Assembly (NCBI RefSeq): GCF_022846255.1
Contig: NZ_AP025682.1
From: Escherichia coli
Lineage (GTDB): Bacteria; Pseudomonadota; Gammaproteobacteria; Enterobacterales; Enterobacteriaceae
Direction: 5' to 3' (one strand)
Length of the DNA stretch: 64,000 nt
The translations under genes and the position numbers were made by a program. Numbering within the stretch: the stretch's first letter is position 1; the number at the start of each line of letters is the position of its first letter. The notes beneath the pieces were generated by a model, which saw only the letters and a program-made list of their open reading frames with translations, was not told the origin of the DNA and made no database searches. This document shows, piece after piece, positions 1 through 64,000 of this stretch.

Positions 1-1371
1 ATTGAGCAAGGGCTGTATCGTCACGGGGAGAAATTGCCGTCGGTGCGCAGCTTAAGTCAGGAGCACGGCGTCAGTATTAGCACCGTGCAGCAGGCGTACC
101 AGACGCTGGAGACGATGAAGCTCATCACTCCGCAGCCGCGTTCGGGTTATTTTGTCGCACAACGTAAAGCCCAGCCGCCAGTACCGCCGATGACGCGTCC
201 GGTGCAGCGCCCGGTGGAAATTACCCAGTGGGATCAAGTGCTGGATATGCTGGAGGCGCATAGCGACAGTTCCATTGTTCCGTTAAGTAAAAGCACGCCG
301 GATGTCGAAACGCCCAGCCTGAAACCGCTGTGGCGGGAGCTAAGCCGGGTGGTGCAGCATAATCTGCAAACCGTTCTCGGTTATGACTTGTTAGCCGGTC
401 AGCGAGTGTTGCGAGAGCAGATTGCCCGCCTGATGCTCGACAGCGGCTCGGTGGTCACCGCCGATGACATCATTATCACCAGCGGCTGCCATAACTCGAT
501 GTCGCTGGCGTTAATGGCGGTATGTAAACCGGGCGATATTGTCGCAGTCGAATCCCCCTGTTATTACGGTTCAATGCAGATGCTGCGCGGTATGGGCGTG
601 AAAGTGATTGAAATCCCAACCGATCCAGAAACTGGCATCAGCGTTGAAGCGCTGGAACTGGCGCTGGAACAGTGGCCGATTAAAGGCATCATTCTGGTGC
701 CAAACTGTAATAATCCGCTGGGATTTATTATGCCGGACGCACGCAAACGGGCCGTTCTCTCTCTCGCTCAGCGTCATGATATTGTGATTTTTGAAGATGA
801 TGTCTACGGCGAACTGGCGACGGAGTATCCGCGCCCGCGGACCATTCATTCCTGGGATATCGACGGGCGAGTGCTGCTGTGCAGCTCGTTCAGTAAAAGT
901 ATTGCACCTGGCCTGCGCGTGGGTTGGGTCGCACCGGGGCGTTATCACGATAAACTGATGCATATGAAATACGCCATCAGCAGCTTTAATGTGCCGTCCA
1001 CGCAAATGGCGGCGGCAACGTTTGTGCTGGAAGGTCACTATCATCGCCATATCCGGCGGATGCGGCAGATCTATCAGCGCAATCTGGCACTTTATACCTG
1101 CTGGATACGGGAATATTTTCCCTGCGAAATCTGTATTACGCGCCCGAAAGGCGGATTTTTACTGTGGATAGAATTGCCTGAACAGGTCGATATGGTCTGC
1201 GTCGCGCGGCAGCTGTGCCGCATGAAAATCCAGGTGGCAGCAGGCTCGATTTTCTCAGCTTCCGGCAAATACCGTAATTGTCTGCGCATCAACTGCGCTT
1301 TGCCGCTCAGCGAAACCTATCGCGAAGCACTGAAGCAAATTGGCGAAGCCGTGTATCGGGCAATGGAATGA
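1..1371 (+). CDS. yjiR: MocR/GabR-family PLP-dependent transcriptional regulator (HTH plus aminotransferase-like domain); 5' end lies beyond the window start
   Basis: Reading frame is open from nt 1 (in frame with the track ORF 34..1371). The product has aminotransferase class I/II-like sequence after an N-terminal HTH segment. Position next to rpnD and mdtM matches the K-12 map. Confidence 0.85.
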   Translation: MEQGLYRHGEKLPSVRSLSQEHGVSISTVQQAYQTLETMKLITPQPRSGYFVAQRKAQPPVPPMTRPVQRPVEITQWDQVLDMLEAHSDSSIVPLSKSTPDVETPSLKPLWRELSRVVQHNLQTVLGYDLLAGQRVLREQIARLMLDSGSVVTADDIIITSGCHNSMSLALMAVCKPGDIVAVESPCYYGSMQMLRGMGVKVIEIPTDPETGISVEALELALEQWPIKGIILVPNCNNPLGFIMPDARKRAVLSLAQRHDIVIFEDDVYGELATEYPRPRTIHSWDIDGRVLLCSSFSKSIAPGLRVGWVAPGRYHDKLMHMKYAISSFNVPSTQMAAATFVLEGHYHRHIRRMRQIYQRNLALYTCWIREYFPCEICITRPKGGFLLWIELPEQVDMVCVARQLCRMKIQVAAGSIFSASGKYRNCLRINCALPLSETYREALKQIGEAVYRAME

Positions 1372-1477
1372 ATTCAAAATAGTGGCGAGCCCCCTGATTT
1401 CCTCTCACGAATAGCGTGTGACTCGTTTTATCTTTGCAGGGTCATCTCCACGTTCCAGCATGGCTTAGGCAAAATGC

Positions 1478-1596
1478 GCTTCGTTCATGCCGGATGCCAT
1501 GTGAACGCCTTACCAGGTCTACAAAATTTTTAAAGTTCAATATATTAAATGGGTTATGTAGACCTGATAAGCGTAGCGCATCAGGGTGCTTTGCGT
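1478..1596. repeat. REP/BIME-type extragenic palindromic repeats
   Basis: Inverted REP-like units (gccggatgc...gtgaacgcc...ggtctacaaa / tgtagacctgataagcg...gcatcagg) in the yjiR-rpnD intergenic gap. Confidence 0.6.
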
Positions 1597-1613
1597 TTGT
1601 CATCAGTCTCTGA

Positions 1614-2570
1614 TTAGTACTCGATCCATGGATCGCGCTTGCTTTCAGGCAAGGGCTGATCTAATGCCTGCATTTGCTCTGCCGAAAGTCCGGTATATCG
1701 TTGTATCCATTCAGGATCCGCCCCATTCTGCAACAACAATCGGAGGAGGCTCTTTTCCCCTTCTTCTTTCCCTTCTTTCCTCCCCCTCTCCCTTCCCAAT
1801 AGCCATCCATCATTATGAATTCGCTCTGCAATCGTCATTATTCGCTCCCTGTGTTGTGGCATTCGACTGGTTAGTTCGCTGATAAACTCTTTAAAACTCG
1901 CTTCATCGCCAGCCAGTAAAATGTAATTTAACAGCGCAGTTATCTGGCTGTCATTAGCACACTCTGTAACCAGTAATACTACCAGTTGGTCAATAAGCCC
2001 CATCAGATCGCGCTGGCGAATATGCTTTTGGATCAACTCCAACAGGGCGACTCTGCGATGCTGCACAATCTCGTCGTCTGGCACGACAGTGATATCCACC
2101 AGCGGGAACGCGGCGGTATAAAGCTTCCGTGCGGTAGTTGGGTCGGCAAATTCGTCCAGCCAGCACAAAGACCAGGGATAAGGGCTACGGCTACCGTGAT
2201 AAAACAGCATCGGGATGACCAGCGGTAGCTGCCGGCGTTTATCATGTTCGATATGGCGCTGCATCACCGCCATGGAATATCGCATCAGACGAAAGGCCAT
2301 ATGAATATCCTCACGGCTCTGATGTTCAATCACTACATAAATATAGCCATCGCCTTCACGGGTCTTTACCGACCACAGAATATCGGAATGTAGCGCCCGC
2401 AATTTTTCATCGACAAAGCTGGCGGATTCCAGTTTTAAGCTATCGAGATCGCACAGTTCACGTAAATCTTTGGGTAAGTGGATCTCCATAAAATCCCGCG
2501 CGGTGTCAGAGTGTGTGAGAAAGGATTTAAATAATGCGTCATGCGGCGTGCTGGTCGTAAAGTTTGTCAT
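1614..2570 (-). CDS. rpnD: Rpn-family recombination-promoting nuclease (PD-(D/E)xK, YhgA-like), intact 318 aa
   Basis: Uninterrupted 318-codon ORF with a stop at 1614-1616 on the reverse strand. Product has the Rpn/YhgA-like N-terminal nuclease region. Position between yjiR and mdtM corresponds to K-12 yjiP/yjiQ. Confidence 0.8.
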
Positions 2571-3036
2571 GGCGATCCGTCACCTGTAGATAAGATGGCC
2601 CAACTTTAGCGACTAACAAAGCCATTCACACCTGGCTATTTCCTATTCCCCGAGGCGGTTTCCAGGCTATTTTTATTCTTCTGCAAACGATACATTTTTC
2701 CGGAAACAGGCTCGCATTTTACATTTCCTGTACCCGGCAGATATTCCCCTTTCCACCGCACTCTTTTGATTAACCGCAAATTTTAATTACACTTAAGGTG
2801 TATATTTTCTATGCAACCCATCAATTCAAGAGGTGTAATGTGCTGATGACTATTTGTAATCGTTATACATTCTGACCCGAAGTCAGAAGGTATTTCTCTG
2901 TCTGTGTGTTCACAGGCAGTGTGGTTGATTACATGAAATTCAGTACATTTGTCCTTCTCGCCTGCCTTTCGTCATTACCGACGGTATTGAATTTCGTTTT
3001 CCCCATTGGGGTTCTCCGGACAAGGAGTAGTTTGTT

Positions 3037-4269
3037 ATGCCACGTTTTTTTGCCCGCCATGCCGCCACGCTGTTTTTCCCGATGGCGTTGATTTTGTATG
3101 ACTTTGCTGCGTATCTGTCGACGGACCTGATCCAGCCAGGGATCATTAATGTGGTCCGTGATTTTAATGCCGATGTCAGTCTGGCCCCGGCTGCCGTCAG
3201 TCTCTATCTCGCTGGAGGCATGGCATTGCAGTGGCTGCTGGGGCCGCTTTCCGACAGGATTGGCCGCAGGCCGGTGCTGATTAACGGGGCGTTAATTTTT
3301 ACCCTTGCCTGCGCCGCGACAATGTTCACCACGTCAATGACACAATTTCTTATCGCGCGTGCAATTCAGGGCACCAGTATCTGTTTTATTGCCACCGTTG
3401 GTTATGTCACGGTGCAGGAGGCGTTCGGACAGACAAAAGGGATCAAGTTGATGGCGATTATCACCTCCATCGTACTGATTGCGCCGATTATCGGCCCGCT
3501 TTCCGGCGCAGCTCTGATGCACTTTATGCACTGGAAAGTCCTTTTTGCCATCATTGCGGTTATGGGTTTTATCTCATTTGTCGGCTTGCTGCTGGCGATG
3601 CCAGAGACGGTGAAGCGCGGCGCGGTTCCGTTTAGCGCCAAAAGCGTCTTGCGCGATTTTCGTAATGTCTTTTGCAATCGGCTGTTCCTCTTTGGCGCAG
3701 CAACCATCTCTTTAAGCTATATCCCGATGATGAGCTGGGTGGCTGTCTCGCCGGTGATCCTTATCGATGCAGGCGGCTTAACAACTTCGCAGTTCGCCTG
3801 GACACAGGTTCCGGTGTTCGGCGCGGTGATTGTCGCGAATGCCATCGTGGCGCGTTTCGTTAAAGATCCGACCGAACCGCGGTTTATCTGGCGTGCCGTA
3901 CCCCTTCAACTGGTCGGCCTCTCGCTGTTGATTATCGGCAATCTGCTGTCGCCGCACGTCTGGCTGTGGTCGGTGCTGGGCACCAGTCTGTATGCTTTCG
4001 GGATTGGTTTGATTTTCCCGACCTTATTCCGCTTTACGCTGTTTTCCAATAACTTACCGAAAGGGACCGTCTCCGCATCGCTAAATATGGTGATCCTGAT
4101 GGTGATGTCTGTCTCGGTCGAAATCGGCCGCTGGCTGTGGTTTAACGGCGGTCGCTTGCCGTTTCATCTGTTAGCCGTTTTAGCGGGCGTTATCGTCGTT
4201 TTCACCCTGGCGGGATTGCTCAATCGCGTGCGCCAGCATCAGGCAGCCGAGCTAGTGGAGGAGCAGTGA
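3037..4269 (+). CDS. mdtM: MFS multidrug efflux transporter
   Basis: 410-aa polytopic membrane protein with MFS features; synteny with yjiN. Confidence 0.9.
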
Positions 4270-4309
4270 TTTTTGCGCGATCCTGCCGTCAGGCTCTATT
4301 CTTAACGTT

Positions 4310-5590
4310 ATGAATAAACTCATTGAACTCAGACGCGCCAAAATGTTGGCGCTCTCTTTACTGCTTATCGCCGCTGCTACCTTTGTCGTTACGCTGTTTT
4401 TGCCGCCCAATTTTTGGGTGAGCGGCGTGAAGGCGATTGCTGAAGCGGCGATGGTCGGCGCGCTGGCGGACTGGTTTGCGGTGGTGGCGCTGTTTCGCCG
4501 CGTGCCGATTCCGATCATTTCTCGTCATACGGCGATTATCCCGCGTAATAAAGACCGGATTGGCGAAAATCTCGGTCAGTTCGTGCAGGAAAAATTTCTC
4601 GATACCCAATCGCTGGTGGCATTGATTCGACGTCACGAACCGGCGTTGTTGATTGGCAACTGGTTTAGTCAGCCGGAAAACGCCTGCCGCGTTGGTCAGC
4701 ATCTGTTGCAGATCATGAGCGGTTTTCTTGAACTGACCGATGATGCGCGTATTCAGCGCCTGCTTAAGCGCGCAGTCCATCGGGCGATTGATAAGGTCGA
4801 TCTCTCCGGCACCAGTGCGTTGATGCTGGAGAGTATGACCAAAAACGATCGTCATCAGGTGCTGCTCGATACGCTGATCGCACAGTTGATCGCCCTTCTC
4901 CAGCGCGATAAATCGCGCAAGTTTATTGCCCAGCAGATTGTTCGCTGGCTGGAGAGCGAGCATCCGCTAAAAGCCAAAATTTTGCCCACTGAATGGCTGG
5001 GCGAACATAGCGCGGAGTTAGTTTCTGACGCGGTGAATTCTTTGCTTGATGATATTAGTCGCGATCGTGCGCATCAGATCCGCCATGCGTTTGATCGCGC
5101 CACCTTTGCCCTGATCGACAAGCTGAAAAACGATCCTGAAATGGCAGCGCGAGCCGATGCCGTAAAAAGCTATCTGAAAGAAGATGAAGCTTTTAACCGC
5201 TATCTCAGTGAATTGTGGGGGGATTTACGGGAATGGCTGAAAGCGGATATCAACAGTGAAGATTCTCGTGTGAAAGAACGTATCGCACGAGCGGGTCAAT
5301 GGTTTGGCGAAACGTTAATTGCCGATGATGCCTTGCGGGCGTCGTTAAATGGTCATCTGGAACAAGCCGCGCACCGCGTTGCGCCTGAGTTTTCCGCATT
5401 CCTGACGCGCCACATCAGCGATACGGTAAAAAGCTGGGATGCGCAGGATATGTCGCGGCAAATCGAGTTAAATATCGGCAAAGATCTGCAGTTTATCCGT
5501 GTCAACGGTACGCTGGTTGGCGGTTGTATTGGGCTAATTTTGTATTTGCTTTCGCAGCTCCCGGCCTTGTTCCCCCTCGGCAATTTTTAG
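4310..5590 (+). CDS. yjiN: DUF445-family inner membrane protein
   Basis: 426-aa ORF with N-terminal TM segments; conserved position downstream of mdtM. Confidence 0.85.
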
Positions 5591-5705
5591 AAATCCATGA
5601 AAAACTAAGTGGCTAACCGCGAGAGAGATCAAATAAACCACACTAAAAGAATGGTAATAATGTGGCCTCTTTTCATTATCTCCCGTGGTACGGGGAAGGA
5701 AAATC

Positions 5706-6857
5706 ATGTCACTTGTCACCGATCTACCCGCCATTTTCGATCAGTTCTCTGAAGCTCGCCAGAAAGGCTTTCTCACCGTCATGGATCTCAAGGAGCGCGG
5801 CATTCCGCTGGTTGGCACTTACTGCACCTTTATGCCGCAAGAGATCCCGATGGCAGCCGGTGCGGTTGTGGTTTCGCTCTGTTCCACCTCTGATGAAACC
5901 ATTGAAGAAGCCGAGAAAGATCTGCCGCGCAACCTCTGCCCGCTGATTAAAAGCAGCTACGGCTTTGGCAAAACCGATAAATGCCCCTACTTCTACTTTT
6001 CGGATCTGGTGGTCGGTGAAACCACCTGCGACGGCAAAAAGAAAATGTATGAATACATGGCGGAGTTTAAGCCTGTTCATGTGATGCAGCTGCCGAACAG
6101 CGTTAAGGACGATGCCTCGCGTGCATTGTGGAAAGCCGAGATGCTGCGCTTGCAAAAAACGGTAGAAGAACGTTTTGGGCACGAGATTAGCGAAGATGCT
6201 CTGCGCGATGCCATTGTGCTGAAAAACCGCGAACGTCGCGCACTGGCCAACTTTTATCATTTGGGGCAGTTAAATCCTCCAGCGCTTAGCGGCAGCGACA
6301 TTCTGAAAGTGGTCTACGGCGCAACCTTCCGGTTCGATAAAGAGGCGTTGGTTGACGAACTGGATGCAATGACCGCCCGCGTTCGTCAGCAGTGGGAAGA
6401 AGGCCAGCGACTGGACCCGCGTCCACGCATTTTAATCACCGGCTGCCCAATTGGCGGCGCAGCAGAGAAAGTGGTGCGCGCGATTGAAGAGAATGGCGGC
6501 TGGGTTGTCGGTTATGAAAACTGCACCGGGGCGAAAGCGACCGAGCAATGCGTGGCAGAAACGGGCGATGTCTACGACGCGCTGGCGGATAAATATCTGG
6601 CGATTGGCTGCTCCTGTGTTTCGCCGAACGATCAGCGCCTGCAAATGCTCAGCCAGATGGTTGAAGAATATCAGGTCGATGGCGTAGTTGATGTGATTTT
6701 GCAGGCGTGCCATACCTACGCGGTGGAATCGCTGGCGATTAAACGTCATGTGCGTCAGCAGCACAACATTCCTTATATCGCTATTGAAACAGACTACTCC
6801 ACCTCAGATGTCGGGCAGCTCAGCACCCGTGTCGCGGCCTTTATTGAGATGCTGTAA
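5706..6857 (+). CDS. yjiM: 2-hydroxyacyl-CoA dehydratase component D-like protein
   Basis: ATG at 5706 preceded by ggaagga; HgdB/D-component-like sequence; paired with the activator-like yjiL immediately downstream. Confidence 0.85.
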   Translation: MSLVTDLPAIFDQFSEARQKGFLTVMDLKERGIPLVGTYCTFMPQEIPMAAGAVVVSLCSTSDETIEEAEKDLPRNLCPLIKSSYGFGKTDKCPYFYFSDLVVGETTCDGKKKMYEYMAEFKPVHVMQLPNSVKDDASRALWKAEMLRLQKTVEERFGHEISEDALRDAIVLKNRERRALANFYHLGQLNPPALSGSDILKVVYGATFRFDKEALVDELDAMTARVRQQWEEGQRLDPRPRILITGCPIGGAAEKVVRAIEENGGWVVGYENCTGAKATEQCVAETGDVYDALADKYLAIGCSCVSPNDQRLQMLSQMVEEYQVDGVVDVILQACHTYAVESLAIKRHVRQQHNIPYIAIETDYSTSDVGQLSTRVAAFIEML

Positions 6858-6860
6858 GGA

Positions 6861-8813
<1,953 letters not shown>

Positions 8814-8880
8814 CAGGCTGGCATGTTTCACCTTTTTGTTATTAACTTGTTAACAGCAAAAATGACAAACAAGGTTAAAC

Positions 8881-10059
8881 ATGCCTTCGCCCTCGCATCC
8901 CGTAGAACGCTTTTCTTTCAGCACCGCGCTTTTCGGGATGCTGGTTCTGACCTTAGGTATGGGTTTAGGCCGCTTCCTTTATACACCTATGTTGCCCGTC
9001 ATGATGGCGGAAGGATCGTTCTCATTTAGCCAGCTCTCGTGGATTGCCAGCGGCAACTATGCGGGGTATCTGGCTGGCAGTCTGCTATTTTCTTTTGGCG
9101 CATTTCACCAGCCATCGCGCCTGCGCCCATTTCTGTTGGCTTCTGCCCTGGCGAGCGGGTTGTTGATCCTCGCAATGGCATGGTTGCCGCCATTTATTCT
9201 GGTGTTATTGATTCGCGTCCTGGCGGGTGTCGCCAGCGCCGGAATGCTGATTTTTGGTTCGACGCTGATTATGCAGCACACGCGCCATCCTTTTGTGCTG
9301 GCAGCTTTGTTTTCTGGCGTTGGCATTGGCATCGCACTGGGCAATGAATATGTTCTGGCAGGCCTGCATTTTGACCTCTCCTCGCAAACGTTATGGCAAG
9401 GCGCCGGGGCGCTTTCTGGCATGATGCTGATTGCACTTACGCTTTTAATGCCCTCGAAAAAACACGCCATCACACCAATGCCATTGGCAAAAACGGAGCA
9501 ACAGATAATGAGCTGGTGGTTACTGGCTATTCTGTACGGCCTGGCGGGATTTGGTTATATCATCGTCGCAACTTACCTGCCGCTCATGGCGAAAGATGCA
9601 GGCTCACCATTGTTAACCGCCCATCTCTGGACGTTAGTCGGCTTATCAATTGTGCCTGGTTGCTTTGGCTGGCTATGGGCAGCAAAACGTTGGGGGGCTT
9701 TGCCCTGCCTGACGGCGAATTTGCTGGTGCAGGCTATTAGTGTGTTGCTTACTCTCGCCAGCGACTCGCCTCTCTTGCTTATCATCAGCAGTCTTGGTTT
9801 TGGCGGTACCTTTATGGGCACGACATCTCTGGTGATGACTATCGCCCGCCAACTGAGCGTACCGGGAAATCTCAATCTTTTAGGCTTTGTGACGCTCATT
9901 TACGGCATTGGGCAAATTCTTGGCCCGGCGCTGACCAGTATGCTTGGCAATGGAACATCGGCGCTTGCCTGCGCCACTCTCTGCGGCGCGGCGGCGTTGT
10001 TTATTGCTGCGCTTATCAGCACAGCGCAATTATTTAAGCTGCAAGTGGTCACTTCATGA
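8881..10059 (+). CDS. yjiJ: MFS-type membrane protein (DUF1228 family)
   Basis: 392-aa polytopic membrane protein in the conserved position. Confidence 0.85.
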
Positions 10060-10071
10060 GGGAAGTTTCCC

Positions 10072-10626
10072 TTACCACTCAAGAAACTCAACCGCAACCG
10101 TTGATGTCAGCCAGACCCCGTTTTCCGCTTGCCAAAAAGGGATGCCTCGTTTCGCCATTTCCTGTGCTTTGACGGTTAAAATAACTGGCGATCCGTGTCT
10201 TGCTCCCACTTTGCGTGCCGTTGCTTCATCAGCAGAGAGATGCACGTAATGGCGCTCCCCTGCAATCAGCCCTTGTTTTTTTATCTCGTCAAGAAAACGG
10301 CTTGCCGTACCATGGTAGAGAAATTGTGGCGGTGTTTTTTCGATGAAGCCAATGGCGACCTGCGAAGTCGAATGCCCCTGAACGGCGCGAATACACGTAC
10401 CATCACTGGAATAACTAAAGCGCTTTTTATCGCTGGTAGCGACAACGATATCCAGTAATGCGCGGGTTAACCGCTTGCCCGCTTTTTGGGCACAGAGTAT
10501 GAGCTTATCGATATCCGCCCATCCTTCACGGTCCAGCACGATACCAATCGCCTCTGGTTTATGTCGGAGGACAAAACTTAAAAACTTGCTCGTCTCTGCC
10601 AGCTCTTTGTCGTTGTATTTTGCCAT
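10072..10626 (-). CDS. kptA: RNA 2'-phosphotransferase (Tpt1 homologue)
   Basis: 184-aa product beginning [26 protein letters not shown]...; the track ORF extends 34 codons upstream (to 10728), in frame. Confidence 0.9.
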
Positions 10627-10875
10627 CGCGTTTTCGTCCCTGGATTTTCTGTTTTTATTTACTGATGTCATTGTCACTGGGTTTATGAATTTTCTGCAAC
10701 TCAATCCTGCGCAGAACCTTTGCCACACAGCGTCATTTTTCCGCTATGCAAAAAACGCATAGCAAGAAACATACTTGCATTTTCCCCATACCCACATGAC
10801 TGATAAGGTTTTTCAGCTCCAGGAATTTTCCTGGCTCAAGCAACACACATACACAAAAAAACAATGGGGATTGTT

Positions 10876-11559
10876 ATGACACAACAAGGGGATGCTGTAG
10901 CTGGGGAGCTGGCGACAGAAAAAGTGGGTGTTAAAGGGTATCTGGCCTTTTTTCTCACGATTATCTTTTTTTCCGGAGTTTTTTCCGGGACAGACAGTTG
11001 GTGGCGCGTTTTTGACTTTTCCGTTCTGAACGGATCGTTTGGGCAACTGCCTGGTGCGAATGGCGCTACCACCTCGTTTCGCGGCGCAGGTGGCACAGGA
11101 GCTAAAGATGGCTTTCTCTTCGCACTGGAACTGGCTCCGTCAGTGATTCTCTCTCTGGGAATTATCTCGATTACCGATGGTCTTGGCGGATTGCGCGCCG
11201 CGCAGCAGTTAATGACGCCCGTGCTAAAACCGTTGTTGGGCATTCCAGGCATCTGTTCACTGGCGCTGATTGCTAACCTGCAAAACACCGATGCCGCCGC
11301 AGGTATGACCAAAGAACTGGCGCAGGAAGGGGAAATTACCGAACGTGATAAAGTGATATTCGCCGCCTATCAAACCAGCGGTAGCGCCATCATCACCAAC
11401 TACTTCTCTTCCGGCGTCGCGGTGTTTGCCTTTCTGGGCACGTCCGTAATCGTACCTTTAGCCGTCATCCTGGTGTTTAAATTTGTCGGAGCCAACATTT
11501 TGCGCGTCTGGCTTAACTTCGAAGAACGTCGCAACCCAACGCAAGGAGCGCAAGCATGA
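10876..11559 (+). CDS. yjiH: Nucleoside-recognition-domain membrane protein
   Basis: Membrane protein; its stop overlaps the yjiG start (ATGA at 11556). Confidence 0.85.
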   Translation: MTQQGDAVAGELATEKVGVKGYLAFFLTIIFFSGVFSGTDSWWRVFDFSVLNGSFGQLPGANGATTSFRGAGGTGAKDGFLFALELAPSVILSLGIISITDGLGGLRAAQQLMTPVLKPLLGIPGICSLALIANLQNTDAAAGMTKELAQEGEITERDKVIFAAYQTSGSAIITNYFSSGVAVFAFLGTSVIVPLAVILVFKFVGANILRVWLNFEERRNPTQGAQA

Positions 11560-12017
11560 CAACTCAGGTCCGCAAAAACGTCATGGATATGTTTATTGAT
11601 GGCGCGCGCCGTGGCTTTACTATCGCTACCACCAACCTGCTGCCAAACGTGGTGATGGCCTTTGTCATCATCCAGGCGCTGAAAATTACTGGCCTGCTCG
11701 ACTGGGTGGGACATATCTGTGAACCCGTAATGGCGCTGTGGGGATTGCCCGGTGAAGCGGCAACCGTCCTTTTAGCCGCATTGATGAGCATGGGCGGCGC
11801 AGTCGGTGTTGCCGCCAGTCTGGCAACCGCTGGCGCATTAACCGGCCACGATGTCACCGTTTTACTGCCCGCGATGTATTTAATGGGCAACCCGGTGCAA
11901 AATGTCGGTCGCTGCCTGGGAACAGCCGAAGTGAATGCCAAATATTACCCGCATATCATTACGGTCTGCGTGATTAACGCATTGCTGTCGATCTGGGTTA
12001 TGCAGCTTATTGTTTAA
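11556..12017 (+). CDS. yjiG: SpmB-like inner membrane protein
   Basis: 153-aa membrane protein coupled to yjiH. Confidence 0.85.
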   Translation: MTTQVRKNVMDMFIDGARRGFTIATTNLLPNVVMAFVIIQALKITGLLDWVGHICEPVMALWGLPGEAATVLLAALMSMGGAVGVAASLATAGALTGHDVTVLLPAMYLMGNPVQNVGRCLGTAEVNAKYYPHIITVCVINALLSIWVMQLIV

Positions 12018-12029
12018 CAAGGAGTTACC

Positions 12030-13202
12030 ATGATTGATTATTCCGCAGCCGGTTTTACCCTGCTGCAGGGAGCGCATTTGTATGCGCCGGAAGATCGGGG
12101 AATTTGCGATGTCCTCATCGCTAACGGCAAAATTATTGCCGTTGCCAGCAACATCCCTTCTGACATCGTACCGGACTGCACGGTTGTCGATCTCAGCGGG
12201 CAGATCCTCTGCCCAGGTTTTATTGATCAACACGTCCATTTGATTGGTGGTGGCGGCGAAGCAGGTCCCACGACACGCACGCCAGAAGTGGCGTTAAGTC
12301 GTCTGACGGAAGCGGGCGTCACGTCAGTGGTTGGTCTGCTGGGCACCGACTCTATCTCTCGCCACCCGGAATCCCTGCTCGCCAAGACCCGTGCGCTCAA
12401 TGAAGAAGGCATCAGCGCCTGGATGCTGACCGGCGCTTATCATGTCCCTTCCCGCACTATTACGGGTTCCGTGGAAAAAGACGTGGCGATTATCGATCGC
12501 GTGATTGGTGTGAAATGCGCCATCTCTGATCACCGTTCTGCCGCACCGGACGTTTATCACCTGGCTAATATGGCGGCGGAATCCCGCGTTGGCGGTTTGC
12601 TTGGCGGTAAACCTGGCGTCACCGTGTTCCACATGGGCGACAGTAAAAAGGCGTTACAGCCTGTCTATGACCTGCTGGAAAACTGCGATGTGCCGATCAG
12701 CAAGCTGCTGCCGACCCACGTTAACCGCAACGTACCGTTGTTTGAGCAGGCGCTGGAGTTCGCGCGCAAAGGCGGCACTATCGACATCACCAGCAGCATT
12801 GACGAACCGGTCGCCCCTGCCGAAGGTATTGCCCGCGCCGTTCAGGCGGGTATTCCGCTGGCACGCGTCACCCTCAGCTCTGACGGCAACGGTAGCCAGC
12901 CGTTCTTCGATGACGAAGGGAATTTAACCCATATCGGTGTTGCAGGTTTTGAAACGTTGCTGGAAACCGTGCAGGTGCTGGTCAAAGACTATGATTTCAG
13001 TATCAGCGATGCCCTGCGCCCGCTCACCAGTAGCGTAGCCGGTTTCCTTAACCTGAGCGGGAAAGGCGAAATTCTGCCAGGCAATGACGCAGACTTACTG
13101 GTCATGACGCCAGAATTGCGCATTGAGCAGGTATACGCTCGCGGCAAACTGATGGTCAAAGACGGCAAAGCCTGCGTGAAAGGAACGTTTGAAACGGCTT
13201 AA
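12030..13202 (+). CDS. iadA: Isoaspartyl dipeptidase
   Basis: 390-aa amidohydrolase-fold protein with an N-terminal metal-binding HxH motif (FIDQHVHLIGGG). Confidence 0.9.
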   Translation: MIDYSAAGFTLLQGAHLYAPEDRGICDVLIANGKIIAVASNIPSDIVPDCTVVDLSGQILCPGFIDQHVHLIGGGGEAGPTTRTPEVALSRLTEAGVTSVVGLLGTDSISRHPESLLAKTRALNEEGISAWMLTGAYHVPSRTITGSVEKDVAIIDRVIGVKCAISDHRSAAPDVYHLANMAAESRVGGLLGGKPGVTVFHMGDSKKALQPVYDLLENCDVPISKLLPTHVNRNVPLFEQALEFARKGGTIDITSSIDEPVAPAEGIARAVQAGIPLARVTLSSDGNGSQPFFDDEGNLTHIGVAGFETLLETVQVLVKDYDFSISDALRPLTSSVAGFLNLSGKGEILPGNDADLLVMTPELRIEQVYARGKLMVKDGKACVKGTFETA

Positions 13203-13266
13203 ACGGTTGTCAGCCGCCCGAATGGACGTAGAATGCCCGCAAGGGCGGCTGACAGAGTAAAACGTA

Positions 13267-14178
13267 ATGGATGACTGTGGTGCGGTTTTGCATAATATTG
13301 AAACAAAATGGCTTTATGATTTTCTGACCCTGGAAAAATGCCGCAACTTTTCCCAGGCGGCAGTCAGTCGCAACGTCTCGCAACCAGCATTCAGCCGCCG
13401 CATCCGTGCGCTGGAACAGGCGATTGGTGTTGAATTGTTTAACCGCCAGGTAACGCCGCTGCAACTCTCAGAACAAGGGAAAATCTTCCATTCGCAGATC
13501 CGCCATCTGTTGCAACAGTTAGAGAGCAATCTGGCAGAGCTGCGTGGCGGCAGCGATTACGCGCAACGTAAAATCAAGATAGCCGCTGCACACTCTCTTT
13601 CCCTCGGTCTGTTACCGTCCATTATCAGCCAGATGCCGCCGCTCTTTACCTGGGCAATTGAAGCCATTGATGTCGATGAAGCGGTCGATAAACTGCGTGA
13701 AGGGCAAAGTGACTGTATTTTTTCCTTTCACGACGAAGATTTGCTGGAAGCGCCGTTTGACCACATCCGCTTATTTGAATCTCAATTGTTCCCCGTCTGC
13801 GCCAGTGACGAACACGGAGAAGCACTTTTTAACCTCGCTCAGCCACACTTTCCGTTACTGAATTACAGCCGCAACTCCTACATGGGGCGATTGATTAATC
13901 GCACCCTGACGCGCCACAGCGAGTTAAGTTTCAGCACCTTTTTTGTCTCTTCGATGAGCGAGCTATTAAAGCAGGTTGCCCTCGACGGCTGTGGGATTGC
14001 CTGGCTGCCGGAGTATGCCATCCAACAAGAAATTCGCAGCGGGCAGCTCGTTGTACTGAATCGGGACGAACTGGTGATCACGATTCAGGCCTATGCATAC
14101 CGGATGAATACCCGCATGAATCCAGTTGCCGAACGCTTCTGGCGTGAACTGCGCGAGCTGGAGATTGTGCTTAGCTGA
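13267..14178 (+). CDS. hypT: LysR-type transcriptional regulator (hypochlorite-responsive HypT)
   Basis: 303-aa LysR-family protein with an N-terminal HTH (FSQAAVSRNVSQPAFSRRIRALE). Confidence 0.9.
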   Translation: MDDCGAVLHNIETKWLYDFLTLEKCRNFSQAAVSRNVSQPAFSRRIRALEQAIGVELFNRQVTPLQLSEQGKIFHSQIRHLLQQLESNLAELRGGSDYAQRKIKIAAAHSLSLGLLPSIISQMPPLFTWAIEAIDVDEAVDKLREGQSDCIFSFHDEDLLEAPFDHIRLFESQLFPVCASDEHGEALFNLAQPHFPLLNYSRNSYMGRLINRTLTRHSELSFSTFFVSSMSELLKQVALDGCGIAWLPEYAIQQEIRSGQLVVLNRDELVITIQAYAYRMNTRMNPVAERFWRELRELEIVLS

Positions 14179-14213
14179 CATTATTCTGCAAAACATGGAA
14201 TTTTGACATTAAC

Positions 14214-14239
14214 GCCGGATGGAGATTAATCCATCCGGC
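14214..14239. terminator. 10-bp perfect inverted repeat (gccggatgga / tccatccggc) between convergent genes
   Basis: Hairpin read directly from the sequence between the hypT stop and the NhaC-like gene stop; no strong U-tract, so terminator function is uncertain. Confidence 0.35.
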
Positions 14240-14264
14240 AAACGCATTTATTATCTTGAATAAC

Positions 14265-15668
14265 TCAGGCCTTTGCTTCGTTGAAGCGCAGTAAACGGAA
14301 ACCTGTAGAAGCATAGATCAACGCAAATATCATCGAGCAGAAACAGAATACACAGTACGGCAAGTAACTAAACGTCGGCACGCCTAGTGTTGTCGCCATA
14401 TACAATCCGGCAGCTGACCACGGAATAATTGGCGCGCTCATGGTGCCAAAATCTTCCAGCGTTCGGGCTAAGACTAACGGTGATAAATTAAGATCTTCGA
14501 ATTTCTTCATCATCAATTCAGATATAACAATCTTATTCAAACCATCAGAACCGGTAAGTAAGTTAATGATGATCGCTAAAACACCGCTTGCCAGAATAGC
14601 GCCAAAGGCACTTTTTATTTTGTTTGCCGCACTTTGTAATGTGACATCCATCATTCCTGTTCCCGTCAGGATGCCAGCAAACATCATGGCGCAGATAATA
14701 AATGACAGGAATCCGCCCTGATTATTCAGGCCGCCTTGTTCAAGCAGTTCTTTCACAGAAGGTAACAGCGTCGTTGAATCAGTGATCATCGTCAGACGGA
14801 AACCACTCATTGTGGCCTTAATACCTTCGGCCAGCGGGAAACCTTGATACAGCCATCCAACCAATACGGCCACGAACGCACTGCTTAATAATGCCGGTAC
14901 TGTAGGCAAACGCAAAAAGGTAAAGCACAGAACAATAAGCATAGGCAGTAGCGGTAACAGACCAAACTTATATAACTCTTTGAGCTGTACCAGCATCTGC
15001 ATGCTTTCTGGTGAAATAGAGCCCGTAGAAGTATGAATCATTCCCAGCCAGGTAAAAAACAGCAGGCTAATAATCGTTGATGGGATGGTCGTCCAGAGTA
15101 GATATTTAATCAGATCATAAAGTTTAGTTTTGGTTACCGCTGAAGTCAGGTTAGTGGTATCACTTAACGGTGAAAGTTTGTCGCCAAAATAAGCCCCGGT
15201 AACAATGGCTGCCGCCAGAATTGGAAGATCGGCATGTAAGCCGGAACCGATGCCCATTAATGCAACACCAATAGAAGCGACAGATCCCCATGATGCCCCG
15301 GAAACATAGGACAATACTGCGTTCAGAAAAAACGCTATGGCATAAAGCCATGCGGGCGCAACCAGTAACATACCGTAATAAACCAGCATCGGCAGTGTAC
15401 CTGCATAGCTCCATGTCGCGACCATAAAGCCAACGAAAATAACGATAAGTACTGGTGCCATCACCGCCGAAATCTTATCGATAATAAACCCCTGGATTTC
15501 ATCCCAGGTATATTTCAGCTTAGCCATTGCAATAATGCAGGAAAACGCCGCTGAAATTAATAAACAGACGCTGGCAGGCCAGCCCATAACACCGATGCCA
15601 ACAACCAACACGATCATCATAAAAATGATCGGTGTAAGCGCGACATAAAAACTGGGTTTTTCTCTCAT
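14265..15668 (-). CDS. NhaC-family transporter (Na+/H+ antiporter or organic-acid antiporter superfamily)
   Basis: 467-aa polytopic membrane protein; 14-nt gap after the FAD oxidoreductase gene upstream on the same strand. Confidence 0.7.
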   Translation of the reverse strand: MREKPSFYVALTPIIFMMIVLVVGIGVMGWPASVCLLISAAFSCIIAMAKLKYTWDEIQGFIIDKISAVMAPVLIVIFVGFMVATWSYAGTLPMLVYYGMLLVAPAWLYAIAFFLNAVLSYVSGASWGSVASIGVALMGIGSGLHADLPILAAAIVTGAYFGDKLSPLSDTTNLTSAVTKTKLYDLIKYLLWTTIPSTIISLLFFTWLGMIHTSTGSISPESMQMLVQLKELYKFGLLPLLPMLIVLCFTFLRLPTVPALLSSAFVAVLVGWLYQGFPLAEGIKATMSGFRLTMITDSTTLLPSVKELLEQGGLNNQGGFLSFIICAMMFAGILTGTGMMDVTLQSAANKIKSAFGAILASGVLAIIINLLTGSDGLNKIVISELMMKKFEDLNLSPLVLARTLEDFGTMSAPIIPWSAAGLYMATTLGVPTFSYLPYCVFCFCSMIFALIYASTGFRLLRFNEAKA

Positions 15669-15682
15669 AACTTTATTCCCTG

Positions 15683-17053
15683 TTAAAAGACTTTTACGCC
15701 ATTTTGCTGTAAGCGTTCCTGTACCGTCTGAATATCTACCTGTGAAACGGTAGTGTTATTTTTAATGGCAATAGCAGCGGCAGTCCCTGCACCTTCTCCA
15801 GTGACAATACAACACCCCATATTACGGATTGTCGCGTAGGCGAAATTATCTGCATCGATTGCCCGTCCGCAAACCAACAGGTTTTCAACTTGCTGCGGAA
15901 TCATTACGCCATAAGGGATTTGAAAATAGTTCGCTTCAAGAGGTAATTTAAGATGACCATTTCCATCTATAAACTCAGGGAATACCCCTATTGAATCCGC
16001 ATGACGTCCCTCATTACAAATATCATTTTCAGTTAATTGTGTTCGCCCGAGAATATGTCTTGATTCCCTTGTTCCCACCGTCATACCGAAGTTTTTTAAT
16101 TGTGCCTGTTCAAATCCTGGCTGGAATTGACGCAACGCTTCTATCGCCTGCATGGCTTGTTTGCGGCCCTCTATTTCGGCACGCGTCAGGTCAAAAACAT
16201 CTGTACAATCAACGGCAGGGATGCTGACAACGTTCAAGTAATTCGCATCACCATACTCGGTGACCGTACTCCAGGAACCGCCTAATGTCACATCTTCAGG
16301 AATAATTCCTGCCGCCTTTCCTTTCGCAAAGACTTTACCCAGATAAGGGCTAAACATATCGCGACAAGATTCATGAACATCATAAGACCAGTTTTTATTT
16401 TCTTCATCCGCCCCCCAGTCTCCATATTTAGGTTCCGTGCTCTTAATATTTTGCATGAACGCGTTTTTATTTATATTTGCGCAACTAAAAACGGTTGTCA
16501 TACACATTAGCTCTTCGCGTTCACGCTTAATAAATGGTGCTCCGGCAAACCATGCAATATCAGCATCGCCAGTACAGTCAATAATGACATTTGCCAAAAT
16601 AGCCTGACGACCAGATTTACTCTCTGTTATTACGCCGAGTAAATTATTGCCCTGCTTGATAACATCAACGGCGGTAATGTGTAGTACGCGGCGCACACCT
16701 GCCTGTTCAAGCATTGCATCCGCAACCAGTTTGAAACGCTCGGCGTTAATAGCCTGACTATTCGATTGCGGCTCAGGGCTGGACGCCCCCATTGATTTTG
16801 CCGTTTCTTCTATTTCGCGTGCCAGTCCACCTGACTCTACCGTATTTTCATGACGCCACCAGGCAATTGACTCGACGCCAGCCGTTGTCATCATTCCGCC
16901 AAAACAACCGAAACGTTCAATCAGCATAGTAGCTGCGCCTTCACGAGCGGCACTCATTGCTGCGGCAATACCCGATGGACCACCACCAACAACTAACACT
17001 TCCGTGGTTGCCAGCACAGGTATATTACGAGCGGGTTCCAGATAAAATTCCAT
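15683..17053 (-). CDS. FAD-dependent oxidoreductase, paralogue A
   Basis: N-terminal dinucleotide-binding motif VLVVGGGPSGIAAA; ATG at 17051-17053 with a ggaga SD; paralogous to the ORF at 26207..27601 (shared motifs GGxLTxxGVESxAWxRH, CTGDADIA, FQIPYG). Confidence 0.8.
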   Translation of the reverse strand: MEFYLEPARNIPVLATTEVLVVGGGPSGIAAAMSAAREGAATMLIERFGCFGGMMTTAGVESIAWWRHENTVESGGLAREIEETAKSMGASSPEPQSNSQAINAERFKLVADAMLEQAGVRRVLHITAVDVIKQGNNLLGVITESKSGRQAILANVIIDCTGDADIAWFAGAPFIKREREELMCMTTVFSCANINKNAFMQNIKSTEPKYGDWGADEENKNWSYDVHESCRDMFSPYLGKVFAKGKAAGIIPEDVTLGGSWSTVTEYGDANYLNVVSIPAVDCTDVFDLTRAEIEGRKQAMQAIEALRQFQPGFEQAQLKNFGMTVGTRESRHILGRTQLTENDICNEGRHADSIGVFPEFIDGNGHLKLPLEANYFQIPYGVMIPQQVENLLVCGRAIDADNFAYATIRNMGCCIVTGEGAGTAAAIAIKNNTTVSQVDIQTVQERLQQNGVKVF

Positions 17054-17339
17054 ACTTTATCTCCGTATTCAATAATTGAGTAAAACAATCCCCCGCGCTT
17101 ATATAAGCGCGTTGATATTTTTAATTATTAACAAGCAACATCATGCTAATACAGACATACAAGGAGATCATCTCTCTTTGCCTGTTTTTTATTATTTCAG
17201 GAGTGTAAACACATTTTCCGCCTCCCTGGCTAATAACCACATTGGCATTTATGGAGCACATCACAATATTTCAATACCATTAAAGCACTGCACCAAAGTG
17301 AAACACTGCGACATTAAAATTATTTCAATTTGAAAAGCA

Positions 17340-19289
17340 TCAATCTGCATGCTCAACATTTGGATAGAGATTATAGATTTTAAGTTTGCGCCATAATGTT
17401 GTACGACCAATTTTTAATACTTCAGCTGCTTTAGTTAGATTCCATTCGCAGACACGACATGTATGCTCAATAGCTTGCATCTCCAATTCTGCCAGTGAAG
17501 TAAGATGAGGGATATCATCGTCGCCACTACTGTTATTTTGTCGGATATCCAGAGGAATATTCTCTAACCCGAGGACAAGTCGATTGCAGTTAATAAATAC
17601 CTTCTCCATTCGATTTTTGAACTCGGAGATGTTCCCAGGCCAACGGTACTCAAGCAGAACTGAATTTGCGTCAGGCGTGATTGTCATTTTTTTTCGAGTG
17701 CGCTCCTGATACTTATCAATAATATCGTCAATCATTTGCTTGAGATCTTCACGACGTTTGCGCAATGGCGGAATTTCAATTTCATTCATGGAGATCTCAT
17801 AATATAGCTGTCGGCTAAAAGCCCCTTGTTGCACGTACTCACGTAAAGAACTACTGGTACATGTAATCAGGCGAAAGCGTACGGGGATCAAACGATGGCT
17901 GTCTGAGCGAGTAACAAGCCCCGTTTTCAATACTTTCAATAAAACACTCTGAACTTCCCCTGATAGATATTCGACTTTATCCAGATATAAGGTGCCATTA
18001 TGAGCCAGTTCAAATTTCGATGGCGAAGGGCCAACATCAGAGCCAAGAAGTTCGTGTAAGATATTTTCTGGTGATAGCATCTGACAATCTACAGAAATAA
18101 ATGGCCCATCACGTTGCTCGCTCTCATTATGTATTGCCATCGCCAAACTCAATTTTCCCACACCTTCTTCGCCATTGATCAAAATCGGAGAGATGGATTT
18201 AATTGCCCGGCGAGCGATAAGTAATACCTGCTTCATACCACCTGAAGCCGCATGTAAACTGTCAAAGGTAAAATTTGCATTAGTGCTTATTTGCTGTTGG
18301 GCTATTTTCCTGATTTTGTCTAATGGATGAAGAAAAAGCAAAAACGAACCATCGCTTAACGGGCGAAGGGTAACCATAAGTTCAATAAATTCGCCACGGC
18401 ATTCGAGGACAATTTGCTTTTGCGATAGTTTGTTTCGTTGTGTAATTGCCTCATTCAAAATCGGCGGAAATACGAATCCTTTTCGGATGTTCTGACCAAT
18501 TAAACTTTCTTTATCAATATTCAGTAATGTTTGTGCTTGAGAATTAACCATCGTAATTAAAGAATGACTATTCCAACAAATAAAACCGTCATCCATACAT
18601 TCAATCACAGCATTATGCTGGCAAAGTACTTTGTTTATTAACTTTTGTTCATTCTCAATATAGATATAATTAGCGATTTCTGTTGCACATGAATATGATG
18701 TTTTTAATTTAACAAGCTCGGCGGTGGTTTCAATTATACATACAATGTATCCATGTATATTACCATAATAATCAATGACCGGAGCTGCGCTCATCGCATA
18801 ACAATGTAGCTGTTCACTAAAATGTTCTGCTCCTTCCAGTTGTGTATATAAATTTGTTTCCCGACAAAGACTATATACATTGGTTCCAATGCCATCTTCG
18901 GCCCATGACATACCAGATTCAATTCCTAACTCTCGCAATTGACTGGAATAATCGCCTGCTGCATTCAACGATAGAACCCAGCCGTGTGGGTCAATGATCA
19001 AAAATGCCAACCGGTCGTCACCAGCCAGGGTGAAATGGTCTTCAACAACTCTTTGTGAAATTCTAATAAACTCTTCGTTACGAGAAAAAATCGTCTGCAA
19101 TGTTTGCCCGGAAGCTTTGACAGGCGTGTTCCAGTGGCGAGGGTCACAATGCTTGAGACATTTTTGCCATGACCTCAGCATCACATGATTAGTCGAATTT
19201 GTCGCGACCCAACCATGCTTAACAAACATTTTCCATTTATTTTTTAGATCATTATGATACGACTCTTTATTCATTATAATAATATCCAT
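17340..19289 (-). CDS. DhaR-type transcriptional activator (sensory N-terminal region + AAA+ domain + C-terminal HTH) lacking the GAFTGA sigma-54 contact motif
   Basis: AAA+ Walker A GEEGVGK, ...HNESEQRDGPFISVDC..., C-terminal Fis-type HTH (IGRTTLWRKLK). The usual GAFTGA position reads GSDVGPSPSKFE, as in DhaR-like regulators that act with sigma-70. Confidence 0.8.
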   Translation of the reverse strand: MDIIIMNKESYHNDLKNKWKMFVKHGWVATNSTNHVMLRSWQKCLKHCDPRHWNTPVKASGQTLQTIFSRNEEFIRISQRVVEDHFTLAGDDRLAFLIIDPHGWVLSLNAAGDYSSQLRELGIESGMSWAEDGIGTNVYSLCRETNLYTQLEGAEHFSEQLHCYAMSAAPVIDYYGNIHGYIVCIIETTAELVKLKTSYSCATEIANYIYIENEQKLINKVLCQHNAVIECMDDGFICWNSHSLITMVNSQAQTLLNIDKESLIGQNIRKGFVFPPILNEAITQRNKLSQKQIVLECRGEFIELMVTLRPLSDGSFLLFLHPLDKIRKIAQQQISTNANFTFDSLHAASGGMKQVLLIARRAIKSISPILINGEEGVGKLSLAMAIHNESEQRDGPFISVDCQMLSPENILHELLGSDVGPSPSKFELAHNGTLYLDKVEYLSGEVQSVLLKVLKTGLVTRSDSHRLIPVRFRLITCTSSSLREYVQQGAFSRQLYYEISMNEIEIPPLRKRREDLKQMIDDIIDKYQERTRKKMTITPDANSVLLEYRWPGNISEFKNRMEKVFINCNRLVLGLENIPLDIRQNNSSGDDDIPHLTSLAELEMQAIEHTCRVCEWNLTKAAEVLKIGRTTLWRKLKIYNLYPNVEHAD

Positions 19290-19667
19290 TCAAGTCATTT
19301 TCAGAACTTGTATCAGAATGCTATGCCAGTAAGCTTGATCAAACGCAATAATATCTAGCCTGGATCATTACAAAAACAGACCTTATCAACAATGTAATCA
19401 CACATACATTAGAAATAATAACCGTTAAAGCAATAAAAAACGAATGATACATTAGATAAATTTTAAAACTGCCAACAACATCTGAAATCTTTGCGTTTGA
19501 TATTTATAATTATTCAAACTGAAACAACACAGGCATACGAGTTGTTTCACTGTGAAACAGTGCAGCGAAATTTGTTCTGCCCTTTTATTTCCTCAAAGAT
19601 ATTTCATCGTTAAATTCCAAAATTGACTGACTATTCAACTCAGCGTAAATATCAGGAGAAATAATGT

Positions 19668-21407
19668 ATGGCGAGGATGCGTGCAATCGAAGCTGCAGTA
19701 GAAATACTGAAAAAAGAAGGCATTAGCGTTGCTTTTGGTGTACCCGGCGCAGCAATAAACCCACTCTATGCCGCGATGAAAAAATCAGGCGGTATTGATC
19801 ATATTCTGGCCCGTCATGTTGAGGGCGCCTCGCATATGGCTGAAGGTTACACCCGCAGTCAGAATGGCAATATTGGCGTGTGTATTGGCACATCAGGCCC
19901 TGCGGGCACTGATATGATTACCGGGCTGTATTCTGCCTCTGCGGATTCCATTCCTATTCTCTGCATTACTGGTCAAGCTCCCGTAGGAAAACTTCATAAA
20001 GAAGATTTCCAGGCCGTCGATATTGAGGCTATCGCCACGCCAGTAACCAAAATGGCTCGCACAATTCTCGAAGCGGGTCAGTTGCCGGGGATATTCCAGA
20101 AAGCCTTCTGGGAAATGCGTTCAGGCCGCCCTGGCCCGGTTCTTTTAGATCTCCCTTTTGATGTTCAGATGACCGAAATTGAGTTTGATATCGATCTCTA
20201 TCAGCCACTCACTCCCTGGAAACCCCAGGCGACGCTGGCCCAGGCCGTACGCGCATTAGAAATGCTAAATGACGCCGAAAAGCCCGTCATCATCGCTGGC
20301 GGTGGCATTATTAACGCCGAAGCGAGTGAATTGTTGCGTGAGTTTGTCGAGTTAACTGGCGTTCCCGTCATTCAAACCTTACGCGGTTGGGGCGCTTTAT
20401 CAGACGATCACCCCCTAATGATTGGTCGCATGGGATGTCAGGCGGGTCATCGCTATGGTAACGCCAGTTATCTGGCCTCAGATTTTGTTTTTGGTATCGG
20501 TAACCGTTGGGCAAACCGCCATACCGGAGCCATTGAGACCTACACCGAAGGCCGCAAATTCATTCATGTTGATATCGAACCTGCACAAATTGGCCGGATA
20601 TTTGCGCCGGATCTGGGCATTGTTTCTGATGCTGAAAGCGCCTTAACGCTATTTATTCAGGTCGCCCGTGATATGAAGTCACGTGGAGAACTGAAAGACC
20701 GCAGTCGCTGGATTGCCGAATGTGCCGAGCGTAAACGCACAATGCTTCGTCGTTCAGACTTTGACTGCAATCCAATTAAACCGCAGCGCGTGTATCACGA
20801 AATGAATAAGGTTTTCGGACCGGAGACACGCTATATTTCGACAATTGGTCTGGCGCAAATCGCCGCAAACCAATTTTTACATGTTTACCGCCCACGCCAC
20901 TGGATTAATGCCTGTCAGGCTGGGCCGCTAGGCTGGACAATGCCCGCAGCACTGGGCGCGGTAAAAGCTGATCCATCTGTTCCCGTTGTGGCAATATCCG
21001 GTGATTACGATTTTCAGTTCTTGATTGAAGAATTAGCCGTCGGCGCACAATTTAATCTTCCGTATATCCATATTTTACTTAACAACGCTTATCTTGGTTT
21101 GATTCGTCAATCACAACGTGCATTTGATATTGATTATTGCGTTCAACTGTCATTTGAAAATATTAATGCTCCAGAAATTAATGGTTATGGCGTTGATCAT
21201 AAAGCTGTGGTTGAAGGATTAGGATGTAAAGCGATTCGCGTATTCGCATCACAGGATATTGCGCCTGCACTGCAAGAAGCCCAGCGTTTGCGTGACGAAT
21301 TTCACGTACCTGTTGTTGTGGAAATTATTACTGAACGCGTGACTAATATCGCTATGGGACCTGACATTAATAAAGTCACAGAATTTGAAGAAATTCTCGA
21401 TTTATAA
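19668..21407 (+). CDS. gcl: Glyoxylate carboligase-like thiamine-diphosphate enzyme
   Basis: 579-aa TPP enzyme whose N-terminal region (GVPGAAINP...[19 protein letters not shown]...[32 protein letters not shown]) closely resembles Gcl as I recall it; followed by hyi-, glxR- and glxK-like genes. The symbol denotes a paralogue, not necessarily the allantoin-regulon gcl. Confidence 0.75.
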
Positions 21408-21419
21408 GGAAACAGGATT

Positions 21420-22202
21420 ATGGCAAAGTTTGCAGCAAATTTATCTATGCTCTTTACCGAGTATCCATTTATTGAACGTTTTGCACAAGCAAGTCACGCA
21501 GGATTCCACGGCGTTGAGTATCTTTTCCCCTATGACTTTTCCGCAGATGAGTTGGTTTCGCAACTGCATCAACATAATCTGACGCAGGTTCTGTTTAATC
21601 TTCCTGCGGGTAACTGGCAAGAGGGTGAACGGGGTATTGCATGTCATCCTGGTCGGGCAAAAGAATTTCAGGAGGGCGTTTCCAGGGCAATAGAGTATGC
21701 ATTGGCCCTTAATTGTTCACAAGTTAATTGCCTTGCAGGAAAACATCCAGGTGGTTATTCGCATGAACAATGTCATGAAACACTGGTCGAAAATTTGCGC
21801 TATGCAGTAGATAAATTGGCTTCTCATGGCATAAAGTTAGTTCTGGAAGCCATTAATACAAAAGATATTCCCGGTTTTTTTGTTAACAACACCAGACAAG
21901 CTCTCAATATTATTCATGATGTAAATCATCCTGATTTTCGCTATCAATACGATATTTATCATATGCAAATCATGGAAGGGAATATTGCTACAACAATCAA
22001 AAACAACCTGAATAACATTGGACATATTCAATTAGCCGATAACCCTGGGCGTCATGAACCAGGGACGGGAGAAATTAATTACCCGTGGTTGTTAAATTAT
22101 ATAGACCAGATTGGTTATCAGGGATGGATTGGTTGCGAATATGTTCCATCTACGACAACGACTGAAAGTCTACGCTGGCTAAAAAACGAGACTCAATTTT
22201 AA
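21420..22202 (+). CDS. hyi: Hydroxypyruvate isomerase-like TIM-barrel protein
   Basis: 260 aa with N-terminal FAANLSMLFTEYPF and Hyi-like motifs (GEINYP, GWIGCEY); 12-nt gap after the gcl-like gene. Confidence 0.75.
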   Translation: MAKFAANLSMLFTEYPFIERFAQASHAGFHGVEYLFPYDFSADELVSQLHQHNLTQVLFNLPAGNWQEGERGIACHPGRAKEFQEGVSRAIEYALALNCSQVNCLAGKHPGGYSHEQCHETLVENLRYAVDKLASHGIKLVLEAINTKDIPGFFVNNTRQALNIIHDVNHPDFRYQYDIYHMQIMEGNIATTIKNNLNNIGHIQLADNPGRHEPGTGEINYPWLLNYIDQIGYQGWIGCEYVPSTTTTESLRWLKNETQF

Positions 22203-22219
22203 TCCCTGAGGTATTTATC

Positions 22220-23107
22220 ATGAATATTGGATTTATCGGCACCGGCATAATGGGTAAGCCGATGGCTTATAATTTACAACAAGCCGGACATACTCTTTAT
22301 TTTTCAGCGCATTTTGAACCTGCACCGCAAGAGCTTATTGGTGAACGTGGCATTGTTTGCTCTACACCGCGTGAAGTCGCGCAGGAGTGTGAGGTCATCA
22401 TCACCATGCTCCCTGATACCCCACATGTTGAGGATGTTCTTTTTCATCCCAACTATGGCGTAATACACGGTTTAAGCCACGGGAAAATTGTGATTGATAT
22501 GAGTTCAATTTCCCCGGTTGCCACCAAAGCATTTGCACAACGTATTATCGCGGGAGGCGCGGAATATATCGATGCGCCCGTCTCTGGCGGTGAAGTTGGC
22601 GCGAAAGCCGGGACGCTTTCCATTATGGTTGGCGGATGTGAAGAGGTTTATTTGCAGATCAAACCGATTCTGGAATTGATGGGTAAAAATATCACTCTGG
22701 TCGGTAACGTCGGTGATGGTCAAACGTGCAAAGTCGCTAACCAAATTATTGTTGCACTGAATATTGAAGCGGTGGCTGAAGCCCTGCTCTTTGCCAGTAA
22801 ATCAGGTGCCGATCCCGCCCGCGTACGTGAAGCGCTGATGGGAGGGTTTGCCTCCTCTCGCGTGCTGGAAGTTCATGGCGAACGGATGATTAAAGGAACA
22901 TTCGAACCCGGTTTTCGTATTAGTCTGCATCAAAAAGATCTGAATCTGGCGCTGGAGAATGCCCGCCTGTTGAATACCCCGCTTCCTAACACGGCGACGA
23001 CACAGCAGTTATTTAGCGCCTGCGCCGCGCTCGGTGGTAAAGAGTGGGATCATTCTGCGTTAATTCGGGCGCTTGAAACACAAGCCAATTTCACTATCCG
23101 TAAATAA
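22220..23107 (+). CDS. glxR: Tartronate semialdehyde reductase / 3-hydroxyisobutyrate dehydrogenase-family NAD(P) oxidoreductase
   Basis: N-terminal Rossmann motif GFIGTGIMG and conserved GDGQTCKVANQIIVALNIEAV...MGGFASSRVLEVHGERMIK block. Confidence 0.75.
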   Translation: MNIGFIGTGIMGKPMAYNLQQAGHTLYFSAHFEPAPQELIGERGIVCSTPREVAQECEVIITMLPDTPHVEDVLFHPNYGVIHGLSHGKIVIDMSSISPVATKAFAQRIIAGGAEYIDAPVSGGEVGAKAGTLSIMVGGCEEVYLQIKPILELMGKNITLVGNVGDGQTCKVANQIIVALNIEAVAEALLFASKSGADPARVREALMGGFASSRVLEVHGERMIKGTFEPGFRISLHQKDLNLALENARLLNTPLPNTATTQQLFSACAALGGKEWDHSALIRALETQANFTIRK

Positions 23108-23181
23108 TGAATTAAGGGAACCACCGGTTCCCTTCGTTCACTCATTGCCCTGCCCCATTCCCCTATTTTGAGAGACCTGCT

Positions 23182-24324
23182 ATGAAGATAGTTATCTCCC
23201 CCGACTCCTTTAAAGAATGCCTTCCTGCATGGAAAGTCGCCGAAGCGCTGGCAACCGGCTGGCGCAAGGTCCTGCCTGGCAGCCAACTGGTGTGTTTGCC
23301 CGTGGCTGATGGCGGCGAAGGCACGCTCGAAACACTCATTCATGCGACTGACGGTACGTTTTACACTAAAAAAGTCACCGGACCGCTTGGCGAATCAATA
23401 CATGCGCAATACGGTATTTTAGGCAACCAAACCACCGCAGTGATAGAACTGGCACAAGCTTCAGGGCTGGAACTGGTTTCTCCTGTCCAGCGTTCTCCCC
23501 TTTATACGACGTCGTTTGGCACTGGCGAACTTATTCTCGCCGCCCTGGAACACAATATTGATACCGTTATTCTATGCCTGGGTGGCAGTGCTACAAATGA
23601 TGGCGGTATTGGGTTGATGTCGGCACTTGGCGCATCGTTTACAGACGCCGAAGGGCTATCAGTCTCTGTTAATGGGATGGGGCTGGCGGCAATTCACCAC
23701 ATTGACTTACAGCACCTCGATCCACGATTGAAAAATGTGAAATTTATTGCGGCCTGTGATGTCACCAACCCACTAACCGGCGATAACGGCGCGACCCGGG
23801 TTTTTGCTCAACAAAAAGGGGCCAGTGCTAACGACCTTGAGCAACTGGAACAGGGAATGAAAAACTATGCCCGTTGCATCTACCGTTGTTGTGGTAAAGA
23901 CGTCGATACGATACCCGGTTCTGGGGCGGCTGGCGGCGTTGGCGCGGCCTTGATGGCTTTTCTCGATGCTCGCTTACAACCGGGTATTTCGCTCGTGCTG
24001 GAAGCGATTCAATATACCCAACATTTAAAATACGCAGCATTGGCCATTGTCGGTGAAGGGAAATTAGATAGTCAGAGCCTGAATGGCAAAGCGCCCGTAG
24101 GCGCAGCCAAAGTTGCCCAGATGATGGGCGTTCCGGTTATCGCAATTGCCGGGTATATCGATGATCAACTTGATCTGAATGAGTTACGCCAGTGTGGAAT
24201 AGAAGCCTGTTTTTCCGTCGTCAATGGTCCTTGTGATTTCCCCACCGCGCTGAGTCAGGGAGAAAATAATTTAATTCGTCTTGGGGAAAATCTGGCGGGA
24301 TATTTTCGTGCGATCCTGAGTTAA
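23182..24324 (+). CDS. glxK: Glycerate kinase
   Basis: 380-aa glycerate kinase-family protein (MKIVISPDSFKE...LPVADGGEGT...); last gene of the gcl-hyi-glxR-glxK operon. Confidence 0.75.
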   Translation: MKIVISPDSFKECLPAWKVAEALATGWRKVLPGSQLVCLPVADGGEGTLETLIHATDGTFYTKKVTGPLGESIHAQYGILGNQTTAVIELAQASGLELVSPVQRSPLYTTSFGTGELILAALEHNIDTVILCLGGSATNDGGIGLMSALGASFTDAEGLSVSVNGMGLAAIHHIDLQHLDPRLKNVKFIAACDVTNPLTGDNGATRVFAQQKGASANDLEQLEQGMKNYARCIYRCCGKDVDTIPGSGAAGGVGAALMAFLDARLQPGISLVLEAIQYTQHLKYAALAIVGEGKLDSQSLNGKAPVGAAKVAQMMGVPVIAIAGYIDDQLDLNELRQCGIEACFSVVNGPCDFPTALSQGENNLIRLGENLAGYFRAILS

Positions 24325-24379
24325 TTCCCGTTCGTTAAAATGCCCGATAATGCAAATTACCGGGCATTCCTGAATATCA

Positions 24380-25906
24380 TTATTCATCTCTCGCGGTTTT
24401 CTCTTCAGCCGCAAGCTGTGTCAAAAAACTCTTCAATAAAATAAACACTACGCCGCAAAGCGGTAGTCCGGCCAGGATAGAGACCGTTTGTAGCGGCTGC
24501 AAACTCTGCGCATCAAGAAGATAGAGTGTGATGGCGACGATTCCAGTCATAATCAACCAAAATGCCACGTTCCAGAATGCCGGTTCACTCTCACTATCTG
24601 CCCGTTTTTGCGTCGCAAAACCGAGGGCATAACCCACAGTACAGTGTCCGGTAATATATGAAATTAATGCTATAGCCCCAAAAGCAACCAAAAACACCTG
24701 ACTTGCGGGTAGCTGCTCCAGTAAACGAGAAACGACAACGCCTCGCCCTTGTTCGTTAAGTATGGGAACAAAATCGATGACATGAGTTGTCTGCAACGAT
24801 AAGCCGAAATTAGCCAGTACCATGTAAAAAAACATGCATCCCAATGAACCTGCCAGAGCTCCACATACAATCAATTGCCGGATCGTCCTTCCTTTTGAAA
24901 TACGGGCGATAAATAAACCGAATGGGATGGCATACACGACCCACCATGAAAAATAAAATACGGTCCACATCTGTGGAAATCCGCTACGACCAATAGCATC
25001 GGTACTTAAACTCATCGCTACAAAATTTTGCAGCATCAGGCCGAGACCATCAATTGATTGATTAAGTATAAATGCCGTTGGTCCACAAATCAGTATTGCA
25101 AGTAGCATCAAAATGTCAGCACGAATATTCCAGTTACTGGCCCATGCCACACCTTTTTTAAGTCCAAAAAAGAGAATGAATAATGGCACTAGCGTCCAGA
25201 TAAAAATAACCATGACATTGATAAACTGCCCGGCAGGATCCAGATGAAACACATGGCAAAATACGGCAGAAATCATCGGCGTTCCCAGCGCCAGAGACGT
25301 TACCGCGCCGCCGAGCAAACCAAACATGTAGAAAAAATTCACACAATGCCCGCAAAAACCATCCGCACGCGCTCCCAAACATCCACGACATAAATCACTG
25401 ACCTTTAATGAGTTTGTTTTCTTAACATGCATAAACCAACCAATAGGAACGGCACAAATCAGATACCACGCCCATGCGGACGGCCCCCAATGGAACATGC
25501 CATAAGCAGAGGCCCAACGAGCAGCCTGAGCGCTTCCTGCTGTTGCGCCAAAAGGCGGTTGCTGAATGATCCAAATCCACTCTACAGAGGCCAGATATAA
25601 CAAGCTGCCCCCCGTTCCAGAAGTAAAAATAAGTCCAAGCCAGGTTAACAAGCTGAAGTCAGGTTTTTCTCCCGACTGACCTAACAAGATATCGCCATAA
25701 CGTGAGAAGGCCAGCCACAGACAACAAAGTACAACCAGAAAAATCCCGCCCATTTCCCAGGTTAAAAAATGATGTATTTTATTTATATACCGGCTGGTAT
25801 CTTGTGGATATATCGTCAAACACAGAATGATTACCGCAATAAATAATATTGCTGGGATAAACACATTCAGTTCAATCAAAGAAAAGCGTTTTTTTAAATA
25901 TTGCAT
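24380..25906 (-). CDS. BCCT-family transporter (betaine/carnitine/choline type)
   Basis: Polytopic protein with a BCCT-like signature (WTVFYFSWWVVYAIPFGLFIARISKGRTIRQ). The start is placed at the internal ATG 25904-25906, which has an aggag SD; the track ORF extends to 26032. Confidence 0.7.
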   Translation of the reverse strand: MQYLKKRFSLIELNVFIPAILFIAVIILCLTIYPQDTSRYINKIHHFLTWEMGGIFLVVLCCLWLAFSRYGDILLGQSGEKPDFSLLTWLGLIFTSGTGGSLLYLASVEWIWIIQQPPFGATAGSAQAARWASAYGMFHWGPSAWAWYLICAVPIGWFMHVKKTNSLKVSDLCRGCLGARADGFCGHCVNFFYMFGLLGGAVTSLALGTPMISAVFCHVFHLDPAGQFINVMVIFIWTLVPLFILFFGLKKGVAWASNWNIRADILMLLAILICGPTAFILNQSIDGLGLMLQNFVAMSLSTDAIGRSGFPQMWTVFYFSWWVVYAIPFGLFIARISKGRTIRQLIVCGALAGSLGCMFFYMVLANFGLSLQTTHVIDFVPILNEQGRGVVVSRLLEQLPASQVFLVAFGAIALISYITGHCTVGYALGFATQKRADSESEPAFWNVAFWLIMTGIVAITLYLLDAQSLQPLQTVSILAGLPLCGVVFILLKSFLTQLAAEEKTARDE

Positions 25907-25929
25907 TTCAGTCTCCTGAATGTTTTCAT

Positions 25930-26154
25930 TCAATGAGGACGAATATTTCGCCGTTCCTTTTTCATGTGTTGCAATTGTCGGGAAAGGCGTAAAGAAAAAA
26001 AGGCGCAAATAAGTGAAAGAGCCGCAATACAATACAGAGCTAAACCACGCTGATGCTGTTGCAGCATGAACAGGAATATCCCCAAAAAGAGGCCGCAGAG
26101 AACTGTGGTTATCCAGTAATTGGCACTTAAGTGCTCCAGGTCATCATCCCTCAT
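25930..26154 (-). CDS. Small 2-TM membrane protein (74 aa) immediately upstream of the BCCT transporter gene
   Basis: ATG at 26152-26154 (reverse strand) preceded by aggaga; stop 23 nt before the BCCT start; two hydrophobic helices. Codon-by-codon reading places this ORF on the minus strand although the supplied track labels it +. Confidence 0.5.
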   Translation of the reverse strand: MRDDDLEHLSANYWITTVLCGLFLGIFLFMLQQHQRGLALYCIAALSLICAFFSLRLSRQLQHMKKERRNIRPH

Positions 26155-26206
26155 GGTCTTTCTCCTGCAAGGCGCAGACAGGCTTTCAGCTCTCTGCGCC
26201 TTGTTG

Positions 26207-27601
26207 TTATGCCAGACGTACGCCCTGCTGTTGCAGCGTGTTTTGCAAATCAGGGATAGCAACCTGACGCACGGTGCAATTTTGCTGTAGCGAAACCACG
26301 GCGGCAGTACCTGCGGCCTCACCGGTAACGGCACAACACATCATGTTACGCATAGAAGTATGTGCAACTACGCCTGCGGAAATACAGCGACCGGCGACCA
26401 AAAGGTTCTCCACTTTTTGCGGCACCAGACAACCATAAGGGATCTGAAAGAAACGCCCGGTCGTTGGCAAAATGAGATAACCGGAACCATCAATAAATTC
26501 CGGGAAAATCCCTACACTGTCCGAACAACGCCCCTGATTAAGGACGTAATCATCAGCAATACGTATTTCCCCCTCAATAAGCCGTGATTCACGCGTCCCC
26601 AGCGTGGCACCAAAATTGCGTAACCGTACATTTTCAAAGCCCGGAACATAATGGCGTAGAGCGTCAATTGCCCATAATGCTTGCTGCCTTCCGGCAATCT
26701 CAGCTTTGGTTAAATCGAAGACATCGGTACAGTCAAAACCAAAGGCGTACACCATATTCATCTGGAAAGCCTCACCGCTTTCAGAAAAGGTCGACCAGGT
26801 TCCGGCAATCGCCTGGGCGTCACCTGGAATCACACCATCCTGTTGCGCGCGGGTAAAAATATCCTCCATATACGGGCTAAACATCGGGTCTTCTTTACCC
26901 GTGGTTTGAATCGTCCAGTTTTTGCCCCAATCCGCGTAGGTCGGCTTAAGTTCTTCCGCAACAAAACGGTTAAAGCGTGCCACATCAACACCTGCGCAAC
27001 TGAACATCACGGTGACGCCCATCAGTTGGTCCTTGCTCCGTTTCGTCCAGGGCGCGCCTGCACGAGCGGCAATATCAGCATCCCCCGTGCAATCGACGAT
27101 TCTTTTCGCCAGAATTGCCCCTCGACCTGATTTATTCTCGACGATAACACCGCATAACGTATTCCCGTCCTTGATCACGTCCACAACCCAGGAGTGATAT
27201 AACGGCTCAACGCCAGATTCCGTAATCATCTGATCGGCGACAACTTTAAATCCTTCAGTATCTATAACTTCGCTAATTGACTGAGGTTCTGGTCGTGTGA
27301 AGCCCAATGCTCGCGCGCGGCCTTCATATTCACGACAAATCCCTTCACAATCTTCCGTCCCCGGATGGCGATACCAGGCAAAACTTTCCACACCAACCTG
27401 CGTCAATACGCCGCCTAGTGAGCCGTAACGCTCAACAATCATGGTTCTGGCACCTAGCCGCCCCGCCGCTATCGCCGCCGTTAATCCTGCCGGACCGCCC
27501 CCGATAACCAGAACGTCCGTTTGTGCAATGACTGGCGTTTGCCGTGCACTTTCATTAATCATGTCCACCATTGGTTCCCCCGTCAGATTCAGGATGCGCA
27601 A
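26207..27601 (-). CDS. FAD-dependent oxidoreductase, paralogue B
   Basis: N-terminal VLVIGGGPAGLTAA FAD-binding motif; paralogue of 15683..17053. The start may be one of the downstream in-frame ATGs, because 27589..27601 overlaps the MFS gene. Confidence 0.8.
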   Translation of the reverse strand: MRILNLTGEPMVDMINESARQTPVIAQTDVLVIGGGPAGLTAAIAAGRLGARTMIVERYGSLGGVLTQVGVESFAWYRHPGTEDCEGICREYEGRARALGFTRPEPQSISEVIDTEGFKVVADQMITESGVEPLYHSWVVDVIKDGNTLCGVIVENKSGRGAILAKRIVDCTGDADIAARAGAPWTKRSKDQLMGVTVMFSCAGVDVARFNRFVAEELKPTYADWGKNWTIQTTGKEDPMFSPYMEDIFTRAQQDGVIPGDAQAIAGTWSTFSESGEAFQMNMVYAFGFDCTDVFDLTKAEIAGRQQALWAIDALRHYVPGFENVRLRNFGATLGTRESRLIEGEIRIADDYVLNQGRCSDSVGIFPEFIDGSGYLILPTTGRFFQIPYGCLVPQKVENLLVAGRCISAGVVAHTSMRNMMCCAVTGEAAGTAAVVSLQQNCTVRQVAIPDLQNTLQQQGVRLA

Positions 27602-28857
27602 TCCGCATTGTTTTGAGTGATTTCATTGACTTGATTTTTACTTTTACGATTCACACGCTGGAGGACCAGTGCGGCGATAAGGCCGATGAATGCGCAAACC
27701 AACATGAACAGGAAAACATCCTGATAACCGGCAATACCCGGTTTGCGGTCGACCATATTGCCCACCATCGTGTAGCAGTAGATTTCCGGGAAATAGGTCA
27801 GTAAAGAGATCAGACCCGCAGCAGTCCCTGTGACTTTTGCCGGGATCCGAACCTCATCAATAATTGAGAAGAACACGGCATTCGCAGAGTAAATAAACAC
27901 GCCCAACGCAACCATATTCGCCAGCGCAATAGTGACGTAGCGCGACTCACCGGGCAGGAAGAAATAAACGGTAGTAAAGACAATCATGCCGATAAAGGCG
28001 TAAATCATAAAACGCGTGCGTGACGCACAGCGGTCGGCCAGTTGTCCGCCAATTAATCCCCCCATCGCAAATAACACATAGGCGCGAAGAATACTGGCAA
28101 CTGCCACTTCCGATTCGCCCATATGCAGGATCTGCGTGAGATACGGCGTGACCATGCCAAAGCCGATATAAATTGACCACATACAAAAGGTCACAACACC
28201 TGCCAGCCAAACCGTCGGCATTTTCAGCACGAATGCCATATCTGCCAGACGGAAATTCGCTTTATCTTCGCTGTGCGTTTCATCCTGACAAACAAACCAG
28301 GCTAAAACACCGGCCAGAATAGTCACTACGGAATAAAAAATAATTGTCGCCCGTAAACCATCAACACCTTCGCCAAATTTGGCAAATACCGGCACGGAAA
28401 GAAATCCCAGTACAATGGAGGTTAATCCCTTACCCAGAAACCAGTAACCGTATAAGCGACCTTGTTCTTCGCTGGTTCCCAGGGTACGAATAATTCGCAC
28501 ACACACGGCCCAAAACGTAAATACGGTTGTAACAGCCCAAAGTGCATGTAACAAACAGATCATGGTATACGAGGGGAAGGTCGCATAATAAAAACCACTT
28601 ATCCCGGTGGAAATTAATGAAAAGGTCATTAATTTACGTGCAGAAAATCTATCGGCAGCCCAACCGCCAGGTAGATATAATAAAAAGTTCACCAGACCAT
28701 AGGCTGTCATTAGAAAACCAAGTTCAGCATTAGTCGCTCCTGTAGCCTGCTGCATCGCGTCGTAATAGGTTTCCCGTAAATAAGGCAATTTATATATTGC
28801 ACTTCCGGCAATACCACATAACGCCAGCGTGATCCAACGTTTCCAGTTACTGGTCAT
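27589..28857 (-). CDS. MFS transporter
   Basis: 422-aa 12-TM-type protein; first transporter of the gldA-like / MFS / FAD-oxidoreductase / BCCT minus-strand gene string. Confidence 0.75.
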   Translation of the reverse strand: MTSNWKRWITLALCGIAGSAIYKLPYLRETYYDAMQQATGATNAELGFLMTAYGLVNFLLYLPGGWAADRFSARKLMTFSLISTGISGFYYATFPSYTMICLLHALWAVTTVFTFWAVCVRIIRTLGTSEEQGRLYGYWFLGKGLTSIVLGFLSVPVFAKFGEGVDGLRATIIFYSVVTILAGVLAWFVCQDETHSEDKANFRLADMAFVLKMPTVWLAGVVTFCMWSIYIGFGMVTPYLTQILHMGESEVAVASILRAYVLFAMGGLIGGQLADRCASRTRFMIYAFIGMIVFTTVYFFLPGESRYVTIALANMVALGVFIYSANAVFFSIIDEVRIPAKVTGTAAGLISLLTYFPEIYCYTMVGNMVDRKPGIAGYQDVFLFMLVCAFIGLIAALVLQRVNRKSKNQVNEITQNNADCAS

Positions 28858-28922
28858 ATTTATTCCCGAATGAAGTATTTAAAATGACACCAACGGCCTG
28901 CTTTGCACAGGCCGTATTATTT

Positions 28923-30005
28923 TTAAAGTCCCAAATGATGTGCAGTTAAAATTGCACAAAGAACGTCCTGCGCTGTTACTACGAATGGCATATTATGGAT
29001 AGTTTCCCCTTCAGCAGTCGCGGCTTTAGCCACTGCCCGTAATTTATCTTTATTAATTTCCTTCACGCCTAACATATGAAGATTTGTCGGCAAGCCAACG
29101 CTATGGCAGAAATTGAGTACGGTTTCAATTTCCTCCTGTGGTGCGTTTTCCAGTACGAGCTGTACCAGGACGCCAAATGCCACTTTTTCACCGTGGTAGC
29201 AATGATGGCATTCCTCCAGTTGCGTCATGCCGTTATGAATGGCATGAGCTGCCGCCAGGCCGCTACTTTCAAATCCAATGCCGCTAAGATAGGTATTAGC
29301 TTCGATAATATTCTCTACCGCTTTGGTGCTAACACCTTGTTCAACCGCGACTTTTGCCTTATAGCCATCTTCCAGTAGCGTGGTATAACAGAGTCGGGCA
29401 ATAGCCAGTGCCGCCAGTGTCGACGCCCCACCTGCCATTGTGGCTTTTCCTGACGCCTGATTGGCTCTCGCCTCAAACCAGGTTGACAATGCATCTCCCA
29501 TACCGGCCACCAGCAGACGCACTGGCGCGGCTGAAATGACGCCAGTATCCATAATCACCATATCCGGGTTTTTCGGGAAAAACAGATATTCGCTAAACTG
29601 ACCTTCCGGGGTGTAAATTACCGCCAGAGAACTGGTTGGCGCATCTGTGGAAGCAATTGTCGGCACCACCACCACCGGAATTTTTTGGTAATACGCTACG
29701 GCTTTTGCCGTATCCAACGTTTTACCGCCGCCAATACCAATAACGACATTATATTTACGCTGATTAAATTTCTCACGAATTCGAGAAATTTCATTTTGCG
29801 AGCATTCACCACAAAAGATATCAAAATCTGCAGTAATATTTTCTTTTGCAAAGCTCTGGCTTACTCTGTCACCCACCAGACCGGTCACAAATTCATCTGC
29901 AATAATTAATGGTTCTGTTCCCAAACTCGCCGCATATGTAGCAATATTATCCAGAGAACCATTTCCCTGGATATATTTAGCCGGACTTATAATAATCTTA
30001 TCCAT
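28923..30005 (-). CDS. gldA: Glycerol dehydrogenase-like iron-containing/group III polyol dehydrogenase
   Basis: 360 aa with GldA/DhaD-family motifs (GGGKTLDTAKA, metal-binding His cluster); divergent from dhaKLM. Symbol denotes a paralogue. Confidence 0.75.
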   Translation of the reverse strand: MDKIIISPAKYIQGNGSLDNIATYAASLGTEPLIIADEFVTGLVGDRVSQSFAKENITADFDIFCGECSQNEISRIREKFNQRKYNVVIGIGGGKTLDTAKAVAYYQKIPVVVVPTIASTDAPTSSLAVIYTPEGQFSEYLFFPKNPDMVIMDTGVISAAPVRLLVAGMGDALSTWFEARANQASGKATMAGGASTLAALAIARLCYTTLLEDGYKAKVAVEQGVSTKAVENIIEANTYLSGIGFESSGLAAAHAIHNGMTQLEECHHCYHGEKVAFGVLVQLVLENAPQEEIETVLNFCHSVGLPTNLHMLGVKEINKDKLRAVAKAATAEGETIHNMPFVVTAQDVLCAILTAHHLGL

Positions 30006-30324
30006 ATCATTCCTCGCGTAACTTGTTTTGCTTCACTGTTAACCTACTCGTTGCATCCAGTAGCGGCAAACATTTCATTCGCGAAAAATTATGTTTTATG
30101 ATCGCGCTGTAAAAAACATCATCTGCAGATGATAATAAAAAACACTTTTCATGCCTTAATCACAATATATCAATATCCACGCTGGTCCCATTTCATTTTG
30201 GAACAACACAATGAATTAACTGTTTCATTATGAATCTTATTATCGTGCGATTTGTTTTATTGCGGCTGGAGAATTAATCTCGCAAGCATATTTAGCGCGA
30301 TTTACGTAATTTATCAGAACAGGA

Positions 30325-31395
30325 ATGACTATGAAGAAATTAATTAACCAGATTGATTCTGTTGTCACAGAACAAATGGAAGGACTCATCGCCACCTGGC
30401 CACACCTGCAGGCAAATTACGCGCCCCGATATGTGTGGTGCAAACAAACCGATAATGCAGTGGCGCTGATTTCAGGCGGCGGCTCAGGCCATGAACCACT
30501 GCATGCAGGTTTTGTCGGTATGGGAATGTTAACCGGTGCATGTCCTGGTGAAATCTTCACATCGCCCACACCAGATCAAATGATCGAATGTGCCAAAGCG
30601 GTTGATAATGGTTCTGGCGTTCTGTTTTTCATCAAAAATTACACTGGCGATATTCTGAATTTCGAAACGGCAGTCGAGATGTTACACGAAGAAGGCATCG
30701 CCGTTGGGACCGTCATTATTGATGATGATGTAGCGGTAAAAGATAGCCTGTATACAGCCGGACGTCGCGGTGTTGCGGGTACAGTTTTTGTTGAAAAGAT
30801 TGTCGGTGCGGCTGCACTTCAGGGATATAACCTGGGGCAGTGCGAGCAACTTGGCAAAGATGTTAACAATGCCACCCGTTCTTTTGGCATCGCACTGTCA
30901 GCCTGTACGGTTCCCGCCGCGGGAAAACCCTCATTTGAACTGGCTGATAATGAAATCGAATTTGGTGTCGGGATCCACGGTGAACCCGGCATTGAACGCC
31001 GCACTTTGCAAGATCTGAACACTTTAATCGACAGCGTGATAGCGCAATTACTGGATAATACCCCCTGGCGACGCACATTACGCCATTGGGATCGCCATGC
31101 GGGGGGATGGATTGACGCATCATCAATGAATGAGTCATTCGATCAAAATGCCGAATATATTGTGTTAATTAACGGACTTGGCAGCACGCCTGAATCAGAG
31201 TTATATGGTGTAGCCAGGGTATTTATGTGCGCCGCACAGCGCCAGGGAATTAAAATTAGCCGCCAGTTGGTCGGTAATTATTGTACATCATTAGATATGG
31301 CCGGATTTTCCATTAGCCTGCTGAAATGTACCCCAGAGTTTTTGCAACTTTGGGATGCCCCGGTCAATACGCCAGCGCTTCGTTGGGGATGTTAA
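30325..31395 (+). CDS. dhaK: Dihydroxyacetone kinase, substrate-binding subunit DhaK
   Basis: 356-aa DhaK-family protein (GGGSGHEP motif). Confidence 0.8.
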   Translation: MTMKKLINQIDSVVTEQMEGLIATWPHLQANYAPRYVWCKQTDNAVALISGGGSGHEPLHAGFVGMGMLTGACPGEIFTSPTPDQMIECAKAVDNGSGVLFFIKNYTGDILNFETAVEMLHEEGIAVGTVIIDDDVAVKDSLYTAGRRGVAGTVFVEKIVGAAALQGYNLGQCEQLGKDVNNATRSFGIALSACTVPAAGKPSFELADNEIEFGVGIHGEPGIERRTLQDLNTLIDSVIAQLLDNTPWRRTLRHWDRHAGGWIDASSMNESFDQNAEYIVLINGLGSTPESELYGVARVFMCAAQRQGIKISRQLVGNYCTSLDMAGFSISLLKCTPEFLQLWDAPVNTPALRWGC

Positions 31396-31407
31396 TAAGG
31401 ACATTAT

Positions 31408-32040
31408 ATGAAAATTCAAAACAAACATGTTATTGCCTGGCTGGAGAGTTGTGCTGCACATCTTACTGAACAACAAGATTTTCTAACCGCACTTGACAGA
31501 GATATTGGTGATGCCGACCACGGCCTCAATATGAATCGTGGTTTCAGTGCCGTGAAAGCGACGTTGCCCGACATTGAACGTCAGCATATTGGCAATATCC
31601 TTAAAAATACTGGCATGAAACTACTTTCCAGCGTTGGCGGTGCCAGTGGTCCTCTTTACGGCACATTATTTATTCGCGCTTCTGCGGCAGTGGGAGCCAG
31701 AACAGAATTAAGTCTGGAAGAGTGGCTGGCGTGTCTGGAAGAAGGGATTGCAGGCGTTATCGCACGAGGAAAAGCAGAACAAGGGGATAAAACACTGTGT
31801 GATGTCTGGGTTCCAGTCCTCCACGAAGCCAAAAAGAACCTGCAAGCCGGAATGTCGCCTTCCCTTCTGCTGAATACGATGGTGCAAGATGCGGCAACAG
31901 CCGTCGATAACACCATCAATATGCAGGCGAAAAAAGGACGTGCCAGTTATCTCGGCGCTCGCAGTGTGGGCCATCAGGATCCAGGCGCGACCTCCTCCTG
32001 GCTGATGATTAAGGCTATGCAGGAAGGATTCGCGGGATAA
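31408..32040 (+). CDS. dhaL: Dihydroxyacetone kinase, ADP-binding subunit DhaL
   Basis: 210-aa DhaL-family protein (DRDIGDADHG motif). Confidence 0.8.
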   Translation: MKIQNKHVIAWLESCAAHLTEQQDFLTALDRDIGDADHGLNMNRGFSAVKATLPDIERQHIGNILKNTGMKLLSSVGGASGPLYGTLFIRASAAVGARTELSLEEWLACLEEGIAGVIARGKAEQGDKTLCDVWVPVLHEAKKNLQAGMSPSLLLNTMVQDAATAVDNTINMQAKKGRASYLGARSVGHQDPGATSSWLMIKAMQEGFAG

Positions 32041-32043
32041 ATT

Positions 32044-34425
32044 ATGGTTGCCATTGTTATTGTTTCTCATAGTCTACGTCTCGCCCAGGGGATTGAGGAA
32101 TTAGCACTACAGATGTCTGGAGGGGACGTTCCTCTGGCCATTGCTGCAGGTATTGATGATCCGCAACATCCGATTGGCACTGATGCTATTGCCATTATGT
32201 CTGCGATTGAATCGGTCTGGTCACCGGATGGCGTTCTGGTACTCATGGATATGGGCAGTGCGCTGCTTAGTACCGAGATGGCGCTGGAGCTGCTTTCTGA
32301 AGAGCAAAGAAGTGCAATTTATCTGCTCGCCGCCCCTGTAGTGGAAGGTGCCATGTCAGCGGTAACGTCTGCCGCAGCGGGGCTTTCGGTGACGGAGATT
32401 ATCGCTGAAGTGGATCTTGCGCTGTGCGCTAAACAGCAGCAGCTCATGCCATCCCCGCCTGCAGGCGAGGTTATTCCAGCAATATCACCAGTCAATCATT
32501 CCGGTGAATGGCAAACTTTTTGCTGGACGATATGTAATCCCCACGGCATTCATGCTCGTCCGGCAGCCAGCATCCTGAAAGTATCAGCACAATATTCGGC
32601 AAACATTATCGTCATCAAAGGCGATAAACGCGCCAGCACCCGCAGTCTCAACGAACTGGCAATGCTGGGCGTCCGCTGTGGCGATGAAATCATCTTCCAG
32701 GCCGAAGGCACCGATGCCAGTGACGCTCTCAAGGCAATTGAAACGTTGGCGAAAAATCATTTTGGTGAAGCTCACCTGCTCGCTTCTTCAGAGATTCCGC
32801 TAACGGAAACGCCGGTGGTCAGCGCCCCTGTCGATGGCGCAATATCAGGCTTGTCAGTACAAAATGGTATCGCTATTGGTCCTGTTAAATGGTTTACCTG
32901 CGAACGACCAGAAATTACGCAGCGCACCGTCGATTCTCCGCAAGAAGAGCTGTCGCGAATCGAGTCTGCTATCGACATTGTTGTTTGTGAACTTGCCGAT
33001 AAAGCGGCAGGCCCTGAAGGCGATATTTTTGCCGCCCATAAAATGATGCTTGAAGATCCAGAGATTAACCGGCAATTACAGCAACGTCTGGCAAAGGGCA
33101 AACAGGCGGAATTCGCATGGTTAGAAGTCATGCAGGCATTAGCAGAGCAATATTGTCAGGCGGAAACACTGTATTTACGTGAACGCGAGGCAGATATCCG
33201 TGACCTTACACGTCAGGTACTGAACCAGCTTTGCGGGGTAAGTGAACAACACTTTATCACTACCGCGCCCTGCATTTTGTTAGCCAACGATCTGTTGCCA
33301 TCACAGATAACCAGCCTGAATAAAGCACACATTCTTGGCATTTGTCTTCATAACGGCGGAACAACTTCACATACAGCGATCCTTGCCAGAGCAATGGGAA
33401 TCCCCGCTATTGTGAAAGCGGCGATTACCCCGCAAAACGTCCGCGATAACGACACGGTCATTCTTGATGGTGAAACAGGCCGTTTGTGGCTACAGCCGGA
33501 TGAGGTCACCCGCCTGGATTTACTGCAACGCGCCGAAGCATGGCGGCAACAAAGGGATCGTCAGTTAGCTGATGCCATGCTGCCCGCTGTCACGCAAGGT
33601 GGGCGTAAAATCAGCGTGCTGGCGAATATTGGTGATCTGCAAGACATTGATGCCGCACTGTCTCACGGCGCTGAGGGCGTTGGCTTGCTGCGTACCGAGT
33701 TTTTATTCCACGATTCTGCGACATTACCTGATGAGGAAGAGCAGTTCCGTGTGTATTGTTCTGTCGCCCGAGTTTTTGGCGACAAACCAGTCACGATCCG
33801 GACTCTGGACATTGGTGGTGATAAACCGCTACCTTCATACCCTTTACCCACAGAGGACAACCCCTTCCTGGGACTTCGAGGTATCCGGTTGTGTCTGGCG
33901 CATCCACAAATATTTATTCCTCAATTGCGCGCACTTATCAGGGCCGGGAAAGAATACCCAACGTTGCAAATTATGCTGCCGATGGTTTCAACGCTCGAGG
34001 AGGTCAGGGCCGTCAAAACATTGATACATGCTCAGGCAAAACTGCTGGAACTTACTGCAGAAAATCTTCCGGCGCTGGGAATTATGATTGAGGTTCCTGC
34101 CGCAGTCATGATTGCAGACAAATTAGCCAGTGAAGTCGATTTCTTTTCCATCGGCACCAACGATCTGACGCAATATATTATGGCGGCAGACAGAGGAAAT
34201 AGCACCGTCGCGAAACTGGTCGATTATTGTAATGACGCGGTGATTAACGCTATTGCTATGGTGTGTCAGGCCGGACGTAATAATGAAATTCCGGTCAGTA
34301 TGTGCGGCGAAATGGCTGGAGATATCCAGCAAACAGCACGACTGCTCACCATGGGGATTGATAAGCTCAGTGCCAGTCCATCCCGGCTTCCGGCCTTGAA
34401 AGCAGCAATCAGAATCTCCCACTAA
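32044..34425 (+). CDS. dhaM: Multiphosphoryl transfer protein: DhaM-like EIIA + HPr + full-length PTS Enzyme I fusion
   Basis: N-terminal DhaM/EIIA-Man-like segment (IVSHS...GIDDPQHPIGTDA...MDMGSALLS), HPr-like segment (GIHARPAA), and a complete EI domain. From memory, K-12 DhaM carries a truncated EI domain. Confidence 0.75.
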   Translation: MVAIVIVSHSLRLAQGIEELALQMSGGDVPLAIAAGIDDPQHPIGTDAIAIMSAIESVWSPDGVLVLMDMGSALLSTEMALELLSEEQRSAIYLLAAPVVEGAMSAVTSAAAGLSVTEIIAEVDLALCAKQQQLMPSPPAGEVIPAISPVNHSGEWQTFCWTICNPHGIHARPAASILKVSAQYSANIIVIKGDKRASTRSLNELAMLGVRCGDEIIFQAEGTDASDALKAIETLAKNHFGEAHLLASSEIPLTETPVVSAPVDGAISGLSVQNGIAIGPVKWFTCERPEITQRTVDSPQEELSRIESAIDIVVCELADKAAGPEGDIFAAHKMMLEDPEINRQLQQRLAKGKQAEFAWLEVMQALAEQYCQAETLYLREREADIRDLTRQVLNQLCGVSEQHFITTAPCILLANDLLPSQITSLNKAHILGICLHNGGTTSHTAILARAMGIPAIVKAAITPQNVRDNDTVILDGETGRLWLQPDEVTRLDLLQRAEAWRQQRDRQLADAMLPAVTQGGRKISVLANIGDLQDIDAALSHGAEGVGLLRTEFLFHDSATLPDEEEQFRVYCSVARVFGDKPVTIRTLDIGGDKPLPSYPLPTEDNPFLGLRGIRLCLAHPQIFIPQLRALIRAGKEYPTLQIMLPMVSTLEEVRAVKTLIHAQAKLLELTAENLPALGIMIEVPAAVMIADKLASEVDFFSIGTNDLTQYIMAADRGNSTVAKLVDYCNDAVINAIAMVCQAGRNNEIPVSMCGEMAGDIQQTARLLTMGIDKLSASPSRLPALKAAIRISH

Positions 34426-34434
34426 TTGTGACCT

Positions 34435-34463
34435 AACGCGATACGTCTTGCGCGTATCGCGTT
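34435..34463. terminator. 11-bp stem hairpin (aacgcgatacg / cgtatcgcgtt) between the convergent dhaM-like and iraD genes
   Basis: Perfect inverted repeat 10 nt after the dhaM-like stop, followed by ttt; plausible factor-independent terminator. Confidence 0.45.
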
Positions 34464-34472
34464 TCCCGTCAT

Positions 34473-34865
34473 TTACTGCGGCATCGTGCGATGCCAGTTC
34501 CCCTTCTGCCAGACCAGGTCAAACGTTAGCGGCTCATCATCGTGGTACAGCATCATCTCCAGACTAATGGCCAACTCGTGGCAATAGGCTTCTTTCAGAT
34601 TGACCTGCAATGCCGCAATACGTGGCTCATGAAATAAAAGCGCGGAACGTAACTGGCGGCAATACCAACTCTGGAGAAGCTTGTCGCTCTGATTATGCCC
34701 TTGCCACTCAGGCATGCCTGAAACAAGTAATATTGGTAGCGGTGAATGGGGAGAACTAAAAAGTTGAAAGAGATCCCGGCATACGGAATCACGCAGCGAT
34801 AACGTATTGTTTCCTGTACTTTCAGGTAATACCGTCTGAACTGATTGGCGCATCATTTTGCGCAC
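34473..34865 (-). CDS. iraD: Anti-adapter protein IraD (inhibits RssB-mediated RpoS degradation)
   Basis: 130-aa product (…[18 protein letters not shown]…[50 protein letters not shown]…) matching IraD as I recall it. Confidence 0.85.
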
Positions 34866-35269
34866 TCCTGACGTTTAGTGGCATCTGTATCCTGCCCTGG
34901 CTGCCGGACACCACTGGGTTGATGCTCATATTCCATAATCATTCCTTTATGCTCATTGCGTCCCTGGCACTTTCATAAAGGATTTATAAGATCCGCCAAA
35001 GATAAAACACTGTACAGAAAAGAATATCCACTGACTTTTAATTTAAAAAGGTATCATTTGACAAAAGTCATTAAACATAACGGAAATACGTTAACATATT
35101 CTGATTATTCCGAATAATTTCTCAGCGTTAAACTGATATATAATTATTCCAAAACAATATATCGTACGTAATGATTAAATTACGCATAATATATTCTGCA
35201 GAACATAATTAACTATTCAGGGAACATACATAGTGCAAAGCGGTTAAACTTTGCACCAGAAATGAGGGA

Positions 35270-36043
35270 TCAGGCGTCGACTTTATCCAGCGGCCATGAA
35301 TCAAACAGATAGCCATCGAAATAGATGTCATCAACATTAGAGAACTCCAGCAAGCGCTGCTTCACATTCTCCAGATGCTGCCACATTGCCAGCTTCGCCG
35401 CTCGGGCATCTTTTTTGATTAACGCGGCGAGGATCTGTTTGTGATCGCCCAACCACTCTTTGCGATACAGGCTGTCATCCAGGTGGCTGTGCAACTGGAT
35501 CCACATTGGATTGTTTTCCCGCCACTGCCAGGACTGACGGAATAACTCCACCAGCATGCTGTTATGCGTTGCTTCGGCAATAGCGAGATGGAACTGCATG
35601 TCACCGCTTTCGCTGCTGCCCGGCGCGCTGGAAGCCAGTTCACGCTCTTCCAGTTGCAATGCCTGGCGCATTTTGACGATATCTTCGCGGGTAGCCTGCA
35701 GGGCGGCAAACTCGGCGATGTTACTTTCCAGTAACTGCCGCGCCTGTAACAGCTCAAAAGGACCGGCATCGTTGCAGACGTTGGCATCCGGACTGTCTGC
35801 GTTGTGGCTGCCTGAGCTATCAAGAACATAGATACCTGCACCCCGACGCACTTCCACCAGCCCTTTGATCTCCAGCATGATCAGCGCTTCACGTACCACC
35901 GTCCGCGTGACATCAAGCATTTCTGCAATTTCACGCTCCGGTGGCAGCCGTTCGCCAGGATTGTACGGCGTCTTTATGATCAGATCGCGGATCATCGCCC
36001 CGACTTCCTGGTAAGGTCTTTGCGCAGAGGTGGCAGATTTCAT
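35270..36043 (-). CDS. uxuR: GntR/FadR-family repressor of the uxu regulon
   Basis: 257-aa GntR-family HTH protein with FCD domain. Confidence 0.9.
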   Translation of the reverse strand: MKSATSAQRPYQEVGAMIRDLIIKTPYNPGERLPPEREIAEMLDVTRTVVREALIMLEIKGLVEVRRGAGIYVLDSSGSHNADSPDANVCNDAGPFELLQARQLLESNIAEFAALQATREDIVKMRQALQLEERELASSAPGSSESGDMQFHLAIAEATHNSMLVELFRQSWQWRENNPMWIQLHSHLDDSLYRKEWLGDHKQILAALIKKDARAAKLAMWQHLENVKQRLLEFSNVDDIYFDGYLFDSWPLDKVDA

Positions 36044-36082
36044 GGTGTTGTGTCCGTTAGGTGCGGTTAATCAAATTTTTTC

Positions 36083-36114
<32 letters not shown>

Positions 36115-36257
36115 AACGGGCAATTTTACGGCACCCGTTAAGCTCAAACTATACCATTAGCACTGGATGTTGGCACGTACAGGTGGGCAAAAAAACGAAA
36201 ACTGGTCAACCAAATATTAGTTTGATTGACCAGTAAGTCTGTAGGGTAATCAGTTAG

Positions 36258-37718
36258 TTACAGCGCAGCCACACACTCGCGCGCACCGCGCTCACACAGC
36301 TGCTGATATGCCGCCGTCACCGCGCCGACAAAGTCGGCGTTCTGCGGCAGATCATCGGCAAAGATACCGCTCAGGCCCAGCAGTGCTTTCACGCGGTCTG
36401 CACCCTGATACTGCGCGTTGATCTTCTGGAACTCCGCCAGCATCGGGTCAACCACGTCAATGGCATTACCCTGCTCATCCACGCCCTGGGTGTAGCGCAT
36501 CCAGCCCGCCACGCCCAGCGCCAGGTGACGCCAGCTGCCGCCGTTTTGCAGGTGCAGACGCACAGGGTCCAGCAGACGCTGCGGTAACTTCTGGCTGCCG
36601 TCCATCGCAATCTGCCAGGTGCGGTGACGCAGAGACGGGTTGCTGAAACGCTCGATCAGCAGCGTCGCATAGGCGTTCAGGTCCGTACCTTCCGGCATCG
36701 ACAGCGTTGGCGCTTGTTCCTGCATCATCAGGGCAAAGGCCGCTTTGCGATAATCCGGATTAGTCATGGTGTCGGCAATAGTTTCATAGCCACCGAGGTA
36801 ACCGAGGTACGCCAGGAAAGAGTGGCTACCGTTCAGCATACGCAGCTTCATCATTTCGAACGGTACAACATCCGCAACAAACTGCGCGCCGACTTTATCC
36901 CAGTCCGGGCGACCATTAACGAAGTTATCTTCAATCACCCACTGACGGAACGGTTCGCAGGCAATGGCGCACGGGTCGTAAACACCCAGCTGGTCAGCAA
37001 TTTCCTGTAAGGTTTCTGGCGTCGCCGCCGGAACGATGCGGTCAACCATGGTGCACGGGAAGGTGACGTTTTCTTCAATCCATGCCGCCAGCTGTGGATC
37101 ACGCGCCTGAGCCAGCCCAAGAACGGCAACCTTCGCCACATGACCGTTTTCACGCACGTTGTCGCAGGACATCACCGTAAATGCTTTCAGCCCTTTTTCA
37201 CGACGCAGACGCAGGGCTTCTACGATGTAACCAATCGCGGACTTCGGCGCAGTCGGGTTTTCCAGATCGTGCTTAATCAGCGGATTATTGAGATCCAGCT
37301 GACCGCTTGCCGCATCGGCGCAATAACCTTTCTCTGTGACCGTCAGGGAGACAATCGCCGTCTGCGGACGCGCCATCGCGTTGAGAATACCTTCACAACC
37401 GTCGATTTCCGGATGCAGGGCTTCTTTCATTGAACCGATAATTTTCAGCTCGGTGCTTTCCGCGCCTTTTTCCGCCACGGTGTACAGCAGTTGCTGTTTT
37501 TTCAGGTTTTCGATCAGCACGCGGTCGTTGCCTGGCATCAGGTTAACTTCGCAGATACCCCAGTCGCTGTCGGTGCTTTCCAGCAGATGATGGGTGTACA
37601 GCGCCTGGTGCGCGCGGTGAAACGCCCCGCAACCGAGATGCACAATGCGTGATTCCAGACGAGAATGATCCCATGACGGGCGGGCAACCGGCAGATTGCT
37701 GTCAACAATAGTAGTCAT
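36258..37718 (-). CDS. uxuB: D-mannonate oxidoreductase
   Basis: 486-aa mannitol dehydrogenase-family protein. Confidence 0.9.
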   Translation of the reverse strand: MTTIVDSNLPVARPSWDHSRLESRIVHLGCGAFHRAHQALYTHHLLESTDSDWGICEVNLMPGNDRVLIENLKKQQLLYTVAEKGAESTELKIIGSMKEALHPEIDGCEGILNAMARPQTAIVSLTVTEKGYCADAASGQLDLNNPLIKHDLENPTAPKSAIGYIVEALRLRREKGLKAFTVMSCDNVRENGHVAKVAVLGLAQARDPQLAAWIEENVTFPCTMVDRIVPAATPETLQEIADQLGVYDPCAIACEPFRQWVIEDNFVNGRPDWDKVGAQFVADVVPFEMMKLRMLNGSHSFLAYLGYLGGYETIADTMTNPDYRKAAFALMMQEQAPTLSMPEGTDLNAYATLLIERFSNPSLRHRTWQIAMDGSQKLPQRLLDPVRLHLQNGGSWRHLALGVAGWMRYTQGVDEQGNAIDVVDPMLAEFQKINAQYQGADRVKALLGLSGIFADDLPQNADFVGAVTAAYQQLCERGARECVAAL

Positions 37719-37798
37719 CGTAAACTCCAGAATCCGTCTTCAGAGAGTGACGGCAAGGAAGAAGGAACCGGCACGGCGCGCAGCCATGCCGGTGGATA

Positions 37799-38983
37799 TT
37801 AACGGCTAAAGAAAGCGCGCTGGATCGCCAGTTCGACACCGCGAACTTCGGCCAGGCCTTTCAGACGACCAATTGCGGAGTAACCTGGGTTGGTTTTCTT
37901 CTTCAGGTCGTCCAGCATCTGATGACCGTGGTCCGGACGCATCGGGATCAGGTCTTCTTTGCCTTCCGCTTTACGACGGTGTTCTTCTTCAACAATCGCT
38001 TTCACCACTTCGTACATATCAACGTCACCGTTCAGGTGCGCCGCTTCGTGGAAGGTTTTCGGGTTATCTTCACGCATGGTGGAGCGCAGATGGGTGAAGT
38101 AAATACGCGGACCGAACTGCTTGATCATATCAACCAGATCGTTGTCAGCACGCACGCCGTAGGAACCGGTGCACATGGTGAAACCGTTCGCCATGCTGTT
38201 TACGGTATCAACCATCCACTGCATATCTTCAATGGTGGAAACAATGCGCGGCAGGCCGAGGATCGGGCGCGGCGGATCGTCCGGGTGAACCGCCATACGC
38301 ACGCCAACTTCTTCAGCAACCGGAATAATCGCTTTCAGGAAGACAGCGAAGTTTTCGCGCAGTTTGGCTTTGTCGATATCTTTGTACAGCTCCAGGTGCT
38401 TACGGAACTGGTCGAGGGTATACCCTTCTTCCGCACCTGGCAGACCGGCAATGATGTTACGGGTCAGACGCGCTTTGTCTTCGTCGCTCATGGTGGCGAA
38501 GCGTTCAGCTGCCTGAGCAATTTCTTCTTCGGTGTAATCCGCTTCCGCGCCTGGACGCTTCAGGATATGCATTTCGAATGCAGCGAATTCGATCTGGTCG
38601 AAGCGCAGAGCTTTGGAGCCGTCTGGCAGCACGTATTCGAGGTCAGTACGGGTCCAGTCGAGCACCGGCATGAAGTTGTAGCACACGGTGCGAATGCCGC
38701 ACTGCGCCAGGTTGCGCAGAGTCTGCTGATAGTTAGCGATCCACTGCTCATAGTTGCCAGTGTGGGTTTTGATATCTTCGTGAATTGGCACGCTTTCTAC
38801 GACAGACCACACCAGGCCTGCGTCTTCAACGATCGCCTTGCGTTTGAGGATCTCTTCTACGGACCATACTTCGCCGTTCGGGATATGGTGCAGCGCGGTA
38901 ACCACGCCAGTTGCGCCCGCCTGACGGACATCAGCTAAAGAAACCGGATCGTTTGGGCCGTACCAGCGCCAGGTCTGTTCCAT
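37799..38983 (-). CDS. uxuA: Mannonate dehydratase
   Basis: Start placed at ATG 38981-38983 ([10 protein letters not shown]...) with an agagga SD; the track ORF extends 10 codons further upstream. Confidence 0.9.
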
Positions 38984-39145
38984 GATTTTTCCTCTTTCAC
39001 ATAGTGGGTTCAACAGCGAAGAGACGCGGAACCCCGGAGTTGTTTAGGTATCCGGATGAACAACCCGGCCACAGCCGTAGCGTCGCATCGGATGAGATGG
39101 CGTATAAGTTCTACCTTTTGGTAAGACATGTCAACCCGAATTCTG

Positions 39146-39160
39146 AAATTGGTTAACCAC
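39146..39160. promoter_or_regulatory. Candidate UxuR/ExuR operator (AAATTGGTTAACCAC) upstream of uxuA
   Basis: Palindromic TGGT-N-ACCA core typical of FadR-subfamily GntR operators, about 165 bp upstream of the uxuA ATG. Confidence 0.45.
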
Positions 39161-39252
39161 ATCACAAGAATTTTACTCTCACGGTTGTTGCTGCAAATTG
39201 CAGCAAAGGGTAATCGATGGTTATTGATCAGAGGATGTGACATTCATCGCAA

Positions 39253-39267
39253 TAATGGTTGACCAAT
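39253..39267. promoter_or_regulatory. Candidate UxuR/ExuR operator (AATGGTTGACCAATT) upstream of the gntP remnant
   Basis: Second TGGT-N-ACCA palindrome about 60 bp upstream of the gntP start codon. Confidence 0.4.
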
Positions 39268-39322
39268 TTGCATAACATGTCGCCCAAAATAACAACGGTT
39301 CAACCAGGTAAGGTAAAACGTT

Positions 39323-39539
39323 ATGCATGTGCTTAACATTCTCTGGGTGGTATTCGGCATTGGCCTGATGCTGGTACTGACAATGACCGCAGGTTCAGAC
39401 ACATTCCCTACATTAGCAATGCCTCTTAGATTACTTTGACCTGTCAGTAAAAGACACGTTGAAAACCTGGGGTCTGCTGGAGCTGGTCAACTCCGTGGTT
39501 GGGCTGATTATTGTGCTGATTATTAGCATGGTAGCGTAA
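39323..39539 (+). pseudogene. gntP: gntP (gluconate/fructuronate permease) deletion remnant
   Basis: ATG at 39323 encodes a permease-like N-terminus (MHVLNILWVVFGIGLMLVL...) that stops after 38 codons. From about 39432 a different frame encodes a GntP-family C-terminus ([35 protein letters not shown], stop at 39537-39539). About 1.1 kb of the expected ~1.3-kb gene is absent. Confidence 0.75.
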
Positions 39540-39559
39540 AAGAGCACCTGAGCCTGCCA

Positions 39560-39650
39560 TTGGCAGGCTCTGTTCGGATTGTCGGTAAAGTGCGCTTTGT
39601 TTATGCCAGATGCGACGCTGACGCGTCTTATCTGGCCTACAAAGGGCTAA
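39560..39650. repeat. REP element between the gntP remnant and fimH
   Basis: gcctgccattggcaggctc hairpin followed by ...tgccagatgcgacgctgacgcgtcttatctggcctacaaa, a REP-type palindromic unit. Confidence 0.6.
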
Positions 39651-39711
39651 CGTGCAGGTTTTAGCTTCAGGTAATATTGCGTACCTGCATTAGCAATGCC
39701 CTGTGATTTCT

Positions 39712-40614
39712 TTATTGATAAACAAAAGTCACGCCAATAATCGATTGCACATTCCCTGCAGTCACCTGCCCTCCGGTACGTGCGTAATTTGCCGTTAATC
39801 CCAGACTTACCGCCGAAGTCCCTACTGCTCCTAACGATACCGTGTTATTCGCTGGAATAATCGTACCGTTGCGCGTCAACTGTACGCCGACGCCCTGCGC
39901 GGGTGAAAACGACGCGGTATTGGTGAAAATCGAGTTGCCCGCATCTGCGGTTGTGCCGGATAGGTAATACCCCAGGTTTTGGCTTTTCGCACAATAAACG
40001 GTAAGAGGAATCGGCACTGAACCAGGGTAGTCCGGCAGAGTAACGGTGACATCACGAGCAGAAACATCACAGCCGCCAGTGGGCACCACCACATCATTAT
40101 TGGCGTAAATATTCCACACAAACTGGAAATCATCGCTGTTATAGTTGTTGGTCTGTCGCAAAATAAGCACGGCAATTAATGAGCCAGCTTTAATCGCCAC
40201 TCCCCCCGCACTGCTCACCGGCGTCAAATAAAGCGCCACCGGCCACGGCTTATCCGTTCTCGAATTATAAACAACCCGCGGCGTTTCGCTGGTAGTAGGG
40301 AAAGGATAGCTACTGCCATTATATTTTACGGTCCCGGAAAAACTAGATAACACACCGCCATAAGCCGAACCTCGTTGCAGTGTGACATAGTCTGTAATGG
40401 TTTCTGGGTAATCGTTATGGCAAAAGATTTGCGTCGAAAGATCTACGACCAGGTTTTGCCCCACATTCACGGCAGGCGCAAGGTTTACATAAACATTGGC
40501 GCTGCCACCGCCAATAGGGATTGCGGTACCATTGGCGGTTTTACAGGCGAATGACCAGGCATTTACCGACCAGCCCATCAGCAGTACAGCAAACAGGGTA
40601 ATAACTCGTTTCAT
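39712..40614 (-). CDS. fimH: Type 1 fimbrial tip adhesin (mannose-binding)
   Basis: Signal peptide MKRVITLFAVLLMGWSVNAWS followed by mature FACKTANGTAIPIGGG...; last gene of the fim operon. Confidence 0.95.
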   Translation of the reverse strand: MKRVITLFAVLLMGWSVNAWSFACKTANGTAIPIGGGSANVYVNLAPAVNVGQNLVVDLSTQIFCHNDYPETITDYVTLQRGSAYGGVLSSFSGTVKYNGSSYPFPTTSETPRVVYNSRTDKPWPVALYLTPVSSAGGVAIKAGSLIAVLILRQTNNYNSDDFQFVWNIYANNDVVVPTGGCDVSARDVTVTLPDYPGSVPIPLTVYCAKSQNLGYYLSGTTADAGNSIFTNTASFSPAQGVGVQLTRNGTIIPANNTVSLGAVGTSAVSLGLTANYARTGGQVTAGNVQSIIGVTFVYQ

Positions 40615-40633
40615 TACAATCATCTCTTTGGGT

Positions 40634-41137
40634 TCAGCTGTAGGTATAGGTGATGCTAATCACTGCCTGAATGGTTCCCTGAGTGGCTCCACCATTTACG
40701 GTCAATGCTCTGACCTGTAACGGGAAGTGCGCTGATTGTGAGGAATCATCCACCTGAACTGTTTTGGTTGCGCCAGTATTCAATGTGTTGCCACTGTCAT
40801 CCTGTAGCTCTAACTGGATGTTTTGCGCGGTCCCCTGATTTTTATAATATCCGGTACTGTCGGCTGCCCCGCTGAAGCTGGCAGTGACCCTCGACGTTCC
40901 CACCGGACAATGAGTCAACTCAAGCGCAACATCATGCCAGGCCGATGCCGCCCCGGCAGACATCAGACTGAAAGAATAAAGATCGCCGAGATCTACCGTG
41001 GCATTGGTGGTGGAAACCGTACACGGTTTGGCGACGACCTTACCGTTAACCGTGATGGTGACATCGGCTGCCTGTATCGTCGCACTTGCGAGCGCCAATA
41101 TTGCCGCCAATACATACCCACGTTTGCACCATTTCAT
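40634..41137 (-). CDS. fimG: Type 1 fimbrial minor subunit
   Basis: 167-aa pilin-like protein with signal peptide; conserved position. Confidence 0.9.
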   Translation of the reverse strand: MKWCKRGYVLAAILALASATIQAADVTITVNGKVVAKPCTVSTTNATVDLGDLYSFSLMSAGAASAWHDVALELTHCPVGTSRVTASFSGAADSTGYYKNQGTAQNIQLELQDDSGNTLNTGATKTVQVDDSSQSAHFPLQVRALTVNGGATQGTIQAVISITYTYS

Positions 41138-41149
41138 GAGCATCTCCAG

Positions 41150-41680
41150 TTACTGATATTCAAGAGTGAAGGTAGCCGTGGCATTGATATGCCCCGCAGT
41201 GACAGGCACCTGTGTCGCCATTAGCCGGGCGTAAAAATTCAACGTATTTGGTTTACCCGGCGTCAGGGTCGTCCACGAAATCGCGGACGATGGGGCATTA
41301 AGGGGTATCTCATTTTGCTGCTCATTCAGAAGCTGTATTCCCAGTCCCGCAGCCGCTGACACCGTATTTTCAAGTGCAAGCAGGTTGGCATTGTGGCTAT
41401 CTGCAACGCCAGTAAACCCAACCTTTACGGCAGAAACAGCGTTACCACAGGGTGACAGCAAAATACGAAATGGAACGACAGGAGTCGTCGCACCAATGTT
41501 GTTAAATTGCTTCGCCGCGTTTTCCATCAGATCAACAGTAAAATTGGTTGATTCAGCGGCCACACTACAGCCATTATCTCTGACATAGCCGCGGATAGTA
41601 ATCGTGCTATCCGCAGCCAAAGCGTGACTTACCGCCAGCCACAAAAAAGCGCAAAGAAGATAAAAAGGTTTGTTTCTCAT
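41150..41680 (-). CDS. fimF: Type 1 fimbrial minor subunit (adaptor)
   Basis: 176-aa pilin-like protein with signal peptide. Confidence 0.9.
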
Positions 41681-41689
41681 CACGCCCCC

Positions 41690-44326
41690 TTAACGACATT
41701 CAGCTGATAGCTGGGTTAATAACTGCTGCTGACTCTCTGGTGGCAGTTGATAATTGGCGACACAGTGAGCATTTTCCTCTTCTCCCCATTTCACCTGCAC
41801 TTTTCCCGCTAAAGGCATTCCGCTGAGGTAAACCTGACCATTATCCGCAACAATGCCGCTACTCTGGCTACTCTCTGATGTCACCATCGCCCCAAACGGC
41901 AGCGGCTTATTATTGTGGGTTAGCGTCATGAGCAGTTTTATCCCAACGCGCGCTTTAAACTCTGCTCGCACGATCGCCCCACGGGTGGGAACAACGTTAG
42001 CGACCGCGTTATCTAAATCGACGTTATCAGCCAGGGTATTGGTATCCAGCGCTACTCTGTTTTCCCGATATTCAGTGGCATAAGGCAGCACGGCATAACC
42101 GCGCCAGTCGGTACGCACCCCCGTCTGGTTTTCGACTTTTGCATCTTTTGCGCCAGGCGCTTTAACAAGCACCACCGTATCGTTTAACGGCTGCCCCAGC
42201 GTTACGCCATTGGCATGAGCCAGTACCCCACCGCTGACTCCGTAATAGAGCTGCTTAATATCATCGCTATGGCTGTAACCGATATTGGCATTGCCGTAAC
42301 CACCGCGATAATTCAGCGTGGCGTAGCCTGTACTTCCGCTATTACCATCGCCTCCCCCGGCATAGCCGGTTTGCACGCTATAGCTGAGGTTGTTGTCTTC
42401 CAGCAACGTACCGTATACACCAGCCAGATTGGTCATCCGACCGTTGAGATCGTGTGACATGCTGTAGCTGGCACTGGCATGTCGCCACTGAGATTTACTG
42501 TCAGAACGCAGCCAGTGGCTGAAAGGAATATTGACGTTAAGCGCTAACATCTGATCACGTCCTTTTTGCCAGGCGTTTTTCGTCAGGCTATAGCTGAGCG
42601 TCCAGTTAATATCTTCGAACGCAGTATTTAATCCAGCCTGGAATTGCTCATCGACATTACTCGTTCCCCAATAAGTTTGATGGCTACCACTCAAATACAG
42701 TGTTGATGTGCGCCCGAGTTGCTGAGTAACGGTGAGTTGTAATTTCCCGCGTTTGTTATAAGCGAGATTGTAATAGTCGGTGAATTTCGGCTTAACCTGA
42801 ATAACACCATCCTGTGTTTCGATGTTGTAGCCATTCATTCGACTGTATGTTGTATCAGCGAAATTAAAATACCCACTGGTCGAATAACGGTAACCCACTA
42901 ACTGAATATTCGTGCCTGACTCATTGAGCGATTTGTTATAGAGAAAACGCACCGATTGTCCGTCATGCTGACTGTCATCGGGAAGTGTGGAATTAGCCTG
43001 CGTCATATCCACAGACAGAGCGCCCAGTGCCCCCATGTTTTTCCCGATACCGAAATTAAAAGCACGATAACGATCCGCCAGTTGCGTTCCACCATATATT
43101 GTCCAGCCAGCCGGAAGGCCGTGGAGTAATGTACTCTGGAAAAAGCGGGGTTTTTCCTGTTGCGCATTTCCACTACGGTATTCTCCTGCCGTAATGGAAT
43201 AACGTGTATGCCCTTCACGCTGCAAAAGCGGGACTGACGAATAGGGTACGGTAAAAATCTGCGTACTGCCGTCAGCCTCTTTAATCGTTACCTGCAAGTC
43301 ACCACTATTACCTGCGGCATAGATATCGTTGATGGTAAAAGGCCCCGGTGGCACCGTACTATTATAAATGTCATACCCATTTTGTTTAATAGTGACCTGT
43401 GCAGTACCACGAGCAATACCGTGGATCACCGGGGCAAATCCTCTTTGGCTATCGGGTAACATATTGTCATCTGAGGCCAATTGTGCGCCGCGAAAGTTAA
43501 TACCATCGAAAATATCGCCCTGAGTATAACCATCACCCAGCGTCAGCCGGGAACGTAACGGAATTATGTCTCGCTCAAGCCAGGTATTGATATGCTGCCA
43601 TTTATTTTTGCTACCTGATGAACTGTCGCTACTGTTATAACTCCAGGTGGTATTGTCGCGTAAACGCCACGCACCAATATTTAACCCACTCTGTAGGTTT
43701 AAATATGCATAATGGCTGTTACCCCCAATTCGATTCTGTACACTATTTCCGCTGAAATTATAATTGAGCAATCCGGCATTAATACCGGGATCCCATAACT
43801 CAGGAGGAATATAACCACGCGCGCGATTACTCATAAATGCCTGAGGGATCGTCAGGTTGAGTCGCTGCTGACCCACATCCAGTTGCGCAGTAGCGTCATG
43901 GATCATTGAGGTTAATGGCACGCAGGCATCATCCGCCAGCAGATTCATACCGGAGACAGAAGCCGTATTCAGCCCCATACTGGCAAGTTGCGCGCGTGTC
44001 AGGCAGGGAACAATCCCTTGTTCGCTGTCGCCCGTATTAAATGTGACATCACGCGTTGCCATATAACCATTATTCAAATAGATATCAACACGATACGTCC
44101 CTGGCGGTAATTCTTGCCCATTTTCAAAACGCGATAAATCAGCCACAGCCTGGGGATCATCCGCTAAAAAACGCGGGTTAAAATAGAGTTCGGCAGATGA
44201 CAAAGGTGCCTGTGCGGCAAAAGCACAGGCAACAAAGAGTCGGACAAAAAAACCAGCCAAACGATGCTTACGAATATGCAAGCATTGTGTGTTTCGCTGG
44301 TAAAGTCTTAAATTCAGATATGACAT
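41690..44326 (-). CDS. fimD: Type 1 fimbrial outer membrane usher
   Basis: 878-aa usher-family protein. Confidence 0.95.
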   Translation of the reverse strand: MSYLNLRLYQRNTQCLHIRKHRLAGFFVRLFVACAFAAQAPLSSAELYFNPRFLADDPQAVADLSRFENGQELPPGTYRVDIYLNNGYMATRDVTFNTGDSEQGIVPCLTRAQLASMGLNTASVSGMNLLADDACVPLTSMIHDATAQLDVGQQRLNLTIPQAFMSNRARGYIPPELWDPGINAGLLNYNFSGNSVQNRIGGNSHYAYLNLQSGLNIGAWRLRDNTTWSYNSSDSSSGSKNKWQHINTWLERDIIPLRSRLTLGDGYTQGDIFDGINFRGAQLASDDNMLPDSQRGFAPVIHGIARGTAQVTIKQNGYDIYNSTVPPGPFTINDIYAAGNSGDLQVTIKEADGSTQIFTVPYSSVPLLQREGHTRYSITAGEYRSGNAQQEKPRFFQSTLLHGLPAGWTIYGGTQLADRYRAFNFGIGKNMGALGALSVDMTQANSTLPDDSQHDGQSVRFLYNKSLNESGTNIQLVGYRYSTSGYFNFADTTYSRMNGYNIETQDGVIQVKPKFTDYYNLAYNKRGKLQLTVTQQLGRTSTLYLSGSHQTYWGTSNVDEQFQAGLNTAFEDINWTLSYSLTKNAWQKGRDQMLALNVNIPFSHWLRSDSKSQWRHASASYSMSHDLNGRMTNLAGVYGTLLEDNNLSYSVQTGYAGGGDGNSGSTGYATLNYRGGYGNANIGYSHSDDIKQLYYGVSGGVLAHANGVTLGQPLNDTVVLVKAPGAKDAKVENQTGVRTDWRGYAVLPYATEYRENRVALDTNTLADNVDLDNAVANVVPTRGAIVRAEFKARVGIKLLMTLTHNNKPLPFGAMVTSESSQSSGIVADNGQVYLSGMPLAGKVQVKWGEEENAHCVANYQLPPESQQQLLTQLSAECR

Positions 44327-44391
44327 TATTCCTCCGGTTTAAATCACCCGGCAGTCAATTCTTTTTATTCAGGCGAAAAAATCCCCCTGCG

Positions 44392-45117
44392 TTATTCCAT
44401 TACGCCCGTCATTTTGGGGGTAAGTGCGCCATAATCATTTATTGTTCGGTAAGTAATATTGCTTCCTGCATCAGAAGGCAATTTAACCGCGCTTTCGCCC
44501 ATTGGAGGCACCAATGCATTTTCAAGAACCCGAGTTCCGGCATTCAACTCTGTTACCGTCAGGTAATAGGGTGTCGGGTTGATCAGCGTCAGAGAATTCG
44601 CGCTACGACGAAATCTTAATTTTTCTGCGGCCTGATCGGGTGGCAACGCTAATTTAGCCGGACGATAGTACAGTTTAATGCGGCTGATAATTGCGAGCTG
44701 TAGCGTATTCTCAGTCAATTTTGATTTATCCATTGACGGAATCGCTTTAACATTCATCCAGAATAAACTTTCCCGATCCTGTGGCAATTGGTTATTTGTT
44801 GCATCAAGAATACGCAAGGTATTCTCTTTTTTTCCCTTCATCGCAAACAGAGGTGGCGTCACGATAAAACGGCCATCCTTTACACCATCGGCATTTTCTA
44901 CCCATGATTGAATTAAATAGGTGCTATTTTCATCATTATTTGTCACGGCAAGTTGCACTTGTTTTTGCCCTGCCGGATAAATTACGCGAGTCGCACCTAA
45001 GGCCACTCCCGCTTCAGCGCGTCCGGCAACCATCATTGCCATGAACATCAGGATACCTGCCAGCAAGCAGAATGTTATTTCCTGCGATTTCCTTACATTG
45101 ACGTTTTTATTACTCAC
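44392..45117 (-). CDS. fimC: Type 1 fimbrial periplasmic chaperone
   Basis: 241-aa PapD-like chaperone. Confidence 0.95.
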   Translation of the reverse strand: MSNKNVNVRKSQEITFCLLAGILMFMAMMVAGRAEAGVALGATRVIYPAGQKQVQLAVTNNDENSTYLIQSWVENADGVKDGRFIVTPPLFAMKGKKENTLRILDATNNQLPQDRESLFWMNVKAIPSMDKSKLTENTLQLAIISRIKLYYRPAKLALPPDQAAEKLRFRRSANSLTLINPTPYYLTVTELNAGTRVLENALVPPMGESAVKLPSDAGSNITYRTINDYGALTPKMTGVME

Positions 45118-45153
45118 TGTCCTGTTCCTGTTATCACATTATCTGCTGAACAA

Positions 45154-45693
45154 TTACTGATAGGTTAAAGAGAACCAGGCCTGGGCATTGGCGATGCCGC
45201 CAGTAACCCGACGCCCGGTAGCACGATATTTGGCGATGAAATGTAGCGAAGTAGAGCCTGAGTAAAGCCGTTTCCAGTTTACTGGAGGACGATTAATCGG
45301 TACGAGGTTTCCTTCATCATCAAACAACGCTACGCCAATATTGGTGGCTATCCCTGGCCCCTCTCCCACGGAAAGCACATCCGGATTTTTACCATCCGCG
45401 ACACCGTGAAACGCCACACCCACACGTTCACTCACCACCGTGCTACATTCCCGTAAATGAATAACAAAAGGCACCGGTGAGCTATCTTCCCCTACCGCAT
45501 GAAACCGGTTACTGCTGATTTGCCCCATATTGACCGTCATTTGTTTATCACCGGCTTCAATCCGGCAAGCTTCCGCAATAATGACGCCCTGAAATTGCAT
45601 ATTTCCGCCGGGCAGCGTGGTATTCCATTTATTTCCGGCCAGAGCAAACATTGGCAGCAACGACGCTAACAGAAATAATCTCTTCCTTTTCAT
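45154..45693 (-). CDS. fimI: Fimbrin-like protein FimI
   Basis: Start placed at [19 protein letters not shown] (signal peptide); the track ORF extends upstream to 45825. Confidence 0.85.
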
Positions 45694-45757
45694 CGTTATT
45701 TTTATCGCACAAGGGTGGGCATCCCTGCCCGTAATGACGTCCCTGAACCTGGGTAGG

Positions 45758-46312
45758 TTATTGATACTGAACCTTGAAGGTCGCATCCGCATTAGCAGCA
45801 CCTGGGGTTGCAGCACCGGTTGCAAAATAACGCGCCTGGAACGGAATGGTGTTAGTACCGTTATTCAGGGTTGTTTCTGCACTAAATGTCGCACCGTCCA
45901 GCGTCAGCTCATTACCTGTTCTGTCCAGAATCTGCACGCCAACGTTTGTTGCGCTACCCGCAGCTGAACTCTGTAGAGCCAGGACTTTAGGATGAGTACT
46001 GTCAATCGCCGTCCCCAAGAAGGCAACAGCGGCTTTTGTGGCAACAGTGGTATCGCAATCATTCAGCTGAATGTTAAAACCGACAGCAGAGCTGGTTGCT
46101 CCAGCCTGCTTCAAAGTGGCGGTACGAACCTGGCCCAACTGAACGGTTTGATCAACAGAGCCTGCATCAACTGCGCAAGCGGCGTTAACAACTTCCCCTT
46201 TAAAGTGAACGGTCCCACCATTTACCGTCGTGGGTGTAGTATCAGCCAGAGCCGCTGTAGAACTCAGGGACAGAGCCGACAGAACAACAATTGCCAGAGT
46301 TTTAATTTTCAT
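45758..46312 (-). CDS. fimA: Type 1 fimbrial major subunit
   Basis: [23 protein letters not shown] signal peptide and conserved C-terminal ...[15 protein letters not shown]; the internal region is allelic relative to the K-12 sequence as I recall it. Confidence 0.95.
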
Positions 46313-46431
46313 ACTGCTTTCCTTTCAAAAAACTATTTCTAAATCGACATGGGCAGTCGTTCTGTACACTTTGTTTTGTCAACGAGTTTGACTGCCAACA
46401 CTGCACAGTTTTCCCCCAAAAGATGAAACAT

Positions 46432-46745
46432 TTGGGGCCATTTTGACTCATAGAGGAAAGCATCGCGCACAAACTTTTTCAGTTTATTTGTTGGCTTAAT
46501 GTTCTATGGTTATCTTTATTTGCAGTTTTTTATATTGCATGAGGTGGTTTTTGGAGAGAAGAATGAGGAAGTTGCGTCGAGCTACAGAAACGTTAGCTTT
46601 ACATATAGCGGAGGTGATGTGAAATTAATTTACAAGAGAAATAATTTACATATCAAACAGTTAGATGATTTTTGTCGTTTTTTAATATTTTTATGCTTGA
46701 GAAAAAATACGTAACTTATTTATGATATAGACAGTTTGGCCCCAA
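46432..46745. promoter_or_regulatory. fimS: fimS invertible element (314 bp) flanked by 9-bp inverted repeats TTGGGGCCA, carrying the fimA promoter; orientation as assembled appears phase-OFF
   Basis: IRs ttggggcca at 46432-46440 and tggccccaa at 46737-46745. The best sigma-70 promoter inside (TTGAGA 46697-46702, 18-bp spacer, TATGAT 46721-46726) is on the + strand and reads toward fimE, away from fimA. Confidence 0.8.
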
Positions 46746-46792
46746 TTGTCTTGTATTTATTTATTTTTTAAGTTTATTATCAATAAGTTAAA

Positions 46793-47389
46793 TCAAACTT
46801 CTTCTCTTTTTAATTTTTCGTTTATGAGATTATTTCTTTCCCATAATCCGGCAAAACGAGCAGCATTACTGGCGGTATAACGCACAGTATGGCGAATATT
46901 TCGATGCCCGAGATAATCCTGAATTAAACGGGTATCTGCACCACGCTCCGCCAGTTCATAACCGCAAGCATGCCTTAACATATGAGGATGAGTCTGCGTT
47001 ACGGTTCCAGCTTCAATACCGGCATCGCGAATAATGCGATAGGCCTGCTGGCGAGAAAGCCGACTCCCGCGGCGAGAAATAAATATAGCGTCGGTCCGGT
47101 CAGCACCTTTCCAGTTAGCACGTTCCTGGGTCCAGCGTTCCACAGCTTCACGCTCATCAAAACGTAACGGGTGAACGGTAGAAAATCCGTTCTTCAGTCG
47201 GCGAATATTTATTCGACCTTCATTAAGGTCAAGATCCTGATAATGCAGATCAAGCAGTTCACTAATACGCATCCCATGCCGATATGCCAACAGAATAAGA
47301 CAATAATCTCTGGCTCCCGTTGCCCCGTAACACACCGCCTGCATCATGGCCTGAACTTCTTTACCGGTAAGATAACGACGTTTACTCAC
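46793..47389 (-). CDS. fimE: Tyrosine site-specific recombinase (ON-to-OFF inversion of fimS)
   Basis: 198-aa lambda-integrase-family recombinase adjacent to fimS. Confidence 0.95.
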   Translation of the reverse strand: MSKRRYLTGKEVQAMMQAVCYGATGARDYCLILLAYRHGMRISELLDLHYQDLDLNEGRINIRRLKNGFSTVHPLRFDEREAVERWTQERANWKGADRTDAIFISRRGSRLSRQQAYRIIRDAGIEAGTVTQTHPHMLRHACGYELAERGADTRLIQDYLGHRNIRHTVRYTASNAARFAGLWERNNLINEKLKREEV

Positions 47390-47866
47390 AATAGTAGTAC
47401 TCCTGACTGAGATATATTTGAATGAATACCTATAGGAAACCTCAATCGGTCAAAATTAGCCCAATAGATAAAAAGATAACCACACACGAAGTGATGTGGC
47501 TATCAGTCAATTACATTAAATATCATACAAAAATAAAATATCACTGATGTGACAACATCTATTTTCATTGATTTGATTCAATATAACAATAGATTGCAGT
47601 GGATTAACTTCCAGTTGCTTAAAAAATAAAGAAAAAAGTATGAAAACAGGCGAATTTAAGTGATGTGTAAATTTATGAATGATTTTGTTTATTTATTTTG
47701 AAGAACATAAACCATTGTATTTTGTATGGATATGGTTAACTTAATGTTTATTATGATAATTAAGAATCATACTTACAATAACATCAATTAATAAATGGTT
47801 AATCATTTTTGATATATCGTAAGAATAATGTAGTTTTTAACACCATCCCTGGTATCTCAACTATCT

Positions 47867-48469
47867 CTATAAAACAGCGTGACGCTGTCGTCCTCTGGCT
47901 CTATCCCAGATGCCGTAAAAACGCCCTGCATTGCTGGCGGTATACCAGACAGTATGACGAATATTGCGATGTCCAAGATAATCCTGGATAAGTCGCGTAT
48001 CTATTCCCATATTCGCCAAAGCAAAACCACACGAATGGCGTAACATGTGCGGATGAATCTCCAGTGACAACCCGGCATTACCACCGGAAGTCGAGATAAT
48101 ATGGTAAAACTGTTGCCGAGAAAGTGGATTCCCCTTACGTGATAAAAATACCCACTCGCTCTCAGCATGCGGATAAGAAGTACGGATACTCAACCAGTTT
48201 TTTAAAGCCTGAATTTCTTTGTTCAATAGCGGGTGCGTTGTTGAAAAGCCTTTTTTTAATCGATGGATATATATACACTTTGCCTTAAGATCAATATCCG
48301 AAATCCTCAATCGGCAAATTTCACTCGCCCGGAAACCATGAATAAAACAAAGTAATGTCAGACAATAATTACGTGCAGCATGAGGCCCGGTATTTGCTGC
48401 TTTAAGGAGTGATTCGATTTCACTATGGGTCAGGAAGTTCCTTTTTTTGTTATCAGCCTTATTCTTCAT
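47867..48469 (-). CDS. fimB: Tyrosine site-specific recombinase (bidirectional fimS inversion)
   Basis: 200-aa paralogue of FimE. Confidence 0.95.
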   Translation of the reverse strand: MKNKADNKKRNFLTHSEIESLLKAANTGPHAARNYCLTLLCFIHGFRASEICRLRISDIDLKAKCIYIHRLKKGFSTTHPLLNKEIQALKNWLSIRTSYPHAESEWVFLSRKGNPLSRQQFYHIISTSGGNAGLSLEIHPHMLRHSCGFALANMGIDTRLIQDYLGHRNIRHTVWYTASNAGRFYGIWDRARGRQRHAVL

Positions 48470-49494
48470 CGTTTTCCCTTATAATTACAGACGCGCACTA
48501 GCTGTGCTGGGTTAGCAATAATCCAACATTTTAATCCTGATTATGTTTATAAAAGCGAACGTTTGCTTAATAACTAACGTAAGTGGACCAGTTCTTCTGA
48601 GTGAACTTAAATGGAGTAGCGATAGTTACTTATAATAACTTTGCCATACAAACGCCATGCTCTTGCATGCTATGTATCTTTATATATTTATCAATCTGAT
48701 ACGAATCGAATAATAACCCTCATCATTAATGCAACTAATCTTATCTATATATCATGTGATATGTTCTGTAACAAGTAAAATCAACATAAAAAATTCAGCA
48801 AAATTTAATATTTGTTCAACTAGCCGTCTCACATATGACATTATTAGTCAACTGCATTTGCCACAAAATGGCTATTTCATGGAACACAGTAATTTCTTAG
48901 TGGCTATTATCATGCTAATGCTTAGGTCCCTAGCGATTATTCCTGCCTGGTTCGTCAGCTTACGCCATGAGATTGTTACATTCCTTTTTCAGACTGTGTA
49001 TTTCCTGGAGATATGGGGGAACGCAGGAGACGCTTTTTCATCTACATTCGTTGGTAAATATGGCTTTGGTCACTGCGACTTAAACCTTCCTCAATCACAG
49101 CTATTCGCCGGGCGATACGGCAAACAAACTATCTGAAACATCATCCTGAAAACACCAACATCTACAAGCCTTTCCAGATCGACTTCAGGGATGACCACTT
49201 ACAAGCCAAAAACCAGGAAACATATTTCATGATGAGAATTATGATCAGCCTGATGGCGGGTAAACACTTATTTTCACCACGCTCACTGAGTTAGCTTGCA
49301 AAGCTTCCCTTGTTTAGACCCTAAATAAATCATTTATAAAACAAATAGTTAAAAGAATGCCTTTAGTTTTTGAAGACCACCTCAAGTGTTCGTCTGGCTT
49401 CACATGGCATCTTCCTCTTAGAAAAAGATCGACATATTTTGTGACACGAATTGCAAATCTCGTTTTGTTGTATGGATTGCGTGATTTTTGATCT

Positions 49495-49509
49495 GGTATA
49501 ACAGGTATA
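49495..49509. promoter_or_regulatory. NanR-type operator: tandem GGTATA repeats (GGTATAACAGGTATA) in the fimB-nanC intergenic region
   Basis: Two exact GGTATA hexamers spaced by 3 nt, followed by a degenerate third (GGTGCA); NanR is known to bind GGTATA repeats controlling nanC and fimB. Confidence 0.55.
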
Positions 49510-49933
49510 AAGGTGCACCGCGATAGTCAATGAGACAGGGCATCTCGCAATCTATGGCAAACATCACTTCAGTTCTTTCTCATCGGGTGATGAAAACGCA
49601 CTTCAGTCTGAAAGGAATATGAAAATGAGATCAACAGACACTCTATTTTATGACTCTGGGTAAAATGGATTGAGTAAGTGATATAGCTTACAAACATTCA
49701 AATCAATTAAACATCAGAAGAGATTTTATACTCAGGTATTTAATCTGGTTCTCTGTTTATTTAAATAATGTGGAAAGAGAATTTTCACAGGAGACCTTAT
49801 ACAAAAAATATAAAATACAGCTACTCGTTGCCAAAGACACTATAAGCCTGGCAAAAAATATTACACAACATAAATGCTAATTGTTTATGCGGGCTTTGTA
49901 TTGCTTTCTGTATCCTACAAATGAGTGAAATAT

Positions 49934-50650
49934 ATGAAAAAGGCTAAAATACTTTCTGGCGCATTATTACTGTGCTTTTCGTCACCACTGATTTCTCAGG
50001 CTGCGACACTGGACGTACGTGGTGGATATCGTAGTGGAAGCCACGCCTATGAGACTCGACTCAAAGTCAGTGAGGGATGGCAAAATGGATGGTGGGCAAG
50101 TATGGAAAGTAATACCTGGAATACCATTCATGATAATAAAAAGGAAAATGCCGCACTCAATGATGTTCAGGTGGAAGTTAATTACGCGATTAAACTTGAT
50201 GATCAATGGACGGTGCGCCCGGGAATGTTAACGCATTTTAGCAGCAACGGCACACGCTACGGACCCTACGTAAAACTGTCCTGGGACGCGACAAAAGATC
50301 TTAATTTTGGCATTCGCTATCGTTACGACTGGAAAGCTTACCGACAACAAGACTTATCCGGTGATATGTCTCGTGATAACGTTCATCGTTGGGATGGATA
50401 TGTCACTTACCATATTAATAGTGATTTCACCTTCGCATGGCAAACGACGCTATACAGCAAACAGAACGATTATCGCTATGCAAACCATAAGAAATGGGCG
50501 ACGGAAAATGCATTTGTTCTACAATACCATATGACGCCCGATATTACGCCATACATAGAATATGACTACCTTGACCGTCAGGGTGTTTACAACGGCAGAG
50601 ATAATTTATCGGAAAACAGTTATCGCATTGGTGTGTCATTTAAACTGTAG
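49934..50650 (+). CDS. nanC: N-acetylneuraminic acid outer-membrane channel (KdgM-family porin)
   Basis: Signal peptide MKKAKILSGALLLCFSSPLISQA and beta-barrel-like sequence; an alternative GTG start at 49925. Confidence 0.9.
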   Translation: MKKAKILSGALLLCFSSPLISQAATLDVRGGYRSGSHAYETRLKVSEGWQNGWWASMESNTWNTIHDNKKENAALNDVQVEVNYAIKLDDQWTVRPGMLTHFSSNGTRYGPYVKLSWDATKDLNFGIRYRYDWKAYRQQDLSGDMSRDNVHRWDGYVTYHINSDFTFAWQTTLYSKQNDYRYANHKKWATENAFVLQYHMTPDITPYIEYDYLDRQGVYNGRDNLSENSYRIGVSFKL

Positions 50651-50669
50651 TAGACAGGAGACAGTCACA

Positions 50670-51776
50670 ATGAATAAAACAATAACAGCGCTTGCTATCC
50701 TAATGGCTTCATTTGCCGCAAACGCGTCTGTATTACCGGAAACTCCTGTGCCATTTAAAAGTGGTACCGGAGTAATTGATAACGACACTGTCTACATTGG
50801 TTTAGGTAGCGCTGGTACGGCATGGTACAAGCTGGATACACAGGCCAAAGATAAAAAATGGACAGCGTTAGCTGCATTCCCTGGCGGACCGAGAGATCAA
50901 GCAACCTCTGCATTTATTGATGGCAATCTGTATGTGTTTGGCGGCATTGGCAAAAACAGCGAGGGCTTGACTCAGGTATTTAATGACGTACACAAATACA
51001 ACCCCAAAACCAATAGCTGGGTTAAATTGATGTCGCACGCGCCGATGGGCATGGCGGGCCATGTGACTTTTGTACACAACGGCAAGGCTTATGTTACTGG
51101 CGGTGTTAACCAGAATATCTTCAATGGCTATTTTGAAGATCTCAACGAAGCTGGAAAAGATTCAACCACTATAGATAAAATCAACGCCCACTATTTTGAC
51201 AAAAAAGCAGAAGATTATTTCTTCAATAAGTTTCTGTTGTCTTTTGATCCCTCTACACAGCAATGGAGTTACGCTGGCGAATCTCCCTGGTACGGAACGG
51301 CTGGTGCGGCGGTTGTGAATAAAGGTGATAAAACCTGGCTTATTAATGGCGAAGCCAAACCAGGATTGCGAACGGATGCCGTATTTGAACTTGATTTCAC
51401 CGGTAATAATTTAAAATGGAATAAGCTTGCTCCCGTCGCATCACCAGATGGCGTCGCTGGCGGTTTTGCAGGCATGAGCAATGACTCACTTATATTTGCC
51501 GGAGGGGCCGGATTCAAAGGTTCACGAGAAAATTACCAGAACGGTAAGAACTATGCGCATGAAGGCCTGAAAAAATCATATAGCGCTGATATTCATCTTT
51601 GGCATAACGGGAAATGGGATAAATCAGGCGAATTATCGCAAGGTCGGGCCTACGGAGTATCATTGCCCTGGAATAATAGTTTATTAATTATTGGCGGTGA
51701 AACTGCAGGCGGCAAAGCGGTGACGGATTCAGTTTTGATTTCTGTGAAGGATAATAAAGTCACAGTACAAAACTAA
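50670..51776 (+). CDS. nanM: N-acetylneuraminate mutarotase (Kelch-repeat beta-propeller)
   Basis: ATG at 50670 with an aggaga SD; signal peptide MNKTITALAILMASFAANA; the track ORF extends upstream to 50562. Confidence 0.9.
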   Translation: MNKTITALAILMASFAANASVLPETPVPFKSGTGVIDNDTVYIGLGSAGTAWYKLDTQAKDKKWTALAAFPGGPRDQATSAFIDGNLYVFGGIGKNSEGLTQVFNDVHKYNPKTNSWVKLMSHAPMGMAGHVTFVHNGKAYVTGGVNQNIFNGYFEDLNEAGKDSTTIDKINAHYFDKKAEDYFFNKFLLSFDPSTQQWSYAGESPWYGTAGAAVVNKGDKTWLINGEAKPGLRTDAVFELDFTGNNLKWNKLAPVASPDGVAGGFAGMSNDSLIFAGGAGFKGSRENYQNGKNYAHEGLKKSYSADIHLWHNGKWDKSGELSQGRAYGVSLPWNNSLLIIGGETAGGKAVTDSVLISVKDNKVTVQN

Positions 51777-51840
51777 CGCTTCAGGGCCCCGGTAAAGGGG
51801 CCCTGCTATCAATTTGTCATTTGTATTACGCGAAAATTAT

Positions 51841-52821
51841 ATGAACGCAATAATATCGCCCGATTATTACTATGTTCTTACCGTTGCTGGTCAGTCTAAT
51901 GCCATGGCGTATGGCGAAGGACTACCATTACCGGACAAGGAAGATGCGCCTCATCCCAGAATTAAACAATTAGCGAGATTTGCGCATACACATCCCGGAG
52001 GCCCGTCATGTCACTTTAACGACATTATTCCACTGACTCACTGCCCACACGATGTTCAGGATATGCAGGGTTATCACCATCCTCTGGCAACGAATCATCA
52101 AACACAGTACGGCACCGTTGGCCAGGCACTGCATATAGCACGGAAATTACTGCCCTTTATTCCTGATAATGCAGGGGTTCTCATCGTTCCGTGTTGCCGT
52201 GGCGGATCGGCTTTTACCGCGGGCAGCGAAGGGACATATTCAGAACGGCACGGAGCCAGCCATGATGCTTGTCGTTGGGGAACGGATACTCCGCTGTACC
52301 AAGATTTAGTCAGCAGAACGCGAGTCGCACTGGCAAAAAATCCGCAGAACAAATTCCTCGGCGTATGCTGGATGCAAGGCGAATTTGACTTAATGACCAG
52401 TGACTACGCGTCACACCCTCAACACTTTAATCATATGGTTGACGCCTTTCGTAGGGATCTAAAACAATACCATTCTCAGCTTAATAAAATTACTGACGCG
52501 CCGTGGTTTTGCGGCGATACCACCTGGTACTGGAAAGAAAATTTCCCTCATGCGTATGAAGCTATTTATGGCAATTATCAAAATAATGTTTTAGCCAATA
52601 TTATTTTCGTCGACTTCCAGCAACAAGGTGCAAGAGGACTGACGAACGCGCCTGATGAAGATCCAGACGATTTAAGCACGGGATATTACGGTTCAGCGTA
52701 CCGGTCACCGGAGAACTGGACGACGGCACTGCGAAGCAGTCATTTCAGCGCGGCAGCCCGTCGGGGGATTATTTCTGACAGGTTTGTAGAAGCAATTTTG
52801 CAGTTTTGGCGCGAAAGGTGA
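51841..52821 (+). CDS. nanS: 9-O-acetyl-N-acetylneuraminate esterase
   Basis: Product begins MNAIISPDYYYVLTVAGQSNAMAYGEG... (SGNH-like esterase motif). Confidence 0.9.
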   Translation: MNAIISPDYYYVLTVAGQSNAMAYGEGLPLPDKEDAPHPRIKQLARFAHTHPGGPSCHFNDIIPLTHCPHDVQDMQGYHHPLATNHQTQYGTVGQALHIARKLLPFIPDNAGVLIVPCCRGGSAFTAGSEGTYSERHGASHDACRWGTDTPLYQDLVSRTRVALAKNPQNKFLGVCWMQGEFDLMTSDYASHPQHFNHMVDAFRRDLKQYHSQLNKITDAPWFCGDTTWYWKENFPHAYEAIYGNYQNNVLANIIFVDFQQQGARGLTNAPDEDPDDLSTGYYGSAYRSPENWTTALRSSHFSAAARRGIISDRFVEAILQFWRER

Positions 52822-52874
52822 GCGTTCATTAATTTGATTTATTCGCATCCATCAACGCTTTTAACTGCTCCGGC

Positions 52875-53626
52875 GTGCGGCACTATAATGGTTTTCACAA
52901 CAAGGAGCCATTTTCTTATACCACTTTCAGAGACCATCCGCTTATGCCACCGCCCTCTACGCAACTGTTTGCAGAGCACCTTCCCACCGAGTGGATACAG
53001 CACCTCCTGACGCTTTCTGCTCATGCGACCATTTGTCGTCTTAACCTGAGCGCGGATGGCGAAGCGGGGATTAGCCTGCTGGCCCGCAGCGCTGTCACCC
53101 AGGAGCGCCAGCGCGTGGGGGCCCCCTGGTGGAATGGCTCTTCCGCCAGACCGCACAGACATGGGGCGCGGAACGTTACCTGAAGGATGACTGGCACGGC
53201 CTGCAACTTTTTGCCATTGATGGCGCACAGTTCAGGACACCTATGAACCTGAGTTGCGCGAATATTATGGCTCTGCCAACACATCCACTGAGCGGCAGAG
53301 CGCCTACCCGGTCATGCGTCTGGTGGCGTTAATGAATCTGGGAATCACATTCTGCTGAATGCCATGACCTCGGCCTACCGGCGGAGCGATACAGCGTGAG
53401 GCAACTAAAGCGGCGTCAGAAATCAGCTTTAAGTTCGCATTCCAGTTTATCGTGACAGAAATGATAGTGCAGGGAAATACGGCGTCACCAGGAACCATCC
53501 CGAAACGGCTGGAGCATCTGCGGGGTGCTCTGGAAGCGGTGTTCCCACGACTATCAAGGCCGAGGGCTGTTAAGGTATCAAAAACCCGTTATCCGGTGAA
53601 ACACAGTGCCGCCCCGCTTAAGTGAC
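52875..53626 (+). mobile_element. Degenerate IS4-family transposase remnant (frameshifted, internally deleted; no intact DDE core)
   Basis: Three frames carry stretches resembling the IS4 transposase N- and C-terminal regions (SAVTQERQRVG; TAQTWG...LQLFAIDGAQFRTP; AYPVMRLVALMNL; AVFPRLSRPRAVKVSKTRYPVK), interrupted by stops. The comparison is from memory of IS4 InsG. Confidence 0.55.
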
Positions 53627-53794
53627 GGCATTGTGTTTCTGACTGGCCTTAACTTTCCCTGAATCTCTGACGATCCTCACCATTGATATTTTCTTCATTC
53701 CTCACCAGAGAAATAAAAAATCACTATACTCATCAAAATATGAGATTACATTTATTCAGGCGATCACCTTACTATTTTATACGGAAAATAAATC

Positions 53795-54445
53795 ATGAAT
53801 ATCCGTCAATCATTACATGACCGAATCTATGCAGAATACCCTCAACAGGCTAAAGATATATTACTGTATTTCCCCACTTATGAAATTATGCCATCGACCA
53901 TAAAAATGGTTATGATTAATGAGGTGGTAGCTATAACACCGCAAGAAGATTTTTATACACCAGAGTCTGGTTATTTTACGACTGTCGCCCGACAGTTAGC
54001 GCTGGCTGGATTATCGGCAAGTAGTGGCGAAGTCTTACTCAACCATGGTATCTACCTGACCTCCGCACTGAAACTACCTAAAACACAGATCACAGCCACA
54101 CCCGCGGAGATCATTCTCTGGTCACCTATTGTAGAATGGGAGCTCGAACTCTTTGCCAATATAAAAGTTATTTTCGTTGGCGGCGATATCGCGCGAAAAT
54201 GCCTTAACATCATCGCGAAAAAGCAAACACGTAAACATGCCATCCCTTCAACTCCGACGTACAAACTGATGAATAGCGAATTAGTCTGGAAAGGAATAAG
54301 CATACTTCCTGGATATATTCTTACCGGAAAAAACCTGCTCATTGAAAAGTCAAAAATCGAAATGAATGTCGAACAATTAAGAAAAGGAATTGCGATTTAT
54401 CGCAATAGTAACAGTAACCATACGAATAATTCAGTTCATGAATAA
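53795..54445 (+). CDS. Hypothetical protein (216 aa) in an AT-rich islet; possible distant uracil-DNA-glycosylase-like fold
   Basis: ATG at 53795; clean 216-codon ORF in a markedly AT-rich segment between the IS4 remnant and the helicase operon. The order of conserved-looking blocks is reminiscent of UDG-superfamily topology but without a canonical GEGPG motif. Confidence 0.5.
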   Translation: MNIRQSLHDRIYAEYPQQAKDILLYFPTYEIMPSTIKMVMINEVVAITPQEDFYTPESGYFTTVARQLALAGLSASSGEVLLNHGIYLTSALKLPKTQITATPAEIILWSPIVEWELELFANIKVIFVGGDIARKCLNIIAKKQTRKHAIPSTPTYKLMNSELVWKGISILPGYILTGKNLLIEKSKIEMNVEQLRKGIAIYRNSNSNHTNNSVHE

Positions 54446-54958
54446 GAGATGAATCATTAATAACAAGAAATCACTGACAAACCACCTGTAAAAGGTCAAT
54501 CATTTTAGTTCAATTTCCTTTGTCATGATTATATTTTTATCGTCCTGACGATACTATTAACAATTACAATATTTATACCCTCCCCTGAACAAACAGAAAA
54601 GAACTCATACATTCGTTTATAATTCTGGTAATCCTGGCATCATACGTTTAAAATTTAAGGTGTTTGTTTTATAATCATGATTCCAAAGACTATTGGTCAC
54701 CAGAAAATGCCAGCCTTTTCGTGCCAGCTATATTTGTCCAGTGTGTTACCCCATCCAAAAATCATCCACATCCTGATGTTACGTTAGATATAGAGAAAAC
54801 AGGTTGTACTGTGCAATATGCTAACCGCATAAGCGAATATAATTTCTAAGCTGATATTGTCTGGCTGTTGGGAGCTAAACAATATAAATATCGCCAGTTG
54901 CCAGAACGGTTATATAGACCAGGAGCGTTTCGGCTCCTGGTCTGTTTCGGACATATTA

Positions 54959-57073
54959 TCAATCAGCCACTAATAGCGGACTAGGGATACCAGATGATGA
55001 AACAAACAGCCCTTTTACGGCACGGGTTGCAGCCACATGCAGTAACGCGCGCTCATTAAATAATGCATCACGCTGTTCAACGGGATCATCGGATGCTAAT
55101 GCTTTTATTTCCGGCACAACGCCTTCGTTAATCCCCACCAGGAACACATACTGGAACTCAAGCCCTTTAATACGGTGCATCGTTGCAACTCGCACGCCTG
55201 GGCGTTCATCGCTGTCACCGCTATCATTGCCTAAATTAAATGTCTCAATTCCGGCGTCATTGAGTGCTGATGCGTAGCGGTCGCAAGCATGTTTAGTACG
55301 CGCAGTAATGCAGATATCCTGAGAACGAACCTGACTCGCCAGCAATGCCTGAATTTGCTTGACGAGTGTTGCAGCCTCTTCTTTGAAATCTGCCGCATGC
55401 GTAATCATGGGCTTTTCCCCGTGCAGTAATGACAAATAATCATTACTGGTATCCGCTTCGCCATCGAGGTTATCAACCTTCACACCAGTTAACAGCCCAA
55501 CAGCAAATTGACGCGTCTCTTCTGTGGTCCGATAGTTAATCTTCAATTTTTTACTGCGACGACCACGGACGTTAATACCACACTGACCAAGAACGACCTT
55601 ATTGCGATAAATACGCTGATGCCCATCCCCGACAATAAACAGATCGTTGGGCGACTCGGGAACCAGGCTGCGAATAAGAGTAAATGCCGGGGCACCGATA
55701 TCTTGAGCTTCATCGACGACAATACTGCTATAAGGTAGTTGGACCTGCTTTTCTTTAAACAGAACAATAGCCTCATGCATGGCATCGCCCATTTCGCGCA
55801 GTTTGGCACGCGCCATTTGTGCTCTGAATTCTTCGAAAACTGGCCAGATTTTCGCCCGTTGAATACGGGATAACGCTGTACCACGTCCAACCCGGCTGAC
55901 TTTGAGGTATTCCTCCCGGGTGTAAACCGCATTTGGCTGGACAACGCGTTGCCACTCTTCAGCATAGAAATTGTCAGGTAGCCCCAGTTCGGCAGGTGCC
56001 TGCTGCAAGGCATAGTTCCAGCATTTACGTCGCCCTTCATCGCTGTCGTATACCACGCGGAAATCATAACCGTGGCGTTTTAGTTGGTCGCTCATCCAGG
56101 CATCAATGTTAACGACGTCAATACGCGCCATCTCTTCTCGCGTACACAACCGCTGGAGATTAGCGCGAATATCTGCCGCCAGGTTACGCGTAAAGGTCGT
56201 GAAAAGTACCTTCTTACCGGGTTTATCTGCCAGACGCTGAGATAACCACCGCGCACGGTGCATTGCAACAACCGTTTTCCCTGTACCTGCACCGCCCAGT
56301 ACTCGTACCGGACCATTAGCGGGCGACTCCACCAGTTTTCGCTGGCTCGGATGCAGAAATACACGCCATTTTTCTAAAGGCGCATTAAGCATCTGCAACA
56401 GCTCCTGTTCATTTTCAACGACATGGAAGCGACGTTTACTTCGTTCAATCGCCTCCATAAAGTCGTTGGTATCAACAGGCTCGTCACGATGATCGTTAAA
56501 CTCTTCCAGCACTTCCTGGTAATCCAGCCCTTCTGCCAGCCAATGCAGGGGTTCCCAGGCTTCTGCTGGCATTATGCTTTCAAGTTGATTAAGCCCGGCT
56601 TCATCGGTAAGCGCCATCACCTGATCAATAAAGACAGGCGGCACACCCAGGGCCAGAATCTGTTCCGCGCTGTAAGCTGCGAAGAGTTTCGGTTTATCTA
56701 GCACCGTTTCCGCCGCCGGTTTGATATAGCTAATATCAATAACCTGAATTGCGCCGGTAACCGGGTGAATTGAACAATCATGCCGCCGCGCCCAGTCGTA
56801 TGCTTCGTCGTGTTTATCCACCCACATCAGCATATACAGGGCACCCTGTTCAGGTTTCAGAACAATGCCGCGATAAGTTTGATCGATTCGCACCGAATGG
56901 ACATTTTTACTGCGCGCATCGTGGATCTTTTCATAGTTAAGTCCATTACTGGTCGGGTCCTGACGGAATTTGGAGATGAATTCCTGCACCTTTTTTTGCT
57001 GTGCTTTTGGGATCCGCGCGAATGCGCCCAGAAAACCATCAGAAAGTGCCACCTTGGGCGTTTGCACCGTCAT
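54959..57073 (-). CDS. UvrD/Rep-family (SF1) helicase, 704 aa, with an uncharacterised ~230-aa N-terminal domain
   Basis: Walker A GGAGTGKT (aa 260-267), motif II IVVDEAQDIG, motif III-like VGDGHQRIYR, C-terminal TMHRIKGLEFQYVFLVG. Its start ATG overlaps the stop of the 2113-aa gene by 4 nt (57070-57073). Confidence 0.8.
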   Translation of the reverse strand: MTVQTPKVALSDGFLGAFARIPKAQQKKVQEFISKFRQDPTSNGLNYEKIHDARSKNVHSVRIDQTYRGIVLKPEQGALYMLMWVDKHDEAYDWARRHDCSIHPVTGAIQVIDISYIKPAAETVLDKPKLFAAYSAEQILALGVPPVFIDQVMALTDEAGLNQLESIMPAEAWEPLHWLAEGLDYQEVLEEFNDHRDEPVDTNDFMEAIERSKRRFHVVENEQELLQMLNAPLEKWRVFLHPSQRKLVESPANGPVRVLGGAGTGKTVVAMHRARWLSQRLADKPGKKVLFTTFTRNLAADIRANLQRLCTREEMARIDVVNIDAWMSDQLKRHGYDFRVVYDSDEGRRKCWNYALQQAPAELGLPDNFYAEEWQRVVQPNAVYTREEYLKVSRVGRGTALSRIQRAKIWPVFEEFRAQMARAKLREMGDAMHEAIVLFKEKQVQLPYSSIVVDEAQDIGAPAFTLIRSLVPESPNDLFIVGDGHQRIYRNKVVLGQCGINVRGRRSKKLKINYRTTEETRQFAVGLLTGVKVDNLDGEADTSNDYLSLLHGEKPMITHAADFKEEAATLVKQIQALLASQVRSQDICITARTKHACDRYASALNDAGIETFNLGNDSGDSDERPGVRVATMHRIKGLEFQYVFLVGINEGVVPEIKALASDDPVEQRDALFNERALLHVAATRAVKGLFVSSSGIPSPLLVAD

Positions 57074-60000
57074 TTGTCACCTCCGGACAGATGTTGCAAT
57101 GTATTTTCGTCAATTGGCCCGAATGCTACGTGCCAACCCCTGGTTGTGAATAATGGAATAAATTCTTGATTATCAATAATCAATGCCCATTTTTGTGATG
57201 GCCAGGCGAGATCGGCTTCCGCAATAATTTCCCCCTCATCATTTTGCAATTCGTAGCCGAGAGTCGGCGCAGAGAGAGAATGAGACTGAAGCAACGCGAT
57301 CTCTTCAGCGCTTAATAAGCCAAACTCAATAATCTCAGCCCAACTCTCATCAGTCTCTGGTACTGCCTCTGGCGTTGCCGAAACTTTAGTGTCAACGCTT
57401 TCCTGCGGTAAATGCACGGCTTTACGGCTGGTAAAGGTTATATCCGGCAGGAACTGTAACAGGTTTACCAGTCGCCAGAAGCCATTGAGTCCCGCTTCAT
57501 AACCGTCATCCTGCGTATAGCGATCGTCAAAACAGATATGCAAACGCAGCCAGCTGCGCATTTGTGCGACACTGGTCGTCGGTTTAATGGCTTGTTGTGG
57601 CAACACCGAAGCCAGCTCAATAAATTGCTGCGATGAGTTACAGCTATCGAGTAAACCACCAAAGACAAACGGTTCGTCTGGCAAAAGCTCTGCTAGCCGC
57701 CAGGCTGGCGCGTTTTCCTGCATTTCATAGGCATACTTTTGTTTCGTTCCCGCGTCCTGTGACTTCTTCACATCCAACCACACCCAGGCATGTGCAGCAG
57801 CCATTTTCTGCCATAACTGCGTTCTTCCTCCCGGATCGGCGAGATAATCCAGCAGCAGTGCAAAACTGTTGCGTTCCCGGAACGACGCTTCAAGGGCCGC
57901 AAAGTTGGTATCGTGAAACAGGTTATAAAACTTAGGCTGTTTCATATCCGGGTTATGCCCAAGCCCCAGGACATCCTGAACATGTTTAAGCCCAGGCTCT
58001 TTGAGATCGGCCCACGTGACTGTCCACACCCAGAAATTATCGCTATCCCGAATCGCCTGGCGTTTTTGCACATCCTCTGCGACGCTATTTTTGTGAAACG
58101 CAAAGCCATCAAGGAAAATAGCTACCGGTTTAATGGCATCAGACTGCATAAGCGGATATAGCACGTAATCCGGGCGACAAGGGATCCCCACCGCCTCTTT
58201 AGCGCCTAAATCCACCTGAGCTTTAAGATGCCAGCTCATCATCGGTTCGCTGCGGGTGTTAATAATCCACCCAGCGCCCTGATGCGCGTAACTGCGACTG
58301 ACAATCAGGTTTTTATTTTCTTGCAGGCAGCTAATAAACCGTTTTTCCAGCTCACTGCCCATCATGGCTTCGAGGGAAATGTTTTTGATGGAATCAATTA
58401 CCCGTATCGAATCTCTTGCCTGCAAAATTTTCGCCAGCAAGAGACGCGCCTGATCGCGGGAGACATACTTCATGCGCCCACGGTCACGGTAAGCGTAAAC
58501 GCAACGATAACAACCATCTTTATGCGTATCATGGTTGCAACTGCATTCCACTATCGCCTGATAGGCCAGTTCAAGTAATTTCAGCAAATTGTCGGGAGTG
58601 CGCATCAGCTCTTTAAGAGAACCAGTTCCCCCCGGGACGGTATCGTAAATCACCAGATACTGCCGCCAGGATTCGCCTTCATTTTCCGGCTCGCGGTACA
58701 CAACGCCTTTCAGGTGATCGACATTCCCCTTGAAGTAATGTTTAAGACCTAGCTGGATCGCCGCCCCAAGAGAAGCCTCCACGACACGGTCATTACTGTA
58801 ACTGCTTACCGGGAGCAGAATACGCAACGCTTCTGACTCCAGCTGGCGATAGAGATAGAGATAATCTTCGAACTTCGCCTTTTCGGGTTCCGTGCGATAT
58901 TTGCAGCTCAAATCATGACGGGGTTCATGATCGCGAGGACGCTGTACCATGCCGCACCCGAGGCAAACTTTAAACCCGGTTCGCTTCTTCGCTTCTCCGG
59001 CAATCATCAACTCATTGGCATCATCCGCCATTTTGCCGAAGTTGATATCCCGCAGGGTGACTTTGCTTAAAAATTCAAAACCAAACGGAACTTCGCCTTC
59101 CTCAATCGCGTATGCCGCCGATACATCTTCTTTTTCGAAACTAACCAATAGCTGACGCTGGAAGAAAGCAGGTTCACGGCTGTCGCTCTCGTCGCTGATC
59201 TGGCTATCACGTGCGCTGGCGCGGGCATACACCTGGCGAAGTTTCAGCAGCGTGGTTTTTTGTCCGGCGTCGGCCCACCCCGGTGTGCCACATTTCGGGC
59301 AATATTTATGCTGGTCGCCCGTCTGGTCGATATTTTCGCTGTAGTTACAGTGGCTACAGATACGCCAGTTCTCCGGCTCAGAGACCTTCAGGTCTATCTG
59401 CTCAATTTCAACTTTATGCCCACCGGCATAGAAATTATTCAGCGGAGCCAGCTCAGCCAGCGCCGTTGATGCCGGGCGTTCATATTCGAAAGTGGTGTTT
59501 TGATATTCACGTGCTTCCCCGCCTTCTTTACGCCGCCAGAGCACAGAACGTAACGTAATACCGGCTTCCGGGAAGGCGTAGTTAGGCAGCAGACCTTCAT
59601 CCGTGAGGAAATTCAGCGTCTGCTTATTGTTGATTTGATTGACCAGCGCCATCAGCGCCTGCCGTTCTGAAGTTAACTCGCGCATATCGCTGTCAAAGTT
59701 TTGATCGCGCGGCGCGTTCTCCAGCTTATCGATACTGCGCTTGAGTTTATCGATGCGTGAACGCAGAGATTTGCGATCTTCCACCAGCAGTTTTAACGCC
59801 TCTTCGATACGCTGCACCAGAGAGCGTTGTCCTGGCGCGCCCTGAAGATAAGACAACAACTGTTGGCGAGTTTCTGCGGCAAGATCGGGGAAGATCGCCG
59901 TAAATTGTGCAGCAATCTCCGCATGATGCTGTTCGATATATCTCAGTAAGTTATACGGAAAACCCGATTTACGCCCGAACTCCAGCTCATCCAGCATCTG

Positions 60001-63000
60001 TTTGACGTTTTTACAGATAGCGGATTCTGGTACACCGGTTTTCACCCAGTTATCCATACAAAAAGCTGCCAGCTGGCGTTCGAGAATAGCCGTTGCATTG
60101 AGGAAGACGCCAGGAGCCTGCACCTGGCCCTGCATCATCTCCAGTGGTTCTTCAAAGAAAAACTGATCGTGCGGGTTCCCTTCTGCCACGGTAATGTTTA
60201 ACGCGTTACCATCTTTACGACCGGCGCGACCAATACGCTGCAAGTAGTTGGCCTGAGCAGGTGGGACAGAACAGAGTAAAACGGTGGAAAGATCCCCAAC
60301 GTCGATACCCATCTCCAGCGTCGGTGTTGCCGACAACAGGTTGATATTCCACGGTTGGTTGCCGCGGTAGAACGATTTTTCGGTGGCTTCGCGATCTTCA
60401 CGGCTAAGCAGCCCCGTGTGTTCTGCGCCCTGCACGCGCGCGATGTCCATGTTCTCCCAACGCCAGGTCGCCGTATTGTCGACTTCCTGGTAACGACCTT
60501 CACAACGTAAAGAGAGACAAGGCGCATTACGCCACTGCCACCCTTGATCGGCCGGAGCCCGGACAACCTCACGGCAACATGAGCAATTAAGCTGAACGAC
60601 GTCACGGCTCACCACCAGCGCCGAAGGCACCAGTCCCCAGGCTTCACGCCCTTTGGTGTCAAAATCTTTTACTACTCCGGCTATTTTCAACGCCGTAAAC
60701 AGGCGTCGTAACACCGTTTCCGCAACGCTACTGATAAACAGATTATTGCCGTTACTCAGCGTGCGATTGATCCAATGCTGATACCAACTGGGGTTAGACT
60801 TCGCGCCAATCAGGCGATGGAAACCATTAATTTTTTCAAACGACGCGTAAGCCGGTTTACGCGTTTTCGGACCGATAGAAGGCATATAGCGCGAGGTACG
60901 CTCTTTTTGCGTCATCATAAAGGTCGTGCCATCACGGCGATAACTTTCGAACGCCGGATGCATAACGGCCCCGGCCTGGCGTTGATACCAGATAACCCCC
61001 AGCGCCAGGTGCGCTACCTGCTCGACGCTCACACCGGACATCTCATCACCCAGCTCTTCACAAAGCTGTTGATGCAGGGCGGTAATTGCCGGATTAAAGC
61101 GATCTTTATCCACTCCAGCAACGGCATAACCGGTGGCTTCCAGCGTACGTCCGATACGCGCGCGCAGGGTGAATTCGCTGTACACCTCCCAGTCGAGGCG
61201 CAGGGAAACCAGCTCCGGCAGATCGGAGTTCTCCGCCAGTTTGCCTTCATTTTTCAGTGTCTGATAATCATTCAGCCACTGCATATTTGGTGCGATGAAG
61301 TTCGCTGCAAAATGAGCATCGTCCGGTGAACGTTCACGCGTTTGTTGGCAAACACGCGCCGCGAACGCATCCAGCGGTAATGTCTCTTTTTCGCCAAGAA
61401 CACTGGCGATTTGCCCACGAATCATCAGCGGCCAGGTTCGGGCAGTAAAAAAGCTGGCACGATGCGCGGCGTCTTGTACCGAGTCAGAAAACGTAATCAG
61501 CTTTTTATGTTCGTTGAACTGGCTGCCATAAAGCTGGTGAATCATCACCGCCGACAGACTGGCAGCCCGTGACCCCAGAATCGAAATCCCCTGTTTGCTG
61601 TTGCAGTACGGGCATTCATTAGCAAACTCCAGCTCGTCCTTACGCTCTTTGAGCATATCTGGGATCAGTACCTGCAACAGCTCTGTATGACCACAATGTC
61701 CACACTGGACGCTGGACTGTCGGTTCAGTTTCAGGCAGGTAGGGCACAGTTTCTGGTGTGCGCCACTGACCGCTTTTTCGTTGTTATCCGGGAAAGCAAG
61801 GACGATGGAGCGCCCTTTTTCAAAGAACTGGCGATAAATGCCGTCGAGGTCTGTTTCCAGCTGAACGCTTTGCCCATGACGCAGGCTGGCCCAGCCGGTT
61901 GCGTGGCAGTCACGGCAGTGGATAACCGGCAAATAGTGTTCGCGATCTTCCACCGCCACATCATCGGCAAACACCAGTCTCGGTGTTTTCGCCACGCTGG
62001 CGACCAGACGACGCATCTCACGAAGCCACAACTGGGAGCGCAGTTGCACAAACGGCAGCACCGGGCGCGCTTTCTTCGCCTGGAGACGTTTTTGCCGATC
62101 GTGGTCCGTTTCCGGTACTTCGAGACGTGCCTGCGCGATCAGCGCCAGAATGCTTTGCAGCACGCGTCGGGCATGGTCGGCGCTTTCTGCCAGCATGACC
62201 TGGAGATTTTCCAGACACTCTCGTTCAGAGAGGATCCCGCCTTGCAGATCATGGAGTAAGACATGCATCACGCTGTGGCGGCGTAACAGTGACCCCAGCG
62301 CAATACGCTTTTCACGCCCGTCGTCGCTCTCCAGATCGTCCGGGAGTTGCAAGTCGCTGTCGGGGAACCACAAAGGGATTTGTCCGTTGAGATACGCCAC
62401 CGGGGTAGCGTAACTCTGCGGGTCCAGGGCCGAAGCGACCTCCGGCCCCGGATACTGACTGTACGCAATGGCGTAATCCTGCAAGTACTCCGCTGCCGTG
62501 TAGCGATCTTCGCGAATAACGGCGTCATCGGTAAACGGCTGGTCAAAGATTGTTTTTGCGTAATCGAGCAGTTGCCCCAGTTCGTCGCCGACGGTCGCTG
62601 ATGTCCCGACGCAGGCGAATCGTTGGTTATCTACACCTATGTGATGCTTCAGACGTCGCACCAGACAGGCCAGATCCGACCCTTGCGCGCCATCAAACGT
62701 ATGCAATTCATCCACGACCAGGTAACGCAATGAACCGGGCTGGTTGTAACGCCAGAGCGGCTGATCGCCAGGGCGCATCAGCAGGTAGTCGAGCATTTTG
62801 TAGTTGGTCAACAGGATGTCCGGCGGGCTTTCGCGCAGCGTGTGCTTACAGGTAATGACCTTTTCTGCCGACATTTTTTTGCTGGGTTCGATTTCGCTGT
62901 CGCCGACAAACAGGCCGACGGTCACCTTGCCATGCAGTTGTGGATCGCTGGCGATGGTTTTGGCGAAACGGCTGGCCTGATCGGTTGCCAGGGCGTTCAT

Positions 63001-63411
63001 CGGGTAGATGATAATCGCTTTAACCCCGGCTTGTGACGCGCCCGCGCAGTGGTTGAGCAGCGGGAACATAAAACATTCTGTTTTACCGGAGCCGGTACCG
63101 GTAGCGACCAGTGTCGGCTGTGGCGCGTCGCTTCCCAGACGCTGAAATGCCCGGGCCTGATGCGCGTGCGGCGGGAACGGCAGCGTCAGATTAGGGAAGA
63201 AATTCAGCGGTAAGTCACTTTTACAAAACGGCAACTGGGCGGAAAGGTATGGTCCTTTCAGCAGCGTTTCAGGCTGGGCCAGAAATTGCTCCAGCATTGA
63301 GACATTATCGTTATTCTCGCCGTTAAACAGCGGGCTGTTTAGCGGGAACGCCGCCCGTAAAAAGGCGGCAACGCTGTCGGCGACCTGCCGACTGACAACG
63401 GATGGCAGCAT
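57070..63411 (-). CDS. Giant (2113 aa) DEAH-box SF2 helicase with Zn-ribbon insertions, DUF1998-like Cys cluster and a Vsr/DUF559-like endonuclease motif; DruE-like (Druantia) candidate
   Basis: Walker A VATGTGSGKT (nt 63079-63105), motif II VVDELH (62701-62718), motif VI QRIGRAGR (60217-60240), several CxxC pairs, CSCNHDTHKDGCYRC cluster (about 58501-58545), and VAIFLDGFAFHK...RQAIRD...VWTVTW (about 58090-58140). Confidence 0.8.
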   Translation of the reverse strand: MLPSVVSRQVADSVAAFLRAAFPLNSPLFNGENNDNVSMLEQFLAQPETLLKGPYLSAQLPFCKSDLPLNFFPNLTLPFPPHAHQARAFQRLGSDAPQPTLVATGTGSGKTECFMFPLLNHCAGASQAGVKAIIIYPMNALATDQASRFAKTIASDPQLHGKVTVGLFVGDSEIEPSKKMSAEKVITCKHTLRESPPDILLTNYKMLDYLLMRPGDQPLWRYNQPGSLRYLVVDELHTFDGAQGSDLACLVRRLKHHIGVDNQRFACVGTSATVGDELGQLLDYAKTIFDQPFTDDAVIREDRYTAAEYLQDYAIAYSQYPGPEVASALDPQSYATPVAYLNGQIPLWFPDSDLQLPDDLESDDGREKRIALGSLLRRHSVMHVLLHDLQGGILSERECLENLQVMLAESADHARRVLQSILALIAQARLEVPETDHDRQKRLQAKKARPVLPFVQLRSQLWLREMRRLVASVAKTPRLVFADDVAVEDREHYLPVIHCRDCHATGWASLRHGQSVQLETDLDGIYRQFFEKGRSIVLAFPDNNEKAVSGAHQKLCPTCLKLNRQSSVQCGHCGHTELLQVLIPDMLKERKDELEFANECPYCNSKQGISILGSRAASLSAVMIHQLYGSQFNEHKKLITFSDSVQDAAHRASFFTARTWPLMIRGQIASVLGEKETLPLDAFAARVCQQTRERSPDDAHFAANFIAPNMQWLNDYQTLKNEGKLAENSDLPELVSLRLDWEVYSEFTLRARIGRTLEATGYAVAGVDKDRFNPAITALHQQLCEELGDEMSGVSVEQVAHLALGVIWYQRQAGAVMHPAFESYRRDGTTFMMTQKERTSRYMPSIGPKTRKPAYASFEKINGFHRLIGAKSNPSWYQHWINRTLSNGNNLFISSVAETVLRRLFTALKIAGVVKDFDTKGREAWGLVPSALVVSRDVVQLNCSCCREVVRAPADQGWQWRNAPCLSLRCEGRYQEVDNTATWRWENMDIARVQGAEHTGLLSREDREATEKSFYRGNQPWNINLLSATPTLEMGIDVGDLSTVLLCSVPPAQANYLQRIGRAGRKDGNALNITVAEGNPHDQFFFEEPLEMMQGQVQAPGVFLNATAILERQLAAFCMDNWVKTGVPESAICKNVKQMLDELEFGRKSGFPYNLLRYIEQHHAEIAAQFTAIFPDLAAETRQQLLSYLQGAPGQRSLVQRIEEALKLLVEDRKSLRSRIDKLKRSIDKLENAPRDQNFDSDMRELTSERQALMALVNQINNKQTLNFLTDEGLLPNYAFPEAGITLRSVLWRRKEGGEAREYQNTTFEYERPASTALAELAPLNNFYAGGHKVEIEQIDLKVSEPENWRICSHCNYSENIDQTGDQHKYCPKCGTPGWADAGQKTTLLKLRQVYARASARDSQISDESDSREPAFFQRQLLVSFEKEDVSAAYAIEEGEVPFGFEFLSKVTLRDINFGKMADDANELMIAGEAKKRTGFKVCLGCGMVQRPRDHEPRHDLSCKYRTEPEKAKFEDYLYLYRQLESEALRILLPVSSYSNDRVVEASLGAAIQLGLKHYFKGNVDHLKGVVYREPENEGESWRQYLVIYDTVPGGTGSLKELMRTPDNLLKLLELAYQAIVECSCNHDTHKDGCYRCVYAYRDRGRMKYVSRDQARLLLAKILQARDSIRVIDSIKNISLEAMMGSELEKRFISCLQENKNLIVSRSYAHQGAGWIINTRSEPMMSWHLKAQVDLGAKEAVGIPCRPDYVLYPLMQSDAIKPVAIFLDGFAFHKNSVAEDVQKRQAIRDSDNFWVWTVTWADLKEPGLKHVQDVLGLGHNPDMKQPKFYNLFHDTNFAALEASFRERNSFALLLDYLADPGGRTQLWQKMAAAHAWVWLDVKKSQDAGTKQKYAYEMQENAPAWRLAELLPDEPFVFGGLLDSCNSSQQFIELASVLPQQAIKPTTSVAQMRSWLRLHICFDDRYTQDDGYEAGLNGFWRLVNLLQFLPDITFTSRKAVHLPQESVDTKVSATPEAVPETDESWAEIIEFGLLSAEEIALLQSHSLSAPTLGYELQNDEGEIIAEADLAWPSQKWALIIDNQEFIPLFTTRGWHVAFGPIDENTLQHLSGGDK

Positions 63412-64000
63412 CAGGCGCTCTCCTTATCTTGTGCAAAGAACGCCCAGGCCACTTTGTAGTCGTCCTCGCGATCTGGCTTGATAAACGGAGCCTGCCAAGT
63501 GACGGTACGGCGCTCGCCTTCGTCGCTGCGGGTATAGTCATCAAAGGTGACGCTGACGGTACCGGTTTGCAGATGTTTGACATCATCCCAACCGATGGCT
63601 TGATCGGTGCAGTCACCGCCGGTCCACTCTGGGCTATCGACGTTAAAGACAAAGCCGTTTTTCAGGTCAGCTTTACGCGCGGTGCGAGGCAAGCCAACGC
63701 CCACCAGCCCTTTGCTTGGGGTAAAGATAATGCGACCGTTTTGATCGTACCAGGTATCCGCTTCGTACTGGCGCATCACCGGGAACTGTACACGGTAAAT
63801 GGTAAGCAGTTCTTCGAGGGTTAACCCCAGCGCCTGCGCCACCAGTACGTCGATTTCCACCAGCGCCTGACGGCGACTGTAGTCAGAGCGTAAGGCGCAG
63901 TTACGCTGCCACTCTGGGGTCAGATTGGTGAAGAAATCTTGTGGGAGCTGCGGGAGATCGCGGCTCCAGCGTTGGGTATTGAAGTCTGGGGTGTAGCAGG
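63411..64000 (-). CDS. Hypothetical protein, C-terminal part only (gene continues beyond the window end); candidate partner of the giant helicase (DruH-like?)
   Basis: Reverse-strand frame is open from the window edge down to the TGA at 63411-63413 (about 196 codons visible). The stop overlaps the ATG of the 2113-aa gene by 1 nt (TGATG). No recognisable catalytic motif in the visible part. Confidence 0.6.
   Translation of the reverse strand, partial: CYTPDFNTQRWSRDLPQLPQDFFTNLTPEWQRNCALRSDYSRRQALVEIDVLVAQALGLTLEELLTIYRVQFPVMRQYEADTWYDQNGRIIFTPSKGLVGVGLPRTARKADLKNGFVFNVDSPEWTGGDCTDQAIGWDDVKHLQTGTVSVTFDDYTRSDEGERRTVTWQAPFIKPDREDDYKVAWAFFAQDKESA

Follow-up and report, generated by a model that had tools for sequence, protein, structure and literature searches.

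The interval between uxuR and iraD in the window, the 64-kb stretch of Escherichia coli DNA analysed here, contains no yjiC, and this absence marks one end of a single block of alternative sequence, ~21 kb long and bounded by the stop codons of uxuR and hypT (14183..35269). The block most probably (at roughly 0.85) belongs to a long-standing haplotype polymorphism with several parts in the uxuR-hypT region of Escherichia, of which it would be the 'short' allele. This allele would have arisen by the loss of yjiC together with the distal iraD promoter P1, followed by divergence and inter-species recombination. The yjiC-less interval is an ordinary lineage haplotype or marker and not a new kind of element; it is annotated in hundreds of public genomes and the locus is known to be polymorphic. 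In itself the presence/absence polymorphism of yjiC, a gene of unknown function, is of little weight. The variable block containing the GimA island is larger than published, stretching up to the uxuR stop codon and taking in an iraD allele of its own, which alters how 'GimA-negative' chromosomes can have arisen. Likewise, results on the regulation of iraD in K-12 (P1/P2, CsrA, ppGpp) are not simply transferable to the ExPEC lineages that carry GimA or its remnant, because P1 is absent there.

Content and edges of the uxuR-iraD interval

In K-12 MG1655 the uxuR-iraD interval is 1643 bp long and contains yjiC, ytiC, ytiD and idlP. An earlier note on this DNA places yjiC between uxuR and iraD on the K-12 map, which is correct: yjiC (b4325) is an 831-bp DUF2686 gene located there on the opposite strand. 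In the window, uxuB, uxuR and iraD all lie on the minus strand (Table 1) and the interval measures 413 bp from the K-12-type iraD ATG (34856), or 404 bp (34866..35269) from a GTG located further upstream. The GTG at 34865 is the first start codon past the upstream stop and is the origin of the 34866..35269 interval; the ATG at 34856 is equivalent to the K-12 iraD start and is the start used by RefSeq in a 99.9%-identical genome. The earlier description of the interval as about 400 bp of AT-rich, non-coding DNA with no ORF of the size of yjiC holds as far as length, composition (35% G+C) and ORF size are concerned, the biggest ORFs listed being 53, 42 and 35 aa in length. The term non-coding does not hold, as idlP, the P2 promoter and leader region of iraD and the uxuR hairpin are all located within the interval; idlP was missed by the ORF listing because its 27 codons are too short for it.

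The absence of yjiC extends to the whole 64-kb window, in which a tblastn search with K-12 YjiC finds no homologue (best E = 1.2). No DUF2686 (PF10887) ORF of ~275 aa is found between uxuR and iraD, where nothing exceeds 53 aa, and the positive controls for PF10887, K-12 YjiC and the corresponding E. albertii ORF, score 1.8e-165 and 4.2e-110, respectively. A search of positions 34700-35400 against Rfam returned only chance-level matches (E = 0.46 and 0.84) that fall far under the gathering scores.

Table 1. Features of the window and stretches compared with K-12 (positions in the window; P2, BS and box features refer to the iraD leader)
Feature	Position	Strand	Remarks
hypT, iadA, yjiG stretch	11556-14182		97.8% to K-12 (blastn)
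Stretch unmatched in K-12	14183-34500		no match (blastn); GimA
GimA locus (ibeRAT, gcl/glx genes, dhaKL, pptE/ptsP)	14183..34472		no K-12 homology; completes the block up to the hypT stop
ibeA	15683..17053		matches annotated ibeA
pptE/ptnI, full length	32044..34425		2382 bp, 793-aa ORF; 47 bp from the iraD stop
iraD, divergent allele	34473..34856 (..34865 if GTG start)	-	127 aa; 82% DNA and 79% protein identity to K-12; different C-terminus
Stretch matching K-12 -264 (relative to the iraD ATG) to near the iraD end	34501-35119		77.8% (blastn)
idlP (ORF27) leader peptide	34853..34936	-	27 codons; stop overlaps the iraD start (ATGA); length and overlap as in K-12 idlP
iraD P2 promoter and leader region	34857..35119	-	homologous to K-12 -264..-1; 71% identical (29% diverged)
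Extra GGA in idlP	34890-34892		between BS4 and the iraD Shine-Dalgarno; not in K-12
BS4 GGA	34932-34934 (-78)	-	aligned with K-12 CsrA site
BS3 GGA / idlP Shine-Dalgarno	34943-34945 (-89)	-	aligned with K-12 CsrA site
BS2 GGA	34961-34963 (-107)	-	aligned with K-12 CsrA site
BS1-like GGA	34992-34994		offset by 4 nt relative to K-12
Candidate P2 -10 hexamer TATCTT	34999..35004	-	aligned with K-12 TATACT
ytiD trace (aa 24-46, C-terminal half)	35057..35125	-	65% identity, tblastn E = 3e-5
Palindromic box TATTCGGAATAATCAGAATAT	35096..35116	-	upstream of P2
150-bp haplotype-specific segment	35120..35269		no match in K-12 (blastn); stands in place of 1379 bp of K-12, replacing yjiC, P1, ytiC and the 5' part of ytiD
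Imperfect inverted repeat	35156-35195		17-nt arms, 82% complementary, 6-nt spacer
uxuR terminator hairpin, short haplotype	35231..35258	-	GGUGCAAAG..CUUUGCAC, -15.1 kcal/mol, weak U tract (terminator scan; fold z = -4.8)
uxuR	35270..36043	-	96.1% to K-12; last gene at K-12-level identity before the break
uxuR, uxuB, uxuA stretch	35270-39380		96.7% to K-12 (blastn)
uxuB	36258..37718	-	
gntP, mostly deleted	~39380-39711		124-bp piece remains

Alignment of the interval with K-12, as the earlier note had proposed, shows that the two are not co-linear. In blastn comparisons the K-12 similarity over uxuR stops exactly at the uxuR stop codon and restarts 150 bp further on at ~78% identity, and a level of identity typical of K-12 (98%) is regained only at hypT, past the 20-kb GimA island. 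The 150-bp segment at the break remains unmatched in K-12 even with sensitive blastn settings. When this segment was aligned locally with each of four parts of the K-12 interval and compared with 300 shuffles per part, no deletion scar emerged (z <= 1.3), and a global alignment with cheap gaps recovered fragments only. A palindrome match of the segment at K-12 6662-6682 (17/21) was dropped, since 44 of 300 shuffles reach it. The imperfect inverted repeat located inside the segment is kept in the copies from cryptic Escherichia species.

Beyond the other end of the uxu genes, K-12 homology running from uxuA stops inside gntP at 39380. Most of gntP is deleted, and only a 124-bp piece of its other end, 79% identical, remains after this position.

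Distribution of the short form and transfer between species

The short form, represented by the 150-bp segment, is present in 491 of the 5426 complete E. coli genomes surveyed, with 98-100% identical sequence and the same junction. The K-12-type interval is found in 4911 genomes of the same survey, consisting of 4891 that are K-12-like and 20 that also carry GimA. About 24 of the genomes surveyed fit neither form of the interval. The 3' end of pptE, which is present both in GimA-positive genomes and in the 342-bp remnant of the island, was detected in 511 genomes and ibeA in 246. A chimeric query composed of the pptE 3' end and the K-12 interval showed that yjiC and GimA occur together in exactly 20 genomes (SMS-3-5 among them). 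As 511 minus 20 is 491, each genome with a short interval has GimA or its remnant beside iraD, and all genomes with GimA or the remnant but those 20 have the short interval. This bears out the view in the earlier note that the interval, together with the island, points to a lineage distinct from K-12: the short form is discrete, and in E. coli GimA or its remnant is always adjacent. All four GimA-remnant strains that were inspected carry the same short interval and iraD allele. SMS-3-5 combines yjiC, P1, the K-12-type leader and K-12-type iraD with a full GimA, and switches to GimA-type sequence within the last ~40 nt of iraD.

GimA was identified in the window from the annotation of a 99.9%-identical genome and from the description by Homeier et al. 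(2010, PMC2878320). The window is GimA-positive, with a full pptE downstream of iraD, with ibeA, and with ~20 kb between iraD (yjiD) and hypT (yjiE). The pptE ORF is annotated as ptsP in matching genomes, and the annotated ibeA to which the window corresponds is that of the 246 genomes mentioned above. pptE/ptsP is intact in the window. The annotation of NZ_CP098214.1, which at 99.9% identity over iraD-uxuR is the nearest public genome, gives dhaL and ptsP as fragments of pseudogenes.

Scanning species-representative genomes with an IraD alignment yielded six loci, a thin outgroup sample in which E. fergusonii, E. marmotae and E. ruysiae were not recovered under those names. In E. albertii a DUF2686 gene whose product shares 63% of its residues with K-12 YjiC is located in the interval and a full-length pptE lies beyond iraD, so that yjiC and GimA coexist. 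Escherichia sp. E1V33 has a short interval (412-417 bp) with a GimA remnant beyond iraD, and E. whittamii has a short interval but no GimA, its iraD overlapping hypT as in K-12. The short interval is also found in SCPM-O-B-8794 and E69, which bear the submitter label E. coli but are separate species representatives. Neither of these two has a 303-aa hypT ORF after iraD; the large ORF that comes next has 390 aa, just as iadA does in the window and in K-12, and hypT thus seems to be missing or disrupted. The sixth locus is a 605-bp contig of the Bacillus coahuilensis m4-4 assembly (NZ_ABFU01000118.1) that encodes an Escherichia IraD and is almost certainly a contamination of that assembly.

Pairwise identities show that the relationship of the window flips at the edges of the block, which is similar to cryptic Escherichia inside and to K-12 outside. 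In this comparison the cryptic group comprises E1V33, E. whittamii and SCPM-O-B-8794. Outside the block, uxuR of the window is 89.5-90.1% identical to that of the cryptic genomes and 96.1% identical to that of K-12. Within it, the window shares 92-97% identity with the cryptic genomes in the 150-bp segment, for which K-12 has no homology, 96-98% in the iraD leader (71% with K-12) and 92-97% in iraD (82% with K-12). For hypT, on the far side, the identity is 89-92% to E1V33 and E. whittamii, the only two cryptic genomes compared, and 98.2% to K-12; as the underlying alignment mixed hypT and pptE sequences, the within-group values alone were used. Because the non-coding leader is more conserved across species than the neighbouring genes, this pattern is best explained by transfer of the short block between species.

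The GimA remnant provides a second case. The 342-bp remnant of E. coli APEC E14033 (L004:2425-2870) and that of E1V33 (L009:6378-6825) are 97% identical and share exactly the same deletion junction, and the final 76 nt of hypT in the E. coli strain are 96% identical to E1V33 compared with 93% to the window. The shared junction and the closer relationship of the hypT end to E1V33 therefore indicate that the remnant allele crossed a species boundary.

Origin of the haplotype and relation to the GimA polymorphism

The preferred account is that the ancestral arrangement would have included both yjiC and GimA, as found in E. albertii and SMS-3-5, and that a loss of ~1.2-1.4 kb would have removed yjiC and P1 from one haplotype lineage. 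The short haplotype would then have diverged and spread by homologous recombination between cryptic species of the genus and those lineages of E. coli that carry GimA or its remnant. We infer this direction of change, an ancestor with both elements being favoured because E. albertii and the SMS-3-5 group carry both. However, among the five non-coli representatives of Escherichia species that were recovered, four carry the short form, a distribution that is equally readable as ancestral. It would suit a history in which the short form is ancestral in Escherichia and yjiC was gained together with P1, ytiC and ytiD on the haplotype of K-12-like E. coli. The short form is indeed old, since E69 carries a well-diverged version of it (with identities of 69% over the 150-bp segment and 80% over the leader), and the segment shows no deletion scar that can be told from shuffled sequence. 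Such a gain is nevertheless unlikely in view of E. albertii, the deepest branch sampled, which has yjiC at the same position, GimA, and the leader to which that of K-12 is nearest (83%). Furthermore, YjiC of E. albertii and YjiC of K-12 share no more than 63% identity, a divergence that speaks for long residence at this site and against a recent insertion, and the short block is near-identical across species whose flanks are at 90%, meaning that its wide distribution is in part a result of transfer and not of age alone.

Far less probable than a gain of yjiC is its recent, simple deletion from a K-12-like chromosome in the window strain or its close relatives. The net difference in size (1643 versus 413 bp) is close to that of yjiC and its upstream region, but the flank that remains shares only 71-82% identity with K-12, against 96-98% for the neighbouring genes, the 150-bp stretch at the junction is foreign to K-12, and the same junction recurs in the 491 genomes and in other species. 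The blastn break points and the segment identities refute this explanation. An assembly or sequencing artefact that collapsed the interval is the least credible explanation of all and is refuted by the same junction, at 98-100% identity, in 491 independently finished genomes.

Loss of yjiC and P1 followed by divergence and exchange bears on the known polymorphism of the GimA locus. In ExPEC three states have been described, namely GimA-positive, a 342-bp pptE remnant and GimA-negative (Homeier et al. 2010, PMC2878320). Going by that study, the short-form genomes include strains of the ST95 complex as well as CFT073 and 536, which carry the remnant. The same study sets the bounds of the locus at yjiD (iraD) and yjiE (hypT), mentions neither yjiC nor uxuR, and proposes that GimA-negative chromosomes derive from the remnant by a second deletion. 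The polymorphism reported here affects that same locus in those same strains, and the short interval is present in both GimA-positive and remnant genomes; it differs in that the variable block reaches through iraD to the uxuR stop codon. Because K-12-type GimA-negative chromosomes have a different iraD allele and yjiC, a further deletion in the B2 remnant cannot have produced them, and a form with both yjiC and GimA, similar to SMS-3-5, would be their more plausible precursor. The loss of GimA reported for ST131 clade C, together with a change in the fim operon (PMC7671891), fits a replacement of the whole region by recombination. Phylogroup-specific mosaic intergenic regions such as mutS-rpoS (o454-nlpD) are drawn on as an analogy by Homeier et al. 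(2010, PMC2878320) and in the abstract of PMC4209514. In such regions discrete alternative gene contents occupy a fixed chromosomal position and track the phylogroup, which resembles the situation between uxuR and hypT; it is a different locus, compared by analogy alone.

A literature search found no paper mentioning the yjiC side of the GimA-locus polymorphism and nothing specific on E. coli yjiC/DUF2686 or on iraD allele variation in ExPEC. The Bacillus 'YjiC' glycosyltransferases that carry the same name are unrelated.

Predicted consequences for iraD and its regulation

Transcription of iraD in K-12 is known to involve a distal sigma-70 promoter, P1, located within -547..-413 and ~280 nt upstream of P2, and the proximal promoter P2, for which the fusion spans -253..-134 and transcription starts at -138 (Park et al. 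2017, PMC5574718). ORF23 and ORF47 (now ytiC and ytiD) sit between P1 and P2, and the leader contains ORF27 (idlP) and the CsrA sites BS1-BS4 (PMC5574718). Like the K-12 region, the window has idlP overlapping the iraD start (ATGA), a region homologous to that of P2, GGA motifs at BS2-BS4 and the Shine-Dalgarno and start of iraD. Unlike K-12, it lacks P1, ORF23 and the start of ORF47, and it has an altered P2 -10 hexamer, a shifted BS1-like GGA and an extra GGA in idlP. P1, ytiC and the first half of ytiD are absent because homology of the window to K-12 starts only at -264, and no sequence of P1 or ytiC was found anywhere in the window. The trace of ytiD lacks a start codon and the N-terminal half, and no ORF of at least 30 aa is present on that strand.

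Transcription from P2 would start near 34992, going by the position of the K-12 start. P2 may be active in the window allele, as judged from its alignment with the K-12 promoter in which the -10 hexamer is changed. A scan with consensus promoter motifs gave two sites where 2.2 are expected by chance, and P2 was not called. The palindromic box upstream of P2 is near-invariant in all iraD-leader haplotypes aligned, including that of E69 and largely that of E. albertii, in surroundings that differ by 20-30%, and may be the binding site of a regulator. Further downstream, the ribosome-binding and start region of iraD is perfectly conserved in the leader alignment. Across eight sequences the consensus fold of the leader is only modestly structured and contains a single compensatory pair, which is not enough to claim a conserved hairpin sequestering the Shine-Dalgarno sequence.

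Without yjiC, uxuR and iraD are neighbours and co-directional, and read-through from uxuR into iraD is therefore conceivable. The hairpin that follows uxuR in the short haplotype differs from the one at the same place in K-12, which is formed by GCGCAAGG..CCUUGCGC at -17.1 kcal/mol and followed by UUUCUU. Transcription of iraD in this haplotype would thus depend only on the proximal, P2-type promoter or on read-through from uxuR, and its translation would still be coupled to idlP and open to repression by CsrA. In ~9% of finished E. coli genomes iraD has no P1 and follows uxuR directly, in the same orientation and behind a hairpin with a poor U tract. It is a tentative idea, judged from sequence, that iraD and with it the stability of RpoS may be wired differently there than in K-12, with expression relying on P2 only or on read-through from uxuR and with a protein that is 79% identical, and that the whole iraD regulatory cassette has been exchanged between E. 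coli and cryptic Escherichia species.

The IraD protein of the window matches the Pfam family GPW_gp25 (2.3e-12). The W64/R67/R70 triad, S71, Q84 and the EPRI motif of IraD have been shown to contact RssB (Dorich et al. 2019, PMC6546054), and in the protein alignment the window and K-12 agree at W64, R67, R70, S71, E77-I80 (EPRI) and Q84. Because these contact residues are kept, IraD of the short haplotype is expected to remain an anti-adaptor that binds RssB and stabilises RpoS.

Follow-up and report, generated by a model that had tools for sequence, protein, structure and literature searches.

Probable UxuR operators in the uxuA/gntP control region of an Escherichia coli genome that carries a deletion remnant of gntP

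The region between uxuA and gntP described here is most probably the standard gntP–uxuAB-uxuR control region of E. coli, in which two palindromes, S1 on the uxuA side and S2 in the gntP promoter, serve as UxuR operators, and in which S2 persists as a neutral leftover of an old deletion of gntP. We found that both palindromes are identical to their counterparts in K-12, that they are not chance occurrences, that they are conserved across genera, that the gene for the cognate repressor is intact, and that the gntP deletion is old and widely spread. The control region itself is already known as part of the UxuR regulon (Bates Utz et al. 2004; Rodionov et al. 2000; Suvorova et al. 2011; Shimada et al. 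2018).

Palindromes and predicted promoters of the uxuA/gntP spacer

The window (the whole stretch of DNA that was analysed, 64,000 nucleotides) contains the fim-gntP-uxuAB-uxuR locus of E. coli in the orientation opposite to that of K-12, with fimH, fimG, fimF and fimD on the far side of the gntP remnant from uxuA. The uxuA/gntP spacer occupies positions 38984-39322 and is 339 bp long, the same length as in K-12 MG1655, and the ATG of gntP follows directly at 39323. The principal features of the locus are the following.

35270..36043, minus strand: uxuR, intact gene for the cognate repressor, 257 aa (full-length match to NCBIfam equivalog NF007588, 582.9 bits)
36199..36216: S3, third UxuR-type box, AAACTGGTCAACCAAATA, with a core match at 36203-36212, between the uxuB stop and the uxuR start
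36258-37718: uxuB
37799..38983, minus strand: uxuA (mannonate dehydratase), intact, 394 aa, ATG at 38983..38981
39146..39163: S1, probable UxuR operator on the uxuA side, 18-mer AAATTGGTTAACCACATC, core TGGTTAACCA at 39150-39159 (TGGT-TA-ACCA)
39252..39269: S2, probable UxuR operator in the gntP promoter, 18-mer ATAATGGTTGACCAATTT, core TGGTTGACCA at 39256-39265 (TGGT-TG-ACCA)
39323..39539, plus strand: gntP remnant, 217 bp, comprising the first 58 nt of the gene, the deletion junction, the scrambled patch (39381-39427) and the final 112 nt

A preliminary description of this DNA had reported two TGGT-N-ACCA palindromes in the spacer. The first of them, AAATTGGTTAACCAC, lies exactly where it had been placed, at 39146-39160; the second, AATGGTTGACCAATT, had been assigned to 39253-39267 and is present, but is displaced by one base, its true position being 39254-39268. 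Both palindromes are real, but the gap between their half-sites comprises two bases and not a single N. The centre of S1 is 171 bp upstream of the uxuA ATG and that of S2 is 62 bp upstream of the gntP ATG, the latter in agreement with the distance of about 60 bp given before. Within the 64-kb window, the pattern TGGTNNACCA is matched three times, as against 0.73 matches expected from shuffles, and all three matches fall in uxu control regions; at least two matches would occur in the 339-bp spacer with a Poisson chance of 7e-6. A chance origin of the spacer palindromes is excluded. When up to three mismatches to the 18-mer AAATTGGTNNACCAATTT are allowed, the window yields the places of S1, S2 and S3 only. 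E. albertii and Citrobacter have boxes homologous to S3 at the same place, in the uxuB-uxuR gap, and S3 is probably the site of uxuR autoregulation.

The region shares with the gntP/uxuAB region of K-12 the 339-bp spacer, the order fimH, gntP, uxuA, uxuB, uxuR, an intact uxuR and, upstream of it, the third box, and S1 and S2, together with their immediate surroundings, are identical base for base. It differs from the K-12 region in that gntP survives only as a 217-bp remnant, which leaves S2 without a gene to control, and in 13 substituted positions of the spacer, all of which lie outside the operators and cluster in the uxuA leader. Among 16 E. coli sequences, 11 of the 23 variable spacer columns fall in the interval 39012-39084. 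We considered, and rejected, this cluster of leader substitutions (39012-39084) as a mark of decay; it instead represents two haplotypes of a retained hairpin. This stem-loop of the uxuA 5' leader (39050-39093, minus strand) differs between the haplotypes at 39066, 39068, 39071, 39079 and 39084, with pairing kept through G-U to A-U or G-C changes, and its folding z-score is -2.65 in the K-12 version and -0.68 in that of the window. The E. coli uxuA leader is about 78 nt longer than that of Citrobacter. Relative to sequenced strains, the interval 38984-39600 is a mosaic. In particular, only the bat isolate A3 has a spacer that is 100% identical, the other genomes among the matches listed reaching at most 97.9%, whereas the gntP remnant differs from that of A3 and is 100% identical to those of UTI89, 536, LF82 and others.

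We carried out cross-genus footprinting with uxuA loci from 80 species representatives, in which neighbouring genes were annotated and upstream regions were lined up. The S1 and S2 boxes are conserved in related genomes (E. albertii, Citrobacter, Enterobacter, Cedecea and Erwinia), with S2 itself kept in E. albertii and Citrobacter. On the uxuA side, a module that reads, in the uxuA sense, TGTGAT(G/T)T-GGTTAACC-AATT(T), about nine bases, GGTTGACA, 17 bases and GAAYTT is conserved in Escherichia, Citrobacter, Enterobacter and Cedecea. Shimwellia retains the module except for its TGTGAT prefix, and Erwinia retains only the TGTGATTT-GGTTAACC-AATTT part, such that GGTTAACC-AATT(T) is common to Escherichia, Citrobacter, Enterobacter, Cedecea and Erwinia; TTGACA-N17-GAAYTT is conserved across five genera. 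Although it breaks the UxuR palindrome, the TGTGAT prefix to the S1-like box has been retained by Citrobacter, Enterobacter R1, Cedecea and Erwinia. The promoter elements predicted on the two sides are as follows.

39106..39134, minus strand: predicted uxuA promoter, with -35 TTGACA at 39134..39129, a 17-nt spacer, -10 GAACTT at 39111..39106 and a start near 39099
39151..39166, minus strand: putative CRP-like half-site that overlaps S1, TGTGATGTGGTTAACC in the uxuA sense, its centre at about -60 from the predicted uxuA start
39236..39251, plus strand: putative CRP-like site of the gntP promoter, TGTGACATTCATCGCA (TGTGA-CATTCA-TCGCA), at about -41.5 from the predicted start
39273..39278, plus strand: predicted gntP -10, TAACAT, with a start near 39285; kept in Citrobacter and E. 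albertii

The CRP-like sequence TGTGACATTCATCGCA matches nine of the ten core positions of TGTGA-N6-TCACA; the gntP start near 39285, from which its distance is counted, is itself a prediction. The site is invariant in the 16 E. coli sequences and conserved in E. albertii, in Citrobacter (as TGTGACATCTATCGCA) and in a divergent Escherichia (about 90% identical) that is labelled E. coli SCPM-O-B-8794 and is referred to here as L016. Given these predicted starts, the centre of S1 would lie at about -55 of the uxuA promoter, just upstream of the -35 element, and S2 would lie at about -25 of the gntP promoter, between the CRP-like site and the -10 element; the -55, -25 and CRP positions are all predicted from consensus and conservation. 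The conserved promoter elements around S1 and S2 support the earlier suggestion that one site is placed for uxuA and the other for the gntP promoter. Bates Utz et al. 2004 reportedly found that UxuR binds an operator that overlaps the gntP promoter, that fructuronate abolishes this binding, and that gntP needs cAMP-CRP. The predicted layout of the gntP promoter fits this account.

A simple consensus promoter scan missed the conserved uxuA promoter. Its call on the uxuA strand was a -35 element at 39197..39192 with a -10 element at 39175..39170, an arrangement that would place S1 at +1 to +18. We ranked this site (39197..39170) second as a candidate for the uxuA promoter because it is conserved neither in L016 nor even in E. 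albertii. The -35 element of this sole scan-called promoter-like site is overlapped by a perfect palindrome, TTGCTGCAA-A-TTGCAGCAA, which lies between S1 and S2 at 39188-39206; the palindrome is invariant in the 16 E. coli sequences and degenerate in E. albertii, L016 and Citrobacter.

Loss of gntP and persistence of S2

The decay of gntP that had been reported for this DNA was borne out. A deletion of about 1.1 kb has reduced the gene to its first 58 nt and its final 112 nt, with a scrambled 47-nt patch between them, and the RefSeq annotation lists the remnant as a partial pseudogene in strains A3 and UTI89. The deletion junction lies at an 11-nt direct repeat, TGCTGGTACTG (39369-39379), which is present near both ends of intact gntP. 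The identical junction, together with the same secondary deletions of 1 nt and 13 nt, occurs in 846-851 of 5426 complete E. coli genomes (about 16%), among them UTI89, 536, LF82, APEC O1, IHE3034 and NU14. It is carried on two haplotypes, which differ at nine positions (about 5% of the remnant), by one 12-nt deletion and in their downstream flanks. That so many genomes share one junction on two haplotypes therefore indicates a single old loss and not a recent private one; with its secondary lesions and its presence on two diverged haplotypes, the junction speaks against the recent gene loss that had been proposed.

Compared with gntP of K-12, E. albertii and Citrobacter, the 47 nt just past the junction show about 15 derived changes, G:C to A:T in eight cases, as well as the 1-nt and 13-nt deletions, and the flanks of this patch are about 96% identical to K-12. 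The patch resembles the product of a mutation shower confined to the repair site, or else a piece of foreign sequence. A REP-like element is located downstream of the gntP remnant, at 39599-39637, where there is a sub-threshold match to the Rfam family naRNA4 (30.7 bits as against a gathering score of 59.5; two such matches). An Rfam scan of the spacer and the remnant returned no family. In L016, fim, gntP and nanC have been lost through an independent and larger deletion, the end of which lies 16 bp upstream of the gntP ATG, so that S2 and the CRP site are spared. The orphan gntP promoter of L016 (L016:2400-2760), the -10 element of which is changed to TAACGT, points at nanM about 190 nt downstream; judged by its sequence, this arrangement may be a promoter fusion.

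We compared the sites among strains with and without the gntP deletion, as the preliminary description had called for. In the 16 E. coli sequences, eight of which carry the deletion, 23 of the 339 spacer columns vary, and none of these falls in 39146-39160, in 39254-39268 or in the CRP site; S1 and S2 are thus invariant in this set. A search of 5404 genomes with the 30-mer 39240-39269 found it identical in 25, with one mismatch or a trimmed end in 5297, and with 2-3 mismatches in 82. The single mismatch is a T/C difference at 39253 in all 12 C-type sequences sampled, and the 82 of 5404 genomes with additional changes constitute a bound in which deletion carriers and non-carriers are pooled. 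Among the eight carriers there are 13 segregating sites in 248 nt of the dead remnant, and at this density an 18-bp site would remain untouched with a probability of 0.39. In the 86 nt of the orphan gntP promoter two sites segregate, as against an expectation of 4.5 (P = 0.17, not significant); this variation is lower than the 13 in 248 nt of the remnant and leans weakly to constraint. The choice that had been posed between a recent loss and a remaining role is a false one, as the data agree with an old loss that left a neutral relic, both for S2 (P = 0.39) and for the promoter (P = 0.17). The intactness of S2 needs no special explanation, because the diversity of E. coli is too low to have eroded a site of 15-18 bp.

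An alternative that we regard as unlikely, albeit the least so of those we weighed, is that S2 keeps a job as an auxiliary operator that cooperates with S1, through looping or through a higher local concentration of UxuR, to tighten the repression of uxuAB, and that it is selected with or without gntP. In its general form, to which we likewise give only modest odds, UxuR would work through pairs of operators about ten helical turns apart, the partner of S1 being the gntP-promoter operator in Escherichia and Citrobacter and a box in the uxuA leader in other genera, and S2 would be under selection in the approximately 16% of E. coli that lack gntP. The centres of S1 and S2 are 106 bp (about ten helical turns) apart in Escherichia and 104-105 bp apart in Citrobacter, even though most of the sequence between them cannot be aligned. 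In Cedecea, Enterobacter Ag1, Enterobacter R1 and Erwinia, the partner of the S1-like box lies in the opposite direction, within the uxuA leader and at a distance of 102-105 bp, and the pairs of Cedecea and Enterobacter Ag1 have no divergent gene to serve. Overall, the 102-106 bp spacing recurs at ten loci in five genera, two of them without a divergent gene, although the Enterobacter R1 pair includes a low-scoring box from one scan only. In a stringent box scan, 13 of the 26 pairs within 400 bp fall in the range of 102-115 bp. The Vibrionaceae also have box pairs, 113-115 bp apart, which are located in a divergent TRAP-transporter gene pair. (The recurrent enterobacterial pairs at 102-106 bp and Vibrionaceae pairs at 113-115 bp are found at loci L016-L026, L052, L058, L062, L065, L073 and L080.) Moreover, S2 and the CRP site have survived both of the independent losses of gntP, namely the internal deletion in the window and the deletion of the whole gene in L016.

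Two palindromes about ten helical turns apart that flank or lie near a promoter, at similar spacing in several genera, resemble the arrangements used by loop-forming repressors such as the lac repressor (O1/O3) and Atu1419. Within the GntR/FCD proteins there is a precedent in Atu1419, a Zn-binding repressor that is tetrameric and connects palindromes 109 or 190 bp apart by DNA looping (PMC7797058), and a class of cooperative double sites with constant spacing is described in PMC4494728. However, unlike these repressors, UxuR is described as a homodimer (PMC8092373), nearly all GntR regulators that have been studied are dimers (PMC7797058), and each of the E. coli operators already has a promoter of its own to repress. 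The distance from S2 to the gntP ATG is just as constant (62.5 bp versus about 65 bp) as that from S1 to S2, and therefore the S1-S2 spacing may reflect nothing more than the lack of indels in a compact back-to-back promoter pair. Most of the box pairs belong to divergent gene pairs, with a separate promoter for each box; in Erwinia, Enterobacter R1, Providencia and Vibrio, the second box of the pair acts on a divergently transcribed transporter gene. In Shimwellia, where there is no divergent gene, the boxes are adjacent, at a distance of 22 bp. The conservation statistics for S2 are not significant.

Assignment of S1 and S2 to UxuR or ExuR

The palindromes had been described as FadR-subfamily GntR operators in a divergent uxuA/gntP control region, and this is supported by their UxuR-type GT-N2-AC cores and by their identity to K-12. 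They had further been ascribed to a pattern used by both UxuR and ExuR. The UxuR part of this ascription holds, but ExuR is acceptable only loosely, by way of the reported cross-binding of the paralogues, given the N2 gap and the poor scores of the sites against an ExuR matrix. According to Suvorova et al. 2015 (PMC4494728), the half-sites are separated by two bases in the UxuR motif (GT-N2-AC) and by three in the ExuR motif (GT-N3-AC), and the cores of S1 and S2 both have the UxuR-type spacing (TGGT-NN-ACCA). A working biosensor that is repressed by UxuR and inducible by glucuronate has been built on the operator aaattggtataccaattt (PMC8092373), of which AAATTGGTNNACCAATTT is the 18-mer. S1 matches this operator at 13 and S2 at 14 of the 16 specified positions, each with the full TGGT/ACCA core, and S1 and S2 each contain one perfect AAATTGGT arm. 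Full-text literature searches with the operator strings returned nothing relevant.

We consider it quite improbable, more so than an auxiliary role for S2, that S1 and S2 serve chiefly as operators of ExuR, or serve ExuR and UxuR-ExuR heterodimers to an equal extent, the region then being mainly an output of the ExuR regulon. Such a reading draws on the dual control of uxuAB by ExuR and UxuR and on the cross-binding of the paralogues, as reported from classical genetics and in later work (cited in PMC9369180; PMC11806353). The operators of uxaCA, exuT, uxaB and exuR, which are controlled by ExuR, do have features in common with S1 and S2, including a paralogous FadR-subfamily repressor, A/T-rich flanks, a TKGT/ACMA core, a role in the hexuronate pathway and reported cross-regulation. 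They differ from S1 and S2 in their odd, three-base gap, as against the even gap of the latter, and in their matrix scores. In particular, we derived an ExuR matrix from 45 distinct curated sites in the portion of the PMC4494728 supplement used here, for which the training sites have a median score of 17.8 and a minimum of 8.8; S1 scores 9.5 and S2 scores 7.8, at or below the weakest training site and thus at the bottom of, or below, the training range. By gap (GT-N2-AC in place of GT-N3-AC) and by matrix score, S1 and S2 fail as ExuR operators of the kind in that curated set. The E. coli rows of the curated ExuR list, in the same portion of the supplement, are uxaB, uxaCA, exuT and exuR, with uxuA and gntP absent. 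Finally, genomic SELEX with purified UxuR alone picked out a single specific site in the gntP/uxuA spacer, the binding to which was weakened by glucuronate (PMC5934670). We therefore assign S1 and S2 to the UxuR type on the basis of the two-base gap, the low ExuR matrix scores and the absence of uxuA and gntP from the curated ExuR list.

As a third, ExuR-type operator of the spacer we considered TTGGTAAGACATGTCA (39115-39133), which lies inside the predicted uxuA promoter, and rejected it, its matrix score of 6.2 being below that of every training site. The best match to the ExuR matrix in the window is AATGTTGTACGACCAATTT, at 17395-17413, with a score of 15.9. This site lies inside the 3' end of a gene for a DhaR-like sigma-54 regulator (17340-19289), upstream of an unnamed 456-aa ORF and of a gene for an NhaC-like antiporter.

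Proposed mode of control and its meaning

Under the preferred reading, in which S1 and S2 are UxuR operators and S2 has outlived its gene, UxuR would act as a fructuronate-responsive repressor of the GntR family (FadR subfamily), which is reported to be a Zn-binding homodimer. When inducer is lacking, UxuR would occupy both S1 and S2. Bound at S2, between the predicted CRP site (about -41.5) and the -10 element of gntP, it would block RNA polymerase; bound at S1 (about -55), where the palindrome overlaps the putative CRP-like half-site (about -60), it would prevent the activation of a uxuA promoter with a weak -10 element. D-fructuronate, made from glucuronate by UxaC, would then release UxuR. 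The promoter positions, the roles of CRP and the steric mechanisms in this scheme are all predictions that we infer from the arrangement of the sites. An old deletion between the copies of the 11-nt direct repeat would have destroyed gntP, and S2 would now control only a short junk transcript. The persistence of S2 would be due to its being a small mutational target in a species of low diversity, and not to a recent loss of the gene.

By far the least probable alternative is that the orphan gntP promoter and S2 are kept because the transcript of about 250 nt has gained a function, as a 38-aa peptide or as an antisense or structural RNA. In its favour, the promoter has been preserved together with the CRP site, S2 and the ribosome-binding region, and the remnant retains an uninterrupted reading frame of 38 codons. 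Against it, the carriers differ freely in their remnants (13 segregating sites, deletions of 12 nt and 1 nt, and missense changes in the junk peptide), the remnant contains no Rfam match, the only ones being the sub-threshold naRNA4 matches downstream at 39599-39637, and the independent deletion in L016 removes it entirely.

In itself, the finding is of little importance, in that it re-identifies a textbook-level control region of the E. coli hexuronate pathway. It does illustrate that, at the level of diversity found in E. coli, an operator kept beside a dead gene is no evidence of function. The gene gntP, which encodes a fructuronate transporter, is an old pseudogene, spread over a clade, in about 16% of complete E. 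coli genomes, and its carriers include two model uropathogens (UTI89 and 536) and a Crohn's-associated strain (LF82). That paired UxuR boxes repeatedly lie about 104 bp apart in different genera offers a testable hypothesis of cooperative repression.

What the first reader, a model, noticed from the sequence alone, without database searches (positions are those of the whole stretch)
39323..39700. gntP reduced to a frameshifted stub with its promoter retained; 13-bp direct repeat at the junction
Only about 217 bp of gntP remain: a 38-codon 5' stub and an out-of-frame 3' tail encoding the last roughly 35 residues. The upstream region with a candidate UxuR/ExuR operator is intact. The 13-mer CATTAGCAATGCC occurs at the apparent deletion junction (39411-39423) and again at 39688-39700 just inside the fimH 3' flank, which may be a footprint of the rearrangement or coincidence. 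Loss of this permease would alter uptake of its sugar-acid substrate in this lineage.
Basis: seen in the sequence. Interest (0 to 1): 0.45.

Follow-up and report, generated by a model that had tools for sequence, protein, structure and literature searches.

The report
Old, common gntP deletion remnant
This E. coli strain carries a dead 217-base remnant of the fructuronate-uptake gene gntP, made by an ordinary deletion between two 11-base repeats and shared by about one in six sequenced E. coli; the only odd detail is a 48-base heavily mutated patch beside the junction.

Summary
Between uxuA and fimH, only 217 nt of gntP remain (39323-39539), and neither half can make a permease.

The large breakpoint is not at the 13-mer. 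It is an 11-bp direct repeat, TGCTGGTACTG, at gene nt 47-57 and 1160-1170 in intact alleles. One copy survives at 39369-39379, and 1113 bp (371 codons) are gone.

Two smaller deletions follow, of 1 bp and 13 bp. They lie in and at the edge of a 48-nt patch (39380-39427) that differs from every intact allele at 13 positions. The flanking 58 nt and 112 nt differ at 0 and 1 positions.

The fimH-side copy of the 13-mer is native, because strains with intact gntP have it. The stub copy arose by substitutions. Together with a second nearby match (39400-39412 vs 39748-60), it fits short-range templated mutation (P about 2e-4, post hoc).

The same junction and patch occur in about 850 of 5,426 complete E. 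coli genomes. None of these appears to hold a second gntP copy, and the allele is not a misassembly.

The retained operator region is shared with the intact uxuAB operon.

Verdict: an ordinary, widespread gene-loss allele with a mildly curious junction scar.

The parts
37799..38983 (-). uxuA (mannonate dehydratase), intact, transcribed divergently from the gntP remnant
   Evidence: 394-aa ORF; annotated at the same coordinates in the collinear STEC299 genome
39146..39163 (.). UxuR/ExuR-like palindromic box 1 in the uxuA-gntP spacer
   Evidence: Pattern match with 3 mismatches; identical to K-12; forms an inverted repeat with box 2 (I2). The consensus used was recalled from memory.
39252..39269 (.). 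UxuR/ExuR-like palindromic box 2
   Evidence: Pattern match with 2 mismatches. The single UxuR SELEX site lies in the gntP/uxuA spacer (PMC5934670).
39323..39380 (+). Native 5' end of gntP (gene nt 1-58, codons 1-19)
   Evidence: Contiguous alignment to K-12 ends at 39380; identical to the intact allele of UPEC957C
39323..39439 (+). 38-codon stub ORF: 19 native codons followed by 19 frameshifted or mutated codons
   Evidence: The exact peptide is listed in 14,414 index blocks of public assemblies; the 10 loci read showed the uxuB-uxuA-stub-fimH context.
39369..39379 (+). Retained single copy of the 11-bp direct repeat TGCTGGTACTG; this is the junction of the 1113-bp deletion
   Evidence: The repeat lies at K-12 gene nt 47-57 and 1160-1170 (L001 2970-2980 and 4083-4093). 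The spacing is 1113 bp, or 371 codons.
39380..39427 (+). Hyper-diverged patch homologous to gntP nt 1171-1219. It carries 11 transitions, 2 transversions and a 1-nt deletion (between 39406 and 39407). A 13-nt deletion (TCTGGTTGTTCAA) lies at its 3' edge (39427|39428).
   Evidence: It is the best local match to the locus in the correct register (score 18; shuffles averaged 10.9, with a maximum of 17).
39400..39412 (+). Part of the patch matching the fimH 3' coding end (12 of 13 nt)
   Evidence: the repeat finder family D2; exact 10-mer
39407..39423 (+).
   Evidence: the repeat finder family D1
39428..39539 (+). Native 3' tail of gntP (gene nt 1233-1344, residues 413-447 plus stop), out of frame with the ATG
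   Evidence: 1 difference in 112 nt from K-12 and KL53; tblastn 100% over residues 413-447
39550..39570 (+). Perfect 10-bp stem hairpin just after the gntP stop codon (native transcript-end structure)
   Evidence: I6; present in intact alleles
39599..39637 (.). REP-type intergenic repeat
   Evidence: Sub-threshold partial match to Rfam naRNA4, a REP-derived family; conserved in all alleles
39684..39700 (+). Native 17-mer CCTGCATTAGCAATGCC just 3' of the fimH stop; candidate donor template; contains the second 13-mer at 39688-39700
   Evidence: Identical in KL53, which has an intact gntP. K-12, XDL and ECCWS199 have CCAGCATTAGCAATGTC.
39748..39760 (+). CACATTCCCTGCA within the 3' end of fimH; second candidate donor template
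   Evidence: Conserved in K-12, KL53, XDL and E. albertii.
39712..40614 (-). fimH, intact

Best explanation
The region is a non-functional remnant of the fructuronate/gluconate permease gene gntP.

Shown:
- Intact alleles carry an 11-bp direct repeat, TGCTGGTACTG, at gene nt 47-57 and 1160-1170.
- The remnant keeps one copy and lacks the 1113 bp (371 codons) between them.
- Two further deletions, of 1 nt and 13 nt, break the frame.
- The 48 nt immediately 3' of the junction carry 13 substitutions. The 58 nt before the junction carry none, and the 112 nt after the patch carry one.

Inferred:
- The large deletion arose once, by slipped misalignment or annealing between the two repeats.
- The mutated patch is mainly a scar of the same event, or of a closely linked replication or repair event. 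In that event the nascent strand briefly copied two nearby look-alike sequences on the same strand: the 3' end of fimH (39748-60) and its flank (39684-700). This would have converted gntP codons 398-406 into a 23-of-24 chimera of the two.
It is not a breakpoint repeat.
- The allele has since spread and recombined across E. coli, and its flanks have been exchanged with intact haplotypes.

The operator-bearing spacer is retained because it controls the still-intact uxuAB operon. Predicted consequence: no uptake of external fructuronate, with the internal glucuronate-to-fructuronate pathway unaffected.
For: - Alignment to K-12 defines the endpoints, the repeat and both small deletions. The arithmetic is 57 + 174 - 14 = 217 nt.
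- The same junction, patch and indels occur in 853 of 5,426 complete genomes, in two allele classes. This points to a single origin.
- Genome counts partition: 4,538 have the gene interior, about 850 have the remnant and about 39 have neither.
- The uxuA-gntP arrangement with an intact gene is conserved in E. albertii, another Escherichia sp., Citrobacter and Klebsiella. The remnant is therefore the derived state.
- The patch breaks the motif LATAAGSNTLTHINDASFW, which is identical in all the closer orthologues retrieved (Escherichia to Gilliamella) and nearly so across all 80 loci. No orthologue is closer to the patch than about 72%.
- Flanks are identical to extant intact haplotypes: KL53 on the 3' side and UPEC957C on the 5' side.
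- The two top direct-repeat families in the 1-kb region both link the patch to the fimH end.
- Random-mutation simulations give P about 0.003 for the 13-mer alone. Nine of 14 changes create matches of 8 nt or longer to the neighbourhood, P about 0.009. At least 23 nt covered by 10-mers has P about 1.8e-4.
- uxuR, uxuB and uxuA are intact. The UxuR site lies in this spacer (PMC5934670).
Against: - The first 20 nt of the patch carry 7 changes with no convincing donor. A greedy whole-patch mosaic parse is no better than random.
- The simulation statistics were chosen after the repeats had been seen.
- No clean-junction intermediate was found, so the order of deletion and patch mutation is not established.
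- Differences that arose after the two allele classes split also concentrate in or next to the patch (5 of 6). That fits continued accumulation or shielding from recombination, not one burst alone.
- HH45 has nearly the same deletion with an unmutated patch region. This shows the deletion and the patch mutations can be separate, unless that allele is independent or an assembly artefact.
- The phenotype was not tested.
Confidence: 0.7

Rival explanations
1. Slow decay plus recombination shielding. The deletion allele is very old. All of it decays neutrally, but gene conversion from intact alleles keeps overwriting the flanks. Only the bases too close to the junction to be converted keep the accumulated changes. 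On this view the fimH-side matches are coincidence.
For: - The tail and downstream flank are identical to an intact haplotype (KL53), and the 5' stub is identical to another (UPEC957C).
- uxuA protein alleles are shared between remnant and intact haplotypes.
- Five of the 6 substitutions separating the two remnant classes lie in 39384-39434, against 1 in the tail.
Against: - Shielding should act on both sides of the junction, yet the 5' side has 0 changes in 58 nt against 13 in 48 nt.
- About 25% change at first and second codon positions on one branch implies an age beyond the E. coli-E. albertii split, where third-position divergence is 0.30 for two branches.
- No full-length decayed intermediate was found in 5,426 genomes.
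- The matches to nearby donors have P about 2e-4 under random mutation.
Confidence: 0.17
2. Import of foreign DNA. The patch is a fragment of a diverged gntP homologue (from another species, a paralogue or a plasmid copy). It would have been joined on one side by homology and on the other by the 11-bp microhomology, i.e. homology-facilitated illegitimate recombination.
For: - The layout is asymmetric, as this mechanism predicts: microhomology junction, then a diverged segment, then perfect homology.
- Plasmid-borne gntP fragments about 80% identical exist in E. coli.
Against: - None of 80 orthologues or paralogues is closer to the patch than E. coli's own gene, at 72% or less.
- The patch destroys residues that are invariant (Asn, Asn, Asp) or all but invariant (His) in the family across the loci retrieved, and it carries a frameshift.
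- The plasmid fragment is truncated by IS26 within the region homologous to the patch (about 21 nt in) and does not match it.
- E. coli chromosomal paralogues (gntT, gntU, idnT, dsdX and others) were not compared at the DNA level.
Confidence: 0.06
3. Artefact or duplicate. The remnant is a misassembly, or a spare fragment alongside an intact gntP elsewhere in the genome.
For: None found. HH45 shows that odd junctions can occur in single assemblies.
Against: - An identical junction occurs in about 850 independently assembled complete genomes, and the exact stub ORF is listed in 14,414 index blocks of public assemblies, the 10 places read showing the same context.
- Genome counts partition exactly into interior-positive and remnant-positive sets.
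- No other gntP-like sequence lies in the window.
Confidence: 0.01

Closest known systems
RecA-independent deletion between short direct repeats (slipped misalignment or single-strand annealing). The classic examples are the lacI deletions of Albertini et al. 1982 and the work of Bzymek and Lovett 2001; both are cited from memory.
   Same: An 11-bp perfect repeat lies at both endpoints in intact alleles. One copy is retained, and the length lost equals the repeat spacing (1113 bp).
   Different: The sequence immediately 3' of the junction is not native. It carries 13 substitutions and two small deletions, which simple slippage does not produce.
Short-range template-switch (templated) mutation clusters. 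The general phenomenon is described in PMC9435742 and PMC8604942. Quasipalindrome and imperfect-repeat correction in E. coli (Ripley; Dutra and Lovett) is cited from memory.
   Same: A dense cluster of changes turns a stretch into a near-copy (23 of 24 nt) of sequences a few hundred bp away. The two donors overlap by a 6-nt microhomology.
   Different: Both donors are direct rather than inverted repeats. Only half of the patch is explained. The event is inferred from one ancient allele, not observed.
Microhomology-mediated break-induced replication / fork stalling and template switching, which produces complex rearrangements (Hastings et al. 2009, cited from memory)
   Same: A deletion with a microhomology junction, plus short templated segments from nearby sequence at the junction.
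   Different: The scale is tiny, with segments of 10-17 nt. The patch stays in register with the native gene, so it looks like correction of native sequence rather than inserted filler.
Intact E. coli gntP. Its role as fructuronate transporter and member of the UxuR regulon comes from Bates Utz et al. 2004, cited through the reference lists of PMC12288454 and PMC5934670; that paper was not readable here.
   Same: Same locus, same divergent spacer with UxuR boxes, and the same first 58 and last 112 nt.
   Different: 371 codons are missing and the rest is frameshifted, so no permease can be made. Intact alleles encode a nearly invariant protein: 0-1 amino-acid differences despite up to 5% nucleotide divergence.

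Membership tests
Functional GntP-family permease gene | Full-length ORF of about 447 codons | tested here: not met
   Only residues 1-19 (tblastn 1-21) and 413-447 are detectable. The longest ORF is 38 codons.
Functional GntP-family permease gene | Conserved C-terminal motif LATAAGSNTLTH(I/V)NDA(S/A)FW intact | tested here: not met
   The motif is identical in all the closer orthologues and nearly so across the 80 loci retrieved. The patch has 8 replacements, including His to Tyr, Asn to Ser and Asp to Asn, plus a frameshift and loss of the FWLF codons.
Functional GntP-family permease gene | Located divergently from uxuA, with UxuR/ExuR boxes in the spacer | tested here: met
   PMC5934670
Deletion between short direct repeats | Perfect direct repeat present at both endpoints in the undeleted allele | tested here: met
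   TGCTGGTACTG lies at K-12 gene nt 47-57 and 1160-1170, and also in KL53, XDL and UPEC957C. O104:H4, E69 and E. albertii have GTG in the 3' copy.
Deletion between short direct repeats | One repeat copy retained; length lost equals the repeat spacing | tested here: met
   A single copy at 39369-39379; 1113 bp missing
Deletion between short direct repeats | Sequence on both sides of the junction otherwise native | tested here: not met
   The 5' side has 0 changes in 58 nt. The 3' side has 13 changes in 48 nt plus two small deletions.
Mobile-element or rearrangement footprint (the 13-mer as a duplicated target or breakpoint repeat) | Repeat copies sit at the rearrangement breakpoints | tested here: not met
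   The large junction ends 31 bp upstream of the stub copy. The other copy lies in unrearranged native flank.
Mobile-element or rearrangement footprint (the 13-mer as a duplicated target or breakpoint repeat) | Repeat absent from the unrearranged allele | tested here: not met
   KL53, with an intact gntP, has the identical fimH-side 17-mer. The DNA between the copies is the native tail, the REP element and the flank.
Short-range templated mutation cluster | Several changes clustered within tens of bp | tested here: met
   14 changes in 48 nt, against 0-1 in the adjacent 58 and 112 nt
Short-range templated mutation cluster | A nearby donor whose sequence equals the mutated product, beyond chance | tested here: inconclusive
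   Positions 39400-39423 match two donors 277 and 348 bp away at 23 of 24 nt. P is about 1.8e-4 under random mutation, but the statistic was chosen post hoc. The first 20 nt of the patch are unexplained, and the whole-patch parse is not significant.
Short-range templated mutation cluster | Ancestral (pre-event) allele available, to show the changes arose together | tested here: not met
   No clean-junction or partial-patch allele was found in 5,426 genomes. HH45 is ambiguous.
Homeologous import from a diverged homologue | A donor gene closer to the patch than the resident gene | tested here: not met
   The best of 80 loci reaches 34 of 47 nt, no better than E. coli's own gntP. E. coli chromosomal paralogues were not tested.

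The most novel reading that the evidence does not exclude
The 48-nt patch is a natural fossil of a multi-step template-switching event in E. coli. It would consist of one microhomology jump that deleted 1.1 kb, followed by two short copies from look-alike sequences at the end of fimH. The scar then survived in about 16% of the species, because bases this close to a deletion junction cannot be overwritten by recombination with intact alleles.
Probability: 0.4. Interest if true: 0.35.

Novelty: new member of a known kind. Interest (0 to 1): 0.22.

Why it matters
The practical importance is modest. The allele is a simple, easily typed presence/absence polymorphism for a sugar-acid transporter in about one in six E. 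coli. Carriers include the well-known strains UM146 and NC101, and several isolates whose names and genome sizes suggest Shiga-toxin-producing or enterotoxigenic E. coli. It predicts a difference in the use of free fructuronate in the gut.

Where the gene is kept, its protein is almost invariant. The contrast between strict conservation and complete loss is a small but clean case for studying niche-dependent gene loss.

The junction scar would be a rare natural record of templated, clustered mutation in a bacterium, if that reading holds. It does not open a new biological question.

Tried and rejected
1. The 13-mer as a breakpoint repeat or target duplication. Rejected by alignment to intact loci.
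2. The patch as an import from an orthologue. I scanned 100,044 species' genomes with GntP and kept the best 80 loci; none was closer than 72%.
3. The patch from the plasmid-borne gntP-like fragment. That fragment is truncated by IS26 and unrelated to the patch.
4. A full-length decayed intermediate allele in E. coli. A chimeric query found none.
5. A clean-junction allele. A synthetic-junction query found only HH45, which has a poly-G filler.
6. The whole patch as a mosaic of local pieces. A greedy parse gave 8 segments, the same as the random expectation.
7. Testing the remnant in other Escherichia species. 
8. Bates Utz et al. 2004 could not be read.
9. The promoter scan found nothing on the gntP strand above shuffle expectation.
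10. Rfam found only a sub-threshold REP-derived match.

Full report
**Context**

The window is E. coli chromosome. Reading left to right it holds:
- uxuR (35270-36043, minus strand);
- uxuB (36258-37718, minus);
- uxuA (37799-38983, minus);
- a short interval;
- fimH (39712-40614, minus), followed by the rest of the fim operon.

The window is collinear with strain STEC299 from 4270 to 50011 at 98.7% identity, and the gene coordinates coincide. In K-12 the interval between uxuA and fimH holds the 1344-bp gene gntP, transcribed divergently from uxuA.

**Checking the observation**

Alignment with K-12 gives three collinear blocks.
- Window 38900-39380 matches K-12 through gntP nt 58, at 97% identity.
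- Window 39428-39570 matches from gntP nt 1233 through the stop codon and the terminal hairpin.
- Window 39587-39800 matches the fimH flank.

The remnant is therefore 39323-39539, or 217 nt. The 38-codon ORF at 39323-39439 contains only 19 native codons. The tail encodes residues 413-447 in another frame.

The 13-mer CATTAGCAATGCC occurs exactly twice in the window, at the stated coordinates. Their placement relative to the breakpoint is not.

**Anatomy of the lesion**

Intact alleles carry TGCTGGTACTG twice, at gene nt 47-57 and 1160-1170. The remnant has one copy, at 39369-39379. The spacing is 1113 bp, exactly 371 codons.

The 48 nt after the repeat (39380-39427) are homologous, in register, to gene nt 1171-1219. 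The local alignment scores 18, against a shuffle mean of 10.9 and maximum of 17. This stretch nevertheless differs from intact alleles in three ways:
- 11 transitions and 2 transversions;
- a 1-nt deletion between 39406 and 39407;
- a 13-nt deletion (TCTGGTTGTTCAA) at its 3' edge.

The arithmetic closes: 57 + 174 - 14 = 217.

The neighbouring sequence is almost unchanged. The 58 nt before the junction are identical to an intact allele, UPEC957C. The 112-nt tail and the whole flank as far as 39897 differ from another intact haplotype, KL53, at one base.

**Is the patch foreign?**

I retrieved gntP relatives from 80 species. The peptide encoded at this position, LATAAGSNTLTHINDASFW, is identical in all the closer orthologues, from Escherichia to Gilliamella. 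It is nearly identical across phyla.

The patch carries eight replacements, several at positions that never or almost never vary in the retrieved set. No orthologue is closer to the patch than about 72%, which is no better than E. coli's own gene.

A plasmid-borne gntP-like fragment is truncated by IS26 within the region homologous to the patch and is unrelated to it. No full-length allele carrying the patch exists in 5,426 complete genomes.

The patch is therefore a mutated derivative of the resident gene, not a piece of a working homologue. Chromosomal paralogues were not compared at the DNA level.

**The 13-mer**

The fimH-side copy is native. KL53, with an intact gntP, has the identical 17-mer CCTGCATTAGCAATGCC. 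K-12 and XDL have CCAGCATTAGCAATGTC.

At the stub site, intact alleles read CCCACATTAACGATGC(A/C). Three transitions turned this into CCTACATTAGCAATGCC.

An unbiased repeat search of the 1-kb region returns, as its two best direct-repeat families:
- 39407-39423 against 39684-39700 (16 of 17 nt);
- 39400-39412 against 39748-39760, inside the 3' end of fimH (12 of 13 nt).

The single mismatch in both is the same base, 39410. The other allele class has G there, as both donors do. Positions 39400-39423 are thus a 23-of-24 chimera of two sequences lying 277 and 348 bp downstream on the same strand, overlapping at CCTGCA.

I simulated random mutation of the native 49-mer, using the same numbers of transitions, transversions and one deletion.
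- An exact match of 13 nt or longer within +-500 bp arose in 0.3% of trials.
- Nine of the 14 changes create matches of 8 nt or longer to the neighbourhood. The null mean is 1.9, giving P about 0.009.
- Coverage of at least 23 nt by 10-mers arose in 0.018% of trials.

These statistics were chosen after the repeats had been seen. In addition, a whole-patch mosaic parse is no better than random. I therefore treat templating as likely for half of the patch and unproven for the rest.

**Population picture**

The same junction, patch and both small deletions occur in 853 of 5,426 complete E. coli genomes. They fall into two allele classes.
- The window type is found in 155 genomes, including UM146, NC101, NGF1 and STEC299.
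- A second type is found in 671 genomes. Going by strain names, sources and genome sizes, many are Shiga-toxin-producing, enterotoxigenic or animal isolates. This type has a further 12-bp slippage deletion in the tail and a few extra substitutions.

Shared complex features imply a single origin.

The gene interior is present in 4,538 genomes, and about 39 genomes have neither form. The sets therefore partition, and carriers of the remnant have no second copy. The exact 38-residue stub is listed in 14,414 index blocks of public assemblies. The ten loci read all showed the same gene neighbourhood. Misassembly is excluded.

The arrangement of an intact gntP next to uxuA is conserved in E. albertii, another Escherichia species, Citrobacter and Klebsiella. 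The remnant is therefore the derived state.

**How old, and why only one side?**

Third-position divergence at gntP is as follows:

| Comparison | Third-position divergence |
|---|---|
| Among common E. coli alleles | 3-8% |
| K-12 to the most divergent E. coli allele seen | 15% |
| K-12 to E. albertii | 30% |

The patch shows about 25% change at first and second codon positions, all on a single branch. As neutral decay, that would require an age beyond the E. albertii split.

Recombination clearly replaces the flanks. They are identical to intact haplotypes, and uxuA protein alleles are shared between the remnant and intact forms. Bases close to a deletion junction should be shielded from such replacement.

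Shielding may explain why 5 of the 6 substitutions separating the two remnant classes lie in 39384-39434. But shielding should act on both sides of the junction, and the 5' side has no changes at all.

I therefore favour a localised burst tied to the deletion or to its repair, followed by ordinary decay.

One genome, HH45, has almost the same deletion with an unmutated patch region and a 21-nt poly-G filler at the junction. It may be an independent event at the same repeats, or an assembly artefact. I could not tell which.

**Function**

uxuR, uxuB and uxuA are intact. Two UxuR/ExuR-like boxes lie in the spacer (the consensus was recalled from memory). They are essentially identical to those of K-12.

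SELEX places the single UxuR site of K-12 in the gntP/uxuA spacer (PMC5934670). The 'retained promoter' region is therefore the control region of a working operon.

GntP is reported to be the fructuronate transporter. That report (Bates Utz et al. 2004) is cited within PMC12288454 and PMC5934670 but was not readable here. From established pathway knowledge, uxuAB are still needed for glucuronate catabolism through fructuronate made inside the cell.

Loss of GntP should therefore remove only the uptake of external fructuronate, and a minor route for gluconate. This is inference and was not tested.

**Comparison with known kinds, and verdict**

This is a pseudogene made by deletion between short direct repeats, which is a textbook mechanism. 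RefSeq already flags the tail as an incomplete pseudo-CDS. I found no paper describing the allele.

The junction scar resembles short-range template-switch mutation clusters (PMC9435742, PMC8604942). It differs in using direct rather than inverted donors.

Verdict: the finding is real, ordinary and widespread. Interest is low, with a modest mechanistic curiosity attached.

Noticed in passing
window 39571-39586 (compare L001 4299-4383, L003 2162-2244): The window lacks a roughly 70-bp GC-rich palindromic intergenic element (…CCCCTCGCCCCTCCGGGGAGAGGGTTAGGGTGAGGGG…) that K-12, XDL and the second remnant class have between the gntP hairpin and the REP element. KL53, with an intact gntP, also lacks it, so this is an independent insertion/deletion polymorphism.
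   Followed up: partly
L103 (E. coli HH45, NZ_CP116411.1) 1224-1330: A different gntP deletion allele: gene nt 1-60, then the filler GAGTCCGGGGGGGGGGGGGGC, then native sequence from nt 1171 onward with no patch mutations. The right-hand endpoint coincides exactly with the end of the 3' repeat. It could be an independent event at the same hotspot or a poly-G assembly artefact.
   Followed up: partly
window 39499-39522: A tandem 12-bp near-repeat, TTGGGCTGATTA / TTGTGCTGATTA, lies in the gntP tail. One unit is deleted in the second remnant class (L003, L005, L006), a typical slippage event in a gene that is already dead.
   Followed up: yes
window 54959-63411, minus strand: Two adjacent large genes. 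One is a 2113-aa helicase matching Druantia DruE models (E = 4e-104). The other is a 704-aa UvrD/GajB-like helicase. Together they are probably an anti-phage defence module beyond the fim/nanC region.
   Followed up: partly
window ~14000-34500 (by collinearity with STEC299, L102): The region corresponds to the GimA-type island between hypT and iraD, carrying ibeA, nhaC, gcl-hyi, glycerol/dihydroxyacetone genes and a ptsP paralogue. This suggests an extraintestinal-pathogenic-type (B2/F-like) background. The ORFs in the window itself were not individually checked.
   Followed up: partly
window 46432-46440 and 46737-46745: The 9-bp inverted repeats TTGGGGCCA of the fim invertible switch are present between fimE and fimA. 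The orientation (ON or OFF) in this assembly was not determined.
   Followed up: no
L001, L008, L009, L010, L011, L104 (intact gntP alleles): Intact E. coli gntP alleles differ by up to about 5% in DNA yet encode identical or nearly identical proteins (0-1 amino-acid differences). This indicates very strong purifying selection where the gene is kept, in contrast to its complete loss in about 16% of genomes.
   Followed up: partly
locus list (genome contigs): Among Escherichia species, only E. coli, E. albertii and one unnamed species returned an intact GntP. Representatives of E. fergusonii, E. marmotae, E. ruysiae and E. whittamii did not appear. They may lack the gene or carry a remnant; this could not be checked.
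   Followed up: no
L091 (plasmid NZ_CP133813.1) 2357-2590: A gntP-like fragment about 80% identical to K-12 gntP sits on E. coli plasmids (32 plasmid places matched). It is cut off by an IS26 end next to a higBA toxin-antitoxin pair.
   Followed up: partly
window 1-4270: The first 4 kb are not collinear with STEC299, apart from a 0.9-kb piece. In STEC299 this region holds restriction and defence genes (hsdS, symE, GmrSD-like). It looks like a variable defence island and was not examined.
   Followed up: no
window 36199-36216: A third UxuR/ExuR-like palindrome lies between uxuB and uxuR, consistent with autoregulation of uxuR.
   Followed up: no

Follow-up and report, generated by a model that had tools for sequence, protein, structure and literature searches.

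The window analysed here, a 64,000-nt stretch of Escherichia coli DNA (NZ_AP025682.1), carries a fim locus in which a 314-bp segment at 46432-46745 lies between fimE and fimA. The products of fimE, fimB, and fimA matched NCBIfam models, all above the curated cut-offs, and the ORF map placed fimI, fimC, fimD, fimF, fimG, and fimH further left, as far as 39712. The genes and the features in and around the segment are the following:

45758-46312, minus strand: fimA, major fimbrial subunit of 184 aa, cut off from its promoter (NF011741, 190.8 bits)
46432-46745, no strand assigned: fimS invertible element (exact repeats, MG1655 homology, BstUI and SnaBI patterns)
46432-46440, plus strand: IRR, the fimA-proximal 9-bp repeat, TTGGGGCCA, a repeat sequence also found in PMC8777976
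46651-46663, plus strand: perfect IHF consensus match, WATCAANNNNTTR, at the IHF-2 position inside fimS
46697-46726, plus strand: fimA promoter hexamers facing fimE, 10/12 consensus, conserved in MG1655
46737-46745, minus strand: IRL, the fimE-proximal 9-bp repeat, reading TTGGGGCCA on this strand
46778-46790, plus strand: perfect IHF consensus match at the IHF-1 position, in the flank by the fimE-side repeat
46793-47389, minus strand: fimE, intact tyrosine recombinase, ON-to-OFF (NF007371, 451.7 bits)
47867-48469, minus strand: fimB, intact tyrosine recombinase, both directions (NF007370, 458.4 bits)

The initial annotation described a 314-bp element with intact 9-bp inverted repeats, and our analysis confirmed all of its coordinates and found the two repeats to be exact. 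The sequence TTGGGGCCA occurs exactly twice in the whole window, and the two copies bound fimS and are mutually inverted. Such a pair is by itself within chance, since at least two copies appeared in 18 of 100 shuffles. We regard the feature as real because of its homology and context, not because of motif statistics. When reverse-complemented, the region 46282-46845 was collinear with fimE-fimS-fimA of MG1655, with a mean column identity of 96% in the alignment, and the two fimS elements were identical at 302 of 314 positions (12 substitutions) and in the same orientation. The MG1655 element (NC_000913.3 4542682-4542995) has the same 314-bp length, 9-bp repeats, and gene order (fimB-fimE-fimS-fimA), and its orientation relative to the flanks is that of the window. 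FimE is identical to its MG1655 counterpart at all 198 residues (100%), and FimB is identical at 199 of 200 (99.5%), while FimA has 182 aa in K-12 and 184 aa in the window. This homology ruled out a chance inverted repeat despite the weak motif statistics. The arrangement also corresponds to the published definition of fimS as 314 bp between 9-bp inverted repeats (PMC8777976, PMC9993118). The segment is the E. coli fim switch itself, neither a relative nor a variant.

Similar promoter-inversion logic is found in the fimS/FimB-FimE system of Klebsiella pneumoniae and in the flagellar switch with RecV of Clostridioides difficile (PMC5386303, PMC12435677). All of them have a regulatory segment that can invert between short inverted repeats, lies upstream of an operon for a surface structure, and has a dedicated tyrosine recombinase. 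However, the sequences and recombinases of these two switches differ from those of the window. The fim switch, known since 1985 and under continuous study, is a textbook case of promoter inversion, and finding fimS in the OFF state is ordinary biology. Rfam and tRNA scans of the entire window gave no match, so no RNA element rivals the fimS explanation.

Several minor sequence features were observed at the element. The 9-bp repeats extend into a 22-nt pair with 77% complementarity (46419-46440 and 46737-46758), and a further 16-nt inverted repeat with 88% complementarity (46712-46727 and 46775-46790) straddles the fimE-side 9-bp repeat, so that the promoter -10 region, within fimS, pairs with the IHF-1 consensus site, which lies in the flank. 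The 16-nt and 22-nt repeats may be recombinase half-sites, or they may have arisen by chance in AT-rich DNA. A 71-aa ORF (46499-46714, plus strand) lies wholly within fimS; it comes from a mechanical listing and carries no gene evidence.

The proteins and sites needed for switching appear to be in place. FimB acts in both directions and FimE acts from ON to OFF, together with IHF and Lrp (PMC9993118, PMC11316696). FimB and FimE, which are encoded just upstream, would recombine the 9-bp repeats and thereby flip the 314-bp promoter segment. In the published layout, the IHF-1 site adjoins IRL outside the element and IHF-2 lies inside (PMC9993118), and the IHF consensus sites of the window coincide with these positions. 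Both are predicted sites and represent 2 of the 6 perfect consensus matches in the 64-kb window. Since FimE matches its K-12 counterpart fully (100%) and FimB does so at 99.5% identity, the strain is likely to be switch-competent rather than locked. The RefSeq annotation of MG1655 also includes a small RNA, FimR2, immediately downstream of fimA (PMC9723502). It occupies 2875-2909 of the MG1655 comparison sequence, and the equivalent in the window is at about 45700-45757 on the minus strand.

The consensus scan placed a -35 hexamer, TTGAGA, at 46697-46702 and a -10 hexamer, TATGAT, at 46721-46726 on the plus strand, separated by an 18-bp spacer and with 10 of 12 consensus matches. The hexamers and the 18-bp spacer are identical in MG1655. 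This putative promoter adjoins the fimE-side repeat at a distance of 11 bp. The frequency of such motifs was not above chance, with 2 promoter-like sites in the region against 1.8 ± 1.5 expected from shuffles of this AT-rich DNA. Both the placement and the direction given for the hexamers in the initial annotation, on the plus strand and pointing at fimE, proved correct, and fimE and fimA are both on the minus strand. The accompanying statement that this was the only near-consensus promoter was slightly overstated, as a weaker 9/12 promoter-like site (TTGATA-18-TAAATT, 46656..46627, minus strand) lies within fimS and faces fimA. This second site overlaps the internal IHF consensus site and is at chance level for AT-rich DNA; in principle, a basal level of fimA transcription might arise from it when the switch is OFF.

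The assignment of the fimA promoter rests on the conserved hexamers and on the calibrated restriction assays described below, and the position of its exact start would follow from the same evidence. We infer promoter activity, the start site, the recombination mechanism, and Rho termination from established knowledge. In the parts of the Cappable-seq (PMC4782308) and SMRT-Cappable-seq (PMC6131387) supplements that were available, there was no entry at MG1655 positions 45426xx/45427xx or at fimE/fimA, and a literature text search for the promoter hexamers together with fimA returned nothing relevant. In ON cells the promoter points to the structural genes, and in OFF cells the transcription of fimAICDFGH is abolished (PMC2636892). 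In the assembled orientation, the promoter would sit beside the fimE-proximal repeat and fire toward fimE. Because it reads away from fimA, fimAICDFGH would be left without a promoter and type 1 fimbriae would not be formed.

The orientation was assigned with two published restriction assays, in which populations are scored as phase ON or phase OFF by their BstUI and SnaBI patterns (PMC9993118, PMC4374849, PMC13276309). The sites concerned are as follows:

46464-46467, no strand assigned: BstUI site CGCG, near the fimA-side repeat in OFF and giving 188 and 539 bp
46708-46713, no strand assigned: SnaBI site TACGTA, inside the promoter spacer, cut at 46710/46711 to give 442 and 161 bp

With primers OL4/OL20 and BstUI, the reported sizes are 539 and 187 bp for OFF and 433 and 293 bp for ON (PMC9993118). 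In silico, the window gave 539 and 188 bp, MG1655 gave 540 and 188 bp, and the window with 46432-46745 inverted gave 434 and 293 bp. With primers Inv-1/Inv-2 and SnaBI, the reported sizes are 440 and 161 bp for OFF and 403 and 198 bp for ON (PMC4374849, PMC13276309), and those obtained in silico were 442 and 161 bp for the window and 198 and 405 bp for the inverted version. The phase-OFF orientation proposed initially was therefore borne out, as both published patterns were those of OFF and the ON patterns appeared only after 46432-46745 was inverted. The suggested SnaBI digestion, run here in silico on a site that lay where it had been placed, gave the OFF sizes. A reference alignment had been named as a possible source of contradiction; it showed the window to be collinear with MG1655, which is consistent with OFF. 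In all, four independent lines agree on the OFF call, namely BstUI, SnaBI, a natural ON reference, and strand composition, and the direction of the promoter also corresponds to OFF, since the conserved TTGAGA-18-TATGAT faces fimE and not fimA. Taken together, 46432-46745 is almost certainly the classical E. coli fimS switch, assembled in phase OFF.

Rho loads on C-rich, G-poor transcripts, and the strand composition of fimS is of interest in this respect. The relevant feature is as follows:

46537-46621, minus strand: C-rich, G-poor stretch with 30 C and 9 G in 85 nt, candidate Rho-loading region

Across fimS as assembled, the fimE-sense strand contains 66 C and 37 G. In 78-nt windows of this strand, the C/G ratio reached up to 4.0 as assembled and fell to as low as 0.24 if the element was inverted, so that this strand is rich in C and poor in G only as assembled. 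A terminator scan of 46250-46900 predicted no intrinsic terminator, as would be expected if fimE is terminated by Rho and not at an intrinsic site. Previous work describes a Rho-dependent terminator that fimE mRNA encounters in the OFF state of fimS but not in the ON state (PMC5386303, citing Joyce & Dorman 2002; PMC9993118), and the composition seen here is consistent with such an OFF-specific terminator. With the C-rich face lying on the sense strand of fimE, the transcripts of this gene should run into the terminator. They should thus end inside fimS, and the level of FimE would be lowered in OFF cells.

The OFF-oriented fimA promoter itself might also be active. Transcription from about 46733 would then cross the fimE-side repeat and IHF-1 and enter fimE in antisense from its 3' end (from 46793), helping the Rho terminator to hold FimE down in OFF cells or modulating the access of recombinase or IHF to the repeat. 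We consider this doubtful, though conceivable. The idea of convergent transcription from the fimA promoter and fimE is old in outline and, if true here, would refine a known circuit without opening a new one.

A natural phase-ON counterpart was found in strain FHI_NMBU_03 (NZ_CP019455.1), the best match to the inverted query among the complete RefSeq E. coli genomes. Both of its 200-bp flanks have 0 mismatches to the window, and its fimS is reverse-complemented and differs at 2 of 314 positions. The inversion runs exactly between the repeats, and the promoter adjoins and faces fimA. Comparison with an ON sequence, which had been put forward as a check on the orientation, thus showed this genome to be the inverse of the window. 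Because the flanks are identical and the element is exactly inverted, the near-identical fimS allele is, judging from these two assemblies, one that switches in nature.

The fimE-fimS-fimA junctions were present in 4720 of the 5426 complete RefSeq E. coli genomes. Orientation was counted by requiring a single collinear match of at least 80%, with the window locus and its artificially inverted version as queries, and the counts were as follows:

Window locus as assembled (OFF): 4458 genomes
Window locus with fimS inverted (ON): 249 genomes

The remaining 13 locus-bearing genomes matched neither orientation as a single collinear match. About 95% of the locus-bearing genomes therefore share the OFF orientation of the window, and these counts provide a useful baseline for judging orientation calls in assemblies. 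Similarly, fimS was OFF in all 129 Shigella genomes examined in a previous report (PMC4374849). The ON assemblies include several avian or poultry isolates, such as BEN2908 and GPEC strains.

FimE activity is dominant in wild-type cells (PMC9993118, PMC9096935). As FimE is intact in this strain, most cells in an ordinary culture would be expected to be OFF, and the consensus of an assembly would then show that state. The sequenced culture was likely to be mainly OFF, that is, mostly non-fimbriate, as the initial annotation had proposed; this follows from the ON-to-OFF bias of intact FimE and from the 95% of assemblies that are OFF. An assembly is one consensus path, which is silent on the minority fraction and is not guaranteed to be the path of the majority. 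The culture might have been a mixed population whose majority differed from the assembled orientation, the OFF path having been picked arbitrarily by the assembler, the polisher, or a reference-guided step. Finished assemblies do show both orientations, and short-read assemblers easily resolve a 314-bp inversion with 9-bp repeats either way. However, in ordinary culture, strains with functional FimE lean strongly toward OFF (PMC9993118, PMC2636892), and the prior expectation from the genome counts is the same as the observation, so that an arbitrary choice of path is improbable here and a mainly OFF culture is preferred.

It might also be supposed that the switch is genetically locked OFF by a defective recombinase, repeat, or cofactor site. 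There are precedents for this in the fimB nonsense mutations of Shigella flexneri (PMC4374849) and in the effectively OFF-locked switch of EPEC E2348/69 (PMC9096935), and one of the 12 fimS substitutions relative to K-12 is 8 nt inside the fimE-side repeat. We rejected this explanation as very unlikely, given the intact recombinases, the two intact IHF consensus sites, the exact repeats of a full-length 314-bp element, and the allele with 2 differences and identical flanks that is inverted in FHI_NMBU_03. The idea that the element is really ON, with 46656..46627 or another fimA-facing site as the functional fimA promoter and TTGAGA/TATGAT present by chance, can draw on the 9/12 site facing fimA and on the chance frequency of promoter-like matches, but it is hardly credible, being contradicted by the in silico BstUI and SnaBI patterns, in which the assembled orientation scores as OFF and the inverted one as ON, by the orientation shared with K-12 MG1655, whose laboratory derivatives have been described as fimS OFF in the ancestral state (PMC12366229), and by the OFF-specific terminator polarity, which fits the assembled orientation. 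The phase-OFF reading of a functional switch is thus retained.

Beyond correct annotation, the OFF orientation of this element matters little, as finished genomes show the OFF state by default. The sequence of the locus points to an intact and switch-competent system, and the strain would be able to make type 1 fimbriae. Accordingly, fimA in this assembly should be read neither as constitutively expressed nor as promoterless. What an assembly records of the orientation is the state of the culture at one moment and not a genotype.

The sequence further along the window differs from MG1655. Beyond nanC-nanM-nanS, two adjacent large helicase genes are located at 54959-63411 on the minus strand, and it is past nanS that the window and MG1655 part. 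One of them (57070-63411) codes for a 2113-aa protein that matched the PADLOC DruE3 model (Druantia type III DruE) with an E value of 4e-104 and has an HNH-like match at its C-terminus. The other (54959-57073) codes for a 704-aa UvrD/NERD-type helicase that matched GajB-like models. From these model matches, the pair probably serves in defence against phages, and any partner gene upstream, such as DruH, would be truncated by the end of the window. Among complete RefSeq E. coli genomes, the highest identity was 99.7% for the 714-bp fimS locus and 98.4% for the 20 kb at 44000-64000. As the latter region is at most 98.4% identical, the source strain lies outside that RefSeq collection. The same helicase arrangement was found beside the fim and nan genes in 447 complete E. 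coli genomes.

Follow-up and report, generated by a model that had tools for sequence, protein, structure and literature searches.

The 1464-bp intergenic region between fimB and nanC (positions 48470–49933, as set by the ORF boundaries, of the 64-kb stretch of Escherichia coli DNA analysed here and called the window below) is very probably the divergent control region of fimB and nanCMS, carried here as a minority allele. Its identity as this known control region follows from its collinearity with K-12, from the exact NanR, NagC and SlyA sites and the geometry in which they are arranged, from the conservation footprint among alleles, and from the absence of genes and known RNAs in the spacer. 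A preliminary description, made from the sequence alone, had already read the region in this way. The finding is real and was correctly interpreted, and the region itself is already known and well described.

The ATG at 49934 opens a 238-aa NanC that is the same as in K-12 and RefSeq, and the other features are collected in Table 1. The region has a G+C content of 36.4% against 48.5% for the window. Among the stretches of the 64-kb window that lack an ORF of at least 150 aa it is the longest, at 1455 bp (the runner-up has 973 bp), so that the unusually long non-coding gap of about 1.46 kb claimed in the preliminary description holds exactly. RefSeq places no gene inside the region in K-12 MG1655, the closest genome or the others inspected (9–10 E. 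coli genomes), and a search of the region for direct or inverted repeat families of at least 12 nt found none. A promoter and terminator scan was uninformative, as it returned three promoter-like sites against 7.0 in shuffles and did not pick up the fimB promoter that has been mapped.

Table 1. Features of the fimB–nanC region and its flanks, in window coordinates.
Feature	Position	Strand	Remarks
fimE	46793-47389	-	In the window
fimB CDS	47867-48469	-	200 aa; left boundary; ATG at 48469; annotated fimB in K-12 and the closest genome
fimB 5' leader, 271 nt	48470-48740	-	Start placed at about 48740 from the UTR length in PMC3911127
fimB sigma-70 promoter core, TTGTTA-N16-TATATA	48741-48775	-	Putative hexamers, from the sequence upstream of the predicted start
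SlyA operators OSA1 (48907-48918) and OSA2 (48922-48933)	48907-48933	-	Exact TTAGCATGATAA and CTAGGGACCTAA; overlap H-NS sites
12-bp insertion CAGACTGTGTAT	48989-49000		Relative to K-12 and seven other alleles; in the variable ONC2–SlyA spacer; flanked by TTCCT direct repeats
NagC operator ONC2 ('fimB2')	49221-49243	-	Exact match to CATAATTCTCATCATGAAATATG (PMC3098098); invariant in ten alleles
Candidate IHF site	49324-49351		Cluster of three one-mismatch matches to WATCAANNNNTTR; ONC1–ONC2 midpoint 49338
Dam GATC (49427-49430), then NagC operator ONC1 ('fimB1', 49433-49455)	49427-49455	-	Exact TGCAATTCGTGTCACAAAATATG; operator invariant in ten alleles
nanC promoter core, CRP/NagC site through operator	49438-49514	+	Paralogous to the K-12 nanX (yjhB) promoter
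Dam GATC (49490-49493), then NanR operator GGTATA-ACA-GGTATA-AA-GGTGCA (49495-49517)		+	Identical to the K-12 nanC/fimB operator
Predicted long nanC leader, about 420 nt, A+T-rich	49518-49933	+	From the operator-to-ATG distance; mostly conserved among alleles
nanC CDS	49934-50650	+	238 aa; right boundary; nanM and nanS downstream

Two promoter-like sequences can be picked out in the spacer, TTGGCA-16-TATATT (49807–49834, minus strand) and TCAACA-17-TTTAAT (48781–48809, plus strand). Exactly these hexamer pairs, TTGGCA/TATATT and TCAACA/TTTAAT, are listed for the 'fimB' and 'nanC' sides of the spacer in PMC3946193. In each case the gene to which the sequence points is over 1 kb away and the other gene is near, so the two may serve as divergent or antisense promoters or may simply match by chance. 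(Further out, the window is 98.6% similar to the closest genome across 13.3 kb, up to 52876, just past nanS, at L015 position 13407. The following 900 bp have no long ORF, and the gene set beyond is unlike that of the closest genome. The nanS gene is a full-length ORF in the window and a truncated pseudogene in the annotation of the closest genome.)

Does the gap contain a gene of its own? The longest ORF (48729–49136) encodes 135 aa, has a G+C content of 38% and runs antisense across the fimB promoter and the SlyA sites. That its frame is open in the window allele, in the closest genome and, over 131 aa, in two other alleles would speak for a real protein, as would a G+C content that rises to 44–46% in the middle of the region. 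Stops or frameshifts interrupt this frame in six of the eight other alleles, however, and its substitutions are distributed over the codon positions as 7/13/17, with no clear third-position excess. A Pfam search with this and the five shorter ORFs of the region gave no match at E values up to 1, RefSeq has no annotation for any of them in ten genomes, and the position of the longest one, antisense over a mapped promoter and mapped SlyA sites, also argues against coding. It is thus very unlikely that this ORF, or one of those of 42–55 aa, is a real protein-coding gene, and the preliminary description was right to set the predicted ORFs aside as spurious: they have no Pfam match and no RefSeq CDS, and the longest is broken in most other alleles. 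As for RNAs, an Rfam scan of 47300–50700 gave no match at E values up to 1, and the fold of the fimB leader carried no signal when compared with shuffles (z = +0.39). The absence of genes or known RNAs, like the identity, position and conservation of the sites described below, was established on the window allele itself.

The tandem GGTATA repeats to which the preliminary description had drawn attention, GGTATAACAGGTATA at 49495–49509, are indeed there (GGTATA at 49495–49500 and at 49504–49509, with ACA between them). They are followed, after an AA spacer, by a degenerate third unit, GGTGCA at 49512–49517, which that description had missed. Refined in this way to 23 bp, the operator matches the K-12 nanC/fimB NanR operator base for base, and the repeats therefore align with the characterised operator. 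The sequence in K-12 and in the window is TTGATCTGGTATAACAGGTATAAAGGTGCA, that of the K-12 nanA and nanX (yjhB) operators TTGATCTGGTATAACAGGTATAAAGGTATA, and a 27-nt core, TTGATCTGGTATAACAGGTATAAAGGT, is identical in the K-12 nanA, K-12 nanX and nanC/fimB operators. The site thus has what marks a NanR operator, namely at least two direct GGTATA units 2–3 nt apart and identity to a characterised operator. The GATC at 49490–49493 sits 1 nt from the first repeat, well within the 5 bp of a GATC at which NanR binds at all three sialoregulon operators (PMC5155068). On a three-repeat operator, three NanR dimers assemble cooperatively; two GGTATA repeats are bound with the same affinity (KD about 25 nM), also cooperatively, but give only two complexes, and a single repeat or wider spacers abolish binding (PMC8012715). 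The operator thus has the sequence features that high-affinity NanR binding requires, with a possibly lower occupancy of the third unit: since this repeat is degenerate, two NanR dimers rather than three may occupy the site. In genomic SELEX, NanR binds the nanC/fimB spacer (PMC5934670, PMC4797297). The data on binding by NanR and on its relief by Neu5Ac come from K-12 (PMC5934670, PMC8012715), and nanR itself maps beyond the window.

Repeats of this kind could in principle be a functionless, chance feature of A+T-rich DNA, and GGTATA alone is common enough, with 24 copies on the two strands of the window. As a pair, GGTATA-N2-3-GGTATA occurs only once in the window, at the operator, and the 15-mer GGTATAACAGGTATA, allowing up to two mismatches, has one match in the 64 kb against 0.05 expected from shuffles. 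The 27 nt shared with two other NanR operators would likewise be hard to explain by chance, as would the fact that 4525 of 5426 complete E. coli genomes carry the 40-nt operator segment (49480–49519) in identical form while the flanking DNA varies. A chance origin has a negligible probability, and the data on conservation and paralogy already refute it.

For the remaining sites, sequences and distances were taken from papers that quote them, that is, from secondary sources. The two NagC operators listed in Table 1 of PMC3098098, fimB1 (TGCAATTCGTGTCACAAAATATG) and fimB2 (CATAATTCTCATCATGAAATATG), are both matched exactly. Their centres, 49444 for ONC1 and 49232 for ONC2, are 212 bp apart, so that the comparison with mapped NagC sites proposed in the preliminary description comes out in favour of its reading. 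The GATC at 49427 lies 2 nt from ONC1, and a CRP-like sequence, TGTGACACGAATTGCA (49440–49455, two mismatches), overlaps this operator and aligns with a segment upstream of nanA that is itself read as CRP-like. Work of Sohanpal et al. in 2007 reportedly gave the same 212-bp separation between ONC1 and ONC2, and IHF is said in that work to bind midway between the two NagC sites. For IHF, the comparison, made with the consensus, yields near-consensus matches at the expected midpoint.

PMC3173223 locates the SlyA operators OSA1 (TTAGCATGATAA) and OSA2 (CTAGGGACCTAA) upstream of the fimB start, at a distance of 194 to 167 bp, and the fimB 5' UTR is 271 bp long (PMC3911127). With a start at 48740, as this UTR length predicts, the SlyA sites of the window fall at −167 to −193, in agreement with PMC3173223. 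Counted from the same predicted start, the centre of ONC2 lies at −492, that of ONC1 at −704 and that of the NanR operator at −766. The distal module as a whole thus lies some 490–770 bp upstream, which matches the range 'between around 760 and 470 bp' given for these sites in PMC3173223.

How widespread is this arrangement? A megablast search with the 1465 nt from 48470 to 49934 found the region in 5109 of 5426 complete E. coli genomes, at one chromosomal locus adjoining nanC. An identity of at least 99% was seen in 147 of the 5109 matching genomes, which makes the window sequence a minority allele. The most similar sequence comes from a urinary isolate (99.6%), and K-12 (4539502–4540956) aligns end to end and collinearly at about 95% identity. 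Ten alleles, drawn from the window, K-12, the closest genome, ST131, O157:H7, ETEC, and echidna, cattle and chicken isolates, were then aligned. Their variable columns are concentrated at 48950–49050, 49100–49200 and 49300–49400, between the mapped sites. The fimB promoter (48725–48790 identical), the SlyA site OSA2, ONC2 and ONC1 are invariant, and the NanR operator is nearly so, with one spacer SNP in one strain; OSA1 and the 3 bp that separate it from OSA2 have one variable position each. The fimB leader has 0–6 variable columns per 50-bp bin. Judged from the alignment, this is the pattern expected of protein-binding sites joined by loosely constrained spacers.

Two of the differences set the window lineage apart. 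The 12-bp insertion is not confined to the window, since a 51-nt query across it matched 421 of 5426 complete genomes, NC101 and PMV-1 among them. A GATC at 49243–49246 overlaps the edge of ONC2 in the window lineage, and the other eight alleles, K-12 included, have GCTC in its place. One might suppose that the architecture is the known one but that such lineage differences (the insertion at 48989–49000, the extra GATC at ONC2 and the clustered substitutions between sites) alter the strength of the fimB response to sialic acid and GlcNAc. The changes are certainly real, and common to a defined set of genomes, of which the 421 with the insertion are the example; moreover, the distance from the distal sites to the fimB promoter reportedly affected activation in K-12 in Sohanpal and colleagues' 2007 work. 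On the other hand, all mapped sites and the spacing of ONC1 and ONC2 are unchanged, 12 bp is close to one helical turn, and the variable blocks differ in every lineage, as one would expect from low constraint more than from adaptation. An altered response is accordingly unlikely, and we retain the reading of the region as the known control region in a minority allele.

A few alleles differ from the common arrangement in other respects. The GATC adjoining ONC1 is lost (TATC at 49427) in three of them (L008, L010, L011). In a dog wound isolate (NZ_CP029973.1), an IS1 element stands where fimB and the remaining fim genes would be, and also replaces the first 262 bp of the region; fimB is annotated as truncated in the ST131 strain 4993. 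In both of these strains, the NanR/NagC module is left attached to nanC only.

On the nanC side, the promoter core (49438–49514) shares 86% identity with the sequence upstream of nanX over 77 nt (L004 3568–3644; E = 2e-21), and the likeness between the two promoters extends far past the 23-bp operator. From this homology with the nanX core, the 27-nt operator core held in common with nanA, and the position of −61.5 that the CRP-like site would then take, we infer that nanC transcription starts at about 49509. Further downstream, a 28-nt block of the nanC leader (49602–49629) is 82% identical to, and collinear with, a block of the nanX leader (L004 3743–3770; E = 0.006). It contains a Shine-Dalgarno-like AAGGA and an ATG, and this ATG opens a 14-codon ORF (49619–49663, MKMRSTDTLFYDSG).

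Such a block raises the question of whether the nanC leader (49518–49933) has a cis-element of its own, either a structured RNA or the short uORF MKMRSTDTLFYDSG, that it shares with the nanX leader. Besides the block itself, with its AAGGA and ATG, the length of the two leaders (both more than 400 nt) and the fact that the nanC leader is mostly conserved among alleles would be consistent with this. The leader has no Rfam match at E values up to 1, however, and its fold is no better than that of shuffles (z = −0.78). In a manual comparison of the aligned nanC and nanX sequences, the differences by codon position were 5/5/7, with no third-position bias, and the frames end differently, after 14 codons in nanC and 43 in nanX. 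In addition, the leader length itself depends on the predicted start. A shared element in the leader is thus quite unlikely. (The uORF at 49619–49663 was also considered as a coding sequence and rejected, the manual codon-by-codon comparison of nanC with nanX giving no coding signature.)

How would the known control region operate in this allele? NanR and NagC binding, the sign of regulation, looping by NagC and the transcription starts are all matters that we infer from K-12 experiments. When amino sugars are absent, NanR dimers would bind the GGTATA repeats cooperatively. NagC would also be bound, probably looping the DNA between ONC1 and ONC2 with the help of IHF. (The position of IHF is reportedly that of Sohanpal et al. 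in 2007.) The NanR operator and ONC1 would overlie the nanC promoter, which is predicted to read away from fimB through the leader of some 420 nt. In the bound state, NanR and NagC would keep nanCMS repressed and, acting over 500–770 bp, would increase transcription of fimB. Neu5Ac would release NanR, and GlcNAc-6-P would release NagC; upon this release nanCMS would be induced, fimB expression would fall, and with it OFF-to-ON switching of type 1 fimbriae.

Regulation of nanCMS and fimB by NanR and NagC is described in these terms in PMC3173223 and PMC8777976. The opposite signs are stated in PMC4797297, against PMC3173223 and PMC8012715, and were treated as an error because the latter two papers agree. 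The view of the preliminary description, that sialic acid (NanR) and GlcNAc (NagC) signals converge on the control of fimB, is well supported by the exact operators, their K-12-like distances and the NanR genomic SELEX in K-12, which together suggest that it should apply to the window as well.

What does this mean for the host? The region would couple amino sugars from the host, which are signs of a damaged and inflamed mucosa, to the choice whether to produce type 1 fimbriae, a main adhesin in urinary-tract infection. The intact mapped sites in a minority allele support the transfer of the K-12 model to strains with the insertion, such as the ExPEC strains NC101 and PMV-1. There is no new biology in this, and the footprint of near-invariant sites and variable spacers is a useful annotation for comparing or engineering the region. 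More speculatively, an undescribed element in the leaders of nanC and nanX might control the accessory sialic-acid operons after initiation, or the allele, with its 12-bp insertion and its GATC at ONC2, might retune the response of fimbrial switching to host sialic acid; even taken together, we consider these two proposals improbable.

Among known systems, the nearest is the nanC–fimB region of K-12 (ONR, ONC1, IHF, ONC2), studied by Blomfield, Plumbridge and colleagues. The flanking genes and their orientation are the same, and the sequence is collinear. The NanR, NagC and SlyA sites are identical, with the same 212-bp spacing, the same GATC sites stand beside ONR and ONC1, and the length of the fimB leader is equal within 1 nt. 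The two regions differ by a divergence of about 5% and in length (1464 bp in the window, 1455 bp in K-12), with single-base indels in homopolymer runs. Of the two, it is the window that carries the 12-bp insertion at 48989–49000 and the GATC at 49243–49246 (GCTC in K-12).

The (GGTATA)3 operator of nanATEK-yhcH has the 27 nt of TTGATCTGGTATAACAGGTATAAAGGT in identical form, including the flanking GATC and both spacers, but its third repeat is GGTATA where the window has GGTGCA. It also lies about 40 nt from the nanA start codon, whereas the window operator is 417 nt from the nanC ATG, and the homology of the nanA upstream sequence to the window ends at the 27-nt core. The promoter of nanXY (yjhBC) in K-12 resembles that of nanC more fully, in the CRP/NagC-like site, the spacer and the operator, and the distance from operator to ATG is just over 400 nt in both. 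Unlike the window, nanX has a canonical third repeat, and the rest of the leaders are not recognisably similar. In K-12, nanX is without a fimB-like divergent partner and has an IS4 element upstream.

Outside this group, NanC homologues in other genera (78% identity in Aeromonas sobria and a metagenome, 64% in another bacterium) are preceded by unrelated DNA in which no GGTATA repeats are present. The upstream region of one NanC, given as '84% identical', is 96% identical to the window. A search of genome contigs for NanC returned an E. coli locus and, besides that, one 462-bp contaminant contig only. (This contig, from a Terrisporobacter petrolearius assembly, encodes a NanC 99% identical to that of E. 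coli, and contamination is almost certain.) On sequence grounds, the architecture appears to be restricted to Escherichia and its closest relatives, and the arrangement has been reported in E. coli and in Shigella dysenteriae (PMC8012715).
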